Source: Bugula neritina
Lineage: Eukaryota; Animalia; Bryozoa
Assembly: GCA_964035545.1 (NCBI GenBank)
Contig: OZ037765.1
Span: forward strand, 310,001-374,000
Length of the DNA stretch: 64,000 nt
Reading direction: 5' to 3'
Positions 1 through 64,000 of this stretch are shown here, in pieces. The notes below the pieces were generated by a model. The model saw nothing but the letters and a program-made list of their open reading frames with translations. It made no database searches and was not told the origin of the DNA. The position numbers and the translations under genes were made by a program. Positions within the stretch are counted from its first letter, which is position 1. Each line of letters opens with the position of its first letter.

Positions 1-252
1 TGCCCTTCAAAGGTTGCGCCTAACGTATGAGGCACAAGACCTCCCTAGTAACAGCATAAAGTAGTTAATCTGAAAGGTCAAGGTAATTCGCTCTTGCATA
101 TCTGGTCACAAATCATCTGCTAGGTTGCCCTATTTTAGTTGGTTGACTAGCGAATATTCTCACTATTAGGTTTTTCCACAAAATTAATGCCAGTAAAGCT
201 TGCCTGTTAACTAGCAAATTACTTTTAGTAGTTTAAATAAAGAAAACAAGAA

Positions 253-1444
253 ATGGGCGACTTTATTTTGTCTGGACGTCCAGCCTCTCGATCAACCATA
301 CGCTCTTACGAGAGCCAAGGGCATACTTATAGCCGGCCCATTTCAAGCAAAGCTAAATCGGGCCCAAGGGACTTTCATTATGGTGATTTCAGTGATACTG
401 ATACTCAAGTTGATAGCGAATGTCCTGTAAGTTTACTATCTTGTTGTATGTATGCGTTATATACGTAAGATTTTGGTTACTATGAGTTGAGATCCTTATT
501 TTTAAAGTTAAATTTGGCTAAAAGTAAAGTTGATAACTTGATTTGGTGATTTAAAAAATTTAATTGACTTATGACACATATGTTTAAGTTTTAAGTATTT
601 TTAAGAATGCTGAGAGTTCATAGTTACATCATCACAGAAATTATGTAACTACACAGTTTTAAAATATTAAAACTTTGAATCATTTATAATAAAACAAAAT
701 TATCCTTATATGTGAACATGCAACCCTCAAACAATCTGTAGATAATAGCTAAGATATATATGAATACTTTGGTACTTGGTAAATGAAGTGTATCAGAGAC
801 TACTCAAATAGCTGAGTTGCTCATGTTACTTCAGCAATGGCAATTGTCATCTCGAGAGACACATTTAAATTTAGGTTTTAATCAGCTAAATTTAGTCTCA
901 CTATGTCTACTAGCAGTGGAAACTGATTTTACCTCGCATGGACTGTGAGCGTGAAGTAATATGAAGAGTAACTTAGGTAGCAGTACTACCTTGCACTGTG
1001 CACGCAGCATCAGAATTACAACGCTGCTCATTGTTGTAGAGTAGCTACAGGTACGGAAACTCTGGAGGTGTGAATAATACCATCACAGGCTATGAGACTG
1101 TTTCCACTTCAGCCATGTTTACTCGGCAAAACCAGGCCAACAACTTCAACCTCAAAAATACTTCAAGGACGAATCAAGGTCGGCAAACTCCTCGAACATT
1201 GACATCTAGAACTAGAAACAAGTACCGCCCCAAGCAGTCAGAGTGTGATGAGATGCTGTTCGCTAAACCGAAAGCTGCCGACTGTAAGGAATGGAAAGCG
1301 CCGTGGGATGACTCACCAGCTACTCGGCCTCTGCTCTTTGACTCAACAGACAGGGCGGGGCACTACTCCCCCCACAAGATAGATAGCAACTCTCTGCGCC
1401 AGTCTAGGAGTGCCACTGGCTTACACAAGAGAGCATGGAGATAG
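253..1444 (+). CDS. RITA1: RBPJ-interacting and tubulin-associated protein 1-like, two coding exons (253-426, 1040-1444)
   Basis: ATG at 253; donor CCT|GTAAGT at 427; acceptor TTGTTGTAG ending 1039; phase-0 join keeps the frame. TPRTLTSRTRNKYRPKQSECDEMLF..APW..RPLLF..KRAWR* resembles the recalled RITA motifs TPRKKNKYRP..SYCDESLFG..RALLW..KPPWK*. Confidence 0.75.
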
Positions 1445-2660
1445 ACTAAGTGTATACCGCTAGTTTATAGTCTGAGTATATGCTGCTAGTTTATAGTCTG
1501 AGTACCTGCTGCTAGTTTACACTGTTCATGATAATATGTTGGTATGAAAGGCAAGGAAATATGTCTGTGTGTCTCAGCTTACCCAATCCAAGAGATACTT
1601 TCAATATTATTATAATGAAAATACTCTTCTAGTCCAGGGGTTTGAGCCCACTTGCTGAGGCCCTTATATTCTGCACCAAAAGGTCCACAGCTCCACTATA
1701 CAGACACGACACCCTACTTATACCTGGATTCTATTCCACAAGCTACTACGGCTAGACTTGCCATAGCAATACTTACTCTACTTTACTACATAATATAGTT
1801 GATAGTCATAACAATAATGTTTGTATACCTGGCTAGTTTGTACCATATGGTTTTTTTGGTTTAGAAGAGAAAATTGATACAGTTCAGATGGTTATAATTT
1901 ATTATTTAATATAATATATTAATAATATGATATATACACATAATATGCCTATTTACAATTATTATCTAAGAAACTATCACAGGTTTATGAATTTACTCAA
2001 AAGTTTTCATAGTTTACGGGAAGTTACTTTCTCTTGATGCACATTATTCGATGAATCACACAGCATTGAGTGAACACAGCTCCTCATTCAACAAAACACA
2101 ATTATGTCATACACTGTAGGCAGCAGTCAAGGCAGCAGTGAGATGTTTACAGTGCATGATTTTGTTGTTAACTTGACCTAAAAGTTACAATATTTACCTA
2201 TATAATATAATAAGACTAGCTCATATTTTAATTTCTATTCTCCAATTTGTGTAATGATAAACATAAAAGCAATATTGAAATTTATGAGCCAAACAGGATA
2301 TTCAAAGGTTGGACAACTCATTATAAATGCAGCTTTTTGAATAATAGACTTAGCTCTAGGTTTATCACCACTTGAGTTCTAAGTATAACCAGAGCTCACA
2401 GAGTACAGCTTCTAGCCAGCACGGTGCAAATGTCTACATAACAGATCTATTCTTGCATTTCTGTATATAATGAAGAATTTTATTAATGACAAGTTTTTTT
2501 TATAAAATTTGAACATTTGCTTCTCTAACAAGTCGGTGTATTAAAAATACAACTAAATTATTAAATCTAGCTTCTATTGATATAAATGAAAAATATACAG
2601 TTTAGTGAAGAAATGTAAATAAAAATGTAATAATAAAAACTACAAATCACTGTCTAATAT

Positions 2661-2931
2661 TGTAGTGAGGACGTAATACGCGCGTCCCCCGCATTCCTTC
2701 AGCCTATCCAAGTGCGTCACGTGATAGGCCTTAGTTAGTAGTAGTTTTGCAGTAGAGAGAGCGTGCTAACTAAGCGAGGATGTAATCTCAAATCTGTGTA
2801 CGTGCTGTATCTTTTGTATAATTAGTAGTAAATAAACTTGGAAACTTTTACCTAAATACTTTATTGGTGTAGATAAATAGACATAATTACAAGCTAGGAA
2901 CCCACGCATAGTAGTTACACAAATTACTACA
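2661..2931 (+). repeat. 5' LTR
   Basis: TG...CA termini with terminal inverted repeat TGTAGT/ACTACA; no mismatch to the 3' LTR seen by eye; contains AATAAA. Confidence 0.97.
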
Positions 2932-2932
2932 G

Positions 2933-2951
2933 TGGTGGCAGCGGTGGGATT
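2933..2951 (+). promoter_or_regulatory. Primer binding site complementary to the tRNA-Leu 3' end
   Basis: TGGTGGCAGCGGTGGGATT, 1 nt after the 5' LTR, is the reverse complement of ...AATCCCACCGCTGCCA-CCA of metazoan tRNA-Leu(AAG/TAG). Confidence 0.9.
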
Positions 2952-2992
2952 TCTAGTTACTGTATAAGAACAATGAGAAGTATTAGAACATC

Positions 2993-5900
2993 ATGGACGA
3001 GGGAGTAACTTCAATGGAAGGAGGTGAGCAGAACATTATTATAGGCCCTCTCGGAGCTGGAGAGGAGGTATATAGGAACATGTTGAAGGTTCCCGTGTTC
3101 ACAGGCCGCGAGGATATTGAACAATTCGTTCAAGAATTCCGTGAAACTGCCGCCATTGCAAGATGGCCGCCAAGAGTAACCCTTACAAAACTGCGGATGG
3201 CACTGACGGGAGAAGCCAAGCCGTACGGGTGGAAGCCTAGCATAAACGGGATCATTGCTACACTACGGGCCCGTTTTGGCATGCCCGTTGCCGTCGCCAA
3301 GTCCAGACTGCGAGGATTACTCCGCAAGACTTGTACACCGCTTTCTGACCACGCCACTCTGGTGCAGAGACTGGCACGGACCGCGTATAGCGATCTGCCA
3401 GAAACACACAGGCGGCACTACACATTCGAAGCCTTTGTACAGTCTCTCAATTCTTTGGACTTCCACCACCAGTTACAAGCCAAGGGAGTGACCACCATTG
3501 AGGCTGCAATCCAAGAGAACAAGGCCTACGCTGGAGCCGAACGGCTCTATAAGACGGAGGAGGCCACGCCCCAGCCCTCTAGGGAACCAGACCATCCGGT
3601 CCGCATAGCTGCCGCGACCACTCAAACCCCCATAGAGATAGAGATAAGCCGCTTGATGACTAGACTGGGACAATTGGTGGCGACGATAACATACAACCAC
3701 TCAAGGAAGAGTAAGAGGACGGCAGCAAAACCCCCCAGACCTATGATGCGACGCTGGGAAAGCGGCAATCAGGGACACCGCCACCTGGGCGGCCCACGAT
3801 TCAAACGGCAGCAGAAACCACAACCTCCCCGGAGACCCCCAGAGCTCCGCGGACACACACAGAGAGAAAAACGGGGTGGGTGTCGCCAGGAGCCCGTACG
3901 GGCCCAGCGACACACCCCCCGTCAATGGCAAACACCTCGCCGTACCAGCCAACCAGGTCGACCACGAGACCCCTTCTCTCTGCCTCTCACCAACCGCTTC
4001 AGTCCGTTACCAGTAATGGAACAGACCAGCGAGGCCCCTCAGGGCATCGGGGAGGATCAGAACACCTCCCCGCAAGGAAACTCTCACCGGCCCCGCAAAC
4101 CGCGGAACAAACGGGCACAGCCCCGTTCAGCCGAGACCGAGCACGCTGGGGGAATACGGGTACAACCTCACGGAGGCAGCTACTTCTTGCCAGGGAAGGT
4201 GGCCGGTAAAGCTGTCACCTTCCTGTTAGACTCCGGGTGTACCACTAATATCCTCAGCCGTCGGGTCTTCGACACCCTCCCTCTCAAGGAGAGGGGAGCC
4301 TTAGCTCCCTATACCGGGGAACCGGGCACCCTAGCTGACGGGTCACGGATTCCTTTCTACGGTATCATAGAATTGGCTGGGCGCGTCCGCGACCAAGCCA
4401 TTCAGGAAACCTTCGTCATCAGCCCACTGGAGGAAGATGCCATACTAGGGATGCCGTTCTTGAAGAGACACGGGTGCCATATTGACTTTAGCAAGTCAGC
4501 CATGCTAATGGGCGGCAAAGAGCTCACCTGTGTCGACAAGTTCGGTCGTCCTCTAGCGGGAGGTGTGCAGGTAGTACGCAACTGTACTATACCCGGCCGC
4601 TCCCGGGCTACCGTTCACTGCAGAGTAAACAATAGCCAACTCTCGGGGCTAGGGGTTGTCGAAGGTGCGCACTCTAGAATCCAACTCGCCAGCAGTCTTA
4701 ACCGGCTGACTGACCGAGGAGAGATCTTGGTGCAGTGTGTCAACCCCTTCTCCGAAGCGGTACAATTACCGTCTGGATCCATGCTGGGTCGCTTCCACTC
4801 CATCCAGGAGGAGGATGTAGGGCCGTCGCTGGGAGCTGCGACGGAAGGTCCCCAACAGAGCCCGTCAGCTAGGCGGGGGACCGTCCCATCACACGTCAAA
4901 GAGCTATACCAGACAGCGTGTAACGGCTGCACGGGCCACGTGGAACGCCAGACTATGGCTCAGTTGCTACGTGATTATAGCGACGTGTTCAGCAGTGGGG
5001 ACCATGACGTCGGCCTGACCACGGCCGTCCGTCATGAGATACCGCTGGCTGCAGGGACTACCCCTATTCGGCAGCCCACCAGGAGGCTGGGACCCGAGAA
5101 GGAAAAGGAGGTAAGCCAACAAGTCCGGGATCTTTTGGACCGCGGCCTCATCGAGCCAGCGCATAGCGCGTGGAGTTCACCGGTCGTTCTGGTCCGAAAG
5201 AAAGACGGCAGTTGGCGGTTCTGTGTGGATTATCGCAAGCTCAATAGCGTGACCATACAGGACGCCTACCCCTTACCCAGGATCGACGAATCTCTGGACG
5301 CCTTAGCCGGCAGCAAGTACTTCAGTACGCTAGACTTGTTGAGCGGCTATTGGCAGGTCCCCCTCAGCCCAGACGCCCAGGAGAAGGCGGCGTTCATCAC
5401 ACGGGACGGCTTATGGAAGTGGAAAGTCCTCCCCTTCGGACTGACTTCCGCCCCCGCCACGTTCCAGCGGCTCATGGAACAGGTCCTCAGTGGACTCCAC
5501 TGGAAGACACTGCTAGTATACCTCGACGACGTCATCGTGATCTCCCCAGACTTTCAGACACACGTCAGCCGTCTGCGGGAGGTCTTCGATCGACTCCGAG
5601 GCGCCAATCTGAAGCTCAAACCCTCCAAGTGCGCTCTCTTGCAGCCAGAGGTGAAGTACCTGGGGCACATCGTCGGCCGCCACGGCGTGGCGACGGATCC
5701 CGAAAAGGTACGAGCTATAGAAGATTGGGTAACCCCCCAGGATTTGACCGGGCTACGGGCTTTCCTGGGGCTGGTAGGGTATTACAGACAATACATACCA
5801 GACTTTGCGGGGGTAGCGCAGCCGTTAAACCGGCTCACCGCAAAGGGGGTGACCTGGCAGTGGACTCCCGTCGAACAGAGAGCGTTCGACTGCCTCAAAG

Positions 5901-7813
5901 GCCGCCTGCTGGAGGCCCCTATCCTGGCCTATCCAGACCCTGCCCTGGAGTACATCCTCGATACTGACGCCAGTGACCAAAATGTCGGCGCTGTGCTGTC
6001 CCAGGTGCAGGAGGGCCGCGAAGTAGTCGTGGCCTACTACAGTAAGTCTCTCTCGCCCACTGAACGAAATTACTGCACTACCCGAAAGGAATTGCTGGCA
6101 GTAATCAAGTCGGTGAAGCATTTCAGACCTTATCTATACGGCAGGAAGTTCCGCTTGCGGACCGACCACGCCTCCTTGATTTGGTTATGTAAGAGAGCAG
6201 AACCGTCCAGCCAAGTCGCCCGATGGCTCGAGGTCCTGGCCGAGTTCTCTTACCGGATCGAACACCGACCCGGTAAGAAACACGGCAATGCTGATGGACT
6301 GAGCCGGCGACCGGACGAGGGGTGTAAACAGTGCCTCAACATCGAGAAGAGGGACGGAGGTCCTCCAAAATCCGAGTTGAGAGCACTGAACCACTCTGAA
6401 ACGGAGTATGACTGGGACCAGGGTCAACTCCTACAGAAGGCCCCTACGCCCCCGGAGGCTATCCAACGCCTCCGTGCCAATCCTGTCTTGGCTGATAACG
6501 TTAGAGAGCTACGAAGACTCCAGGAGGACCTCCCTGGAGTGGTAGCCGACGTATATCGTGCCAAAAAGGAGGGGCGACGACCCAGTGAAGAACAACTGCG
6601 GCAGGGATGCACCGAGTTACGGTTGTACTGCCAACGTTGGGATTCCCTGCGGATCGGGCCAGATGGTCTGCTGACCATCACAGTGGCTGCTCACAACAAC
6701 CAATACGGCAGAAGAAGGGTGATCTGCCCAGCCGCCATACGCCGGGAGTTAGTATGGGACACCCACAAGCAAGCCCATGCCGGGGTGAGCAGGGTTCTCT
6801 CCAAGTTACAACTCCGGTGGTACTGGCCCGGCATGGAGCGTGAGGTGCGGCGTAGAGTCAAACAATGCGAAATCTGCCAGGCCAGCAAGCATGGCCGTCT
6901 CCCTGGTGAAGCGGGACGGCGTCGGCTATATGCTGGAAGGCCATGGCAGGTGGTAGCTATCGACCTAGTCGGACCCATGCCCGTCACCCCCAGAGGGAAC
7001 AGTTGGATCCTAGTATTAACCGACCACTTTACACGGTGGGCGGATGCCCTGGCTATTCCAGATGCGTCCGCCCCCACAGTGGCCAGGGTGCTGGACCAAA
7101 ATGTATTCTGCTATCTTGGACTACCTGAGCAAATACATTCGGACCAGGGGGCTCAATTCCAGTCCCAACTGTTGAGCGACCTCTGCCGCCTCTGGGGAGT
7201 AAACCAAAGCAGGACTACCCCGTACCATCCTCAGGGCAACGGGGTGGTGGAACGCAACAATCGCATGTTGGGCGATGCACTGCGCAGCCTGCTCCTCGGC
7301 CGGGGTCAGGAGGAGTGGGATACGGTACTACCGCAAGTCATGCGGGCCTACCGTAGTACACCACACACCAGTACGGGGGAAACCCCTAACCTCCTGATGC
7401 TCGGTCGAGAGACGCGAGTGCCTGACCACCTCACATACCACATCCCAGAGCAGGACTATACCATCCACGAGTATGCCAGTAAGTTGATAGAGGACCTGAG
7501 GGCCGCACACGAAATACTGCGGGCGAAGCAGTGGCAGGTGCGGCGAGAAGACTCTCAGGAACCACCTCTCTATCAAACTGGGGACTGGGTGTGGATGATC
7601 AACTACCGTAGGCGTCGAGGACAAGCGGCTAAGCTCCAGCCTAAGTTTGTGGGACCCTACGTAGTAGTTGAGGCTATGCCCAATCATACGTACAAGTTGG
7701 AGCGATCTGGACAGGTCTCTGTCCAGAACGAAACCCGCTTGAAACCGTATTGGGCTAGCCCAGGAGCAGCAGGAGCAGCCCCCCGTTGTTGGAGCCCAGG
7801 AGGCAGACAGTAA
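2993..7813 (+). CDS. Gag-Pol polyprotein (Gag, aspartic protease, RT, RNase H, integrase)
   Basis: 1606-aa ORF: protease FLLDSG; RT CVDYRKLN, LPFGL, YLDD; RNase H LDTDAS..TDH; integrase H-x3-H..CEIC, DLVGP, SDQG, VERNN; GPY motif. The natural C-terminus probably continues in another frame to 8451. Confidence 0.97.
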   Translation: MDEGVTSMEGGEQNIIIGPLGAGEEVYRNMLKVPVFTGREDIEQFVQEFRETAAIARWPPRVTLTKLRMALTGEAKPYGWKPSINGIIATLRARFGMPVAVAKSRLRGLLRKTCTPLSDHATLVQRLARTAYSDLPETHRRHYTFEAFVQSLNSLDFHHQLQAKGVTTIEAAIQENKAYAGAERLYKTEEATPQPSREPDHPVRIAAATTQTPIEIEISRLMTRLGQLVATITYNHSRKSKRTAAKPPRPMMRRWESGNQGHRHLGGPRFKRQQKPQPPRRPPELRGHTQREKRGGCRQEPVRAQRHTPRQWQTPRRTSQPGRPRDPFSLPLTNRFSPLPVMEQTSEAPQGIGEDQNTSPQGNSHRPRKPRNKRAQPRSAETEHAGGIRVQPHGGSYFLPGKVAGKAVTFLLDSGCTTNILSRRVFDTLPLKERGALAPYTGEPGTLADGSRIPFYGIIELAGRVRDQAIQETFVISPLEEDAILGMPFLKRHGCHIDFSKSAMLMGGKELTCVDKFGRPLAGGVQVVRNCTIPGRSRATVHCRVNNSQLSGLGVVEGAHSRIQLASSLNRLTDRGEILVQCVNPFSEAVQLPSGSMLGRFHSIQEEDVGPSLGAATEGPQQSPSARRGTVPSHVKELYQTACNGCTGHVERQTMAQLLRDYSDVFSSGDHDVGLTTAVRHEIPLAAGTTPIRQPTRRLGPEKEKEVSQQVRDLLDRGLIEPAHSAWSSPVVLVRKKDGSWRFCVDYRKLNSVTIQDAYPLPRIDESLDALAGSKYFSTLDLLSGYWQVPLSPDAQEKAAFITRDGLWKWKVLPFGLTSAPATFQRLMEQVLSGLHWKTLLVYLDDVIVISPDFQTHVSRLREVFDRLRGANLKLKPSKCALLQPEVKYLGHIVGRHGVATDPEKVRAIEDWVTPQDLTGLRAFLGLVGYYRQYIPDFAGVAQPLNRLTAKGVTWQWTPVEQRAFDCLKGRLLEAPILAYPDPALEYILDTDASDQNVGAVLSQVQEGREVVVAYYSKSLSPTERNYCTTRKELLAVIKSVKHFRPYLYGRKFRLRTDHASLIWLCKRAEPSSQVARWLEVLAEFSYRIEHRPGKKHGNADGLSRRPDEGCKQCLNIEKRDGGPPKSELRALNHSETEYDWDQGQLLQKAPTPPEAIQRLRANPVLADNVRELRRLQEDLPGVVADVYRAKKEGRRPSEEQLRQGCTELRLYCQRWDSLRIGPDGLLTITVAAHNNQYGRRRVICPAAIRRELVWDTHKQAHAGVSRVLSKLQLRWYWPGMEREVRRRVKQCEICQASKHGRLPGEAGRRRLYAGRPWQVVAIDLVGPMPVTPRGNSWILVLTDHFTRWADALAIPDASAPTVARVLDQNVFCYLGLPEQIHSDQGAQFQSQLLSDLCRLWGVNQSRTTPYHPQGNGVVERNNRMLGDALRSLLLGRGQEEWDTVLPQVMRAYRSTPHTSTGETPNLLMLGRETRVPDHLTYHIPEQDYTIHEYASKLIEDLRAAHEILRAKQWQVRREDSQEPPLYQTGDWVWMINYRRRRGQAAKLQPKFVGPYVVVEAMPNHTYKLERSGQVSVQNETRLKPYWASPGAAGAAPRCWSPGGRQ

Positions 7814-8451
7814 CGCGTGGGCGGCAACGGCATGGACCAGAATACGAAGTGGTTGTGCCGCGGGGAAAGGACTTGGTGAGGCAGGAGACGCCACTCCCAC
7901 CAACGGAAGTGCGCCCACCGCCCCCAGTACCAAGTCTACCCCCACCACTTCCGGTTCCGCATCCGCGTCCGGAAGTGCAAAACCCCCCCGTGGGAGGGGC
8001 TCCATCTGGAGACAACAGCAGAGAGGGGAACATCACCACCAACGGCGGGTCAGAAACACCACAGGTGGAGCAAAATAGCCCACCAGTGAGTACGCCGCCC
8101 CAACCAGCAGCTACAACTCCCTCTCTAGCTGATGCGTCACCTCCCCTGGAACGGGGACAGCGTACTAGACAACCCCCAGCATACCTTAAAGATTTCATAT
8201 GTGACCGTGTTACAAACGGCAGTTATGAAAGTCTAACTGGGCGCCGTACGGAAGGACTGGCAGCAAAGCGTGGGAGTTGTGAACACCACGGAAATCTCAA
8301 CTTTTGCGAAGGCGGAGTAGTAAACAAAACTACTACGCCCGGGGCAAATAGTTCCAGCCGTGCGCAACAACCACGCTGCCCAGTCTTTTCGTACGCTGAC
8401 GTTGTCAAGGGAAGACGCATTCAAACTCAATCCACGGACATCCAAGCTTGA
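7786..8451 (+). CDS. Frameshifted Pro-rich C-terminal tail of Pol/integrase
   Basis: Contains RTRQPPAYLKDF, the typical Gypsy Pol-terminal RxxxPxxLxDY/F motif; adding one C to the C6 run at 7779-7784 joins it in frame to Gag-Pol. Confidence 0.7.
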   Translation: MLEPRRQTVTRGRQRHGPEYEVVVPRGKDLVRQETPLPPTEVRPPPPVPSLPPPLPVPHPRPEVQNPPVGGAPSGDNSREGNITTNGGSETPQVEQNSPPVSTPPQPAATTPSLADASPPLERGQRTRQPPAYLKDFICDRVTNGSYESLTGRRTEGLAAKRGSCEHHGNLNFCEGGVVNKTTTPGANSSSRAQQPRCPVFSYADVVKGRRIQTQSTDIQA

Positions 8452-8516
8452 ACGCTGAGTATGATTACAAATACCGGGTTCTCAGGTAAGCTTGCTCTGA
8501 GCTAACATTTCCACTC

Positions 8517-9606
8517 ATGGAAACCAGTCTACCATCAGTCAGTTCTGATTTAATCGCCTTGATTGAATCACAACTACTGGGGACTGAGTCTTACGTGAAA
8601 GGCGACGAGAACATAAAGATGGCCGACGATCTACTAGATCTGGAGCTTGACACTATGTCTCTCTGTCAGTCTACACGACACGACTCAGTCCCTCGAGTGC
8701 TATCTGAAAAGATGTATGACTCCCAGACTAGTAACAGTCGGTTGTCATCAGAATTATGGTGTAAAGATCATATCCGATCTAACAGTAATTCTGCTCTTTT
8801 AGATACCGCTCTCTCTCCTCTATCTGGTGACATGCCGTCACTAGAAATGGCTTGGAACGAGGAACCCGTTCCCACTACTCTTCCGGAGGCACTCCTACAA
8901 CAATCATGCTGGGTTACAACAGATACGGAAACACTGATACGAGAGCACAAAGGAGACGACCAATGCACCACCTGCCGTTTATGCCAGCTTCACTTCACTA
9001 CCCCACGAAGACTTCGAGTTCATATTCCCCAACATTACTTCACCACCTTTTGTCCCTGTGGTGAATATAGTTACCACAGGGACTACATCCTCCGTCACCA
9101 ACGAACCATGGGATGCCATGTTGGACACCTGTTCGAAGTCGACGAACCCTCCTTTCCACAATTCCTCAATCTCATCCGACCGTTCATATCAGACCCAGTT
9201 CGATATGAACGGCTGCGCCAGGAGTTCCCCGCACCCAGGGCCATCACACAGGGACCCTGCCCTAAACCACCCGGATATAAGAAACCACGCATATCTCATT
9301 CCTCACCCCCCGCACGCACAGTGCCTCGCCCCGACTCCATACCAAGAGTCGTGTTACGACGCATCGATATACCACAGCGATGGCGTCCCTCCCCCCCCTG
9401 TCTCCCCAAGGCCGTCTCGTAAACGGCGTTGGCCATCTTCATCCCCCAATCGACACTCTGCCCCCGCCAGGAATCTAGGCGAGGCAGAAGAGCGGATACG
9501 AGAATTAGAGAAAGAGGTGCAAAGACTGACACCGAGAATCTCCGCCGCCGCATCAGAACTCCGGGCCCTCTCTACCTCTGTAGCCCGAACGAAAGGAAGT
9601 GCTTGA
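8517..9606 (+). CDS. Accessory retrotransposon ORF: C2H2-like zinc fingers plus a frameshifted basic/coiled-coil tail
   Basis: ORF 8517-9422 has CRLCQLHFTTPRRLRVHIPQH and CPCGEYSYHRDYILRHQRTMGCH. Removing one C from the C8 run at 9391-9398 fuses it to SRKRR and LGEAEERIRELEKEVQRL, ending at 9606. Confidence 0.7.
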
Positions 9607-9956
9607 AGATGATGTCCCTCCTCTCCCTATCCGTGATGGTACAGCAGGTGGTGCCCCACTACAGACCCTTCTCACGCCAGTGCTCACAAACAATTACTCA
9701 GTGTAACAATATAGTAACCTACCAGTATACAGCTCTACCTCTACAAACTATTCCCTTATAGTGCCTCCCGCCGGTGCCATTGTATATTTACTGTTATATT
9801 TTTTTATATATGTGTATATGTTTCTTACTACTGTACATAGCCATGTTTTTCTTTGTGTGCCACACGCTCTCTCAGTTTTTTTATATATATATAGTTTTAT
9901 AACATTTTATGTTCGAATTATCGTGTCTGTGTTATCAGAAAGTAGGGCTTTCTGCT

Positions 9957-9967
9957 GGGGGGGGCGG
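9957..9967 (+). promoter_or_regulatory. Polypurine tract
   Basis: GGGGGGGGCGG immediately before the 3' LTR. Confidence 0.8.
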
Positions 9968-10238
9968 TGTAGTGAGGACGTAATACGCGCGTCCCCCGCA
10001 TTCCTTCAGCCTATCCAAGTGCGTCACGTGATAGGCCTTAGTTAGTAGTAGTTTTGCAGTAGAGAGAGCGTGCTAACTAAGCGAGGATGTAATCTCAAAT
10101 CTGTGTACGTGCTGTATCTTTTGTATAATTAGTAGTAAATAAACTTGGAAACTTTTACCTAAATACTTTATTGGTGTAGATAAATAGACATAATTACAAG
10201 CTAGGAACCCACGCATAGTAGTTACACAAATTACTACA
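9968..10238 (+). repeat. 3' LTR
   Basis: 271-bp copy of 2661-2931, followed by the ATAT TSD. Confidence 0.97.
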
Positions 10239-10539
10239 ATATTGACAACACTCTATATAACTAGTAAATATGATCTTATACTCACAGTACCTGGTGGTCA
10301 AACTAAAAGAATGATACAATTATTTATACATTGATGGAGTAAGACTTGTATTACATTGGAATTATTGTAAGTTTGTATCATAAGACATGTAACAGCTAAT
10401 TCATTGACCCAGGCATAATATTGTAACAAAATAAATAATTCCTATCATATAAAACTGGTAGGTCCCACTTGCTCAAAGGAGGGGTAGGGGTAGGAAAGGT
10501 CACAGAAATACGGTGAAGGAACTCAGCTAAATAACTTAG

Positions 10540-10541
<2 letters not shown>

Positions 10542-10592
<51 letters not shown>
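10542..10592. repeat. (TA)n microsatellite
   Basis: About 25 TA units. Confidence 0.95.
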
Positions 10593-10595
<3 letters not shown>

Positions 10596-10802
10596 TGATT
10601 GGTTGTATAATATCAAAGGTACCCTATCTTAGAACACAATATAGTGTATTAGTTATCATAGATCACTACAGCTCTTCAAATTTTGGAAACATAACTCCAA
10701 ATTAGCAGTCTTACTTTCCAAAGCCTTACAATCATCCTATCATTGGTCAATCTAAATATTTCAAGTGTTGTCTCCTCTGGACATATTAGGAGTCGCCTTT
10801 TC

Positions 10803-13800
10803 TCACTTATAAAGCAGTGTGCTATCATCATCACTGGGAGGGTTAAACTTCCACCCAGCAGTTGTAGATGTCGTAAGATTACCAGATCCACGGCTATTTC
10901 TCGTTTTTGAAGGTTTACTTTCATACGATCTCCGGGAAACATCTAATGACTTCTCTGTTGGAACTTTTTCCCCAGACCAGGTATTCGAACCTTGAATATA
11001 TTAATATTATTGTTATTAAAGGTAAAGAAAGCCATGGTTTCCTTGAATCTGAGTTGTATAATATAGAGACAATCTGTCAATAGAATGTACACAAGTATAG
11101 CTGACCTAGATATTGTAGCTGACCTAGATACTGTAGTTGACCCAGATAATAGATCTAAAAAAATAGATTTAACAATGCTGCAGATAAATTAGAAACTGAC
11201 CAATAAAATCGCTGATGGTGTTTGTAGACTGGGGCAGTCCCTTCAGCATGTCTTCTTTCAGGGTGACAGTTTTTCTCTGACTACAACAAGCACGGCACTG
11301 TAACCTTCCTTCAAGGTCGTTAAATACGCTGCTCACAATACTACTTGCTATACCTACCTACCTGCTCACTATACTACTTACTACACCTACCTGCTCACTA
11401 TACTACAGCTACCTACCTGCTTGACTTCTTAGTTCCAGCTCTCGGACTAGTCAGCATACTGGCTCCTTTCACCGGAGCTAAATCTTCCTCATCACTCATA
11501 CTCCACATGGGAACTCTCTACCAACAGAGGTAGGAATGTCTGACTAGCATATTTAAAACAAAAGATTACACACTTGAGAGTTACACACTTGAGAGTTACA
11601 CACTTGAGAGTTACACACTTGAGAGTTACACACTTGAGAGTTACACACTTGAGAGTTACACACTTGAGAGTTACACACTTGAGAGTTACACACTTCAGGG
11701 TATAACTGAAGCTGATCTTACTCACAGGCAGATTCCCTGATATCTGGGAGACAGACTCAAACTCGTCGTCATCACTGTAGTAGGAGGAGAAACCAGTCCT
11801 GTCAGTAGTTGGCAGGTGTGTGGTCTGCTGCGTAGTCCTGACAGTAGTTGGCAGGTGTGTGGTCTGCTGCGTAAAGCCTACCACCATCACCGAAGAAGCA
11901 TTTAGTACAGTGAAAGATATATTATGGTAAAAACATGCAACTTCATATTCTGAGTCACCAGTGAATTTGTCACACCTTTACACTATAAGCTAATAACTTC
12001 AATGATTTACCCAATAGATCATTACATCTCCAACAATATTGCCTTTCACACCTAAATTTATTTTTCCGACTCTACCATTTTACACATCATTGTTGTTAGT
12101 TGTCTCACCTCTACTTTTAGACTCAGGATGTCTCATAGCAGGATTCTGCACCAGTTTAGCCCTAGAGTCTGTCCGGTGAGTAGCCCACTGATCTGACCTC
12201 ACAGAGCTTTGACCTTGACCCCTTGACTCTCTAGTCAGTGCGGTAGAAGTAGATGAGTCACTGTCTGACTCACGTCTGCTGTCCAGCACGACCTTGGCAC
12301 AGTTGGAGCAGACGGACATGTGAATCAGTGGCTCTGCTGGAGCAGCTCTTCTATTGGTCACTTTCTTCACCTTCAGCACAGCGATACAAGTATTGCAGTG
12401 TTTAAAGCATCAACTATTAGTGTGATATATACCAATAACACAGATGTCACAATATACGACTGAAACTAACTTGCTTCCTGTTGTCAGATGTCACTTTGAC
12501 ACCTTCGTCTGCCAGATCTTCTGCATCTTCAGTCAGTTCAGCAGAGCCCACTTTCTCCTCACCATCACTACTCACAGACCCTGAGCCAATACCAGAGTCT
12601 CTCTCCCTCTCAGCTCTCTTTTCTTGGAGGAAAACTTTCAGCTCCTGATTGTGACGAGACGAGTCTGCTTTTGGTCCTTTCTGCTTCGAATGACGTCTGC
12701 AATTGAATGACTTATGGATAGTTATCTGGTGACTCATGGATAGAATAAACTATTGACTTTAGATTCAACTGGATACTCATCTTACTTGACTACAGGTGGG
12801 GAGGGTTGGGCAGACGCCCGACTGACTGTCTTAGCAACTGGGATCTCAGCTGAGAGAAGCTCCTCTTCAGTCATAGAAAAGTCATCTCCGGTATCAGCAG
12901 TAGAGACTCCATTACTCCCTTTCTATAGAATACAAGTTACTTACTCTCTATAGAATACAAACTACTTACTCTCTATAGAATACAAGCTACTTACTCTCTA
13001 TAGAATACAAACTACTTACTCTCTATAGAATACAAACTACTTACTCTCTATAGAATACAAGCTACTTACTCTCTATAGAATACAAGTTACTCCCTTTCTA
13101 TAGAATACAAACTACTTACTCTCTATAGAATACAAGCTACTTACTCTCTATAGAATACAAACTACTTACTCTCTATAGAATACAAGTTACTTACTCTCTA
13201 TAGAATACAAGTTACTTACTCTCTATAGAATACAAACTACTTACTCTCTATAGAATACAATCTACTTACTCTCTATAGAATACAAGTTACTTACTCTCTA
13301 TAGAATACAAAATACTTACTCTCTATAGAATACAAGCTACTTACTAATACAGAAACTGTGCTCACCGGCAGCTATGATATCTTCAAGTAGTAAACTACTG
13401 ATATATTTATAATATACTAGCTACTAGCAGGAATTCTATAAATATGCTACAGGAAACGTGTTAAGCCAAGGATAAACAGGTGAGAGTGAATTATATCAGT
13501 AGAACTGACTTGAACTAGGAATACCAAGGTCATACTTGTCACCAGTGATCATTAACACAAGATATTACTGAGTTGTTGACAACCAATCTGTATGTTCACT
13601 TTGAGTAGAAATAACAGAGTGGCACAAGGTCTGGTGTAGGGAAATAACTCCCAAGTGCCATGACTTCAAGTTAGATTTGAATCTTGCAAGGTGAAACTAC
13701 TTGACATTGGATAACACAGATTTACTAAAGCACTAGCACTATATGACACAGTGTCACTACAACACTGTGACTCAGTGACACATGTGACTCTGTGACGCGG

Positions 13801-16220
13801 TGACACATGTGACTCAGTGACACGTGACACTGTGACTCAGTGACACGTGACACTGTGACTCAGTGACACATGTGACTCAGTGACACATGTGACACTGTGA
13901 CTCAGTGACACTGTGCTACAGTAACAATAGACTAAGTAACTTACTTGGAAAGTCAATGCCTTTGGTGACTTGCTGACGTGTTTACTTAGAGTTATCTCGT
14001 CGAAAGACTTACTCGTTAGTTTGACTGTCTTATCCCATTCTTTTCTCTCATCTGATAGTATCAAATAATCATTATATATCAGAGTGATACACAATATACT
14101 AGACTATTATATAATCCAACATTATATAATATGAGTATTATATAATATAGTATATTATATTGCTATAAAATATAATAATATACATAACCTAGTATAAAAT
14201 AACACATATTATAACATTATATATTCATGCCAACCAACTAGACGCTAGGAGAGAATATTATGCCCAACAACTGAGTAACAGTGAAGTAAATTGTATAGCC
14301 TTGCTCACCAGGTGAAGATGGTTTGGTTTTTCTACTATGAGCTCTCCAGGGCTTCTCATACTCCTTTGTGTCTGTAAATTATAAGACATCAACTGTCATT
14401 ACCCAAACCACACCTCATCAACTTTCCTACAGTTGAGTCTGTGATGGTAATTTAAATTAATGCAAAAAGTATCAGTTTTTTTCAATAAATAAATCGTGTA
14501 ACCTTACATAAATATTTTATGAACTGAATTTTACAATTCTACAACAACCAAACACTGTCTACACACTGTCTACACACTGTCTACACACTGTCTACACACT
14601 ATCTACACACTGTCTACACACTGTCTACACACAGTCTACACTCTGTCTACACAATAACAAAGTATTACCCGAAGACCAAGGACTTTTCGAAGCAGACTTT
14701 CCATCTGAAAACTCAACACTAGCAGATTTCTGTTTCTACAAACACAGTAGTGACATTTCAGTTTTTCTAACCAACACAGTAATGAATAATCTGATACAAA
14801 GCAAATAGTTTCAACTAATCTTCTGGTGTACCTGCTTTTGCTCTTGTATCAAAGAGGTAAGAAAGTCTAATGGGTCAGCAGGCATTTCTTTCATCAGTTT
14901 TCCCATCATGTTCTACATACATACAAAGCCATCATGTTCTACATACATACAATGTGGCTATTAATAGACTAGCATCAAGTGAGATAAACCGAAGTGAGAA
15001 TCAAACAAATTTCTACTTTCCCAATCACTTCACCTCGCAAACTGTACAGCAGCTACTACAAGCAGGTTGAACTGTAATCAAATGAAATGCCTTAATTTGA
15101 TTTACTTAAAACAAACAATAAAACTACAATGAGCTAAAAAAACAAACTCTTGTCCTGCTTGTATAGTAACATAATTTACTTGTGATTTGCAACTTCGTCA
15201 CAAATATTCTAAAAATTGAAAACTAACAGCTTGTAGTTGTTTCACTTTTTCTGCCATTTCTAAGGTTGACATTGAGATACTTTCTACAGGCTGACATTGA
15301 GATACTTTCTACAGACTGACATTGAGATACTTTCTACAGACTGACATTGAGATACTTTCTACAGGCTGACATTGAGATACTTTCTACAGGCTGACATTGA
15401 GATACTTTCTACAGGCTGACATTGAGATACTTTCTACATATTGACATTGAGATACTTTCTACAGACTGACATTGAGATACTAGGGAAAGCATCACCGTCA
15501 TTATGATCATGGATATAACTGCTTTCAAACCTAAATGCTCATCAAATTCGGAGCATGAGTGATTGGGAGTTTCAATATCACAATTCAAGTGAGGCAGTCA
15601 CTCAGCCAAACAGTTACACTTACTGTTGACTTTCGAATTTATTTTTATACCTTTTGGTATGGCTACGTTTAATAGATCTAACTACCAGTATCAGTGTTGG
15701 TGTAAAGTAAGTGGCAACCTTAATTTGCATATTCACAACAAATACTAACATAACATCTTTATAACTAAGAGTAAGTATCACTATTACTTATCAGTAAGAG
15801 TATTTTATTAGTATTAATATTATATTTAGTATAATTATAGTAGAAAGTAATGTTTAACTCATAGCTCTAGATTATTATGATTATCGGAATCATTATCAGT
15901 ATCACTATGAGTATGACTATCAATATGAATACGAGTATAAGTAGGTAATTCACTAATTGTAAGTAGCTGCAAGTGTACTGTGTTAGTGTAACAGTAACAG
16001 TAATTGTAAGTTACTGTTAGTCGTAGAGTGATAAAGTAGCATTAATAGGTTAACCTTTACGGTTTACCTGAAGCCTAAAGGCTAAACTTAAAGCCAAAGG
16101 CTAAAGTGCTAAACTAAAACTTTACTTTTGGGCTTTTCAAATTTAATTTCTTACCTCAAAAAAGGGGCCTATTCTATGACGCTTTAAATAACTTTCGACC
16201 TTCGTTGGGTGCGCCATCAT
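10803..16220 (-). CDS. C8orf34: C8orf34/VEST1-like protein with an N-terminal RIIa-type dimerisation/docking domain; multi-exon
   Basis: Exon 16220-16155 MMAHPTKVESYLKRHRIGPFFE plus exon 14912-14832 NMMGKLMKEMPADPLDFL match the recalled C8orf34 N-terminus ([31 protein letters not shown]). Later exons give YEKPW, WDKTVKLTSKSFDE, EDAEDLADEG and CSNCAK. The last three exons join in phase and end DDDSTLLYK* at 10803. Some internal exon ends are approximate. Confidence 0.8.
11566..11695. repeat. 15-bp minisatellite (TTACACACTTGAGAG)n, intronic
   Basis: About 9 near-perfect tandem units. Confidence 0.95.
12920..13345. repeat. 25-bp minisatellite spanning a minus-strand splice acceptor
   Basis: Unit CTATAGAATACAA(A/G)CTACTTACTCT, ~17 copies; the minus strand reads TTGTATTCTATAG|AGAGTAAGT. 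Confidence 0.9.
15257..15481. repeat. 25-bp minisatellite (TTTCTACAGGCTGACATTGAGATAC)n
   Basis: About 9 tandem units in intron 1 of the C8orf34-like gene. Confidence 0.9.
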
Positions 16221-16885
16221 AAATACTCAAAGTAAAAAACAATTTAAAAATGTAAATTGAATATAAATTTAAACAGAAGGGCAGCTGTGTATTACTATCA
16301 TTATGAAGAACGCTATAAAAGCGTGCAATCTCCAGGGGCAGCGGAAATCTATCGACAACCTGCGCATTTCAAACTTATTTTTTATTCGTCTGCAATTAAT
16401 AGGTCAATAATTGTTGTCTCACGTTGGTTTTGAGTATTGCATATATTCGATGTAAAGAGCTCATTGTTTCCCGTACAACTGATAATAAACAACATGGCAG
16501 TAAAGCTATAATTATAATATCGATATGAGATTGAAGTTGCTTTTTACGAATCCGATAAATAAACCTATAGTGCCATTCAACAAAGGAGTAGAATTACAAG
16601 GTAGTGAGTTTTAAACATTTTTATCAAAACTTTTTTAAGTGACGTAAATCAACATTTTTACACGTATATTAATGAAAAAATTTTTTGGTTCAAGCCAGCA
16701 AGTGCCAAGTGTTCAAGTCAGCAGCAGTCAACTTTGACTAATATGATTTACAGTATGCAATGTGTGATTTACAACATATTAAATAAAGTATACAATAAAA
16801 ATATATAATATAGAATATGAATTGTGTAATATATGTGTAATATGCAGTATAATAAAACATACAATATACTGTTTACAGTCTTGGG
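16221..16885. promoter_or_regulatory. Probable bidirectional promoter/5' UTR region between divergent genes
   Basis: Start codons at 16220 (-) and 16886 (+) are 665 bp apart. An acceptor at ~16878 and a donor-like site at ~16601 imply a non-coding first exon for the + gene. Confidence 0.55.
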
Positions 16886-19800
16886 ATGGCAGATAATAAA
16901 GAGCCAGTAGAGACGCTGAGGTTTCACGACTTCACAAATGAAAATTCTGATGATTTCGGGGTTGTCGCATCAGATCAGGAAGAAGAGTATGGTACGTGGC
17001 TACTTGTATACATAAGTCATATGTGCATACAAGCGTGACGTGACAGATATTCTAGTCCAGTGTGATACATACTGTCACACATACTGTCGCACATACTGTC
17101 ACACATTTCTGTCACAAGCTTATAGCTCAAGGTTAGCATGCATAACTATTATATTACATATGGTGTGTGACGTAGACCCGGTGAGGGACGCCAAAGACCT
17201 GCCCGACTTGTATCGCTACTTGGAGGCCCTCAACACGACAGAGAGTGACCTGGACGGTCCCCACGAGCCTCCCCAGCTGTTCAGTCAGCCCCAACACAAG
17301 CACAGTCGCAACAACATTCAGCTGCTGGCCTACGAGGCTGACGAGGAGAGAGTTCAGGAGTATGTCAGCGAGTTTGAGGCAGCGGCAGCAGATGAGATTC
17401 TCACAGTCGGCAAAATATCTCTGGAGGAGATACAGGTGTGTTCCATATTATATACTATGTTATGTAATATGCTATATACTATGTTATATAATATACTATA
17501 TGTTATGTTATATAATACACTATATACTATGTTATATAATATACTATATACTATGTTATATAATATACTATATACTATGTTATATAATATACTATATACT
17601 ATGTTATATAATATACTATATGCTATGTTATATAATATACTATATACTATGTTATATAATATACTATATACTATGTTATATAATATACTATATACTATGT
17701 TATATAATATACTATATACTATGTTATACAATATACTATATGCTATGTTATATAATAATATACTATATACGTACTATGTTATATAATATTATTCTACAGG
17801 AAGAAGAAAAGCGGCTGAGAGACGAGCACATTTCCTTCCAGCAACAAGAGCTTGCTCTGGAGCGAGAACGTCAGGAAGAGTTGCTAAAGGACGAGGAAGA
17901 TACAAAGAAAAGAGTTGCCACAGATTTGAAAGGTTAGTGTTTATTGAGAAGAACTGCCATGTTGTTGAGACTCCAACATAATACTTAGCAGATTAAGCGA
18001 GTGTTTTATGCCAACTGTCATGCTTTGCAGTTGACCGGCACTATGAGTGTGTTTAGTAAACTAAATTCCTATTGGGGTGAGTCTAATGGTGTACTTTGGT
18101 GGGTCACAAATACTAACCAAAGTAATAATATAGTATACTGTAATATTAAATTATGCACTCGCATGCGTGCCCTACCTGGAGTTGTCTAAACATGTGGTTG
18201 TCTGTCTGTTCGAGTTGATTGGTCCATTAGTTGCTCGAGCTGACCAATAAACAAGCGCCCTTACAGTGTAACCGCGGTGGCGCGTGATCGCTCACGCGGC
18301 AAACTTGCCTATTGACATTCTCATTCTGTTTGATACTGAGTAACTGTAAGGTCTCGCGAAAATATTCTTCTGAGTAAATTATTTTGTTGATATCAACTTC
18401 CTCCCAAATAACAACTATGAAGCTCAGTGTATGCCTTTTTCTTTTGTGCTCTGTGATGCTACATTTCAGTTTAGGTAAGTAAAACTTTATTCGATTGTAA
18501 AAATTCAAATTTGTATTTTGATATTCACATTGTTGTGTTACTACTTTAACTAATAACTTACAATTAATATTATCACTGAATAAGTGAATTACTATCAGTG
18601 ACTGTAAGTTACTAGTCAGGTACTACTAGTGAGTACTAGGACTTAGGAGTAGACGTACTCTTACAGTTACAGCTGTCAGTTATTCTATATTACTATTAGT
18701 ATTACCATTACTGTTAGTATTACTATTAGTTATTTCTATTCACTTTCAAGTTCAATTATTAAATTAAATTATCAATTATCATTAGTGTAAGTATTACAAT
18801 CACAATGACTCACAATCGCCATGTCAATTAGTAGCAAAAAAACTTGAAGTTGTGATACATTTTTAACTTTTAAAGGATATCACTGTTGATAATAATATAA
18901 GTAATACTAACACTAACACTAACAGCCAAGGGTGTTCATTTAGATTTTACAAAGGTGATTATATTTTCATAGGAAGACCTGTATCTCTGACCAATGTGAA
19001 TATCTCGTATAATGTTAAATTTAATATTTAATTTTGTTTAGAATAAAAACTAAAACTGTGCTCCAAACAATGCAACTGAATATGAATAAGAACTACTAGT
19101 ACTGCTACTATCATTTAATGTTTATACTACAAGTACAACTTTAAAGTGCTTTAACATACTCTACTAATTCTAGAGAAGTAGTACTTGCAGTTTGTATAAC
19201 ATCTGGTATTAGTGGGTGTAGTCACAAACTGGCCAGCTGTGATTTCATGTTTGACTGACTGTTCTGTGAACATATCACATACAAGGTGATCAGCTGTGAC
19301 CCTTAACCCTGCAAATCAACATATTTCAACTGAATAAACATAACAGGCCAGTATGACCTTTGTTGGTGACCTTTGATAGACCTCCTTCTCATTTGGTCCA
19401 GGAACACAGTCAAAGTCTATAAACGCTTCGTCCAAATTGCACATGAACTATTTAGAGGTTACTAAGATATAGTAACACAGCCACACACACCTGCCATTTC
19501 TTCTAATAACCTGCTATTTATTGTCAGTCTGATTATAACAAGAGTAGCTGTGACTAGTTACCACATTACACTAGAGTGGTAGTATAAACCTTTGTAAGAG
19601 AGGGGGAGGTTTTGCCTGAGCGGTTTTCCAATTCGTTAATAGCTATTCTGTCTCCACTGCTTCTTGCCCCAGTGGTTTTTATTCTGTACTCTCAATCTTG
19701 TGTGGGAGTAGCTTGTGGGGGTAGCTTGTAGGAGGAGCTTGTGGGGGTGAGGTTAGAGCATTGTCACTCAACTCCTTGAATGGTGGTAATTACACTACAC

Positions 19801-22800
19801 CTCTAGCCAAGTCAATTTACAAAATAGGAAATAATAAATAATACTCCAGTCTAGTATAAGCTAATCCATCAGTGTTGGTTAACATTGCATGATTCACTTC
19901 AGTATAAAGAGAGCTATGAATTAATTCACTCCTCTACTGCCATGGCCCCTATCTTACTGGCTCTCTGCCCCCTCTATTCTCACTCCAAGTTCACCTCCAT
20001 GTTCACTGTGGTGGTGTAAGAGCTACATTAGTTAATCAATAATTCCAGTTGTATTAGCTTGATCTCTCATGTTGCAACTCCACTGGGTAAACAAACTCCT
20101 AATATTTGAATAAAGAGGTCATTTAACACAAATACAAGACATAAAAGCTATCAATTGTCAAAACACAAACCATGGAAATGGAGTCTAAATTAAAAATAGT
20201 TTACAGTTGGGAACAAAAGACAGAAAGTACACCGGTATTGTAAATATACACAATGCTGGTGTAATCTTAGCCTGACTTGTTAGGGACTTCAGCTATCTAA
20301 AGGGGAAGTTCCCACATACACCCTCCTCTTAGTTAGGGACTTCAGCTATCTGAAAGGGAAGTCCCCACACCTACCTTCCCTGCTGCCAAATTCCCCTCAC
20401 TGCTGTGATTTCATTCCAGCTTTCTTGTTGGCAAACATCTGCTGAAAATACCATATTATACGTCAGCTTCTTTAGTAGTAGCTCAGCATATAGTAATATA
20501 CACTGTAATATATTCACAGCTCTCAAGTGCTACATACTATAGTATATCATATAGTAATATACACTGTAATATACTCTCTAGTACTACATACTATAGTATA
20601 TCATATAATAATATACACTGTAATATATTCTCTCAAGTACTACATACTATAGTATATCATATAATAATATACACTGTAATATACTCTCAAGTACTACACA
20701 CTATAGTATATCATATAATAATATACACTGTAATATACTCTCTAGTACTACATACTATAGTATATCATATAATAATATACACTGTAATATACTCTCTAGT
20801 ACTACATACTATAGTATATCATATAATAATATACACTGTAATATACTCTCTAGTACTACATACTATAGTATATCATATAGTAATATACACTGTAATATAC
20901 TCTCTAGTACTACATACTATAGTAAATCATATAGTAATATACACTGTAATATACTCTCTAGTACTACATACTATAGTATATCATATAGTAATATACACTG
21001 TAATATACTCTCTAGTACTACATACTATAGTAAATCATATAGTAATATACACTGTAATATACTCTCTAGTACTACATACTATAGTAAATCATATAGTAAT
21101 ATACACTGTAATATACTCTCTCTAGTACTACATACTATAGTATATCATATAATAATATACACTGTAATATATTCTCTCAAGTACTACATACTATAGTATA
21201 GCATATAGTAATACACACTGTAATATATTCTCAGCTCTCAAGTGCTACAACTGTATCTCGACCTCTGACCCCAAGTGTGAGGACAGATCTGCTGTGGAGT
21301 TTGTCTTCAGTCCTCCCCCAGTGGTGGATTGTGCCGGGGAGTGTGCGGTAATATACAATACTCATTATATATGTGTGTAATATATGGTCTATAGGGCTAT
21401 CTGCCCAGGTCACCTCAGGCTACCTGCTGAGGTCACCTCAGACTACCTGCTCAGGTCATTTCAAACTACCTGGCCAGGTCACCTGAGGGTTGACTACCAA
21501 CTTGTATTATATTTGATGTGGTTTTGCAGAAAGTTGTTGGCAAGGTTCTGGGGAACCAGGTGATCACGAGGTCTTGCGTCCCGATCTGCATCGAAACTGG
21601 ACTCAACATCTTCGGCACTGGCGCCTCTACTTCCTGTTGCGACACCAACAAGTGTAACTCCGCCCACCAGTCTAAGATCAGCATTGGCCTCCTCGCACTG
21701 ATGTCTACAGCTCTTGTTCTCTACAAATACTTCTAACTGTCTTCCAACCATGTGACTGATAGCATCCGTGTCACTATGTAACATATACTGACTCTCTGCT
21801 ACACACTTTCTCTGTGTGCTTCTCTTTCTATTAGATCTGTATGTTTCTATGTAGTATTTCTCTAATAAAGTTACTTGTTATATCTACTACATGTCATATT
21901 GCTTTGTGTGGGGCATTAATTCTCTCTCACCTTTCAAAGCAGCTGGGAAATATTTATATTAAATAGCTACACAGAGACTGTGACTGTACAGTAACAGTTA
22001 CTGAGTAACAGTAAAGTTACTGACTGAGTGGCAGTACAGCTACTGACTGACAGTACAGTTACTGACAGTACAGATACCCAGTCATCTCTTCACCAACTCA
22101 CAATATAGTTCCTCCCAGCTCATGCAGGGGTTTGGCTTCAGTTTAAAGTGGAGCTGAACTTAGATAAATAAATGCGAAGCCAGTTTAACTTGCGTCTTGG
22201 TGTACAGTTCACCAGCTCCTCATAAAGATCAAAGGTTATCAGTCAATGTTGGCTTGTCTTGTTTTTGTTGAACTGTGGGACATCTTATCAATTTCCAGCT
22301 GTGTTCAGGGAAACTATGAGTCATGCTTGTAAAGTGCAACTGTGAGAAAAATCTGGATTTTAGTAAATTATGTAACATCGTACGTCACAGTAATTCTCAA
22401 CACATGATGGGTTTATTAGCTGCCTTAGCTCCATCAAGTCTGTTAGGGTGGGTCATAGCTGGTGCCCAAAAGACTCTTGTACTATGTCAAGACTCCTAGG
22501 ACTAACTACTGAGACGTTCAAACTACATAGCTATATACTCTAACCCAAACGGGCATAACTGTAGACTCTTGGACCAGCAACTAGTTGTGGCTGGCTATTG
22601 TCCGTTTCTCCCTTCCTAGGAGGGGATTCCCCTAGTTAAAGGCTAAATTTCTTCATTCAAGCAAAAGCCTATAATGCTAATACAAACCAAGTATGCCAAC
22701 AGTGTGTTATAATAATATTGTATAATTATTGCTATTGACTGGCTAATACATAAAGTTACACCTATAAGCAACAGCCATTTGAATGCTGTTGATCACTTTA

Positions 22801-25800
22801 CCAGATTTGTTGGACAATAAAATGTCTGCCTAAGCATATTATTTTAGCAGTTACAACTGAAACTACTAGATGAATAAGAAAAACACAAGTTTAGGGTATA
22901 TTATGTTGCTAATCTAAACTAGAATATTATTAAATATATACACACTGTATAAAGTATGTATGTTATAGCCTATTACGTTATTATAGGCTATATTGTATGT
23001 AGGCCTATATGAAGTATGTCTATATGGATATACATGTCATTTCTTAGAACAAAGAAGAGTGCTGGCTAGAAAGACAGAAATAGCTAAACAGAGAGAAAGG
23101 ATTCAACTTGACTCGCTACACAAAGCCTTTAAAAGAGCAGAGAATAAGTTGACTACTAGTTTGAGAGCCGATGGAGGGATTGTAAAGGTAAAGAGATGTA
23201 TGGTGATCTCTCATTGGTTGATGATATTGTAGACTATGTATGGTGATCTCTCATTGGTCGATGATCTTGTAGACTATGTATGGTGATCTCTCATTGGTTG
23301 ATGGTGAATATGGAGGGGCTAAAGGGAGAAGATGGAAAGTAGATTGGATAAAAACTCCACAACCTGTGCAGCTGAAACTGAAAACCCTGAGAGGCGTGAA
23401 AGATAAGTTACCAGGTGAATATAGAACAGGGAGAAGGTACCAGGTGAATATAGAATAGAGAGAAGGTACCAGGTGAATATAAAATAGAGAGAAGGTACCA
23501 GGTGAATATAGAATAGAGAGAAGGTACCAGGTGAATATAGAATAGAGAGAAGGTACCAGGTGAATATAGAATAGAGAGAAGGTACCAGGTGAATATAGAA
23601 TAGAGAGAAGGTACCAGGTGAATATAGAATAGAGTGAGAAGTTACCAGGTGAATATAGAATAGAGAGAGAAGGTACCAGGTGAATATAGAATAGAGAGAA
23701 GGTACCAGGTGAATATAGAATAGAGAGAAGGTACCAGGTGAATATAGAATAGAGAGAAGGTACCAGGTGAATATAGAATAGAGTGAGAAGTTACCAGGTG
23801 AATATAGAATAGAGAGAGAAGGTACCAGGTGAATATAGAATAGAGAGAAGGTACCAGGTGAATATAGAATAGAGAGAAGGTACCAGGTGAATATAGAATA
23901 GAGAGAAGGTACCAGGTGAATATAGAATAGAGAGAAGGTACCAGGTGAATATAGAATAGAGAGAAGGTACCAGGTGAATATAGATGATAAAAGAATAAGC
24001 TGATTCTCTGTACTTTAAGGTGGGAGGTACGTTCTGATGGTCTCTCTCTACGACAGAATTGGTGGCTCAGTATTGAGATGGTCACGAATGAAAGGTCAGC
24101 AGTGGGGAGGGGCCACGCTGCCAATCATGCACGATGGAAACTTCCACAATTATGAGATGAAGGTAGCAACACAGGGCTGAGTTTATACTGTTTGTCTAGA
24201 TTTCCTCTGTCCATCACTTCTCTGAAGTTGAAGTACTTTACATGAGGTTTAAGGAGAAACTTTCTGTTACTCTAAGCTATCCCTGTTTCAGATTGGCCAG
24301 AGCGTGTTCACGGTGCTCCCACCACCAGTGTCTCTGAAGCCCAGCATGGTTCTGGTGTTTGAGCTCTTCCTACTCCGTGGATCTGTTGTGCAGACGGATA
24401 AAGTGGTGTCGTGGGGGTGTTTCCCGGTCTGCGACTGTAACCTGGATATCATACAGGGGAAGTGAGTTGTACTTTTACTCTCTGTGATATACCAGCTATA
24501 CTATTACTATACTATTAAATATACTATAATGTACTAGCTCTACTATTACTATACTAGTACTATGCTGTAACATATTATTACTCGCTGTACTCTAAACTGG
24601 AATATTGCAGATACAAAGTTCCGTTCCTAAGAAGCGAGATGGACAGTAAGATAGATAAACACACAAAGATAGAGAGACTCATGTCATCTGACCTTGACCA
24701 CTGGATGTGTAATCTCTACTTTGAGGTCATACAGCTACCCAAGTTAGTTTCTTTCTGATATCTGCAATGTTTGTAACCAGCGGCAATTGTCACGTTGATG
24801 GGATTGTTTATCTGTCACTTGCAGTACTAAAGTTACTTGCATTCTACTATATGACCATAACATGCTGATGGACCACCCATAAAGTCTGTCTGCTGTAGGT
24901 ACTTGGCTGGTCAGAAAGAGTATGAGTCAGAGTTACAGTTCACTGCAGACTTTCAGAACACTGGTGACAGCTTGTCACTTACTGGCTATGAGTCACCCCA
25001 CACACCTGCTGGAAACCTGCCAGACTCTGACAGGTATATTACATGTTTGCTCTGTATTGGATGGTGGTATGAGAGATTATTTATTTTTACTCTACGATAT
25101 ACAGTAAAACACCTGCCTAATATCTTCTTACCTAAGTAGCTGAGTGGGCTTACTAGCAAAGATGATTAGTATTGTATACTTTGTACTTTCATGCTGCAGA
25201 CCATCTACAAAGGGTAGTTGTCCACCAACAAGAAGTCTGGGACAGCAAAGAGTAGTTACAGCTGAGGCTAGACTACACACAGCGGGACAAAGAGTGTTTA
25301 CAGCTGATGCTAGACCACACACAGGGCAAAGTGGAAGTTATGGAGATCAGATGAGCATCCATCAAGCATTTGGTCCTGATGAGATGGAAAGGGTGAGTAT
25401 ATTGATAAGGTGTATTATGCAGCATAGTTACACCAAGAAGGTATAATATGCAGCATAGTTACACTGAGAAGGTATAATATGCAGCATAGTTACACTGAGA
25501 AGGTATAATATGCAGTGTAGTTACATTGATAAGGTGTAATATGCAGTATAGTTACACTGAGAAGGTGTAATATGCAGCGTAGTTACACTGAGAAGGTATA
25601 ATATGCAGTATAGTTACACTGAGAAGGTATAATATGCAGCATAGTTACACTGAGAAGGTATAATATGCAGTGTAGTTACATTGATAAGGTGTAATATGCA
25701 GTATAGTTACACTGAGAAGGTGTAATATGCAGCGTAGTTACACTGAGAAGGTGTAATATGCAGCATAGTTACATTGAGAAGGTGTAATATGCAGTATAGT

Positions 25801-28800
25801 TACAGTGAGAAGGTGTAATATACAGTATAGTTACACTGAGAAGGTGTAATATGCAGCATAGTTACATTGAGAAGGTGTAATATGCAGTATAGTTACAGTG
25901 AGAAGGTGTAATATACAGTATAGTTACAGTGAGAAGGTGTAATATACAGTATAGTTACACTGAGAAGGTGTAATATGCAGTATAGTTACACTGAGAAGGT
26001 GTAATATGCAGTATATATTATGTTGCAGAAGCGGCCAATGACAACTATCGGGTCTCGGTTTGCTAAGAGGGAGCGCCAGGTGCAGCTGGATGAAGAGAGC
26101 ACTTCCAGCGACAGCGAGGTTGACGAGGAGCAAATTATAGCCATGAGAGATGGTAGAGGAGACCTTCTTCGACCTGTCAAGGGAGAGCCTGGCATTACCT
26201 ACAAGGTGCTTGTTTATCTCGTCTCTAAAGTAGATTCCTATGAGCTGGAAAGTTGTTTCTCTCATAGAGATATTCGGCTTTTCATTCATCAACTAACGAG
26301 GAAATTACCTCCAATATTTTACCTGAAATACTGTACATTTGAGTTGTTGATTGTCCATCAAGTAGCTAAGTAATATGCAGTAATATGTAGTAATATATAG
26401 TAATATGTAGTAATATATTATAGTAATATAAAGTAATATGTAGTAATATATAGTAATATGTAGTAATATATAGTAATATGTAGTAATATATAGTAATATA
26501 AAGTAATATGTAGTAATATATAGTAATATATAGTAATATGTAGTAATATAAAGTAATATGTAGTAATATGTAGTAATATATAGTAATATGTAGTAATATA
26601 TTATGACTAAAAGTCCGTGTACTTCTATCAGCTTGTGGATTTCTTTGCCATTTTGAGTTTGACAGAAAGGAGATTTTTAAAATTTAGTTCCAAAGACATT
26701 TTAATATAAAAGCCTGAGGTGCTGCTGTGTTAACATTCTGATGAATATTGGCAGCGGTGCATGGATGAGACCGGAGGAATGTACTCTAAGAAGATGTACA
26801 CTTTGCTGCCAAGGTCATCCGTTCTGAAGAAGAGAAGAGACTGCAGGAAACTGACCTACAGAGAGAAGCTGTTGAGGCATAGTGTCAGCGTAAAGTATGT
26901 GTCAGCATGTAATAGTTGTCAGTATATATAGTATGTGTCAGCGTAAAGTATGTGTCAGTATATAGTATGTGTCAGCGTAAAGTATGTGTCAGTGTATAGT
27001 ATGTGTCAGTATATAATATGTGTCAGCATAAAGTATGTGTCAGTCAATATATAGTATGTGTCAGTATGCAGGATGTGTCAGTATATAGTATATGTCGGTA
27101 TATAAAATGTGTCAGTATATAGTATATGTCAGTATATAATATGTGTCAGTATACAGTATGTGTCAGCATGCAGTATGTGTCAGTATACAGTATGTGTCAG
27201 TATATAGCATGTGTCAACATGTATGTGTCAGTATACAGTACATGTGTCAGTATATAGTATGTGTCAGCACACGTACTCTGTCTCTATCCCTAGAACTGAA
27301 TACAAAGACAACCGAACAGAATCTCAGCGCCAAGTTGAACACGTGAGAAGACAAATGCTCATAGCCTTGGATCTCTCTGATCCGAGAAACACAGGATTCT
27401 GGACTATGATAATCATGTTTATCATAACCTTCTTTATCAGGATTTATGTGCACTATATGGGCCAGTGGCTATACCTCACTGCTCAGCGTATACCAGTCAA
27501 TGGGTGAGTGAGAGCAATATGTCATAGACTGGTATTCCTCCCCTACATGGTTCAGATTATGTTGTAGACTGGTATTCCTCCCCTACATGGTTCAGATTAT
27601 GTTATAGACTGATATTCCTGCCCTACATGGTTCAGATTATGTTATAGACTGATATTCCCGCCCTACATGGTTCAGATTATGTTATAGACTGGTATTCCTC
27701 CCCTACATAGTTCAGATTATGTTATAGACTGATATTCCTGCCCTACATGGTTCAGATTATGTTATAGACTGGTATTCCTCCCCTACATGGTTCAGATTAT
27801 GTTATAGACTGGTATTCCTGCCCTACATGGTTCAGATTATGTTATAGACTGGTATTCCTCCCCTACATGGTTCAGATTATGTTATAGACTGATATTCCTG
27901 CCCTACATGGTTCAGATTATGTTATAGACTGGTATTCCTCCCCTACATGGTTCAGATTATGTTATAGACTGGTATTCCTCCCCTACATGGTTCAGATTAT
28001 GTTATATAGACTGGTATTCCTTCCCTACATGGTTCAGATTATGTTATAGACTGGTATTCCTGCCCTACATGGTTCAGATTATGTTATAGACTGGTATTCC
28101 TGCCCTACATGATTCAGATTATGTTATAGACTGGTATTCCTGCCCTACATGGTTCAGATTATGTTATAGACTGGTATTCCTCCCCTACATGGTTCAGATT
28201 ATGTTATAGACTGATATTCCTCCCCTACATGGTTCAGATTATGTTATAGACTGGTATTCCTGCCCTACATGGTTCAGATTATGTTATAGACTGGTATTCC
28301 TCCCCTACATGGTTCAGATTATGTTATAGACTGGTATTCCTGCCCTACATGGTTCAGATTATGTTATAGACTGGTATTCCTGCCCTACATGGTTCAGATT
28401 ATGTTGTAGACTGGTATTCCTGCCCTACACGGTTCAGATTATGTTGTAGACTGGTATTCCTGCCCTACATGGTTCAGATTATGTTATATAGACTGGTATT
28501 CCTTCCCTACATGGTTCAGATTATGTTATAGACTGATATTCCTGCCCTACATGGTTCAGATTATGTTATAGACTGGTATTCCTGCCCTACATGGTTCAGA
28601 TTATGTTATATAGACTGGTATTCCTCCCCTACATAGTTCAGATTATGTTATAGACTGATATTCCTGCCCTACATGGTTCAGATTATGTTATAGACTGGTA
28701 TTCCTCCCCTACATAGCTCAGATTATGTTATAGACTGATATTCCTGCCCTACATGGTTCAGATTATGTTATAGACTGGTATTCCTCCCCTACATAGCTCA

Positions 28801-31274
28801 GATTATGTTATAGACTGATATTCCTGCCCTACATGGTTCAGATTATGTTATAGACTGGTATTCCTCCCCTACATGGTTCAGATTATGTTATAGACTGGTA
28901 TTCCTCCCCTACATGGTTCAGATTATGTTATATAGACTGGTATTCCTTCCCTACATGGTTCAGATTATGTTATAGACTGGTATTCCTGCCCTACATGGTT
29001 CAGATTATGTTATAGACTGGTATTCCTGCCCTACATGGTTCAGATTATGTTATAGACTGGTATTCCTGCCCTACATGGTTCAGATTATGTTATAGACTGG
29101 TATTCCTCCCCTACATGGTTCAGATTATGTTATAGACTGATATTCCTCCCCTACATGGTTCAGATTATGTTATAGACTGGTATTCCTGCCCTACATGGTT
29201 CAGATTATGTTGTAGACTGGTATTCCTGCCCTACATGGTTCAGATTATGTACCGGAACACGCTGCTCCACACTATAGAAGAGATCTTTGTCGTAGCCTTT
29301 GGCCCTCTCTCCGTCTTCTTCATCTTTGTGTTGGGGGTCATGCTGTGCGCCCTCACTCAGAGAGCTCTGGGTGGCTTCCCCCAGATTGGGCACAAGTTCC
29401 TCTTCTGTTTTGGAGTTCAGGCCATGATGGACCCCTTCTTTATAGCTGTCGTAGATGCTGCCATTAAGGTACTTTCTCAGGGCATCACTTGAGTATTACT
29501 ATGATATACTGGGTACTTTATACATACACAATAACTGTGTTATGTTTCAATACATGATACTCTCTATACTAGTTGTATTTGGTGTGAAACTTAGAGTTGG
29601 GACCTTCCAAACCTAGACGTAGACGGGGCGTTAGCTGACTTCTCAAAGATGTATTGGCACTTCAAGAGAACTGAAGGAACAGGGATTGGTGGAATATTTG
29701 TAACCTCCGTCATCTACTTGTTCACTCTGTTCATCTCCTCCTCTGTACTCTACATGTACTTTCTAAGGTAAGTATCACCTGTACTCTACATGTACTCTCT
29801 AAGGTAAGTATCATCTGTACTCTACATGTACTCCCTAAGGTAAGTATCATCTGTACTTTACATGTACTCTCTAAGGTAAGTACCCTCTGTGCTCTACATG
29901 TACTCTCTAAGGTAAGTATCATATGTACTCTCTAAGGTAAGTATCATATGTACTCTACATGTACTCTCTAAGGTAAGTATCATATGTACTCTACATGTAC
30001 TCTCTAAGGTAAGTATGATCTGTACTCTACATGTACTCCCTGAGGTAAATATCCTCTGTACTCTACATGTATTCCCTGAGGTAAGTATCCTCTGTACTCT
30101 ACATGTACTCTCTAAGGTAAGTGTGATTATCACCTGCTATAAAATATGAATATGTGAATCAGGTTTGATGAATCATGTTTTCTAATGACAAAGCATCAGT
30201 CTATTTGCAGACGTAGTCATTCAATATGGCCGACCATTCATTATATTTTGTTGTAGGCTACATAACAATGGCCGCATGCTGGACGTGTACTGGAGGTTAC
30301 ACGCATCAGAGAGTGAGTTGTATGTGCCTTATGACCTGGAGTTGTCATTCCCCGAGCTAGACGGTATCTGTAAGAAAGCTGATCAGTGGAGGGGAGAAGA
30401 AGGGGAGAGGAGGAAAGTATCGGTCTACGACTATCTGTGGGAAGAGGAATACGTAAGTATACGAGAAGATAATTTCTCAACTAATTACAAGACACATCAG
30501 CTATACTAGAGACCAGTGTGAAGAACCTGAGCTAAAGTTAGAGTAAATCAATTCTCATTCTATGTTGATGTCTTGCAGGAAGAAGATGGGAAAACTGTGA
30601 CTAGAAAAGAGAAGACAACTCATATTTCTATACACACAGTTCACCTTGATGGACTGAGAGAGTTGTATAGGCATTTCCTAGTAGCAGAAAATGGGGCCAT
30701 AGTGGAGGTACAGAAATATATATTTATATATAAATTAAAAATTGTCTTATGTGATCATGACCATTGGATATTATGTATATTATATACTGATAGAGTAGAT
30801 ATAATGTATGTATATTATATATTGATAGAGTAGATATAATGTATGTATATTATATATTGACAGAGTATTTGTAATGCAGGTATTTGGTGAACAAGCTGTA
30901 ACACAGTTGGAAGGGCGTACCAAAACACCCTTACCTAAGCAATCCAACTTTGGTTCCCAGCTAAGCATTCATAAGGTATATACTGGAATAGTTACTTACT
31001 AATTGACATGAAGCTATTGTAAACAAAGTTCCAACATACTAGAGGAGTTGTCTGCTCTATTCAACAGGAATATTCACACTCGGTAGCACCAGACATCACA
31101 CTTATGTGAATGAGTCATTCCCAGTCATTACTTGTACTATTGTAGGTCAAAGGTCGGTGTACTGTGTTTACTAGAGCTGGATTCAAAGAGGACACAACTC
31201 TAACAAGTGACACACTGGAGAGCAGACAATCCCCAGATAGTAAAATAGACACATTATACCAGACTAATAATTAG
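16886..31274 (+). CDS. OFCC1: OFCC1/ojoplano-like multi-pass membrane protein, ~19 coding exons
   Basis: Phase-consistent GT-AG exons: 16886-16991, 17176-17435, 17800-17932, 23048-23187, 23273-23414, 24020-24162, 24292-24461, 24611-24742, 24899-25033, 25200-25392, 26029-26205, 26755-~26889 (donor uncertain), 27268-27503, 29216-29468, 29595-29767, 30257-30452, 30579-30707, 30880-30975, 31146-31274 (last exon less certain). Coiled coil, then TPQPVQLKLKTLRGVKDKLP, a C2-like beta region, and a TM region with RIYVHYMGQWLYL and LYMYFLRLHNNGRMLDVYWRL. Family name is from memory. Confidence 0.72.
17445..17790. repeat. 24-bp AT-rich minisatellite filling an intron
   Basis: Unit TATACTATGTTATATAATATACTA, ~14 copies; source of the spurious MLYNILYT ORFs. 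Confidence 0.9.
18417..21736 (+). CDS. Ly6/uPAR (three-finger, quiver/sleepless-like) GPI-anchored protein, ~125 aa, nested gene; exons 18417-18474, 21235-21347, 21530-21736
   Basis: Signal peptide MKLSVCLFLLCSVMLHFSLA with a phase-1 intron; mature LKCYNC...CCDTNKCN with exactly 10 Cys; hydrophobic GPI-signal-like tail; AATAAA at ~21864; CCAAT-like boxes near 18220-18250. Confidence 0.92.
20488..21250. repeat. ~52-57-bp minisatellite spanning the acceptor of Ly6 exon 2
   Basis: About 14 units. The first unit has TATTCACAG|CTCTCAAGTGCTACA, a copy of the true junction TATTCTCAG|CTCTCAAGTGCTACA. Confidence 0.88.
23405..23985. repeat. 29-bp minisatellite repeating a splice donor (CCAG|GTGAAT)
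   Basis: Unit CCAGGTGAATATAGAATAGAGAGAAGGTA, ~19 copies, beginning at the exon end. Confidence 0.92.
25400..26015. repeat. 31-bp intronic minisatellite
   Basis: Unit GAGAAGGTGTAATATGCAGTATAGTTACACT, ~19 copies, filling the intron. Confidence 0.9.
26372..26600. repeat. 10-bp repeat (TAGTAATATR)n
   Basis: About 22 tandem units. Confidence 0.9.
26880..27270. repeat. Degenerate ~17-bp repeat (AGTATGTGTCAGTATAT)n filling an intron
   Basis: Each unit holds a GTATGT donor-like and a TCAG acceptor-like word. Confidence 0.8.
27520..29250. repeat. 40-bp minisatellite made of an acceptor plus the first 34 nt of the downstream exon
   Basis: Unit ACTGGTATTCCT(C/G)CCCTACATGGTTCAGATTATGTTATAG, ~43 copies; the last copy is the start of exon 29216. 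Confidence 0.95.
29744..30122. repeat. 36-bp minisatellite repeating an exon end plus donor (CTAAG|GTAAGT)
   Basis: Unit CTGTACTCTACATGTACTCTCTAAGGTAAGTATCAT, ~11 copies. Confidence 0.92.
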
Positions 31275-32136
31275 ACAAGTTTCCTACTTTTATATTCATA
31301 ATAATTATTATACAATACATGTATTTTATATTCATAATAAACATTATAAAATACATTTATTTTTATTATAAAAGTTAGATACACTAAAATATTTACTAAT
31401 TCCTTTATAATATTATTTAAACTTGTGTTTTTACCTGTTTAAATCCCTCACCTGCACACGTCGTAATATTTTTACAATAAAATTTTTATGATATTTATCA
31501 GATGTTTAATATCTATATTACTATTTTATTCTGAATACCAGATATAAAATATTTCTATATAAAACTTATGACTAAGAATTCTATAAATATAGGCAAACTC
31601 TTTCACCTGAGATGTAATTCTACTGAAATAAACATATCGCTGCCCTGTGCACTGCTTCTGCCTTTTATTTAATATTTGATGAGTCGTACTTCCTGTTTAA
31701 CAAGAAGTTACTGATACGGTTGAAAATATATTCTCAATCTGCACCTCATAATCAGCAGAATAAAGATTAATAATTTATTAATAAAGTAATATTAGGAAAA
31801 TGAAGGTAGTAGTACAATATAGCTATAATATACATCTTACAGGTTATAATTTAATGACAGTAAATATTACCATAACAATAATTAATATAATACAAACAGT
31901 TGATGTGATGGGTGCCAGTAGAAATAGCATAGATAGAAATGACGCAAATGGAGAAGTATGTAAAATGGTGCATTTTCATTTGAGGCAAATTTAACATCAG
32001 AGTGACATTTTTAAATACTTTTCCATTTATGCCATTTGTGTCTAAAATTGATGTGATGAATAGAAGCTAATATGATGAATGTGATGAATAGAAGCTATTC
32101 ATGTGATGAATAGAAGCTAATAGTGGCCACAAAGAA

Positions 32137-32585
32137 GAGGCTGTGTAAGGAGAGGCTGTGTAAGGAGAGGCTGTGTAAGAAGAGGCTGTATAAGGAGAGG
32201 CTGTGTAAAGAGAAGCTGTATAAGGAGAGGCTGTGTAAGGAGAAGCTGTGTATGGAGAGGCCGTGTAAGGAGAGGCTGTGTAAGGAGAGGCTGTGTAAGG
32301 AGATGCTGTGTAAGGAGAGGCTGTGTAAGGAGAGGCTGTGTAAGGAGAGGCCGTGTAAGGAGAGGCTGTGTAAGGAGAGGCTGTGTAAGGAGATGCTGTG
32401 TAAGGAGAAGCTGTGTAAGGAGAGGCTGTGTAAGGAGAGGCTGTGTAAGAAGAAGCTGTGTAAGGAGAGGCTGTGTAAGAAGAGGCTGTGTAAGGAGAGG
32501 CTATAAAAGAAGAGGCCGTGTAAGGAGAGGCTGTATAAGGAGAGGATGTGTAAAGAGAGGCCATGTAAGGAGAAGCTGTGTAAGC
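32137..32585. repeat. 15-bp minisatellite (AGGCTGTGTAAGGAG)n, copy A
   Basis: About 30 units; source of the KERLC/TASPY/HSLSL pseudo-ORFs. Confidence 0.93.
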
Positions 32586-33142
32586 TGTTTATCACAATGA
32601 GAGGGGAAACACAGAAAGAATATCTCCTTGAAAGAGAGAGTGGTCTTTCTAAGGTTGGCTGGAGATAATGCCAACTGAACAGCTAATGGGACGTGCTCAT
32701 ACCTCACCCCTGTATCAGTTACGTATATTCTAGTTCTAGTGGCAATGCTATAGAACTTTCTCAGTTGACTTGCAGAGTTTAATGAGCTAGTAGAAAGTAA
32801 TATATTATATGTAGCCTTTCTTTAACTGCAGTGTATTATATATATTGCATAGGGGAATCAAATTACAGTCCATATTAAACTTTTTATTTACCTCTTTATA
32901 TGTGAATTGCCAATTGTTTTACATATAATATATTATATTATTTTTACACTATATTCTATGCATATATATATTTAGCTTGAACCAAACTGTTGCAATAACA
33001 AAGCCGACAAGATAATTATAACATATTGATATAATATATATAATATATTGTAATCACAGAATTATATAATGTTATATTATTACTATATATAGTATCAAAA
33101 GAAATACATAATAAGATATGTAAGATACAGATGTAGAAAGGC

Positions 33143-34121
33143 TATATAGTTCATCAGATAATACATATGATAACAGTATACTGTATATAGTGTATAGTTC
33201 ATCAGATAATATATATGATAACAGTATACTGTATATAGTATAACCAGTATAGTTCATCAGATAATATATATGATAACAGTATACTGTATATAGTATAACC
33301 AGTATAGTTCATCAGATAATATATATGATAACAGTATACTGTATATAGTATAACCAGTATAGTTCATCAGATAGTATATATGATAACAGTATACTGTATA
33401 TAGTATAACCAGTATAGTTCATCAGATAATATATATGATAACAGTATACTGTATATAGTATAACCAGTATAGTTTATCAGATAATATATATGATAACAGT
33501 ATACTGTATATAGTATAACCAGTATAGTTCATCAGATAATATATATGATAACAGTATACTGTATATAGTATAACCAGTATAGTTCATCAGATAATATATA
33601 TGATAACAGTATACTGTATATAGTATAACCAGTATAGTTCATCAGATAATATATATGATAACAGTATACTGTATATAGTATAACCAGTATAGTTCATCAG
33701 ATAATATATATGATAACAGTATACTGTATATAGTATAACCAGTATAGTTCATCAGATAATATATATGATAACAGTATACTGTATATAGTATAACCAGTAT
33801 AGTTCATCAGATAATATATATGATAACAGTAAACTGTATATAGTATAACCAGTATAGTTCATCAGATAATATATATGATAACAGTATACTGTATATAGTA
33901 TAACTAGTATAGTTCATCAGATAGTATATATGATAACAGTATACTGTATATAGGATATAGTTCATCAGATAATATATATGATAACAGTATACTGTATATA
34001 GGATATAGTTCATCAGATAATATATATGATAACAGTATACTGTATATAGTATAACCAGTATAGTTCATCAGATAGTATATATGATAACAGTATACTGTAT
34101 ACAGGATATAGTTTATCAGAT
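33143..34121. repeat. 55-bp minisatellite overlapping the stop codon and 3' UTR of Roco-caspase A
   Basis: About 18 units of TATAGTTCATCAGATAATATATATGATAACAGTATACTGTATATAGTATAACCAG; only ~5 units in copy B (48265-48540). Confidence 0.9.
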
Positions 34122-34269
34122 TCCGTGAAACTCAGGAAACAGATACAACTTCCTGTCCCTCGTCAGAGTATTCACGACTATTGGAGTCTGCGTCACGTAA
34201 ACTCGTGGGTTTCTCGCTCTGAGTTTCCCCGTTATTCTCCTCACTCTGCCCTTCACCTTCAAACAGTTC

Positions 34270-35560
34270 ATACGTATTATATACTGTAGATATATATTAT
34301 ATACTGTAGATACGTATTATATACTGTAGATATTTATTATATACTGTATATATGTACTATATACTGTAGATATATACTATATACTGTAGATATATATTAT
34401 ATACTGTAAATATGTATTATATACTGTAGATATATATTATATACTGTAGATATGTATTATATACTGTAGATATGTATTATATACTGTAGATATTTATTAT
34501 ATACTGTAGATATGTACTATATACTGTAGATATGTATTATATACTGTAGATATATATTATATACTGTAGATATATATTATATACTGTAGATATATATTAT
34601 ATACTGTAGATATGTATTATATACTGTAGATATATACTATATACTGTAGATATATATTATATACTGTAAATATGTATTATATACTGTAGATATGTATTAT
34701 ATACTGTAGATATGTATTATATACTGTAGATATTTATTATATACTGTAGATATATACTATATACTGTAGATATATATTATATACTGTAAATATGTATTAT
34801 ATACTGTAGATATATATTATATACTGTAGATATGTATTATATACTGTAGATATATACTATATACTGTAAATATGTATTGTATACTGTAGATATTTATTAT
34901 ATACTGTAGATATATACTATATACTGTAGATATGTATTATATACTGTAGATATATATTATATACTGTAGATATATACTATATACTGTAGATATATATTAT
35001 ATACTGTAAATATGTATTATATACTGTAGATATATATTATATACTGTAGATATGTATTATATACTGTAGATATATACTATATACTGTAGATATATATTAT
35101 ATACTGTAGATATGTATTATATACTGTAGATATATATTATATACTGTAGATATGTATTATATACTGTAGATATGTATTATATCACTGTAGATATGTATTA
35201 TATACTGTAGATATGTATTATATATTGTAGATATATATTATATACTGTAGATATATATTGTAGATATATAATATATACTGTAGATATATGTTTATATACT
35301 ATAGATATATATTGTAGATATATATTATATACTGTAGATATGTATTATATACTGTAGATATATGTTATATACTGTAGATATATTTTGTAGATATATAATA
35401 TATATTGTAGATATATGTTTATATACTATAGATATATATTGTAGATATATATTATATACTGTAGATATATATCATGTACTGTAGATATATGTTATATACT
35501 GTAGATATATATTATATACTGTAGATATACATATTATATACTGCTGATATACATATTATA
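34270..35560. repeat. 20-bp minisatellite (ATACTGTAGATATATATTAT)n filling the last caspase intron
   Basis: About 60 units in A versus ~17 in B (48690-49025); each unit has CTACAG on the minus strand. Confidence 0.92.
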
Positions 35561-35967
35561 TGCTACACTTACAACATGAAACAGCTTATCTAGGTCACGG
35601 TGACAAGCGTGTCTGTACAGAGTCTTCACCAGAGTTCTCATGACTAGAGATCCATAGTGACCAAACAACATCGCAGGGCAGTCTGTTGGAATAAACAATA
35701 ACATCAGTATTTAATAACAATGAGATCATGTGACTAGAGAAGTCATGTGACTGGAGAGATCATGTGACTGGAGAGATCATGTGACTAAATGAATAAGACT
35801 CAGAATTTCGTCACTACAGGTAATTCTTACTTTCAAAGCAGGAGTAGAGAATGAGGAGGTCATCAACATCAAAGTTCCTCTGTCCAGTTGATGTCTCAGC
35901 TTCCTGTTGACTCACTCTGAGAGCAGAGAGTTCTTGTGGAGGAGACACTCTCTTTGTTGGACTTCAA

Positions 35968-36350
35968 TAACTGTTTGACCTAGATATACAGTAGATAATT
36001 ATATATAACTGGTTGACCTAGATATACAGTAGATCATTATATATAACTGGTTGACCTAGATATACAGTAGATAATTATATATAACTGGTTGACCTACATA
36101 TACAGTAGATAATTATATATAACTGGTTGACCTAGATATACAGTAGATAATTATATATAACTGGTTGACCTAGATATACAGTAGATAATTATATATAACT
36201 GGTTGACCTAAATATACAGTAGATAATTATATATAACTGGTTGACCTAAATATACAGTAGATAATTATATACAACTGGTTGACCTAGATGTACAGTAAAT
36301 TATTATATAAAACCGTTTGACCTAGATATACAGTAGATAATTATATACTG
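35968..36350. repeat. 38-bp minisatellite spanning a minus-strand acceptor (TCTAG|GTCAACC)
   Basis: Unit GGTTGACCTAGATATACAGTAGATAATTATATATAACT; ~10 copies in A and ~14 in B (49556-50080). Confidence 0.9.
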
Positions 36351-37299
36351 ATACACTCTTATTACACAGGATAAGATAAAGGTATGAATTATATTTATCA
36401 GTATCAGCAATTTAATATAATATTCCAGAACTAAGTGAGAGCTACAAGAAATACACTCACCAACTCTACATGCTTGCATCACCACCACCTTAGGTTTACC
36501 AGCCATAGATGGAAAGTTAGCAGAGTTGAGTAACTTATATATATGTGACAGATAGACAGGGCTGCCATCTACTCCAGAGACAATGCCATTAGCTCCGTGT
36601 GCAAATATAAACAGGAAGAACACACCGTAACGGTTGTGGATCTCATCTTTTGTAACATCCACAATGCATTGCAGCATTTCCTGAAGATAAAATATCTCCA
36701 ATTTGATCAAAGAGAACATCGGTGTCGCAGTTAAAGATTAACTTAGAGAAGATCTAGATGTGAAAAAATAAAGGAAAAAGGTAGAAAAGGAGTGAATTCA
36801 TAGGAGGTACCTCAGCTGTGAGATTCTCCTTTTTGACAGGTTCCAGTCCCAACTTCCTACAGAGAATGAACGTATTCTTTAGATCAATGTGAGACCCTTT
36901 CCTCTCTCCTCCTTCATCATACATTCTGTTGTTTATAATCAGAGCTTTTCCTCTCACAGGACCCGACATCTTGTAGATCTACAGATAAGCATACATACAT
37001 GGTGGGTGCACATACAGGGTATTTGCAAGCATTGTATCATACTATAAATATGGTAACACACATAGTAGGCAGTGGCACTGTACATAAAGCAATGTCAATC
37101 AGAGTGATATGAACTATACAAACTTTTGATGTGTTTCTATAGCGAGATTTAATTCTTGTATTGGTAGTCGGAGTGACTGTTAAATGAGTGAGATCTCCCT
37201 CACAGGCGTCATTAAAGTCCTCTTCACTGGAGAGATCACTGAGTTCATCATCTGCTGGATGACCGGATGTAGCTCCAGGTACTCCTGTAGTACCTGTGA

Positions 37300-37523
37300 G
37301 TAACATATCTACAGATAGTAGTTTCTTACAGGTATTACCTACAGGTAGTAGTTTCTTACAGGTATTACCTACAGATAGTAGTTTCTTACAGGTATTACCT
37401 ACAGATAGTAGTTGCTTACATGTATTACCTACAGATAGTAGTTTCTTACAGGTATTACCTACAGGTAGTAGTTTCTTACAGGTATTACCTACAGATAGTA
37501 GCTGTTTACAGGTATTACCTACA
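37300..37523. repeat. 30-bp intronic minisatellite
   Basis: Unit ACAGATAGTAGTTTCTTACAGGTATTACCT, ~7 copies; counterpart at 51005-51220. Confidence 0.88.
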
Positions 37524-40500
37524 TTTTTTAATTGTTATCAACCAGTAGCTGATAGAGTATTAACGGCTTCTAACAAGGAAACACAAACACATGCAAACAT
37601 ACATACATACAGACAACTAAGGTGTACTATAGAGTGAAAGCACCCAACAAGTACCTGTTGGTGTATAGTAACTCTTCACAAACTGCTCCAACTCATTGAT
37701 ATTCTCAGCAGACAGCTGATAACCTGTGATGAGAAAGAGAACAAGTAACACACAATATTCACAATGTCAGCATGGTAATAGATAGACTGATTCTTCAGCA
37801 TTCAACTCACTAACACAACACTGCTGCCAAGAGGTACTTTAAAACCTGCAATTCTATATCTTAGTTGCCATATTTCAATATGTAACACAAATTAACACGT
37901 TTTATAGTTTTAAGTTTGCATAATCCAGACTCCAACCAGTTTAAGCTTCATATACTAATAAGTTAACCATGTATATAAAGACAAGCTACAATTTGATTGG
38001 TTTTCAATACTATTGTTTATACGTGGTCAGTATAGAGATATTAATCGGAAACATCAAATGACCAGCTAACTGCTAACACATTTATATAATATGGCTCAAA
38101 CAGGAAATAAGTTTCTACTAACAAGGATGTAAGAGACATGCTGGAACATTCTTGTACTTTCCGCACTCTTTAGATTTTGACTCAGCCACTGTGTGAAGAG
38201 GTTTATCTTTTTCGGGAGGTTGACACCAGCTTGGATTGATTTGTTGCTTTGGCCGCTTTTCTTCAACCAATGAGCAGTGAGTACAGGTATTGGTACATGT
38301 AATCTTACTTGCTCTCCATGTAGAGTTGACGTATTTCACTGTTGACTGAGTGGCAGAGGTCAACATTTTCCAAGCTCTACATATCTTCTGGCAGCTGGTT
38401 GCAACGGAAATGGTGAGTTTACGAGACTTGTAGTCGTGGAGCAGCTGTAGAATGCTATCATCGTCTGCCATCTCCACGCCGTTCTTTCTCACCATTTTTT
38501 CTGTACAGTTTTGGTAATCATTGAGAAGTTTCACTGAAATCTGGTGGTAGACATACTGGGGGAGGGGCAGCCCATCAAACGCCATGTCTACTGTTAGTTT
38601 CACAGGCTTTCTCTTGCAGGCAGTCAGGTTTGTAAGATAGTCCTGAGAGAAATATGGCATAGCATAGGTTGAGGTACCAGACGCATCATCCATCTTGAAT
38701 AGCAACTGAAAAGAGCTCAGTAATGTGACTGCCACGCCCATTTTTTCACTGCTGGTAAAGCTTGTTTCAGAAATCAAAAGATGTTGCAGCAGTTTCTCTC
38801 TCATCATCCCAGTTTGAAGAAACTCCTGGGCTAAGTCATTAAACTCAACGTCACAGTCAATCAGGAAGTCAACCAGAGTATCTTCTGTAATCTCTAACTG
38901 CCGCTTAGTCCACACTTCCTTCTCGTGAGTAAACAGCACATGAAGCAGTTCGGTTACCACAGATACGTCATAGAATATCAAAGTCTCCAGAATTTTCTTC
39001 TCTCGGTACCAAATGATATGACCACTGTTGTGTAGATAAGCCAGGATCGCTTTGAGTTGGTCTTCATCTGCTGATTTGTGTCGAGTGACCAGTTCAAGAA
39101 CTTCTCGAAATGTTTCGTAGCTTCCTTGGAGACTGCTGAGTGTCTGTGCGACATTCTTCCAGAGACTCGGCACTTTCTTCACAACTTGCTGACTCTCAGA
39201 GATGATCTGACTTCTCAAATCATCAAACACTGCCTCATACTCTGCTCCGACCACATAAACATCCTCCTTTCTAAACATCACATCATTCTTGAAATGACAA
39301 ATTTCTGCAAAACTTTTCCCTGGCCAGGCTGATGATTTTTCTTCCAGTCGTATCAGTTTAAGGACACTTTCAGTAGCTAAAAAGAAGTATGCCTTGAGCT
39401 CCTCAAATGCATCTTCACTGTAAGAATCTCGATGGGTAAAAACCAGTTTGGGAGCTCTAAGCTCCGGATTTGCCAGGTAGAGGTGTGACAGCCAATCAAA
39501 GTAGGCACAGCGGACAGCTTCATTTCCTCTCACCTTCAGATGCAACTCTTCAAATTTCTTCATACTTACAACAACAATGGGAATACAGTTTTGTTTGAGA
39601 GTGAACTGGTACGTAGATTGATATATTTCATTTCCGCCAAAGTCAATAAACTGAAGAGTGTTCTCCCCCACAGAGAGTTTCTCTATCCTAAACACCCTGG
39701 TGGTTTCATCTACTGCGGCATCAGCATCTCTATTGGTCAACTCTCTCACGCCATCCGATCTCAGAAGTGTTTTGATCAAACTAGTTTTCCCTGACATCGA
39801 ACAACCAATCACAGCGACAGTAGCTTCTGAGACGTCCAAGGAGCCACCAGACTGGATATCCTTGTAATACTGTTTGACAGCTTTAATTCCTTCTATACAA
39901 ACAGCATAAGGTGGGGATACGAGTGATTCACATCTCTCACAGCTCAGAGATGTGAGATTCTCCATATTCAGGAGTTCTGGGGTGTGTGATGTCATATGGC
40001 GGTTATTTGTCAGGTCAAGAGACTGGAGATTGGTCAACTGACTCAAGCTAAAAAGTAAACATATATATAACATAGTTCTAAACCAGGTTTTGATGATTTA
40101 ATCATACATATTTTAGTTATAGCGGAAAGTTGAGCTAGTTGAGCCATGGCGCTAGTAAATGGTTGAAATATATGGTTTAAACTTTCTCTTTTAAATCATT
40201 GCACCATTTTATCTCCTCTACTTAAGAGTGTTTTAGGTTAACTACCAGACATATGGAAGTATATGAAATCAAAACAAAAGCTTTCAGGTGCGCGAGTATT
40301 TGTCACAATTTTGCATAAAACATGAGAAAACTGCAGATGAGTTTTGATACAAAATAGAATTAATATTATTGCCAAGAGGATGTAAATCCAAAACGCAGGA
40401 CAATATTTATAATGTTGTAAAACAGCAACTATTGGTGCTAGTGAGGAAAGATTAAGAGTTGTGTTCTCTCAGTGTGTTCCTCTCGCCAGTAGATTATACT

Positions 40501-43426
40501 GTCATTGAATTGAAATACAAACCACTACTATTTCCATAATTAGCAGATATTTTCATTACAAGTTAATATAATATATTAGATAAATATATTCAAATGACTC
40601 ACCTGTCTGGTAATGTCTCTAAGTTATTCCAAGACACATCTAATGTGTGTAGCTGTGTGATTTGAGAGATGCTGTAATATATAATATAGTCAAGTATATG
40701 ATACAGTATATGTAGAATTATATTATAAACAGGATCTTTATATCTATATATTATAGCTATACAACTAGAGATAACTTGACCTAAATAATAGATACAAATG
40801 TAATATATTTATAACCTTGTTAACATTTTAGAATATATCCAAATCATTAGAGCAATTATATTAAATGACTGCTGCCATTATTACTGCTGCTGTTGCTATA
40901 AGTTACAGACTGCAGACTGAAGAATAATTTAGTTGAATATTTTATCATTATTTGAATATCAACTTATTTTATCTCCATTATATTATACATATACTCAGTT
41001 TATACTATTATATAATACAATTAAGTTAGATGAAAACATGACTATAACCACAGTTACCAGTACAGTTATGACTCTACAGTTACCACTGTTGCTGGGTAAT
41101 GCATTATGATATTATTAAAAATATCTATAGTGAAAGTTAATATAATAATAGTAGATATATAACTCACTCATCTGGTAATGTCTCTAATTTACAGTAACTC
41201 AGATACAACTTTCTAAGTGACTTCATCTTCAACAGTACGTCTGGTAATGTCTTCAAGTTATTCCCAGACACATATAATGTGTGTAGCTGTGTGAGTTGAG
41301 AGATGCTATAATATACAATATAGTCAAGTATATGATACAGTATGTAGGCCTATATACATGTTATATACAGTATCTTTATATCTACATATTACATAATTAT
41401 TATACCCAGGTAAACATAATGTAACTAAACCAACACTATTTACAAGTACATATAATATATTAGACAAATATGACTCACCTGTCTGGTAATGTCTCTAAGT
41501 TATTCCGAGACACATTTAATGTGTCTAGCTGTGTAAGTTGAGAGATGCTGTAATATACAATATAGTCAAGTATATGATACAGTATGTAGGCCTATATACA
41601 TGTTATATACAGGATCTTTATATAATATCTACATGTTACATAATTATTATACACAGGTAAACATAATATAACTAAACAAACACTATTTACAAGTTAATAT
41701 AGTATATTAGACAAATATGACTCACCTGTCTGGTAATGTCTCTAACTTATTCCCAGACACATCTAATGTGTGTAGCTGTGTGAGTTGAGAGATGCTGTAA
41801 TATACAATATAGTCAAGTATATGATGCAGTATATAGGCTATATATGTTATATACAGTACCTTTATATCTACATAATTATTATACACAGGTAAACATAATG
41901 TAACTAAACTAACAATGTATTTCCAACTAAATATAGTATATATTAGATAAATATGACTCACCTGTCTGGTAACGTCTTTAAGTTATTCCCATACACATAT
42001 AATGTGTGTAGCTGTGTGAGTTGAGAGATGCTGTAATATACAAACAATGAGATTAATGAGATATTACATACCAATGAGGTCATTGTCACACATGACATTA
42101 GGTTTAACAAAAAATATATTTAGTAGAAGAGTTAATATAATAATAGTAGATATATAACTCACTCATCTGGTAATGTTTCTAGTTTACAGAAACTCATATT
42201 CAACTCTCTAAGTGACTTCATCTTCAACAATACATCTGGTAATGTCTTTAAGTTATTCCCTAACACATTTAATGTGTGTAGCTGTGTGAGCTGAGAGATG
42301 CTGTAATATACAAACAATGAGATTAATGAGATATTATATACCAATGAGGTCATTGTCACACTTGACATTAGGTTGAGGTATATTTACTCAAGTCACTTTA
42401 GAGTTACACTATACTATATACTATAGAAAGTGCTACTATATCCATCTAGTAGAGCTATATACTAGCAGCAGGTAGAGAGTATACAGCTGAGGTGTAAAGC
42501 AATGTTATACAGTACTATTACCTGGGCTACAATTTTCAGAGTGTTGTAGAGTTGTCTTACCCACAGTGATGCTGTATGAAAAGATTAGCACATGTGAGAG
42601 GAGGAATATGATAGGCTGATGTGATGTGTGACTGACCAATCAGAGCTTACAGTGAACAGTCAACAAAGATCAACAGGGTGAAGGAAGGACATGTAAGGGA
42701 CTTAGGCTACAATCACTATCCGAACAGGGCAGAGTAGAGATAGGTGAGGATTAACAGGTCATATAGGGTAGGTGAAAATTAATGGGTAGGAAAACATGTC
42801 AACACCAGTTTGGAGTTGTCACACAACTGGAGTGGATATGGACTTACTAGTCTAAACTTCTTGGATCTTTTATTCCTTCGATACACAAGTTAGTTACAAG
42901 TGGAGCAAACTCCTTGATAGTAGAAGGTACATCTCCCTTTATCTTCAAGTGTGTGATCACATGACCTGCAGTTGAAGCCATAATCTCTTCCTTCGTGTAC
43001 AGCTGTGTCTCTTGGTTATACAACTCTCTCTTACTCTCAATTGGTTCCATACCAGAGTGTCTCCACCAACAGTCGTATTTTTCTGCAAAACTCAGTGTCA
43101 CATGTCACACATGTCACACGTGTCACATGTCACAGTATACATACAGCACATATATATCATGATACATCTGACATACAGTAACCTGGCAGGCTGCTACTCC
43201 ACATTGTAACTAATACTAAGTATAAATACCTGGAGGTGCACCTGCTGCCACCTGTCCATCCCCTGAACCACCTGCTGACTCGTCAGCCATCTTGTCTCCT
43301 TCCCCAAGTGCTACTCTGAAAGACAAGTTATACTCAGGTGTAGGTGTGGTGAGAGAGTGACCTATTTGTATACATGTATATTCACAGAGAACTGAGAGAG
43401 AGAGATAGAGGGCAATAGAACAAGCT

Positions 43427-43440
43427 GTTACCATAGCAAC
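43427..43440. promoter_or_regulatory. RFX X-box-like motif GTTACCATAGCAAC (also 56342-56355)
   Basis: Matches the GTNRCC-N(0-3)-RGYAAC consensus and is retained in both copies upstream of the first coding exon. Confidence 0.35.
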
Positions 43441-45586
43441 TGTGTAAACTATACCAACACCTGAGCACTTAATATCAGTTACTATGAGGTTAGCCTGTAA
43501 CTACATAACAAGATACTAGAAGGGTGGTTTTTTAGGAGCCCTTACTAAGCACACAATACTAACCACATTGAAAATTCAGTATGCATTGTATTCTGGGGAA
43601 GGCCGAAGGCCCATTGCTCAGTTAGTGCATTAGTCGAAAATTAGTAGAAACATGATATAGTTAAAGGCATCCTCACTGAGAATATTATAAATTTCACTCA
43701 CAATCTAGTTTAAGTTCTTGTTATATTATTGCTCTGTTATAGGTGGCATGCGTGTTGCCTACTTGTGATTGTTTAGCCTGAGACTACACTATGATTATTA
43801 GCAGCTGCCTCAATTAAGGGCTGCATCATCTATCAACATCCCATTATGGCTGCTTTATAAACTAAGTACACAGCAAGCTATTCTCTAGCCTGTCAACTAG
43901 CAAGCCTGTAATTAGTAATATATGCATTAGTATCTTCTCATCTCCAAGTGTTCACTGAAGCATGAAGTGTTGTGCAAGGGTGGTTTAATTAGTATTTTTA
44001 TTTCACAGTTCATATAAAAATGACAGCTATAGGCAATGAACTCAAAATATCCAGTTCAATGGCTATATAGTGACTGCAATTCTATTCTAGCTACAGCCAG
44101 TCAGCTTATATAGGCCCTTCATATGTTGACTATTAACTGAAAAACTAAAGTAAAAAATATTAAAGCCAAGCAAACATTTTGGGTCTACTGTACTGTATTT
44201 ATGATAAGCTTGGTGAAAGTTTACCTCATAGTTTATAAAAAATAGTTTGCATTTGAAGTTGGCGTCAAAAAATTATTGGTATTGAATAAAATAGTAAATT
44301 TCTGGCTTGGCAGTTAATTATTTGATATCACATATTTAATCTCTAAAATTATCTGTAAGCTGCTAAACTGCATTAGTCTATGATATTATTCTTAATATCA
44401 GTAAATACAAGCATTGAAGACAAAGAATAATAAACATCTTGGACGCTACTCTAAAATTAAATAACCAAAGCTGCACAACTTACACCAAACCAAACAACTC
44501 CACAAGATATGTAGATCAGGGCAACATTATTAGTATATAAGAGCTCATGCAGACCCACCAAATAAAACCTCACCTATAAACTAAAATTTAAAAACCATGT
44601 TGTAGATCTTCCTGTTGCTCAGAGCAACTTTTTGAAATGTTCAATAAATAATTTTAATTCTAATAATAATTCTACTAATTTTCAGACCAATGCACCTTCG
44701 GAATATTGCTCCGTCCCCCTGCAATAAACTGCTACCAACTTTCTTACTGTCCCCACACTCTATTCTATCAAATTTCAAAGTTAACTGACTCCTTGATAAA
44801 CAAACAGTATGTCACAACAGTTACATAGCACTTTGAAAATCACAACACAATTACTTTGACAGCATAATTGTATCGCTACAACATTCCACAATATAAGGCT
44901 ACTAGAAGGTATAAATTATGGGATAATATAAACATAGCTTTAGTAAACAGATACAAACATTACAGAGACTTACCTGTTACCTGAATAAATATTTCTCTTC
45001 TGGTAAAATATATTCACCACCAAGATGAAGGAAAGAGAAGTATTTCAGTACTAGGTAGTAGTAGAGTTACACAGTCAAGTCAGGTCTCTTGAGAGATGCC
45101 ACCTTTACTATGCATTACTTATTTAAATAATGGTTAATAGACAGCCACTAAACTACAACTATAACTTACATACTATAAGGAAGTTTCAGTTCGTTGTAGA
45201 CAACATATTAATCAGGAACTCACACTGCGTGACGGAATGTTAGCAGATGGAATGTTGGCACAAAGGGTTAAAGGTCATATATTACTCAGTCTAGGCGAAG
45301 CCTTTGAAAATCAATCTATCAGCAGCTGCAGGCACCTCTTCTGATTGGTAAAGTCAATGAAGTGGAACTGAAAATATTCCTAGTTCAGTGGGTAGAGTTG
45401 TGCTTCCCTAAAAACATAGCTTAAGTGTTTGATAAATTGTCAAGTGCTTTTAAATGCTGGCATAATTTTTGCATCATTCCAATGACGAGTTGATTAAGGA
45501 CACATCAGCTATACCAGAGACCTGTGTGAAGGACCTGAGCTAAATTTAGAGTGAATCAACTCTCATTCTATGTAGATGTCTTGCAG

Positions 45587-46236
45587 GAAAAAGATGGGAA
45601 AACTGTGACTAGAAAAGAGAAGACAACTCATATTTCTATACACACAGTTCACCTTGATGGACTGAGAGAGGTGTATAGGCATTTCCTAGTAGCAGAAAAT
45701 GGGGCCATAGTGGAGGTACAGAAATATATATTTATATATAAATTATATATTGTCTTATGTGATCATGACCATTGGATATTATGTATATTATATATTAATA
45801 GAGTAGATATAATGTATATATTATATATTGATAGAGTATTTGTAATGCAGGTATTTGGTGAACAAGCTGTAACACAGTTGGAAGGGCGTACCAAAACACC
45901 CTTACCTAAGCAATCCAACTTTGGTTCCCAGCTAAGCATTCATAAGGTATATACTGAAATACTTACTTACTGAAGGTATTGTCAACAAAGTTCCAACATA
46001 CTAGAGGAATTGTCTGCTCTATTCAACAGGAATATTCACACTCAGTAGTACCAGACATCACACTTATGTGAATGAGTCATTCCCAGTCATTACTTGTACT
46101 ATTGTAGGTCAAAGGTCGACGTACTGTGCTTACTAGAGCAGGATTTAGAGAGGACACAACTCTAACAAGTGACACACTGGAGAGCAGACAATCCCCAGAT
46201 AGTAAAGAAGACACATTACAACAGACTAATAATTAG
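45587..46236 (+). pseudogene. Duplicated last three exons of the OFCC1-like gene (orphan fragment or alternative 3' end)
   Basis: EKDGKTVTRKEKTTHISIHTVHLDG.., VFGEQAVTQLEG.. and VKGRRTVLTRAG..QTNN*, with intact splice sites and frames; no upstream exons were duplicated. Confidence 0.8.
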
Positions 46237-47096
46237 ACAACTTTCCTATTTTTATATTCATAATAATTATTATACAATACATGTATTTTATATTCATATA
46301 ATTATTATATAATACATGTATTTTATAATCATAATAAATATTATATAATACATGTATTTTTATTATGAAATTTAGATACAATAAAATATTTACTAATTTT
46401 CTTATAATATTATTTAAACTTGTGTTTTTACCTGTTTAAATCTCACACCTGCATGTCATAATATTTTTACAATAAAACTCGTATGATATTTATCAGATGT
46501 TTAATATCTATTTCTATTACTACTTTATTCTGAATACCAGAGATATAATATTTCTATATAAAACTTATGACTAAGAATTCTATAAATAGAGGCAAACCCT
46601 TTCACCTGATATGTAATTTTACTAAAATAGACATATCATTGCCCTGTGCACTGCTTCTGCCGTATATTTTTTATTCGATGAGTCTTACTTCCTGTTTAAC
46701 AGGAAGTTGCTGATATGATTGAAAGTATATTTTCAATCTGCACCTCATAGTCATCAGAATAAAGATTAATAATTTATTACCTAATAATAGTAATATTAGG
46801 AAAATGAAGGTAGAAGTGTAGCTGGCCACATTAGTACAATAACTATAATATACATTTAACAGGTTAACAATAATATAATACCAACAGCTGATGTGATGGG
46901 TGCCAGTAGAAATAGCACAGGTAGAGATGACCCAAATGGAGAAGTATGTAAAATGGTGCATTTTCATTATGGGGGCTTTGGGTGGAGGGTTTGAGGCAAA
47001 TTTAACATCAGTGTGACATTTTTAAATACTTTTCCATTTATGCCATTTGTATCTAAAATTGATGTGATGAATAGAAGCTAATAGTGGCCACAAAGA

Positions 47097-47725
47097 AGAG
47101 GCTGTATAAGGAGAGGCTATATAAGGAGAAGCTGTGTAAGGAGAGGCTGTGTAAGGAGAGGCTGTGTAAGGAGAGGCTGTGTAAGGAGAGGTTGTGTAAG
47201 GAGAGGCTGTGTGAGGAGAGGCTGTATGAGGAGAGGCTGTGTAAAGAGAGGCTGTGTAAGGAGAGGCTGTGTAAGGAGAGGCTGTGTAAGGAGAGGCTGT
47301 GTATGGAGAGGCTGTGTAAAGAGAGGCTGTATAAGGAGAGACTGTATAAGGAGAGGCTGTATAAGGAGAGGCTGTGTAAGGAGAGGCTGTGTAAGGAGAG
47401 GCTGTGTAAAGAGAGGCTGTGTAAGGAGAGGCTGGGTAAGGAGAGGCTGTATAAGGGGAGGCTGTGTAAGGGGAGGCTGTGTAAGGGGAGGCTGTGTAAG
47501 GAGAGGCCGTGTAAGGGGAGGCTGTGTAAGGGGAGGCTGTGTAAGGAGAGGCCGTGTAAGGAGAGGCCGTATAAGGAGAGGCTGTGTAAGGAGAGGCTGT
47601 GTAAGGAGAGGCTGTGTAAGGAGAGGCTGTGTAAGGAGAGACTGTGTAAGGAGAGGCTGTGTAAGGGGAGGCTGTGTAAGGAGAGGCCGTGTAAGGAGAG
47701 GCTATACAAGGAGAGGCTGTGTAAG
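47097..47725. repeat. 15-bp minisatellite (AGGCTGTGTAAGGAG)n, copy B
   Basis: About 42 units. Confidence 0.93.
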
Positions 47726-48533
47726 CTGTTTATCTCAATGAGAGGGGAAACACAGAAAGAATATCTCCCAGAAAGAGAGTGACTAGTCTTTCTAAGGTTG
47801 GCTGGAGATAATGCTAACTGAACAGCTAATGGGACGTGCTCACACCCCACCCCTGTATCAGTTATGTATATTTAGTTCTGGTGGCAATGCTATGGAACTT
47901 TCTCAGTTGACTTGCAGAGTTTAATGAGCTAGTAGAAAGTAATATATTATATGTACCCTTTCTTTAACTGCAGTGTATTATATATAAATTGCATAGGGGA
48001 ATAAAATTACAGTTCATATTAAACTTTTTATTTATTTACCTCTTTATAAATAAATTTTTTGCCAATTGTTTTACATGTAATATATTATAATATTTTTACA
48101 CTATATTCTATGCATATATATTTTATGTAGTTTGAACCAAACTGTTGCAATAACAAAGCAGACAAGATGATTATAACATATTGATATAAAATATTGTAAT
48201 CACAGAATTATATAATGTTATAATATTACTATATAGTATCAAAATAATTATAGAATAAGATATATAGGTTCATCAGATAATATATATGATAACAGTATAC
48301 TGTATATAGTATATAGTTCATCAGATAGTATATATGATAACAGTATACTGTATATAGTATAACCAGTATAGTTCATCAGATAATATGTATGATAACAGTA
48401 TACTGTATATAGTATAACCAGTATAGTTCATCAGATAATATATATGATAACAGTAAACTGTATATAGTATAACCAGTATAGTTCATCAGATAATATATAT
48501 GATAACAGTATACTGTATATAGGATATAGTTCA

Positions 48534-51500
48534 TCAGATTCCGTGAAACTCAGGAAACAGATACAACTTCCTGTCCCTCGTCAGAGTATTCACGACTATT
48601 GGAGTCTGCGTCACGTAAAGCTCTGGCCTTCTCGCTCTGAGTTTCCCCGTTATTCTCCTCACTCTGCCCTTCACCTTCAAACAGTTCATACGTATTATAT
48701 ACTGTAGATATGTAGTATATACTGTAGATATATACTATATACTGTAGATATATACTATATACTGTAGATATATATTACATACTGTATGTATATATTATAT
48801 ACTGTAGATATATATTATATACTGTAGATATATATTATATACTGTAGATATATACTATATACTGTAGATATGTATTATATACTGTAGATATATATTACAT
48901 ACTGTAGATATATATTATATACTGTAGATATATATTATATACTGTAGATATGTATTATATACTGTAGATATATATTATATACTGTAGATATATACTATAT
49001 ACTGTAGATATATATATTATATACTACACTTACAACATGAAACAGGTCATCTAGGTCACGGTGACAAGCGTGTCTGTACAGAGTCTTCACCAGAGTTCTT
49101 ATGACTAGAGATCCGTGGTGACCAAACAATATCGCACGGCAGTCTGTTAGAATAAACAATAACATCAGTATTTACTATTTAATAACAATGAGATCATGTG
49201 ACTAGAGAGGTCATGTGACTCAAGGGATCATGTGACTTGACATATCATGTGACTAAAGAGGTCATGTGGCTAGAGAGGTTGTGTGATTGAAAAAATCATG
49301 TGACTAGAGAGGTCATGTGACTAGAGAAGTCATGTGACTCAAGGGGTCGTGTGACTGAAGAGATCATGTGACTAATTAAATAAGACTCGGATTTCTGTCA
49401 CTACAGGTAATTCTTACTTTCAAAGCAGGAGTAGAGAATGAGGAGGTCATCAACATCAAAGTTCCTCTGTCCAGTTGATGTCTCAGCTTCCTGTTGACTC
49501 TCTCTGAGAGCAGAGAGTTCTTGTGGAGGAGACGACTTTCTTTGTTGGACTTCAATAACTGGTTGACCTAGATATACAGCAGATAATTATATATAACTGG
49601 TTGACCTAGATATACAGTAGATCATTATATATAACTGGTTGACCTATATATACAGTAGATGATTGTATATAACTGGTTGACCTAGATATACAGTAGATAA
49701 TTATATATAACTGGTTGACCTAGATATACAGTAGATCATTATATATAACTGGTTGACCTAGATATACAGTAGATCATTATATATAACTGGTTGACCTAGA
49801 TATACAGTAGATTATTATATATAACTGGTTGACCTAGATATACAGTAGATTATTACATATAACTGGTGGACCTAGATATGCAGTAGATTATTATATATAA
49901 CTGGTTGACCTAGATATGCAGTAGATAATTATATATAACTGGTTGACCTAGATGTACAGTAGATAGTTATGTATAATTAGTTGACCTAGATATACAGTAG
50001 ATAATTATATATAACTGATTGACCTAGATATACAGTAGATAATTATATATAACTGGTTGACCTAGATATACAGTAGATGATCAGCAATGTGATGGAATAT
50101 ACCAGAACTAAGTGAGAGCTATAAGATATACACTAACCAACTCTACACGCTTGCATCACCACCACCTTAGGTTTACCAGCCATAGATGGAAAGTTAGCAG
50201 AGTTAAGTAACTCATAGATCTTTGACAGGCTGACAGGGCTGCTATCCACTCCAATGACAGTGCCATTAGCTCCATGTGCAAATATAAACAGGAAGAACAC
50301 ACCGTAACGGTTGTGGATCTCATCTTTTGTAACATCCACAATGCATTGCAGCATTTCCTGAAGATAAAATATCTCCAATTTGATCAAAGAGAACATCGGT
50401 GTCGCAGTTAAAGATTAACTTAGAGAAGATCTAGATGTGAAAAAATAAAGGAAAAAGGTAGAAAAGGAGTGAATTCATAGAAGGTACCTCAGCTGTGAGA
50501 TTCTCCTTTCTAACAGGTTCCAGTCCCAACTTCCTACAGAGAATGAACGTATTCTTTAGATCAATGTGAGACCCTTTCCTCTCTCCTCCTTCATCATATA
50601 TTCTGTTGTTTATAATCAGAGCTTTTCCTCTCACAGGACCTGACATATTGTAGATCTACAGATAAACAGATAAACATACATACGTATCTTCTTAAACACA
50701 CTGTGGCAGCACATGCAGGGTATTTATAAGTAACACATCCTACTATAAACACGTTAACACACATAGTATGCAGTGGAGCTGTACATAAAGCAATGTCAAT
50801 CAGAGTGATATGAACTATACAAACCTTTGATGTGTTTCTATAGAGAGATTTAATTCTTGTGTTGGTAGTCGGAGTGACTGTTAAACCAGTGAGATCTCCC
50901 TCACATGTGTCATTAAAGTCCTCTTCACTGGAGAGATCACTGAGTTCATCATCTGCTGGATGACTGGAAGTAGTTCCAAATACTCCTGTGGCACCTGTGG
51001 GTAACATATCTACAGATAGTAGTTACTTACAGGTATTACCTACAGGTAGTAGTTTCTTACAAGTATTACCTACAGATAGTAGTTACTTACAGGTATTACC
51101 TACAGTTAGTAGTTACTTACAGGTATTACCTACAGATAGTAGTTACTTACAGGTATTACCTACAGATAGTAGCTTCTTACAGGTATTTCCTACAGATAGT
51201 AGTTACTTACAGGTATTATGTACATTCTTTAATCGTTATCAACCAGTAGCCTGATAGAACATTAACAGCTTTTAGCTGTGCAAGGAAACACCTACACACA
51301 ACTAACGTATACTATAGACTGAAAGCACCTAACAAGTACCTGTTGGTGTATAGTTACTCTTCACAAACTGCTCCAACTCATTGATATTCTCAGCAGACAG
51401 CTGGTAACCTGTGATGAGAAAGAGAACAAGTAACATACAATATTCACAATGTTAGCATAGTAATAGATACACTGATTCTTCAGCATTCAACTCACAAACA

Positions 51501-54500
51501 CAACGCTGCTGCCAAGAGGTACTTTACAAGCTACAATGCTATATCATAGTTGCCATATTTAAGCCAGTAACACAAATTAACACGTTTTATAGTTTTTACT
51601 TTGTATAATCCAGACTCCAACCAATTTAAGCTTCATATATTAATAAGTCAACCATCTATATAAAGACAAGCTATAATTTTATTGGTTTTCAATGCTATTG
51701 TTTATATGTTGTCAGTATAGAGATAATAACCTGAAACATCATATGACTAGCTAACTGCTAACACAATTATATAATATGGCTGACACAGGAAATAAGTTTC
51801 TACTAACAAGGATGTAAGAGACACGCTGGAACATTCTTGTACTTTCCACATTCACCAGATGATGACTCAGCCACTGTGTGAAGAGGTTCATCTTTCTCTG
51901 GTTGTTGACACCAGCTCGGATTAATATGTCGCTTTGGCCGCTTTTCTTCAACCAATGAGCAGTGAGCACAGATATTGGTACAAGTAATCTTACTTGCTCT
52001 CCACGTAGAGTTGACGTATTTCACTGTTGACTGAGTAGCAGAGGTCAACATTTTCCAAGCTCCACATATCCTCTGACAGCTGGTTGCAACGGAAATGGTG
52101 AGTTTACGAGACTTGTAGTCGTGGAGCAGCTGCAGATTGCTATCACCATTTGTTACCGCCACACCGTTTTTTCTGACCACTTTTTCTGTGCAGTATTGGT
52201 AACCATTGAGAAGACTCACTGAAATCTGGTGGTAGACATACTGGGGGAGGGGCAGCCCACCAAACGCCATGTCTACTGTTAGTTTCACAGGCTTTCTCTT
52301 GCAGGCAGTCAGGTTTGTGAGGTAGTCCTGAGAGAAATATGGCATAGCATAGGTTGGGGTACCAGACGCATCCTCCGTCTTGATTAGCAACTGAAAGGAG
52401 CTCAGCAATGTGACTGCCACATCCATTTTTTCTCTGCTGGTAAAGCTTGTCTCAGAAATTAGAAGATGTTGCAGAAGTTTCTCTCTCATCATCCCAGTTT
52501 GAAGAAATTCCTGAGCTAATTCATTGAACTCAACGTCACAATCAATCAGGAAGTCAACCAGAGTATCTTCTGTAATCCTTAACTGCCGATTAGTCCACAC
52601 TTCCTTCTCGTGAGTGAACAGCACATGAAGCAGTTCGGTAACCACAGATATATCATAGAATATCAAAGTCTCCAGACTTTCTTTCTCTCGGTACCAAATA
52701 ATATGACTACTGTTGTGTAGATAAGCCAGGATCACTTTGAGTTGGTCTTCATCTGCTAATTTGTGTCGAGTGACCAGTTCAAGAACTTCTGGAAATGTTT
52801 TGTAGCTTCCGTGAAGACTGTTGAGTGTCTGTGCAACATCCTTCCAGAGACTTGGCACTTCCTTCACAACTTGCTGACTCTCAGAGATGATCCGACTTCT
52901 CAACTCATCAAACACTGCCTCATACTCTGCTCCGACCACGTAAACATCCTCTCTTTCAAACATCACATGATTTTGGAAATGACGAATTTCTGCAAAACTT
53001 TTTCCTGGCCAAGGAAAACACCCTGCTGCTGATTTTTCTTCCAGTCGAATCAGTTTAAGGACACTTTCAGTAGCTAAAAGAAAATACTCTCTGAGCTCCT
53101 CAAATGCTTCTTCACTGTAAGCATCTCGATGGGTAAAAACCAGTTTGGGAGCTCTAAGCTCCGGATTTGCCAGGTAGAGGTGTGACAGCCAATCAAAGTA
53201 GGCACAGCGAACGGCCTCATTACCCTTCACCTCCAGATACAACTCTTCAAATTCTTTCATGTTTACAACAACAATGGGAATACAGTTTTGTTTGAGAGTG
53301 AACTGGTACGTAGATTGATATATTTCATTCCCACCAAAGTCAATAAACTGAAGAGTGTTCTCCCCCACAGAGAGTTTCTCTACTCTAAACACCCTCGTGG
53401 TTTCATCTACTGCGGCATCAGCCTTTCTATTGGTCAACTCTCTCACACCATCCGATCTCAGAAGTGTTTTGATCAAACTTGTCTTCCCTGACATCGAACA
53501 ACCAATCACTGCGACAGTAGCTTCTGAGACTTCCAGGGAGCCACCAGACTGGATATCTTTGTAATACTGTTTGACAGCTCCAATTCCTTCTATACAAACA
53601 GCATAAGGCGGGGATACAAGTGATTCACATTCCCTGCAGTCCAGAGATGTGAGATTCTCCATATTCAGGAGTTCAGGGGTGAGTGATGTCATACGGCGGT
53701 TCTTCATCAGGTCAAGAGACTGGAGATTGGTCAGCTGACTCAAGCTAAAAAGTAAACATAGTTCTAAACCAGAATAGTTTTGGTGATTTAATTGTATATA
53801 TTTTAGTTATAGGGAAAGTAGGGCTAGTTGAGCCATGGCGCTAGTAAATAGTTGAAACACATTGTCTAAATTATCTCCTTTACATCATTGAACCATTTCA
53901 TCTCTTTTACTTAAGAGTGTTTTAGGTTAACTACCAGACATATGGAAGTATATGAAACCAAAGCCAAGGTTTTCAGGTGCGCGAGTATTTTCACATTTTT
54001 TGCATAATATATTATATACAGTATACGTAGGCCTATATTTTATCTTACACAGCATCCTGCTATCTGCTGTATATACTATAGTTACACAGGTGAAGATAAC
54101 TTGACCTAAATAATGTAATATATTTTATATAACCGTGCTAACATTTTAAAATATCCTAATCATTGGAGAGCAATTATATTAAATGACTGCTACTATTATT
54201 ACTGCTGCTGTTGCTAAGAGTTACAAGCTGCAGACTGAAGAATAATTTAGTTTAATATTTTATCATTATTTGAGTATCAACTTATCTTATATTCATTATA
54301 TTATACATACTCAGTGTATACTATTATGATGTACCACCTTTACTCCTGCTACAAATTATATTATGACTAATGAGCAAATATCTATAGTGAGAGTTAATAT
54401 AATAATAGTAGATATATGACTCACTCATCTGGTAATGTCTCTAAGTAACAGCTACTCAGATTCAACTTTCTAAGTGACTTCATCTTCAACAGTACATCTG

Positions 54501-56118
54501 GTAATGTCTCTAAGTTATTCCCAGACACATATAATGTGTGTAGCTGTGTGAGTTGAGAGATGCTGTAATATATAATATAGTCAAGTATATGATACAGTAT
54601 CCATAGGCCTATATACATGTTATATACAGTATCTTTATATCTACATATTACAAGATTATTATACACAGGTAAACATAATGTAACTAAACTAACACTATTT
54701 ACAAGTTAATATAGTATATTAGACAAATATGACTCACCCGTCTGGTAATGTCTCTAAGTAATTCCAAGACACATCTAATGTGTGTAGCTGTGTGAGTTGA
54801 GAGAAACTGTAATATATAACATAGTCAAGTATATGATACAGTATATATAGGCTGTATACATGTTATATACATTATCTTCATATCTACATATTACATAATT
54901 ATTATACACATGTAAACATAATGTAACTAAACTAACACTATTTACAAGTTAATATAGTATATTAGATAAATATGACTCACCTGTCTGGTAATGTCTTTAA
55001 ATTATTCATAAACACATTTAATGTGTGTAGCAGTGTGAGTTGAGAGATACTATAATATACAATATAGTCAAGTATATGATACAGTGTGTAGGCCTATATG
55101 TTATATACAGTATCTTTATATCTACATATTACATAATTATTATACACAGGTAAACATAATGTAACTAAACTAACACTATTTACAAGTTAATATAGTATAT
55201 TAGACAAATATGACTCACCTGTCTGGTAATGTCTCCAACTTATTCTGAGACACAACTAATGTGTGTAGCTGTGTGAGCTGAGAGATGCTGTAATATACAA
55301 ACAATGAGATTAATGAGATATTACATACCAATGAGGTCATTGTCACACTTGACATTAGGTTGAGGTATATTTACTCTAGTCACTTTAGAGTTACACTATA
55401 CTATATGCTATAGAAAGTGCTACTATATCCATCTAGTAGAGCTATATACTAGCCGCAGGTAGGGAGTACACAGCTGAGGTGTAAAGCAATGTTATACAGT
55501 ACTATTACCTGGGCTACAATTTTCAGAGTGTATTAGAGTTGTCTGACCCACAGTGAGACAGTATGAAATAAGTAGCACATGTGAGAGGAGGAATATGATA
55601 GGCTGATATTTGGAGTTGTCACGCAACTATATAGAGTGGATATAGACTTACTAGTCTAAACTTCTTGGATCATTTATTCCTCTGATATACAAGTTAATTA
55701 CAAGTGGAGCAAACTCCTCGATAGTAGAAGGTACATCTCCATCTATCTTCAAGTGAGTGATCACATGACCTGCAGTTGAAGCCATGATTTCCTCCTTCGT
55801 GTAGAGCTGTGTTTGTCGGAATAACAACTCTATCTCATCGTCAATTGGTTCCATACCAGAGTGTCTCCACCAACAGTTGTATTTCTCTACAAAACATAAT
55901 ATATCTCTTAGAACTCAGTGTCACACATGTCACACATGTCACACATGTCACACATGTCACAGTATACATACAGTACATATATACCATGATACATCTGTAC
56001 ATATAGTAACCTGGCAGGCTGCTACTCCACATTGTAACTAATACTAAGTATAAATACCTGGAGGTGCACCTGCTGCCACCTGTCCCTCCCCTGAACCATC
56101 TACTGGCTCGTCAGCCAT
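48534..56118 (-). CDS. LRR-Roc-COR-caspase fusion protein, copy B (MFHAS1-like Roco with a C-terminal peptidase C14 domain), ~1201 aa, intact
   Basis: Exons (-): 56118-56058, 55886-55652; LRR cassettes 55287-55219, 55049-54981, 54806-54738, 54562-54425; Roc-COR 53744-51808; 51408-51340, 50994-50825; caspase 50655-50488, 50357-50138, 49567-49418, 49143-49034, 48674-48534. All are GT-AG and phase-consistent, totalling 3606 nt with one open frame. P-loop GCSMSGKTS, G3 DFGG, G4 THRD; caspase YNM..RGKALIINN, RKGS, AHG, GKPKVVVMQACRV, DLLILYS, QTP...TL..KLYLFP. Confidence 0.88.
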
Positions 56119-56553
56119 CTTGTCTCCTTCCCCAAGTGCTACTCTGAAAGACAAGTTATACTCAGGTGTAGGTGTAGTGAGAGAGTGACTTGATGACAGG
56201 TTTGCATGTAGAGTTGAGAGAGAGATAAGGGAGTGTGTGGTATACACTGTGTGTGTCTAGTGTGCAGTGTCTAGTGATAAGGTGGGTTAATAATACAGAA
56301 TGTAAACATATAACATGAGAGCTGAGAAGATAAGATAAGCTGTTACCATAGCAACCGTGAACACTCTACTAGCCCTCACACACTTTATATCAGTTACTAG
56401 GAGGTTAGCCTGTAACTACATAACAACATACTGGAAGGGTGGTTTTTTAGGAGCCCGTACTAAGCACACAATACTAACCACATTGATATCTCAGTATGCA
56501 TTATATTCTAGCTCACTGAACACTATTACATACAATACCTGAATAGATTAGAG

Positions 56554-56901
56554 AAGCCTAGGGCCACACTGTGCGCATTTTCGCATGCGAACATTTAAAC
56601 CACGAGTAGCAAAGGTGTCCACTTTATGCGTTGAGAAAACATTCGCACTCGTCGCTCAGCATTCTGAACGCAAGTGCGAATCGTCTCTGTCGTCGTCACC
56701 TAATTGGCTGGTAGTTATTTAGCGAGCCCAATTCTTTTATTTTAGTGCTATATTCCAGTAAATTGCGTTTTATTAAAAGCGAGTGCGATTTAAAAATGAA
56801 AGCTTTATTTATCACGCATCACTGACGCTACAGTGGACACCTTTGCTACCTGTGGTTTCAATTTTCGCATGCGAAAATACGCACAGTGTGACCCTAGGCT
56901 T
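56554..56901. mobile_element. Non-autonomous TIR element (MITE), ~350 bp
   Basis: ~70-bp imperfect terminal inverted repeats: AAGCCTAGGGCCACACTGTGCGCATTTTCGCATGCGAA...GGTGTCCACT (56554-56623) and its inverse at 56832-56901. No ORF; TSD and superfamily unclear. Confidence 0.8.
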
Positions 56902-56981
56902 AGGCAGAAAGTGCTATGTATTTCTTCATTATTTAATTAAGAAGATATCAAATCTGCATAGTCAGTAGTCATTCCATCATA

Positions 56982-57025
56982 TAAACAAACAAACAAACAA
57001 ACAAACAAACAAACAAACAAACAAA
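56982..57025. repeat. (AAAC)n microsatellite
   Basis: About 11 units. Confidence 0.95.
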
Positions 57026-57885
57026 TGCATTATATTTGAGGTTAGCTAATCTACGTTAGCAAAAACCCGCCACGGTGGTGAAAGGTGACCAAAGGTGACC
57101 AATCTACGTTAGTTAGTCACTAAATGCTTCAAATTGATTCTAGTTCAAGTTACACTCAAAGTTTTCTCCTCTTGAAAAACACATTCCTTCTTTGAAAAAA
57201 GATTTCAAGTTAACCAGTCACTGCCTCACCATATCAACAAACATGGCCGCCATTTGTGCAGTTTGCGTTACTTTTCCTGCTATTTTCCCTCCACTTTTTC
57301 TGCCTTTGCTTTCGCTATATTTTAAATTTACACTTAATAATGTTTGAAAATAAATAAAATAAATACAGATTCAATAATTTTACTTAGAAGAAAGGGTGAT
57401 TGATCACCAGAGAAATATTTGGTTACAAGAGAAGCCAATATTCTGCATATAGCCACTGACTTGAGGCTAACAATTACTTTAGTTACTATCAGATGAAACA
57501 ATTATAGTATAGTCTCAGAATCTGCTTTTAGTACACCAACACCAGCACTCTCTGACTCGAGCACATGACGTCACTGCAATAGAGAGTCGTACAAGAAGGG
57601 TTGTAAAGATTACTAGGATTGTTAGATTCTCACCATCTCCTGTCCTGCACTGCCTGTGTAGTAAACTAACTCTCTGAATAGTCAGTGAATGCATAATAAT
57701 TCCTTCTACTAGTTCTCTAAGAGTTTGTGACTGAAACCTACTGGTACATATGCATAACATAGTTTATTCATTGGCTGTTTGTGCTGTAGAGTTGTGTTCT
57801 CTCATAGGAGTGAGATATTCCTAGCTAGTGCTCATCATGAACACTAGTTAGGAGTTATCTTCTTGATAAGTACTAGGATGTAATG

Positions 57886-58657
57886 CTGTGACTATACTGT
57901 GACTATACTGTGACTATACTATGACTGTACTGTGACGGTACTGTGACTATACTGTGACTATACTGTGACTGTACTGTGACTATACTGTGACTGTACTGTG
58001 ACTACACTGTGACTGTACTGTGACTGTACTGTGACTATACTGTGACTATACTGTGACTATACTGTGACTGTACTGTGACTGTACTGTGACTATACTGTGA
58101 CTATACTGTGACTGTACTGTGACTATACTGTGACTGTACTGTGACTGTACTGTGACTATACTGTGACTATACTGTGACTATACTGTGACTATACTGTGAC
58201 TGTACTGTGACTATACTGTGACTATACTGTGACTATACTCTGATTATACTGTGACTGTACTGTGACTGTACTGTCACTGTACTGTGACTATACTGTGACT
58301 GTACTGTGACTATACTGTGACTATACTGTGACTGTACTGTGACTATACTGTGACTATACTGTGACTATACTGTGACTGTACTGTGACTGTACTGTGACTA
58401 TACTGTGACTGTACTGTGACTATACTCTGATTATACTGTGACTGTACTGTGACTGTACTGTAACTGTACTGTGACTATACTGTGACTGTACTGTGACTAT
58501 ACTGTGACTATACTGTGACTGTACTGTGACTATACTGTGACTATACTGTGACTATACTGTGACTGTACTGTGACTGTACTGTGACTATACTGTGACTGTA
58601 CTGTGACTATACTGTGACTGTACTGTGACTGTACTGTGACTATACTGTGACTATACT
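57886..58657. repeat. 11-bp minisatellite (CTGTGACTRTA)n
   Basis: About 70 units with two interspersed variants (ATA/GTA). Confidence 0.95.
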
Positions 58658-61600
58658 TTTTATATTACATATTACTTTGGTGATTATAATAAATATCAGT
58701 AAATAGCTAAAAACTAGAGATATATTATAGTCTGTACTAACTTAAGTAAAATGACCCATTACTCTGATTATCACGATACATCTTATTCAATAGTATAGAA
58801 GTCTGCATTTTTACAAAATAATAATTGTGATCAACCAAAGTTGCATAATAATTACTGTTACTAAATATTGTGAATTTGGTTTTCCTTTTATTATTCCCAG
58901 AGCTGTCTGTTCTTTATACGGTCCAGTTCCTCAGTCTATCTCTAGTCTCCTCACACAGTGCCTGAGTTATTTATACAGCTTAGTCCCTCAGTCTATCTCT
59001 AGTCTACTCACACAGTGCCTGAGCTATTTATACAGCTTAGTCCCTCAGTCTATCTCTAGTCTACTCACATAGTACCTGAGCTATTCATACAGCTAATTGT
59101 GTAGACCTGGACACCAATTATTCCCTGTTTCCTGAGGTGCATCTCTCATTAGACTGAGTATCCTCACACCTACATGGTAACTAAGGCTACGATATCTGCT
59201 AGAGTGTCACTCAGTACAAACTCTAACAAACCATTCATTCTTCTTGACTGAACACAAAATTAGAATAATCTTTCAAATATAAATTTCCTTTAAACTGAAA
59301 TTGACTTTTTTACATCAACTCTTATTGTTTTGTTTTAATGTGCGATTTCTGAAGGTCAAATAAAATTGTTCATTTAATACAAGTTCTATTAGCCGTAGGG
59401 GTGGGGTGGGTGTGTTTGTAATAGGTTGGGTTGTAGTAGGGGGGTTTCTAGCAGGGAAAAGTTGATTACCACCTGCAGAGCTGTACTTTGACCCCAACCC
59501 TCTGGCATTGTCACTCGTCTCAAGGCACCCCAGGAGCAGGTCTAATACTTCACATCATCAACTGTATTCAAGTTACTCGCCATGCATTCAGTTGCAGTGC
59601 TGTGAGGCATCGTGTGCTACCAGGTTCTTACCTCCTGATCCATAAGAGTGCTACCTATAACTAGAGCAATTCATATCAAACTAATTCACGACTGATGACG
59701 AGACTACATCCCACGGAATAAGATAAGGTCACACAGCAAAGATGAAAAGCTACAACATTGTCTGCTGACTTCTTAATGGCAGCGTTCATGTAGCTCATGC
59801 AACAGATGCTGCTTCTACCAATCATATAACTTTTATTGAGGATGTCTTTAACATGTTTATTTCAGAGTATCAAACTGGCTGTATTGTTATACATATAGTT
59901 ATTCATGTTGTACAATAATTGTTATTTATTCATAATTCTTAGACCTAATTGTTGAGTTTATAAATACACATCAATGCATTGTACAGTTGAGCTATTGAAT
60001 ACAAATTCTATACACATATTAATTAAAAGTATTGACAACCACAGCAGCTGTGAAATCCCTCCTCTCCTTTAACAGACGGTTGCTAATTAAGACACCATCA
60101 CCTGTTTATTATGTAATGTGAATATTTATTAACCAGTTGCTGGAATTCTAACATATCTATTCCAGTTATTACCTCATTTTCTGAGTTATTATATCTCCAT
60201 GTTACATAACTCCATACATTGTTGACATATTTATAGAACCTGGCAACTCTATACAACTCATCTGTCTATCTGAGACAAATATAATCAGAGTAGAGAAAAT
60301 AGCATAGCTTTAGCTCCATGTGTTGAGTAACTGTTATTTATTAGTTCCTTGTCTATAGCCTTAGGTCATAGATTCGCTATTGCATACCTATACTGCAGAG
60401 TTGTCTGTCCACGGTCTTGTACCTGCACACTAAAGCACTGAGAGACACCATGCAGCTGAAATACTTCATTCAGTTTTAAAGCTGTCCTAATAGTTGGTGC
60501 TACATCCGGTATCAGAGCATGCCTAATGACCCTTCCCTCTTATCTCCACTCGGTGTGTATGTTATTGTCTTGAGGAGGTATTAAACACGTATTAAATGCA
60601 GAGTAATTAGTCCACCTGGAACTGGGCTCCACTGCTCATAGACTTGGCTCCACTACTAGCACCAGCCTCATTGTATGAGTAGAGAGTTCTCCCAAGATTA
60701 TGGGCTATGACTTCACACTATACTGAGAAAGTTAACAAATTGGAGATCGAAGTTAGCATGGCTTTCACAAACAGCTAAACATTTGCATTTCAACCAAAGT
60801 AAAAACATCTAAAAATCTGAACAACTAGTGTCCATTTATTTCATTTTCATCAATTTGCTAAAAATAACTAATTTTATTAGTTCACTTCTCTTTTAAAATT
60901 GAAATATAAAAAAATGACTTAAATTTTGGCAAGTAATTTGTATCTAAATCAATTATACTCCTGGACACTCCATATTAGCGGAAAGTATTTCATGTCAGCT
61001 GAGAGTTTTAGAAATAAAGTGTAACACGACTCAGTGACTCATATTTCGGAGTACAAGTTCTATTTTAAGCTTCATTACTTCAAGTCATACGAGCCACTGG
61101 GTAACTGGTTATAGTGTGTGTTGGCCAAATTCATTCAACCATTCAACTTAATGAGTATATCTCAGTATTGTACTCTCTGCAATCTATCTCTGTTCAAATT
61201 AGGTAGTTCTTTATTAGAAAACCTGTAAAATTTCACAGTTTAAAATTGAAATGGCAAAACAAATTTGTATAGTAAGAGCATTTTGTGTGTTCCGTTAGTT
61301 AGTGTAGAAACTCAACAATATGATGGGCTAATTGATTCACAATTGTAACATCTACACTGTAAACAACAGCATGGACCAATAAGATAAGGGTGCATGTGTA
61401 AACATCTGTAAGCATGTGTAAGTGTGTGTAAGTGTGTGTAAGTGTGTGTAAGTGTGTGTAAGTGTACGTAAGTATATTATATAAGCATAAGTAGGACATT
61501 CCAGTATAATAATACAATACCTTGATTGCATAAAAAGTAAATAAGCCGAAGTAATTACACAATTGCACAATTTATTGCTTATGCTTTATTTCAGAGAACT

Positions 61601-64000
61601 TTATTATTTATTGTGTTGTGTGCTCAAGCAGCTGTACAGTGATACTCTACAGTGATTTATTATTTAGTTGAAATGTTGATTAAATGGTGCAATAGCCCTG
61701 AGCAGAGCAGCTGACGGACTAATTAGACTGCCTTTTGCTGCATCCAACGAGATTTTCATTTCCATCTAAAATGCTTCACCTTCTTCCTACAATGCAGTGG
61801 GTTACTATAGCATTAGTGTAATGGGTTGAATCAGATAGCCTGGAAGAGTAGTGTCGGGATTTCCCGCTCTACACTATCATAGGCAGAATGAAGGGAGGAT
61901 TAGAGCACAGGCTATAGGGAATAACTGCTCAGCCAGTGAATGTAACAGAACGTTACGTATGATAATATTATTAGAGATGAATGAATGATGATAAACTCAT
62001 TGCAATGTGAGATGCTGTAGGAGAGGCACTTCAACGCAAAAGAGTATATTACCATAATATAGCGTATAATATGATATAATATATCGTATAATATAATATA
62101 TCGTTACATAATAATATTATTCAGAAGCTGCTGTCACTCGTACAGCTGACAGCTACTCACCTGGTGACTGACAGCACCCAGCAGGTAGTTGCAGGTAAGC
62201 TATTATTCATGTTCCTTACTTCTAGTGAAATAAGCAGCATATATAAAGGCATCTTACTTTTTATATTATTTCTTCTACTGTTTTGCAGAAATACTATTGA
62301 AATACTCTTTTTACAACTGCATGTTTATGTAGAGTATGATCTAGCTGTTACGCAGTGAATAACTTTGGTAGGAGATATATTATTGAGTTAGTTGAAGTTG
62401 TAATTACATGCACATGGTAGTCCAAAGAGTGTTGGTGTCTTCAAATACTTTTTAAATAGAGAACTGCAATAACTAAATTAGCAGAGTCTTTCTGTCACAT
62501 GAATATTTTTAAGAAATTTACAAAAACCTAAAAGAGTAATTAAAGGACTGTGAGCTGCAGATATTAAACACTACAAACATGAATTACTCAGTAAATGTAG
62601 TGCTATAGTATAGTAGACAGTATAGTTAATAGTACATCATGTATGACTGTGTACTATACTACGTAGTACTAGTATATACTGGCCTGTCCAGGTGAATGAC
62701 GTAATACTATGTGGGAGGTAGAGTAGGAAACAATATGCACTGTGCCAATTTTAAACTGCATTGGATTGTAAAGAATTTGAAGGAAAAAAGTAAAAAAGAT
62801 ATCGAAACTGGTTTATGAAATTGTAGCCACCTTTCAAGTACCAACAATATCAATTTAGATTTAGAAATAGACAAAATTATTTAAAGACAGAGTTAGGTCC
62901 TGGGGCTAATGTGTAACATGTATAGGGTGGGTTTAGAAATGCTCCTTAATAACAGAGTAGGTCCTCCATCCATTCAGAGTGCAGAGGTAACTTGGATAAT
63001 ATAGCTTATAAAATAAAATAAATTGATGATAAATAATTGTCTATGTAAAAGAGACCCAAAGGAGTAATAAGACGTGATGCAAGATTGTAATAACAATTAG
63101 TGAGCATTGCAATTGTTAAACTTGTATGCTCACTAATGACGTTCTTGAAAGGTCAGCAATGAGGTGGCCGACAGCAGTTAGCTAACAGCTGTGCTGTCTC
63201 TCCACTCCACTCACGGCAGCAGGTATATCTGGGCTCGTCTCTCAGCCAATCAGAAGCTACATGGCTGTTTCCAAAAGCTGTTTGTTGTGTTTAGAGATCA
63301 ATTTTTACAAAATACTTTTTTGTATTTAATCCAGCTGCAAATCTATAGCATACTGAGTGTAGCTCAATAACATGCAGCGTGAGTTTATTGCAGTATAACT
63401 ATAATATAACGTAATTACAGTATAATATTATATAGTATAATATAATATTATGTTATAATTACAGTATAATATAATATAGCATAAAATAGCATAATATGAT
63501 ATAATACAACATAGTAATATACAATACAATATATAGTATAACACAGCATACTATAATATATTACAGACTAATACAATATATAATATAATATACTGTAATA
63601 TGGTATAAGGTAGTACGCTATCATGATATAATAATATATATCTTGTTATTCATCTCTATATATATAAATGAATAATTTAATTTTTAGCTACAACATGGCT
63701 GATACAAATGAGTCAAGACTGACTATTCAATTCACACTCCATTAGTTCTAATAAAATTCATTTATAATAATATTTTAATCATCGAAATTAAACCAACCAT
63801 AAAACGTAATGAGTCATAAACAGCTGGCAGCTTGCCAACTAACTGTTTTCTTCAACACAGGTGAGGGCGTTATACCCCCTCCCGTACTACACAACTATGG
63901 TGATGGGTACAGGGTCTTTAGTCCAGTGCTGTATTTCATCCAATATACTGAAGTTATGATTGTAACAGAATAGAAAACAGTTTTATAGTTTCTGAAATGA

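What the first reader, a model, noticed from the sequence alone, without database searches (positions are those of the whole stretch)
40603..55287. Modular, hypervariable LRR cassette exons that differ in number and order between copies
Seen: every LRR cassette exon is 69 nt (one 23-aa repeat) or 138 nt (two repeats) with phase-2 introns on both sides, so any exon can be skipped, duplicated or swapped in frame. Copy A has 6 cassettes with 8 repeats (2-1-1-1-2-1; 40603-42300). Copy B has 4 cassettes with 5 repeats (1-1-1-2; 54425-55287). The framework ISQLTQLHTL-x-V-x-x-N-x-L(K/E)TLPD is nearly invariant, while the x positions vary widely. A: NVLGNN, YVYGNN, DVSGNK, NVSRNN, YVSGNN, DVSWNN. B: VVSQNK, NVFMNN, DVSWNY, YVSGNN. 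Flanking introns are also homologous, forming ~240-bp exon+intron units. Known: these positions form the concave ligand-binding face, diversified in lamprey VLRs and plant NLRs, and exon-per-LRR shuffling was reported for brown-algal (Ectocarpus) ROCO genes. Inference: a diversifying recognition repertoire generated by unequal crossover, gene conversion and/or alternative splicing in an animal Roco.
Basis: partly seen in the sequence, partly recalled or inferred. Interest (0 to 1): 0.86.

Follow-up and report, generated by a model that had tools for sequence, protein, structure and literature searches.

The report
Swappable LRR exons, bryozoan Roco-caspase genes
Two neighbouring bryozoan genes for an LRR-GTPase-caspase protein build their sensor arm from frame-neutral cassette exons. 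The predicted ligand-contacting residues evolve far faster than neutral DNA, which is the signature of a germline-diversified receptor family. Whether cells also mix the exons by splicing could not be tested.

Summary
On the minus strand lie ten AG|exon|GT cassettes of exactly 69 or 138 nt, all phase 2-2. Copy A is 2-1-1-1-2-1 (42300 to 40603) and copy B is 1-1-1-2 (55287 to 54425). They sit in about 245-bp exon+intron tandem units.

The two genes are tandem paralogues about 90% identical, in a cheilostome bryozoan. Each encodes LRR, Roc, COR and a caspase. They belong to a family with at least 139 Roc-COR loci and at least 713 candidate cassettes in this genome.

The ancestral unit, found family-wide and in Watersipora, is a two-LRR exon of 138-153 nt. 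The 69-nt single-LRR cassette is a derived form seen in this gene pair and in one metagenome contig.

In 39 cassettes of the nine closest paralogues, five codons take 7-19 non-synonymous changes per site. These codons are x5 and x8 of repeat a, and x5, x7 and x8 of repeat b. Synonymous sites take 1.3 and introns 3.2-3.7. Framework omega is about 0.2. In the window, exposed codons have pN 0.24 against intron pi 0.06.

Diversifying selection on a germline repertoire is therefore well supported. Unequal recombination is inferred. A real change of cassette order between A and B is not shown.

The scan had already noted sister arrays elsewhere in this genome.

The parts
42163..42300 (-). Copy A cassette 1, 138 nt, two LRRs (a+b), phase 2-2; no counterpart in B
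   Evidence: The upstream intron is 98% identical to that of B1. The downstream intron is of the '138' type.
41962..42030 (-). Copy A cassette 2, 69 nt, one a-type LRR (YVYGNN)
41726..41794 (-). Copy A cassette 3, 69 nt (DVSGNK)
41479..41547 (-). Copy A cassette 4, 69 nt (NVSRNN)
41168..41305 (-). Copy A cassette 5, 138 nt, two LRRs
   Evidence: It is 94% identical to B cassette 4.
40603..40671 (-). Copy A cassette 6, 69 nt (DVSWNN), flanked by longer and more diverged introns; no counterpart in B
55219..55287 (-). Copy B cassette 1, 69 nt (VVSQNK)
54981..55049 (-). Copy B cassette 2, 69 nt (NVFMNN)
54738..54806 (-). Copy B cassette 3, 69 nt (DVSWNY)
54425..54562 (-). Copy B cassette 4, 138 nt, two LRRs
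43230..43290 (-). Copy A predicted first coding exon (MADESAGG...), phase-1 donor
   Evidence: It is conserved in B. The model is predicted, with no RNA evidence.
42848..43082 (-). Copy A exon 2 (N-terminal cap of the LRR arm); its donor TA|GTAAGT is phase 2, so it can join any cassette
38123..40047 (-). Copy A large exon (1925 nt): last LRRs, Roc GTPase and COR; phase-2 acceptor
   Evidence: Pfam Roc 31.2 bits (cut-off 27) and COR-A E 1e-7. Coordinates. Motifs GCSMSGKT, DFGG and THRD were read in the translation.
36461..36978 (-). Copy A caspase p20 exons (about 36811-36978 and 36461-36680) with FAHGANG and QACRVG motifs
   Evidence: Pfam Peptidase_C14 E 3e-12 and 6e-5. Sequence.
56058..56118 (-). 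Copy B predicted first coding exon
55652..55886 (-). Copy B exon 2, phase-2 donor
51808..53744 (-). Copy B large LRR-Roc-COR exon (1937 nt)
   Evidence: It is 89% amino-acid identical to A.
50136..50655 (-). Copy B caspase p20 exons
   Evidence: Pfam Peptidase_C14 E 1e-13. Sequence.
42521..42570 (-). 50-nt cassette-like remnant between exon 2 and cassette A1. It is not frame-compatible, and its acceptor AG is lost in B. Probably a dead exon.

Best explanation
The stretch holds the sensor arms of two tandem paralogous genes of a bryozoan-specific, greatly expanded LRR-Roc-COR-caspase family.

Shown:
- Each LRR array is encoded by symmetric phase-2 cassette exons. Ancestrally each cassette holds two LRRs of alternating a/b type.
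- In this pair there are also single a-type LRR cassettes of 69 nt.
- The cassettes lie in tandem exon+intron units.
- The framework residues, and even their synonymous sites, are conserved. The x5, x7 and x8 positions of the LxxLxLxxN strand change faster than introns.

Inferred:
- Unequal recombination between the near-identical units adds or removes whole LRRs without breaking the frame.
- The 69-nt cassettes arose from 138-nt ones by an in-frame 69-nt deletion between the two repeated ACATTACC(A/T)GA (..TLP..) motifs. This fits because their 3' end (CCAGACAG|GTGAGT) matches the 3' end of the C7 paralogues' 138-nt exons.
- Positive selection for new binding surfaces diversifies the concave face among paralogues. 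The result is a germline-encoded repertoire of cytosolic sensors.
- Ligand binding to the LRR arm would release the Roc-COR switch and activate the fused caspase by proximity. This would resemble an NLR or apoptosome built on a Roco GTPase.
For: - Structure: all 10 window cassettes and 39 cassettes of nine paralogues are intact, AG/GT-bounded and phase 2-2. The exon 2 donor and the big-exon acceptor are phase 2. Tandem units have period 243-247.
- Selection, C7 cassettes by Nei-Gojobori: hypervariable codons have dN 0.81 against framework dS 0.078, and framework omega is 0.19.
- Selection, C7 cassettes by counts on a tree: codons 11, 14, 34, 36 and 37 take 7.2-18.7 non-synonymous changes per site (Poisson p 1e-8 to 1e-34). 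Synonymous sites take 1.28 and introns 3.2-3.7.
- Selection, a priori partition of exposed positions: pN 0.287 against pS 0.073 in C7. In the window pN is 0.244, other codons have pN 0.043, and intron pi is 0.057-0.064.
- Window exons are more diverged (83-97% identity) than the flanking introns (93-98%).
- Family: at least 139 Roc-COR exons (67 scored, all E<1e-130), 114 caspase exon hits, many 1.5-4 kb downstream of Roc-COR exons, and 713 candidate cassettes, of which 148 of 150 scored pass and none has a stop.
- Ten other loci carry 138-144-nt two-LRR phase-2 cassettes.
- Watersipora gene models of 1413 and 1419 aa carry LRR, COR and caspase by Pfam and match the query's Roc-COR exon over about 600 residues. 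One locus shows 141-153-nt LRR exons plus one large Roc-COR exon.
- The Roc P-loop, DxxG and THxD motifs and the caspase His and Cys motifs are present.
Against: - There is no RNA evidence, so the exon models are predictions.
- No ligand or function is known, and the immune role rests on analogy.
- The hypervariable codons were first seen in the same data, although the a priori LRR partition gives the same answer.
- Parsimony counts on a tree ignore recombination among cassettes.
- Intron alignments of AT-rich DNA may inflate or deflate the neutral rate.
- The window alone has few repeats: variable-site counts for exon versus intron give Fisher p 0.13-0.56.
- The Bugula neritina homologue contig shows no cassette within 8 kb upstream of its big exon.
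- The AlphaFold model of one cassette is of low confidence (pLDDT 63).
Confidence: 0.8

Rival explanations
1. Combinatorial alternative splicing. Besides germline diversity, the frame-neutral cassettes are skipped or chosen in different combinations, so that each gene yields many LRR arms. This is reported for brown-algal ROCOs and, in another form, for Dscam.
For: - All junctions from exon 2 to the big exon are phase 2, so every skipping product stays in frame.
- Splice sites are near-identical between cassettes.
- Synonymous sites and the last 20 nt or so of the upstream introns are more conserved than distal intron, which could reflect splicing control.
- Splice variants of LRR exons are reported in Ectocarpus ROCOs (PMC11378527).
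Against:
- The acceptors (TATATTACAG) and donors (GTGAGT) are strong and uniform, as expected of constitutive exons.
- Watersipora models include consecutive LRR exons.
- No docking or selector elements were looked for or seen.
Confidence: 0.25
2. Somatic diversification. Cassettes are copied or rearranged in somatic cells, as in lamprey VLR assembly or chicken Ig gene conversion.
For: The only support is the general resemblance of many near-identical LRR modules with hypervariable concave residues.
Against: - Every cassette lies in order, in one orientation, inside a complete gene, with canonical splice sites.
- There are no flanking donor cassettes lacking splice sites and no pseudo-cassettes.
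- The diversity is fully accounted for by differences between germline paralogues.
Confidence: 0.02
3. Relaxed constraint or decaying duplicates. The variable positions are merely unconstrained, and the copies are drifting, with no selection for diversity.
For: The window alone gives no significant excess of variable sites in exons over introns. The genes are young tandem duplicates.
Against: - Non-synonymous change at five codons is 2-5 times the intron rate and 6-15 times the synonymous rate. Neutrality cannot exceed the neutral rate.
- All 49 cassettes examined, and 148 further genome-wide hits, are free of stops.
- Framework omega is 0.19.
- The large exons and the caspase motifs are intact.
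Confidence: 0.04
4. Same molecular device, different biology. The family mediates allorecognition (colony fusion or rejection) or another self/non-self decision, rather than pathogen sensing.
For: - Bryozoans are colonial animals with allo-incompatibility, and cell-death modules are used for this in other colonial organisms (PMC8195603).
- Hypervariable recognition surfaces fused to a death protease would suit either role.
Against: - The predicted protein starts without a hydrophobic signal sequence and no membrane-spanning segment was noticed, although none was formally searched for. It therefore looks cytosolic, whereas contact allorecognition usually needs surface molecules.
- Diversity here lies between paralogues. 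Allelic polymorphism was not examined.
Confidence: 0.12

Closest known systems
Brown-algal (Ectocarpus, Saccharina) LRR-ROCO genes with shuffling LRR exons (Zambounis et al. 2012, PMC3341825; Teng et al. 2024, PMC11378527)
   Same: - LRR-Roc-COR order.
- LRRs in separate symmetric phase-2 exons.
- Variable exon number among tandemly duplicated paralogues.
- Positive selection at concave-face positions.
- Proposed role as an immune receptor.
   Different: - The algal exons are 72 nt with one LRR each. Here the ancestral unit is 138-153 nt with two LRRs, and 69-nt single-LRR exons are a local derivative.
- Algal introns hold inactivated and reversed LRR exons. None was found here, apart from one 50-nt remnant.
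- Algal ROCOs have no caspase.
- The two lineages are separated by about a billion years (PMC11378527), and the closest hits by sequence are all bryozoan. The exon design is therefore most likely convergent, though common descent was not tested.
Animal MFHAS1 (MASL1), the LRR-Roc-COR Roco without a kinase. NCBI names the Watersipora relatives 'MFHAS1 homolog'.
   Same: N-terminal LRRs followed by Roc and COR, with no kinase domain.
   Different: - There are at least 139 loci here, not one. That MFHAS1 is a single-copy vertebrate gene is from my own knowledge.
- A caspase is fused at the C-terminus.
- The LRR arm is made of cassette exons with hypervariable positions.
- Orthology to MFHAS1 was not tested.
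NLR / plant R-gene type STAND receptors, and bacterial LRR-AP-GTPase-COR-effector conflict proteins (Kaur et al. 2021, PMC8195603)
   Same: - Three-part logic: a fast-evolving LRR sensor, an NTPase switch and a death effector.
- Large lineage-specific tandem expansions.
- Diversifying selection on LRR solvent-exposed residues.
   Different: - The switch is a Ras-like Roc GTPase with COR, not a STAND ATPase.
- The effector caspase is on the same chain instead of being recruited through death-fold adaptors.
Lamprey/hagfish VLRs and arthropod Dscam
   Same: Modular repeats or exons that could in principle be combined. In VLRs, the hypervariable residues are on the concave face of the LRRs.
   Different: - VLR diversity is made somatically from cassettes that lack splice sites.
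- Dscam uses mutually exclusive exon clusters.
- Here all the diversity seen is between germline paralogues, and every cassette is an ordinary exon.

Membership tests
ROCO (Roc-COR) proteins | Roc (Ras of complex) GTPase domain | tested here: met
   Pfam PF08477 scores 31.2 bits (A) and 31.3 bits (B) against a cut-off of 27. The motifs GCSMSGKT, DFGG and THRD are read in the translation.
ROCO (Roc-COR) proteins | COR domain directly after Roc on the same chain | tested here: met
   PF16095 COR-A has E 1.2e-7 at residues 310-471, after Roc at 94-186. The score of 32.1 bits is just below the gathering cut-off of 35.3. Relatives carry the same precomputed domain.
Shuffling LRR-ROCO genes of brown algae | Each LRR in its own 72-nt exon | tested here: not met
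   Exons are 69 nt (one LRR) or 138 nt (two LRRs) here. They are 138-144 nt (two LRRs) in the rest of the family.
Shuffling LRR-ROCO genes of brown algae | Symmetric phase-2 introns that allow in-frame gain or loss | tested here: met
Shuffling LRR-ROCO genes of brown algae | Positive selection at concave-face LRR positions | tested here: met
Shuffling LRR-ROCO genes of brown algae | Inactivated or reversed LRR exons in introns | tested here: not met
   BLAST of cassettes against the window and 100 kb of paralogous loci found only intact, same-strand cassettes. One 50-nt remnant lies at 42521-42570.
Shuffling LRR-ROCO genes of brown algae | Alternative splicing of LRR exons | not testable with these tools
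No reads were laid.
Caspases (Peptidase C14) | p20 domain with catalytic His (..HG..) and Cys (QACxG) | tested here: met
   PF00656 hits have E 3e-12 and 1e-13, above the cut-off. FAHGANG and QACRVG are present in A and B.
VLR-like somatic LRR assembly | Incomplete germline gene flanked by donor cassettes without splice sites | tested here: not met
   The gene is complete, and the cassettes are ordered exons with AG/GT.
MFHAS1 orthologues | One-to-one orthology with vertebrate MFHAS1 and no C-terminal effector domain | tested here: not met
   There are at least 139 paralogues and a C-terminal caspase. No phylogeny against MFHAS1 was made.

The most novel reading that the evidence does not exclude
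The frame-neutral cassettes are not only an evolutionary construction kit but are also used during the animal's life. Regulated exon skipping, or exchange between the near-identical units in somatic lineages of the colony, would give different zooids or cells different LRR arms on a self-contained sensor-switch-caspase protein. That would be an individualised recognition system, for pathogens or for allorecognition, built on a Roco GTPase in a lophotrochozoan.
Probability: 0.1. Interest if true: 0.9.

Novelty: new variant of a known kind. Interest (0 to 1): 0.62.

Why it matters
Large, fast-evolving intracellular receptor families are known in animals mainly as NLRs. Exon-per-LRR shuffling in ROCO genes is known only from brown algae.

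Here an animal phylum with almost no described immunogenetics shows more than a hundred LRR-Roc-COR-caspase genes. Their sensor arms are built from interchangeable exons, with clear-cut diversifying selection at the predicted binding face.

The design puts sensor, switch and death protease on one chain. That would give a compact, experimentally tractable model of receptor-triggered caspase activation, and a striking case of probable convergence with brown algae.

In the paper library searched here I found nothing on bryozoan ROCO or MFHAS1-like expansions. The proteins are in public databases only as 'MFHAS1 homolog' or 'uncharacterized protein'.

Tried and rejected
Exons were searched one by one, by reference. 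No structure of the whole LRR arm could therefore be predicted.
- The Bugula neritina homologue contig (L011) has no cassette within 8.2 kb upstream of the large exon. This is uninformative: the contig may be too short, or that gene may differ.
- A 45-aa cassette search in the 5.8-billion-protein set aimed to find spliced transcript fragments. It gave only one genomic ORF from a metagenome.
- Evidence for recent A-B gene conversion: intron identities among units are star-like (90-98% over 130 nt). Collinear A-B identity in the array (90.8%) equals that of the rest of the gene, so conversion is neither shown nor excluded.
- Exon versus intron variable-site counts within the window alone are not significant.
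- The AlphaFold2 model of one cassette with 42 aligned cassettes has low confidence (pLDDT 63). I used it only for the strand positions.
- A diversity-generating-retroelement-like, base-specific mutation pattern was considered. Both the first and second codon positions vary with no single-base bias, so I did not pursue it.
Full report
**What is in the sequence**

I read 40400-42600 and 54200-55500 and scanned the minus strand for AG|69 or 138 nt|GT without stops and with an LRR motif. The scan returned exactly ten exons.
- Copy A, in the direction of transcription: 42163-42300 (138 nt), 41962-42030, 41726-41794, 41479-41547 (69 nt each), 41168-41305 (138 nt), 40603-40671 (69 nt).
- Copy B: 55219-55287, 54981-55049, 54738-54806 (69 nt each), 54425-54562 (138 nt).

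Each exon starts with the third base of a split codon and ends with two bases of the next, so the introns are phase 2 on both sides.

Tandem Repeats Finder reports exon+intron units of period 247 (A) and 243 (B), 3.3 copies, at 89-90% matches. A low-stringency BLAST with cassette queries found no further copies, broken or reversed.

**The genes**

A self-comparison of the window shows a tandem segmental duplication, about 30.5-43.4 kb against about 45.5-56.2 kb, at roughly 90% identity. Both copies lie on the minus strand.

The largest open stretch of each copy hits Pfam Roc and COR-A (659 aa in A, 667 aa in B). Downstream exons hit Peptidase_C14.

I delimited the 5' part by splice-site logic and A/B conservation.
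- A: exon 1 at 43230-43290 (MADES..., phase-1 donor), exon 2 at 42848-43082 (donor TA|GTAAGT, phase 2), and the large exon at 38123-40047 (acceptor TTTTTAG|C, phase 2).
- B: 56058-56118, 55652-55886 and 51808-53744.

Every junction from exon 2 to the large exon is therefore phase 2, and any cassette could be lost, gained or skipped in frame.

A 50-nt cassette-like remnant at 42521-42570 is not frame-compatible and has lost its acceptor in B.

The Roc motifs (GCSMSGKT, DFGG, THRD) and the caspase motifs (FAHGANG, QACRVG) are present. No hydrophobic signal sequence is seen at the predicted N-terminus. These models are predictions, and no RNA evidence could be obtained.

**Whose genome, and how big is the family**

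The large exon finds a Bugula neritina protein at 65% identity (Roc, COR, caspase). It finds Watersipora subatra 'MFHAS1 homolog' proteins at about 37%. Bacterial Rocos appear only at E about 1e-11. The organism is therefore a cheilostome bryozoan.

In its own 216-Mb assembly the exon has 139 first-look candidates. All 67 that were scored have E<1e-130. Two are in the window, nine are on contig C7 (65-66% identity), and there are big clusters on C1 at 32.5-35.5 Mb and on C3-C8.

A caspase p20 exon has 114 hits. Many lie 1.5-4 kb downstream of Roc-COR exons.

A profile of the two-LRR cassette has 713 first-look candidates. Of 150 scored, 148 pass, and none contains a stop.

Across 1.84 billion representative proteins, only 83 clusters reach E<=1e-30. 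The full-length ones looked up are Watersipora models. Two of these, of 1413 and 1419 aa, carry LRR, COR and caspase by Pfam and match the query's Roc-COR exon over about 600 residues.

Mapping one of them on its locus shows LRR exons of 141-153 nt and a single 2055-nt Roc-COR exon. The exon design is therefore shared among bryozoans.

**The cassette is ancestrally a two-LRR exon**

Ten-kilobase stretches upstream of the nine C7 paralogues hold 39 cassettes. All are 138 nt, phase 2-2 and intact, with 2-6 per stretch. Ten loci from more distant subfamilies carry 138-144-nt two-LRR phase-2 cassettes.

The 138-nt unit alternates an a-type repeat (LxxLxLxxNxL) and a b-type repeat (LxxLxLxxCxL). 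The 69-nt cassettes of the window are all a-type.

Their 3' end, CCAGACAG|GTGAGT, matches the 3' end of the C7 138-nt exons, not the internal a/b junction. I infer that they arose from 138-nt exons by an in-frame 69-nt deletion between the two repeated ACATTACC(A/T)GA motifs. This is inference from the sequences, not a demonstrated event.

A 1151-bp metagenome contig holds 69-69-138 cassettes collinear with the 3' part of the array at 87-88% identity. The single-LRR cassette is therefore not an assembly oddity of this genome.

**Hypervariability: the 39 C7 cassettes**

- Nucleotide diversity at first and second positions of codons 11, 14, 34, 36 and 37 is 0.24-0.74. These codons carry 6-13 different residues.
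- Almost every other site, including third positions, is at 0-0.05.
- By Nei-Gojobori, the hypervariable codons have dN 0.81. Framework dS is 0.078 and framework omega is 0.19. Aligned intron diversity is 0.22-0.28.
- On a FastTree of exon plus 120-nt flanks, parsimony counts give 3.2-3.7 changes per intron site and 1.28 per synonymous site.
- The same counts give 7.2, 18.7, 9.2, 17.5 and 16.0 non-synonymous changes per site at the five codons (Poisson p 1e-8 to 1e-34). All other codons are unremarkable.
- To avoid circularity, I also used the a priori exposed positions of the LRR strand (x2, x3, x5, x7, x8). They give pN 0.287 against pS 0.073, while the other codons give pN 0.020.

**Hypervariability: the window's ten a-type repeats**

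- The variable codons are 11, 13, 14, 16 and 18.
- The a priori exposed codons have pN 0.244, against 0.043 elsewhere and an intron pi of 0.057-0.064.
- Exons are 83-97% identical, while the introns beside them are 93-98% identical.
- Counts of variable sites in the window alone are not significant.

**Where the variable residues sit**

A low-confidence AlphaFold2 model of one cassette (pLDDT 63) puts strands at residues 9-13 and 32-36. The variable residues would then lie in and just after the two strands. From general knowledge of LRR structure, this is the solvent-exposed concave side.

**History of the units**

In the tree of C7 units, the nearest neighbour lies in another gene for 37 of 39 cassettes. 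Cassettes therefore fall into positional classes inherited through whole-gene duplication. Hypervariable residues differ within the classes, so diversification continued after gene duplication.

Some classes sit at different ranks in different genes, and some are duplicated within a gene. This fits unit gain, loss and local rearrangement. I cannot be sure that every cassette in a 10-kb stretch belongs to one gene.

In the window, A2-A5 and B1-B4 are collinear (1-1-1-2; 90.8% over 997 bp), and A has one more cassette at each end. Intron types are mosaic: A1 has the 'first-cassette' upstream intron and the '138-type' downstream intron, and the short A1-A2 intron joins parts of both. That is what breakpoints in or near the conserved exons would give.

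Unit-to-unit intron identities are star-like, and A-B identity in the array equals that of the rest of the gene. Recent conversion between A and B is therefore neither shown nor excluded.

**Interpretation**

The best-supported reading is a germline repertoire of cytosolic sensors. It would be built by gene and unit duplication, kept in frame by symmetric introns, and diversified at the binding face by positive selection.

The step from LRR binding through the Roc-COR switch to caspase activation is inferred from domain order. It is also an analogy to NLRs and to bacterial LRR-AP-GTPase-COR-effector proteins (PMC8195603).

Relaxed constraint is excluded by rates above neutral and by the intactness of all cassettes. 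Somatic assembly has no support. Alternative splicing remains open. The low synonymous and acceptor-proximal intron diversity would fit splicing constraints, or exon-centred homogenisation. Allorecognition is a possible biological role.

**Comparison with what is known**

Brown-algal ROCOs have one LRR per 72-nt phase-2 exon, shuffling, positive selection and splice variants (PMC3341825, PMC11378527). The bryozoan genes share the logic but differ in several ways:
- unit size;
- the near-absence of dead intronic exons;
- the fused caspase;
- lineage, so the likeness is probably convergent.

Searches of the paper library for bryozoan ROCO or MFHAS1 expansions found nothing.

Earlier notes of this scan describe 15- and 10-cassette arrays in sister genes on C1 at about 33-35 Mb, with the same conclusion. 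I reached my reading before seeing them, and the family-wide tests here agree with them.

**Limits**

Noticed in passing
window 2987-7810 (+): An uninterrupted 1608-aa open frame with aspartyl protease, reverse transcriptase, RNase H and integrase domains, typical of a Ty3/gypsy-type LTR retrotransposon. It sits in a GC-rich island (58-59% GC against about 35% around it). I only observed it. No repair or consensus was attempted.
   Followed up: partly
window 12913-13345, 20487-21232, 23398-23984, 25393-26015, 27518-29250, 32131-32584, 33145-34108, 34270-35561, 47092-47725, 49555-50078, 57883-58657: There are many long minisatellite arrays with periods of about 11-55 bp. Several lie inside the introns of both Roco-caspase copies and differ in length between A and B.
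   Followed up: no
C7 cassettes (L001-L010) and window cassettes: Synonymous sites of the cassette framework (1.28 changes per site) and the last 20 nt or so of the upstream introns are far more conserved than distal intron (3.2-3.7 changes per site). This could be a splicing constraint or exon-centred homogenisation. It remains unexplained.
   Followed up: partly
L022 (Logan SRR4020083 contig, 2688 bp): This is a third genomic version of the large Roc-COR exon, 91-92% identical in DNA to both A and B. It is absent from this assembly. It comes either from a sister species or from a copy-number variant.
   Followed up: partly
L024 (JGI metagenome 3300003318 contig, 1151 bp): It holds cassettes of 69, 69 and 138 nt, collinear with the 3' part of the array at 87-88% identity. 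The residues differ at the exposed positions (YILDVSNNCF and YILDVSDNCF against HTLxVSxNNL).
   Followed up: partly
G000 genome-wide: Most Roc-COR exons sampled have a caspase p20 exon 1.5-4 kb downstream. The genome seems to hold on the order of a hundred LRR-Roc-COR-caspase genes. Earlier scan notes also mention an ankyrin-caspase gene just beyond the window's end.
   Followed up: partly
L011 (Bugula neritina VXIV02000289.1): The annotated 907-aa homologue (EB796_002463) is a fragmentary model. No LRR cassette lies within 8.2 kb upstream of its Roc-COR exon.
   Followed up: partly
window 37040-37534 (-) and 50964-51251: A 30-nt repeat inside the linker intron or exon region gives a weak Pfam 'Decapeptide repeat' hit (35 bits, below the cut-off). 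It is probably a minisatellite artefact rather than protein.
   Followed up: no

Follow-up and report, generated by a model that had tools for sequence, protein, structure and literature searches.

Exon model, transcripts and gene structure

Copy B, a minus-strand gene (56118-48534) of the analysed window, a 64,000-nt stretch of Bugula neritina DNA, carries LRR, Roc-COR, acidic linker and caspase in this order in a single frame, and splicing from COR into the caspase exons was observed in transcripts. We consider it reasonably likely that copy B belongs to an expanded family of bryozoan LRR-Roc-COR-caspase proteins, which would be cytosolic and single-chain and would work in the manner of NLR and Apaf-1 platforms with a built-in caspase, and that copy B and its tandem paralogue, copy A, are an atypical pair within this family.

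The copy B gene consists of 14 exons (Table 1), in which every acceptor is AG and every donor is GT. The intron phases match throughout, and the 3606 nt contain no internal stop and encode 1201 aa plus the stop codon, as a previous reading from the sequence alone (hereafter, the sequence-only reading) had proposed. Phase arithmetic and the codons at the junctions served to check the frame, and all searches were run exon by exon. The apparent stop following HPC in the ORF track lies inside a GTTAGT donor, and the QACRV exon ends in the same donor type. The junction into the 69-nt linker exon had been given as CCT T/GT TAT; this form is found in copy A, whereas copy B has CCT T/GT TAC. Ahead of the ATG the frame is open to an AG acceptor 25 nt upstream, and a slightly longer N-terminus with an extra 5' exon is possible. 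In the acidic linker, the motif [DE][LVI]SD is a candidate release site or phospho-site.

Table 1. Positions of copy B exons and of copy A in the window
Feature	Position	Strand	Description
Copy B exon 1	56058..56118	-	ATG at 56118; 20 low-complexity residues
Copy B exon 2	55652..55886	-	N-terminal cap ahead of LRRs; matches N-termini of Watersipora fusion proteins
LRR cassette exon 1	55219..55287	-	69 nt, phase 2-2
LRR cassette exon 2	54981..55049	-	69 nt, phase 2-2
LRR cassette exon 3	54738..54806	-	69 nt, phase 2-2
LRR cassette exon 4	54425..54562	-	138 nt, two repeats, phase 2-2
Large exon	51808..53744	-	Last LRRs and cap, Roc, COR-A, COR-B, Cys-rich tail
Linker exon	51340..51408	-	69 nt, phase 1-1
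Acidic linker exon	50825..50994	-	Motif [DE][LVI]SD kept across the family; ELSD in copy B
Caspase exon 1	50488..50655	-	Large subunit start; Arg179 equivalent retained in RKGSHID
Caspase exon 2	50138..50357	-	Catalytic His (AHG) and Cys (QACRV); Gln283 retained
Caspase exon 3	49418..49567	-	Asp-free intersubunit linker, then small subunit start
Caspase exon 4	49034..49143	-	Small subunit; Leu at Arg341 equivalent; family signature HxCHRD
Caspase exon 5	48534..48674	-	Runs to stop codon
Copy A	34116..43290	-	16 exons, 6 LRR exons

Spliced RNA contigs from three studies cross the apparent HPC stop, and the 399-nt intron 51409-51807, with CT..AC ends on the plus strand, was spliced out in contigs from each of the four RNA runs compared. 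One contig is continuous from COR to the exon of the catalytic Cys, in line with the predicted path 51808, 51408, 50994 and 50655 (the contig comparison covered the caspase exons as far as caspase exon 2). Furthermore, an RNA contig joins copy B exon 2 to an LRR exon, and the joint 53744/54425 is also present in contigs. The contigs are only 91-96% identical to the locus and are mosaic with respect to the two copies (20 of the 35 listed differences correspond to copy A); they thus probably derive from an allele or near paralogue, so that expression of copy B itself is only presumptive.

These results bear on the alternative that two adjacent genes, a Roco gene ending at the HPC stop and a separate caspase gene, are joined only by occasional read-through splicing. 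The unspliced frame does close at the stop, and in one contig of run X4 the intron is unspliced (depth 15 vs 41 spliced). However, the spliced joint occurs in all four runs, three of which have no intronic depth over the 399-nt intron, a separate caspase start is absent, and the linker exons have conserved counterparts in Watersipora RefSeq proteins, each a single chain, and in a B. neritina locus. We regard this alternative as largely refuted and extremely improbable.

Copy A contains all of the joins of copy B, as the sequence-only reading had stated, and its Roc-COR exon (40047-38123) has about 92% nucleotide identity to that of copy B. However, a 1-nt deletion in the exon 35979-35831, which had not been recognised in that reading, shifts the frame about 10 codons after QACRV and brings it to a stop, and copy A as assembled is truncated and lacks the small subunit. 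The lesion could be an assembly error, or could be bypassed via frame-keeping AGs at 35947 or 35932.

LRR and Roc-COR regions

The predicted combination of LRR, Roc, COR and Peptidase_C14 was recovered by Pfam in the exon-by-exon scan of copy B, with an E-value of 2.4e-7 for Roc (above the gathering cut-off) and 4.6e-6 and 0.054 for COR-A and COR-B, respectively (both below the cut-off). The Roc motifs are GCSMSGKT (G1), Thr (G2), DFGG (G3) and THRD (G4), and G1-G4 are kept in 58-60 of 60 relatives. With these motifs, and with COR-A and COR-B directly after Roc, copy B is by its sequence features a Roco protein. An alignment-based structure prediction of Roc-COR (pLDDT 85.7) gave LRRK1, LRRK2 and CtRoco as the top fold matches, with E-values from 5e-21 to 7e-9 for the matches of the entire model to LRRK1, CtRoco and isolated COR structures. 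The dN/dS of Roc-COR between copies A and B is about 0.3; these comparisons show that the predicted GTPase motifs are intact and under purifying selection. The Cys-rich tail after COR-B (CxHC...C...C), whose last Cys codon straddles the splice junction, is probably a zinc site.

A NACHT or NB-ARC ATPase is absent; the NTPase of copy B is the Roc GTPase, and in Pfam nSTAND1 appeared only with an E-value of 0.043, on the P-loop. Consistent with the sequence-only reading, no Pfam match to CARD, DED or death domains was found on exon 2, the Roc-COR exon or the acidic exon; exon 1 and the 69-nt linker exon are too short for a death-fold domain. An upstream CARD or DED exon was not seen by eye or in the ORF list, which small exons could escape. 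A protein kinase domain of the LRRK/DAPK type was detected by Pfam in none of the exons scanned.

The number of LRR exons is six in copy A (8 repeats) and four in copy B (5 repeats). At concave LRR positions pN was 0.244 against a pS of 0.027, whereas at the other LRR positions pN was 0.043 against a pS of 0.135 (all from pairwise counts, which are not independent). Thus, the compared sequences show that the LRR cassettes vary in number and on the predicted concave face.

Caspase domain

Two copy B exons match Peptidase_C14 in Pfam (6.8e-13 and 5e-5), the small-subunit exons align with complete C14 domains in Watersipora proteins, and the best PDB match of the protease is CED-3, followed by caspase-2/3. 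Judging from these matches, copy B has a caspase fold with a large and a small subunit. The His-Cys dyad is intact in both copies (AHG and QACR), and the fifth position of QACRV is Val in place of the usual Gly after Arg. The S1 pocket of Asp-specific caspases is formed by Arg179, Gln283 and Arg341 (PMC11236938). When the residue register was fixed through P0042 against caspase-3, the equivalents of Arg179 and Gln283 were found to be retained, and the Arg341 equivalent was Leu in both copies. In relatives this position is Arg in seven of eight Watersipora fusions (Lys in the other), in the B. neritina locus and in the one amphioxus model scored. Furthermore, in this pair the stretch from QACRV to the first strand of the small subunit contains no Asp, in contrast to 3-8 in relatives. 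As for its sequence, copy B thus departs from an active Asp-specific caspase at the Arg341 equivalent and in the linker. Because of the Leu and the Asp-free linker, a conventional Asp-specific output of the pair is doubtful, and the two proteins could be decoys or differ in specificity from other caspases.

One possible explanation of these features is that the pair represents a decaying or pure decoy branch, in which the caspase has no catalytic relevance and copy A is a pseudogene; the protein would then be at most an LRR-Roc-COR scaffold or a dominant-negative for active paralogues. Besides the Leu and the linker, QACRV, the frameshift in copy A and a dN/dS above 1 in the two small-subunit exons (with very few sites) are in favour of it. 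However, His, Cys, Arg179 and Gln283 are all retained, dN/dS is about 0.4 in the large-subunit exons, the caspase is present in spliced transcripts, and the copy A lesion is a single base for which the error or bypass mentioned above could account; we consider this explanation unlikely.

Relatives and origin

A search for paralogues and for the architecture in other metazoans, as had been suggested, yielded single-chain Watersipora RefSeq proteins and the B. neritina locus, both with collinear exon-by-exon matches to copy B, and 12 amphioxus models across Branchiostoma species (e.g., BRAFLDRAFT_67388, 80701 and 75631); the one-chain layout thus occurs in Watersipora, Bugula and amphioxus. Amphioxus Rocos exchange effectors (caspase, GT4, OTU and death), and sister animal Rocos carry C-terminal CARD or death domains. 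The effector swapping in amphioxus parallels that of bacterial counter-invader Rocos, and was counted in favour of an immune reading.

In Roc-COR trees, which were built quickly and have a long stem leading to the bryozoans, the bryozoan Roc-COR groups among animal MFHAS1-like sequences, the bacterial Rocos are placed in a clade of their own, and the bryozoan and amphioxus fusions are separate starred clades. AU tests rejected the union of the bryozoan and amphioxus sequences (p = 6.6e-5 with caspase-bearing amphioxus sequences only, p = 0.008 with all). Since the trees reject such a clade, the bryozoan and amphioxus fusions apparently arose independently. Horizontal transfer from bacteria was also considered but is not supported; the nearest outside sequences, some of them with CARD, are on contigs that are gene-sparse and eukaryote-like, and bacterial Rocos are in the separate clade.

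Proposed mechanism and significance

Proximity activation is the normal route for initiator caspases. In the mechanism that we propose, the LRR face would bind a foreign or damage ligand and binding would shift the Roc nucleotide cycle; a COR-B-mediated dimer would then bring two C-terminal caspase domains together, and the paired caspases would cause cell death or inflammatory cleavage. In the Roco of C. tepidum, GTP binding gives monomers and the GDP or empty states give dimers (PMC5714945), contrary to the switch direction in the sequence-only reading. As GTP drives monomers in this best-studied Roco, the direction of the switch may be the reverse of that in the simplest model; by analogy with this distant bacterial protein, the active dimer would be GDP-bound or nucleotide-free and the resting state a GTP-bound monomer. 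The A/B pair itself would most likely have weak or non-Asp specificity, or modulate canonical members as cFLIP does caspase-8. Of the original interpretation, the single chain, the lack of a CARD, DED or death prodomain, the intact Roc motifs, the Roc-COR fold, the variable concave face and an immune-receptor-like family are supported, whereas novelty, a conventional caspase output and the direction of the switch lack support in the form given.

An alternative possibility could be that the family senses self proteins, not microbes, and gates developmental or colony-homeostasis cell death (polypide regression, metamorphosis) or allorecognition. Roco proteins, among them LRRK1/2 and DAPK1, act in trafficking and cell death, bryozoans routinely recycle polypides, and LRR faces diversify in self/non-self receptors too. 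However, genes in host-pathogen conflict typically show tandem expansion, turnover of LRR copy number and exchange of effectors, and we find a role of this kind quite unlikely. Returning to the immune reading, an extended form, which we put forward only tentatively, is that bryozoans independently built a large class of cytosolic NLR-like immune receptors from a Roco GTPase to which a caspase is permanently attached, in which the LRR face and the protease pocket both diversify, and that the present pair cuts non-Asp substrates or tunes active partners.

To our knowledge, the animal caspase platforms characterised so far all rely on STAND ATPases or death receptors together with death-fold adaptors. 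A Roc-COR-gated caspase, if true, would be activated by another route, one that evolved no fewer than three times (in bacteria, amphioxus and bryozoans). It would also be the first caspase gated by a GTPase, and would read out the monomer-dimer cycle of Roc-COR in the simplest and most direct way. Which nucleotide or oligomer state of Roc-COR is "on" is an open question in the LRRK2 field; caspases need dimers, so caspase activity would report the Roc-COR state directly, and the fused caspase could be a clean assay. The rebuilt S1 pocket would furthermore be a natural test of caspase specificity change. Against this, the architecture is already in published tables, copy B may be a weak or decoy member, and the functional side is predicted from sequence and analogy.

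Comparison with known systems

The architecture was already catalogued in bacteria as LRR+AP-GTPase+COR+caspase (Kaur et al. 2021, PMC8195603, Fig. 6D; 36-38 occurrences per source file), with AP-GTPase corresponding to Roc and a domain order identical to that of copy B. Bacterial counter-invader Rocos are proposed to act in immunity through variable LRRs and an effector slot at the C-terminus, as in our reading of the bryozoan family. However, the protease of copy B is a metazoan-type p20/p10 caspase and its gene is spliced. In amphioxus, Zhang et al. (2008, PMC2575513) described "LRRs-caspase" hybrids and proposed a shortcut from recognition to apoptosis, and a "Miro;Peptidase_C14" (Roc-caspase) pair is included in the supplement of Huang et al. 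(2014, PMC4284660; domain-pair list from Suppl. Table 21). The 12 amphioxus models have the same architecture in an animal, and the same shortcut was proposed there; they are likened to the hybrids of Zhang et al. by description and may be different models. They have 22-24% identity to copy B over Roc-COR and form their own clade, mixed in with GT4-, OTU- and death-effector Rocos. The sequence-only reading had known of no characterised animal Roco with a caspase effector, and to that extent the statement still holds. In the literature covered, which included few subscription journals, the bryozoan family was not described, and a functional test of this architecture was found for no organism.

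Rocos of the MFHAS1/MASL1 type, which have no kinase, have the LRR-Roc-COR core in common with copy B, and the Watersipora relatives are named "MFHAS1 homolog" in RefSeq. Unlike these, the bryozoan genes add a C-terminal caspase, are multi-copy and have LRR cassette exons. Brown algal ROCOs, candidate immune receptors (PMC3341825, PMC11378527), resemble the bryozoan family in one LRR per exon, exon turnover, concave-face diversification and family expansion, but are without caspase, a small group having another C-terminal peptidase (IPR009003). Their one-exon-per-LRR diversification was counted in favour of the immune reading. The logic of NLR inflammasomes and Apaf-1/CED-4 apoptosomes may be alike, with a repeat sensor, a nucleotide switch and a proximity-activated caspase; in contrast, where those have the wheel of a STAND ATPase, copy B would have a Ras-like Roc GTPase and a COR dimer, and its caspase is covalently fused without CARD, DED or PYD. 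The pairing of active and modulator proteins in caspase-8/cFLIP is possibly also alike, although copy B, unlike cFLIP, retains the catalytic Cys.

Gene structure and transcripts

Copy B is a real fusion gene. All of its 14 minus-strand exons have an AG acceptor and a GT donor, the phases are consistent at every join and all junction codons are sense, so that, as proposed in the sequence-only reading, a single frame of 3606 nt (1201 residues and a stop) is obtained; the HPC-stop closing the long open reading frame was also correctly placed within the GTTAGT donor at 51807. In an exon-by-exon Pfam scan all four predicted domains were matched: LRR, Roc (E 2.4e-7, exceeding the cut-off), COR-A (4.6e-6) with COR-B (0.054, weak), and Peptidase_C14 (6.8e-13 and 5e-5).

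Contigs of four probable RNA runs from three studies were compared with 50100-56099, the three small-subunit exons lying outside this range. The 399-nt post-COR intron was spliced out in all four runs, with canonical ends, and each of the three introns after it in two or three. A single 1028-nt contig (run X2, record 9) links COR to the catalytic exon by way of the 69-nt exon, the acidic exon and caspase exon 1, covering the predicted joins from COR to caspase. Since its identity is 91-96% and it agrees with copy A at 20 of the 35 differences listed, this contig is the allele of another individual or a near paralogue and is not assignable to copy B. One contig, in run X4 only, crosses the post-COR intron unspliced and may represent DNA, pre-mRNA or retention. 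Within the LRR region, RNA contigs join exon 2 directly to the last LRR exon, or a 69-nt LRR exon directly to the Roc exon, and additional 69-nt repeats occur; either alternative LRR exon skipping or alleles or paralogues with different arrays would produce these, and the contigs do not discriminate. Several introns are filled by minisatellites whose repeat unit includes the splice acceptor sequence (for example, the 38-nt unit preceding caspase exon 3), and thus the real acceptor comes after many decoys.

Features of the window
Feature	Position	Strand	Remarks
Ty3/gypsy-type LTR retrotransposon	2661-10238	+	
LTRs of this element	2661-2931, 9968-10238	+	271 bp each, 100% identical
gag-pol ORF	2993-7813	+	1606 codons; protease, RT, RNase H, integrase
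Extra ORF downstream of gag-pol	7786-8451	+	
Extra ORF downstream of gag-pol	8517-9422	+	C2H2-like Cys/His pattern; Pfam scan without match
Exon-like pieces	30484-31363, 45493-46324	+	94% identical
Tandem duplication	about 30.5-43.4 kb, 45.5-56.2 kb		
Copy A	34116-43290	-	
Copy B	48534-56118	-	
Minisatellite arrays in introns	34290-35560, 48700-49020, 49567-50078, 51000-51220		
LRR region with variant RNA joints	54425-55652	-	

Tandem duplication

Copy A has the same joins as copy B, as had been claimed, and six LRR exons versus four, but its frame is broken by a 1-nt deletion in exon 35979-35831 and stops shortly past QACRV. The deletion is possibly an assembly error; frame-keeping AGs are present downstream of it. 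Identity between the copies is about 92% in the Roc-COR exon and 91% in its flanking intron but higher in the caspase-part introns (49418-50655 vs 35831-36978; e.g. 129/130 nt), a pattern suggestive of 3'-end gene conversion. Exon-like pieces of a plus-strand gene, lying downstream of each Roco copy, are duplicated too; the one piece scanned had no Pfam match. Elsewhere, the identical LTRs indicate that the Ty3/gypsy-type insertion is very recent.

Sensor and switch

The LRRs are cassette exons (phase 2-2, 69 or 138 nt) whose number and order are not the same in the two copies. In ten comparable units, with non-independent pairs, changes cluster at the exposed xxLxLxx positions, where pN is 0.244 and pS 0.027, versus 0.043 and 0.135 at the other positions. 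Such cassette and exposed-face variation parallels that of the brown algal ROCO candidate receptors (PMC11378527). Most likely, though with moderate confidence, the fusion gene encodes a cytosolic receptor that is diversifying and carries its own caspase.

In Roc, G1 to G4 are intact in copy B and kept in 58-60 of 60 family members; three cysteines of a C-terminal tail (CxHC...C...C) are likewise invariant. Between the copies, dN/dS is about 0.3 across Roc-COR. An alignment-based Roc-COR model (pLDDT 85.7) matches LRRK1, Chlorobium tepidum Roco and LRRK2, including with the isolated COR. The C. tepidum protein dimerises through COR-B (PMC6337361), being a dimer when empty or GDP-bound and a monomer with GTP (PMC5714945). 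If this behaviour carries over, the caspase would be switched on in the dimer, whether empty or GDP-bound, and mutating the P-loop could make the protein constitutively active.

Protease domain

The catalytic His and Cys and the equivalents of Arg179 and Gln283 are kept. With the register set by alignment to caspase-3, the equivalent of Arg341, the third S1 residue of caspases (PMC11236938), is Leu in both copies, so the substrate pocket appears atypical; among the relatives scored, seven of eight Watersipora fusions have Arg and one has Lys, while Arg is also found in one amphioxus model and at a B. neritina locus. Because of this substitution, an intersubunit linker with no Asp (3-8 in relatives) and the active-site pentapeptide QACRV, the pair should not, judging from these residues, be classed among canonical Asp-specific caspases; plausibly, its specificity is altered or it acts as a modulator in the manner of cFLIP. 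In the linker that precedes the caspase, a [DE][LVI]SD motif is a possible release site; it is retained in 13 of the 14 bryozoan models retrieved that extend into this linker. A JGI metagenome contig (L002:5021-5248) encodes a paralogue with a further S1 substitution, Val for Gln283 (VACR).

Relatives and origin of the fusion

At E < 1e-30, 83 relatives of the Roc-COR exon were found, the named ones being from the bryozoans Watersipora subatra and B. neritina. As to the spread of the architecture across metazoans, which had been left for searching, Roc-COR and caspase share a chain in at least 10 Watersipora RefSeq proteins. Most tested copy B exons align in order on these (e.g. residues 38 to 1832 of P0215), with no real match there for the 69-nt and intersubunit-linker exons, which are too short or too divergent, and the exon order recurs at a B. 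neritina genomic locus. The same search recovered amphioxus BRAFLDRAFT_67388 (LRR-Roc-COR-C14), from which 12 LRR-Roc-COR-caspase models were found in Branchiostoma; sister Rocos there have GT4 glycosyltransferase, OTU or a death domain at the C-terminus in place of the caspase. Other animal-type relatives terminate in CARD; the LRR-Roc-COR-CARD proteins P0131 (Lingula) and P0146 would be the version of this design that relies on an adaptor instead of a fused caspase.

Trees of Roc-COR place the bryozoan sequences in one clade and the amphioxus sequences in another, both with full support, the caspase-bearing amphioxus members being interspersed among Rocos with other effectors, and AU tests reject a bryozoan-amphioxus union (p 6.6e-5 and 0.008). 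As these are quick trees of a subset of rows with a long bryozoan stem, independent origin of the two fusions is likely, short of proof.

Our literature search found no paper on a bryozoan Roco-caspase family and no experimental study of a Roco-caspase from any source, in line with the earlier statement that no characterised animal example was known; the architecture, however, is already in print. Bacterial proteins with LRR, AP-GTPase, COR and caspase are predicted counter-invader systems, and the supplement of the same paper lists a sponge protein in which Roc-COR occurs together with DED, TRADD-N and caspase (PMC8195603). It was proposed that amphioxus 'LRRs-caspase' hybrids couple recognition directly to apoptosis (PMC2575513), and a lancelet Roc-caspase pair is tabulated (PMC4284660). 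The LRR-Roc-COR-caspase protein is thus of a known but uncharacterised kind, of which the bryozoan gene is a variant. In the lancelet LRR-Roc-COR family (P0159-P0203) the effector at the C-terminus is swapped between caspase, GT4 glycosyltransferase, OTU and death, a close parallel to the bacterial AP-GTPase conflict proteins.
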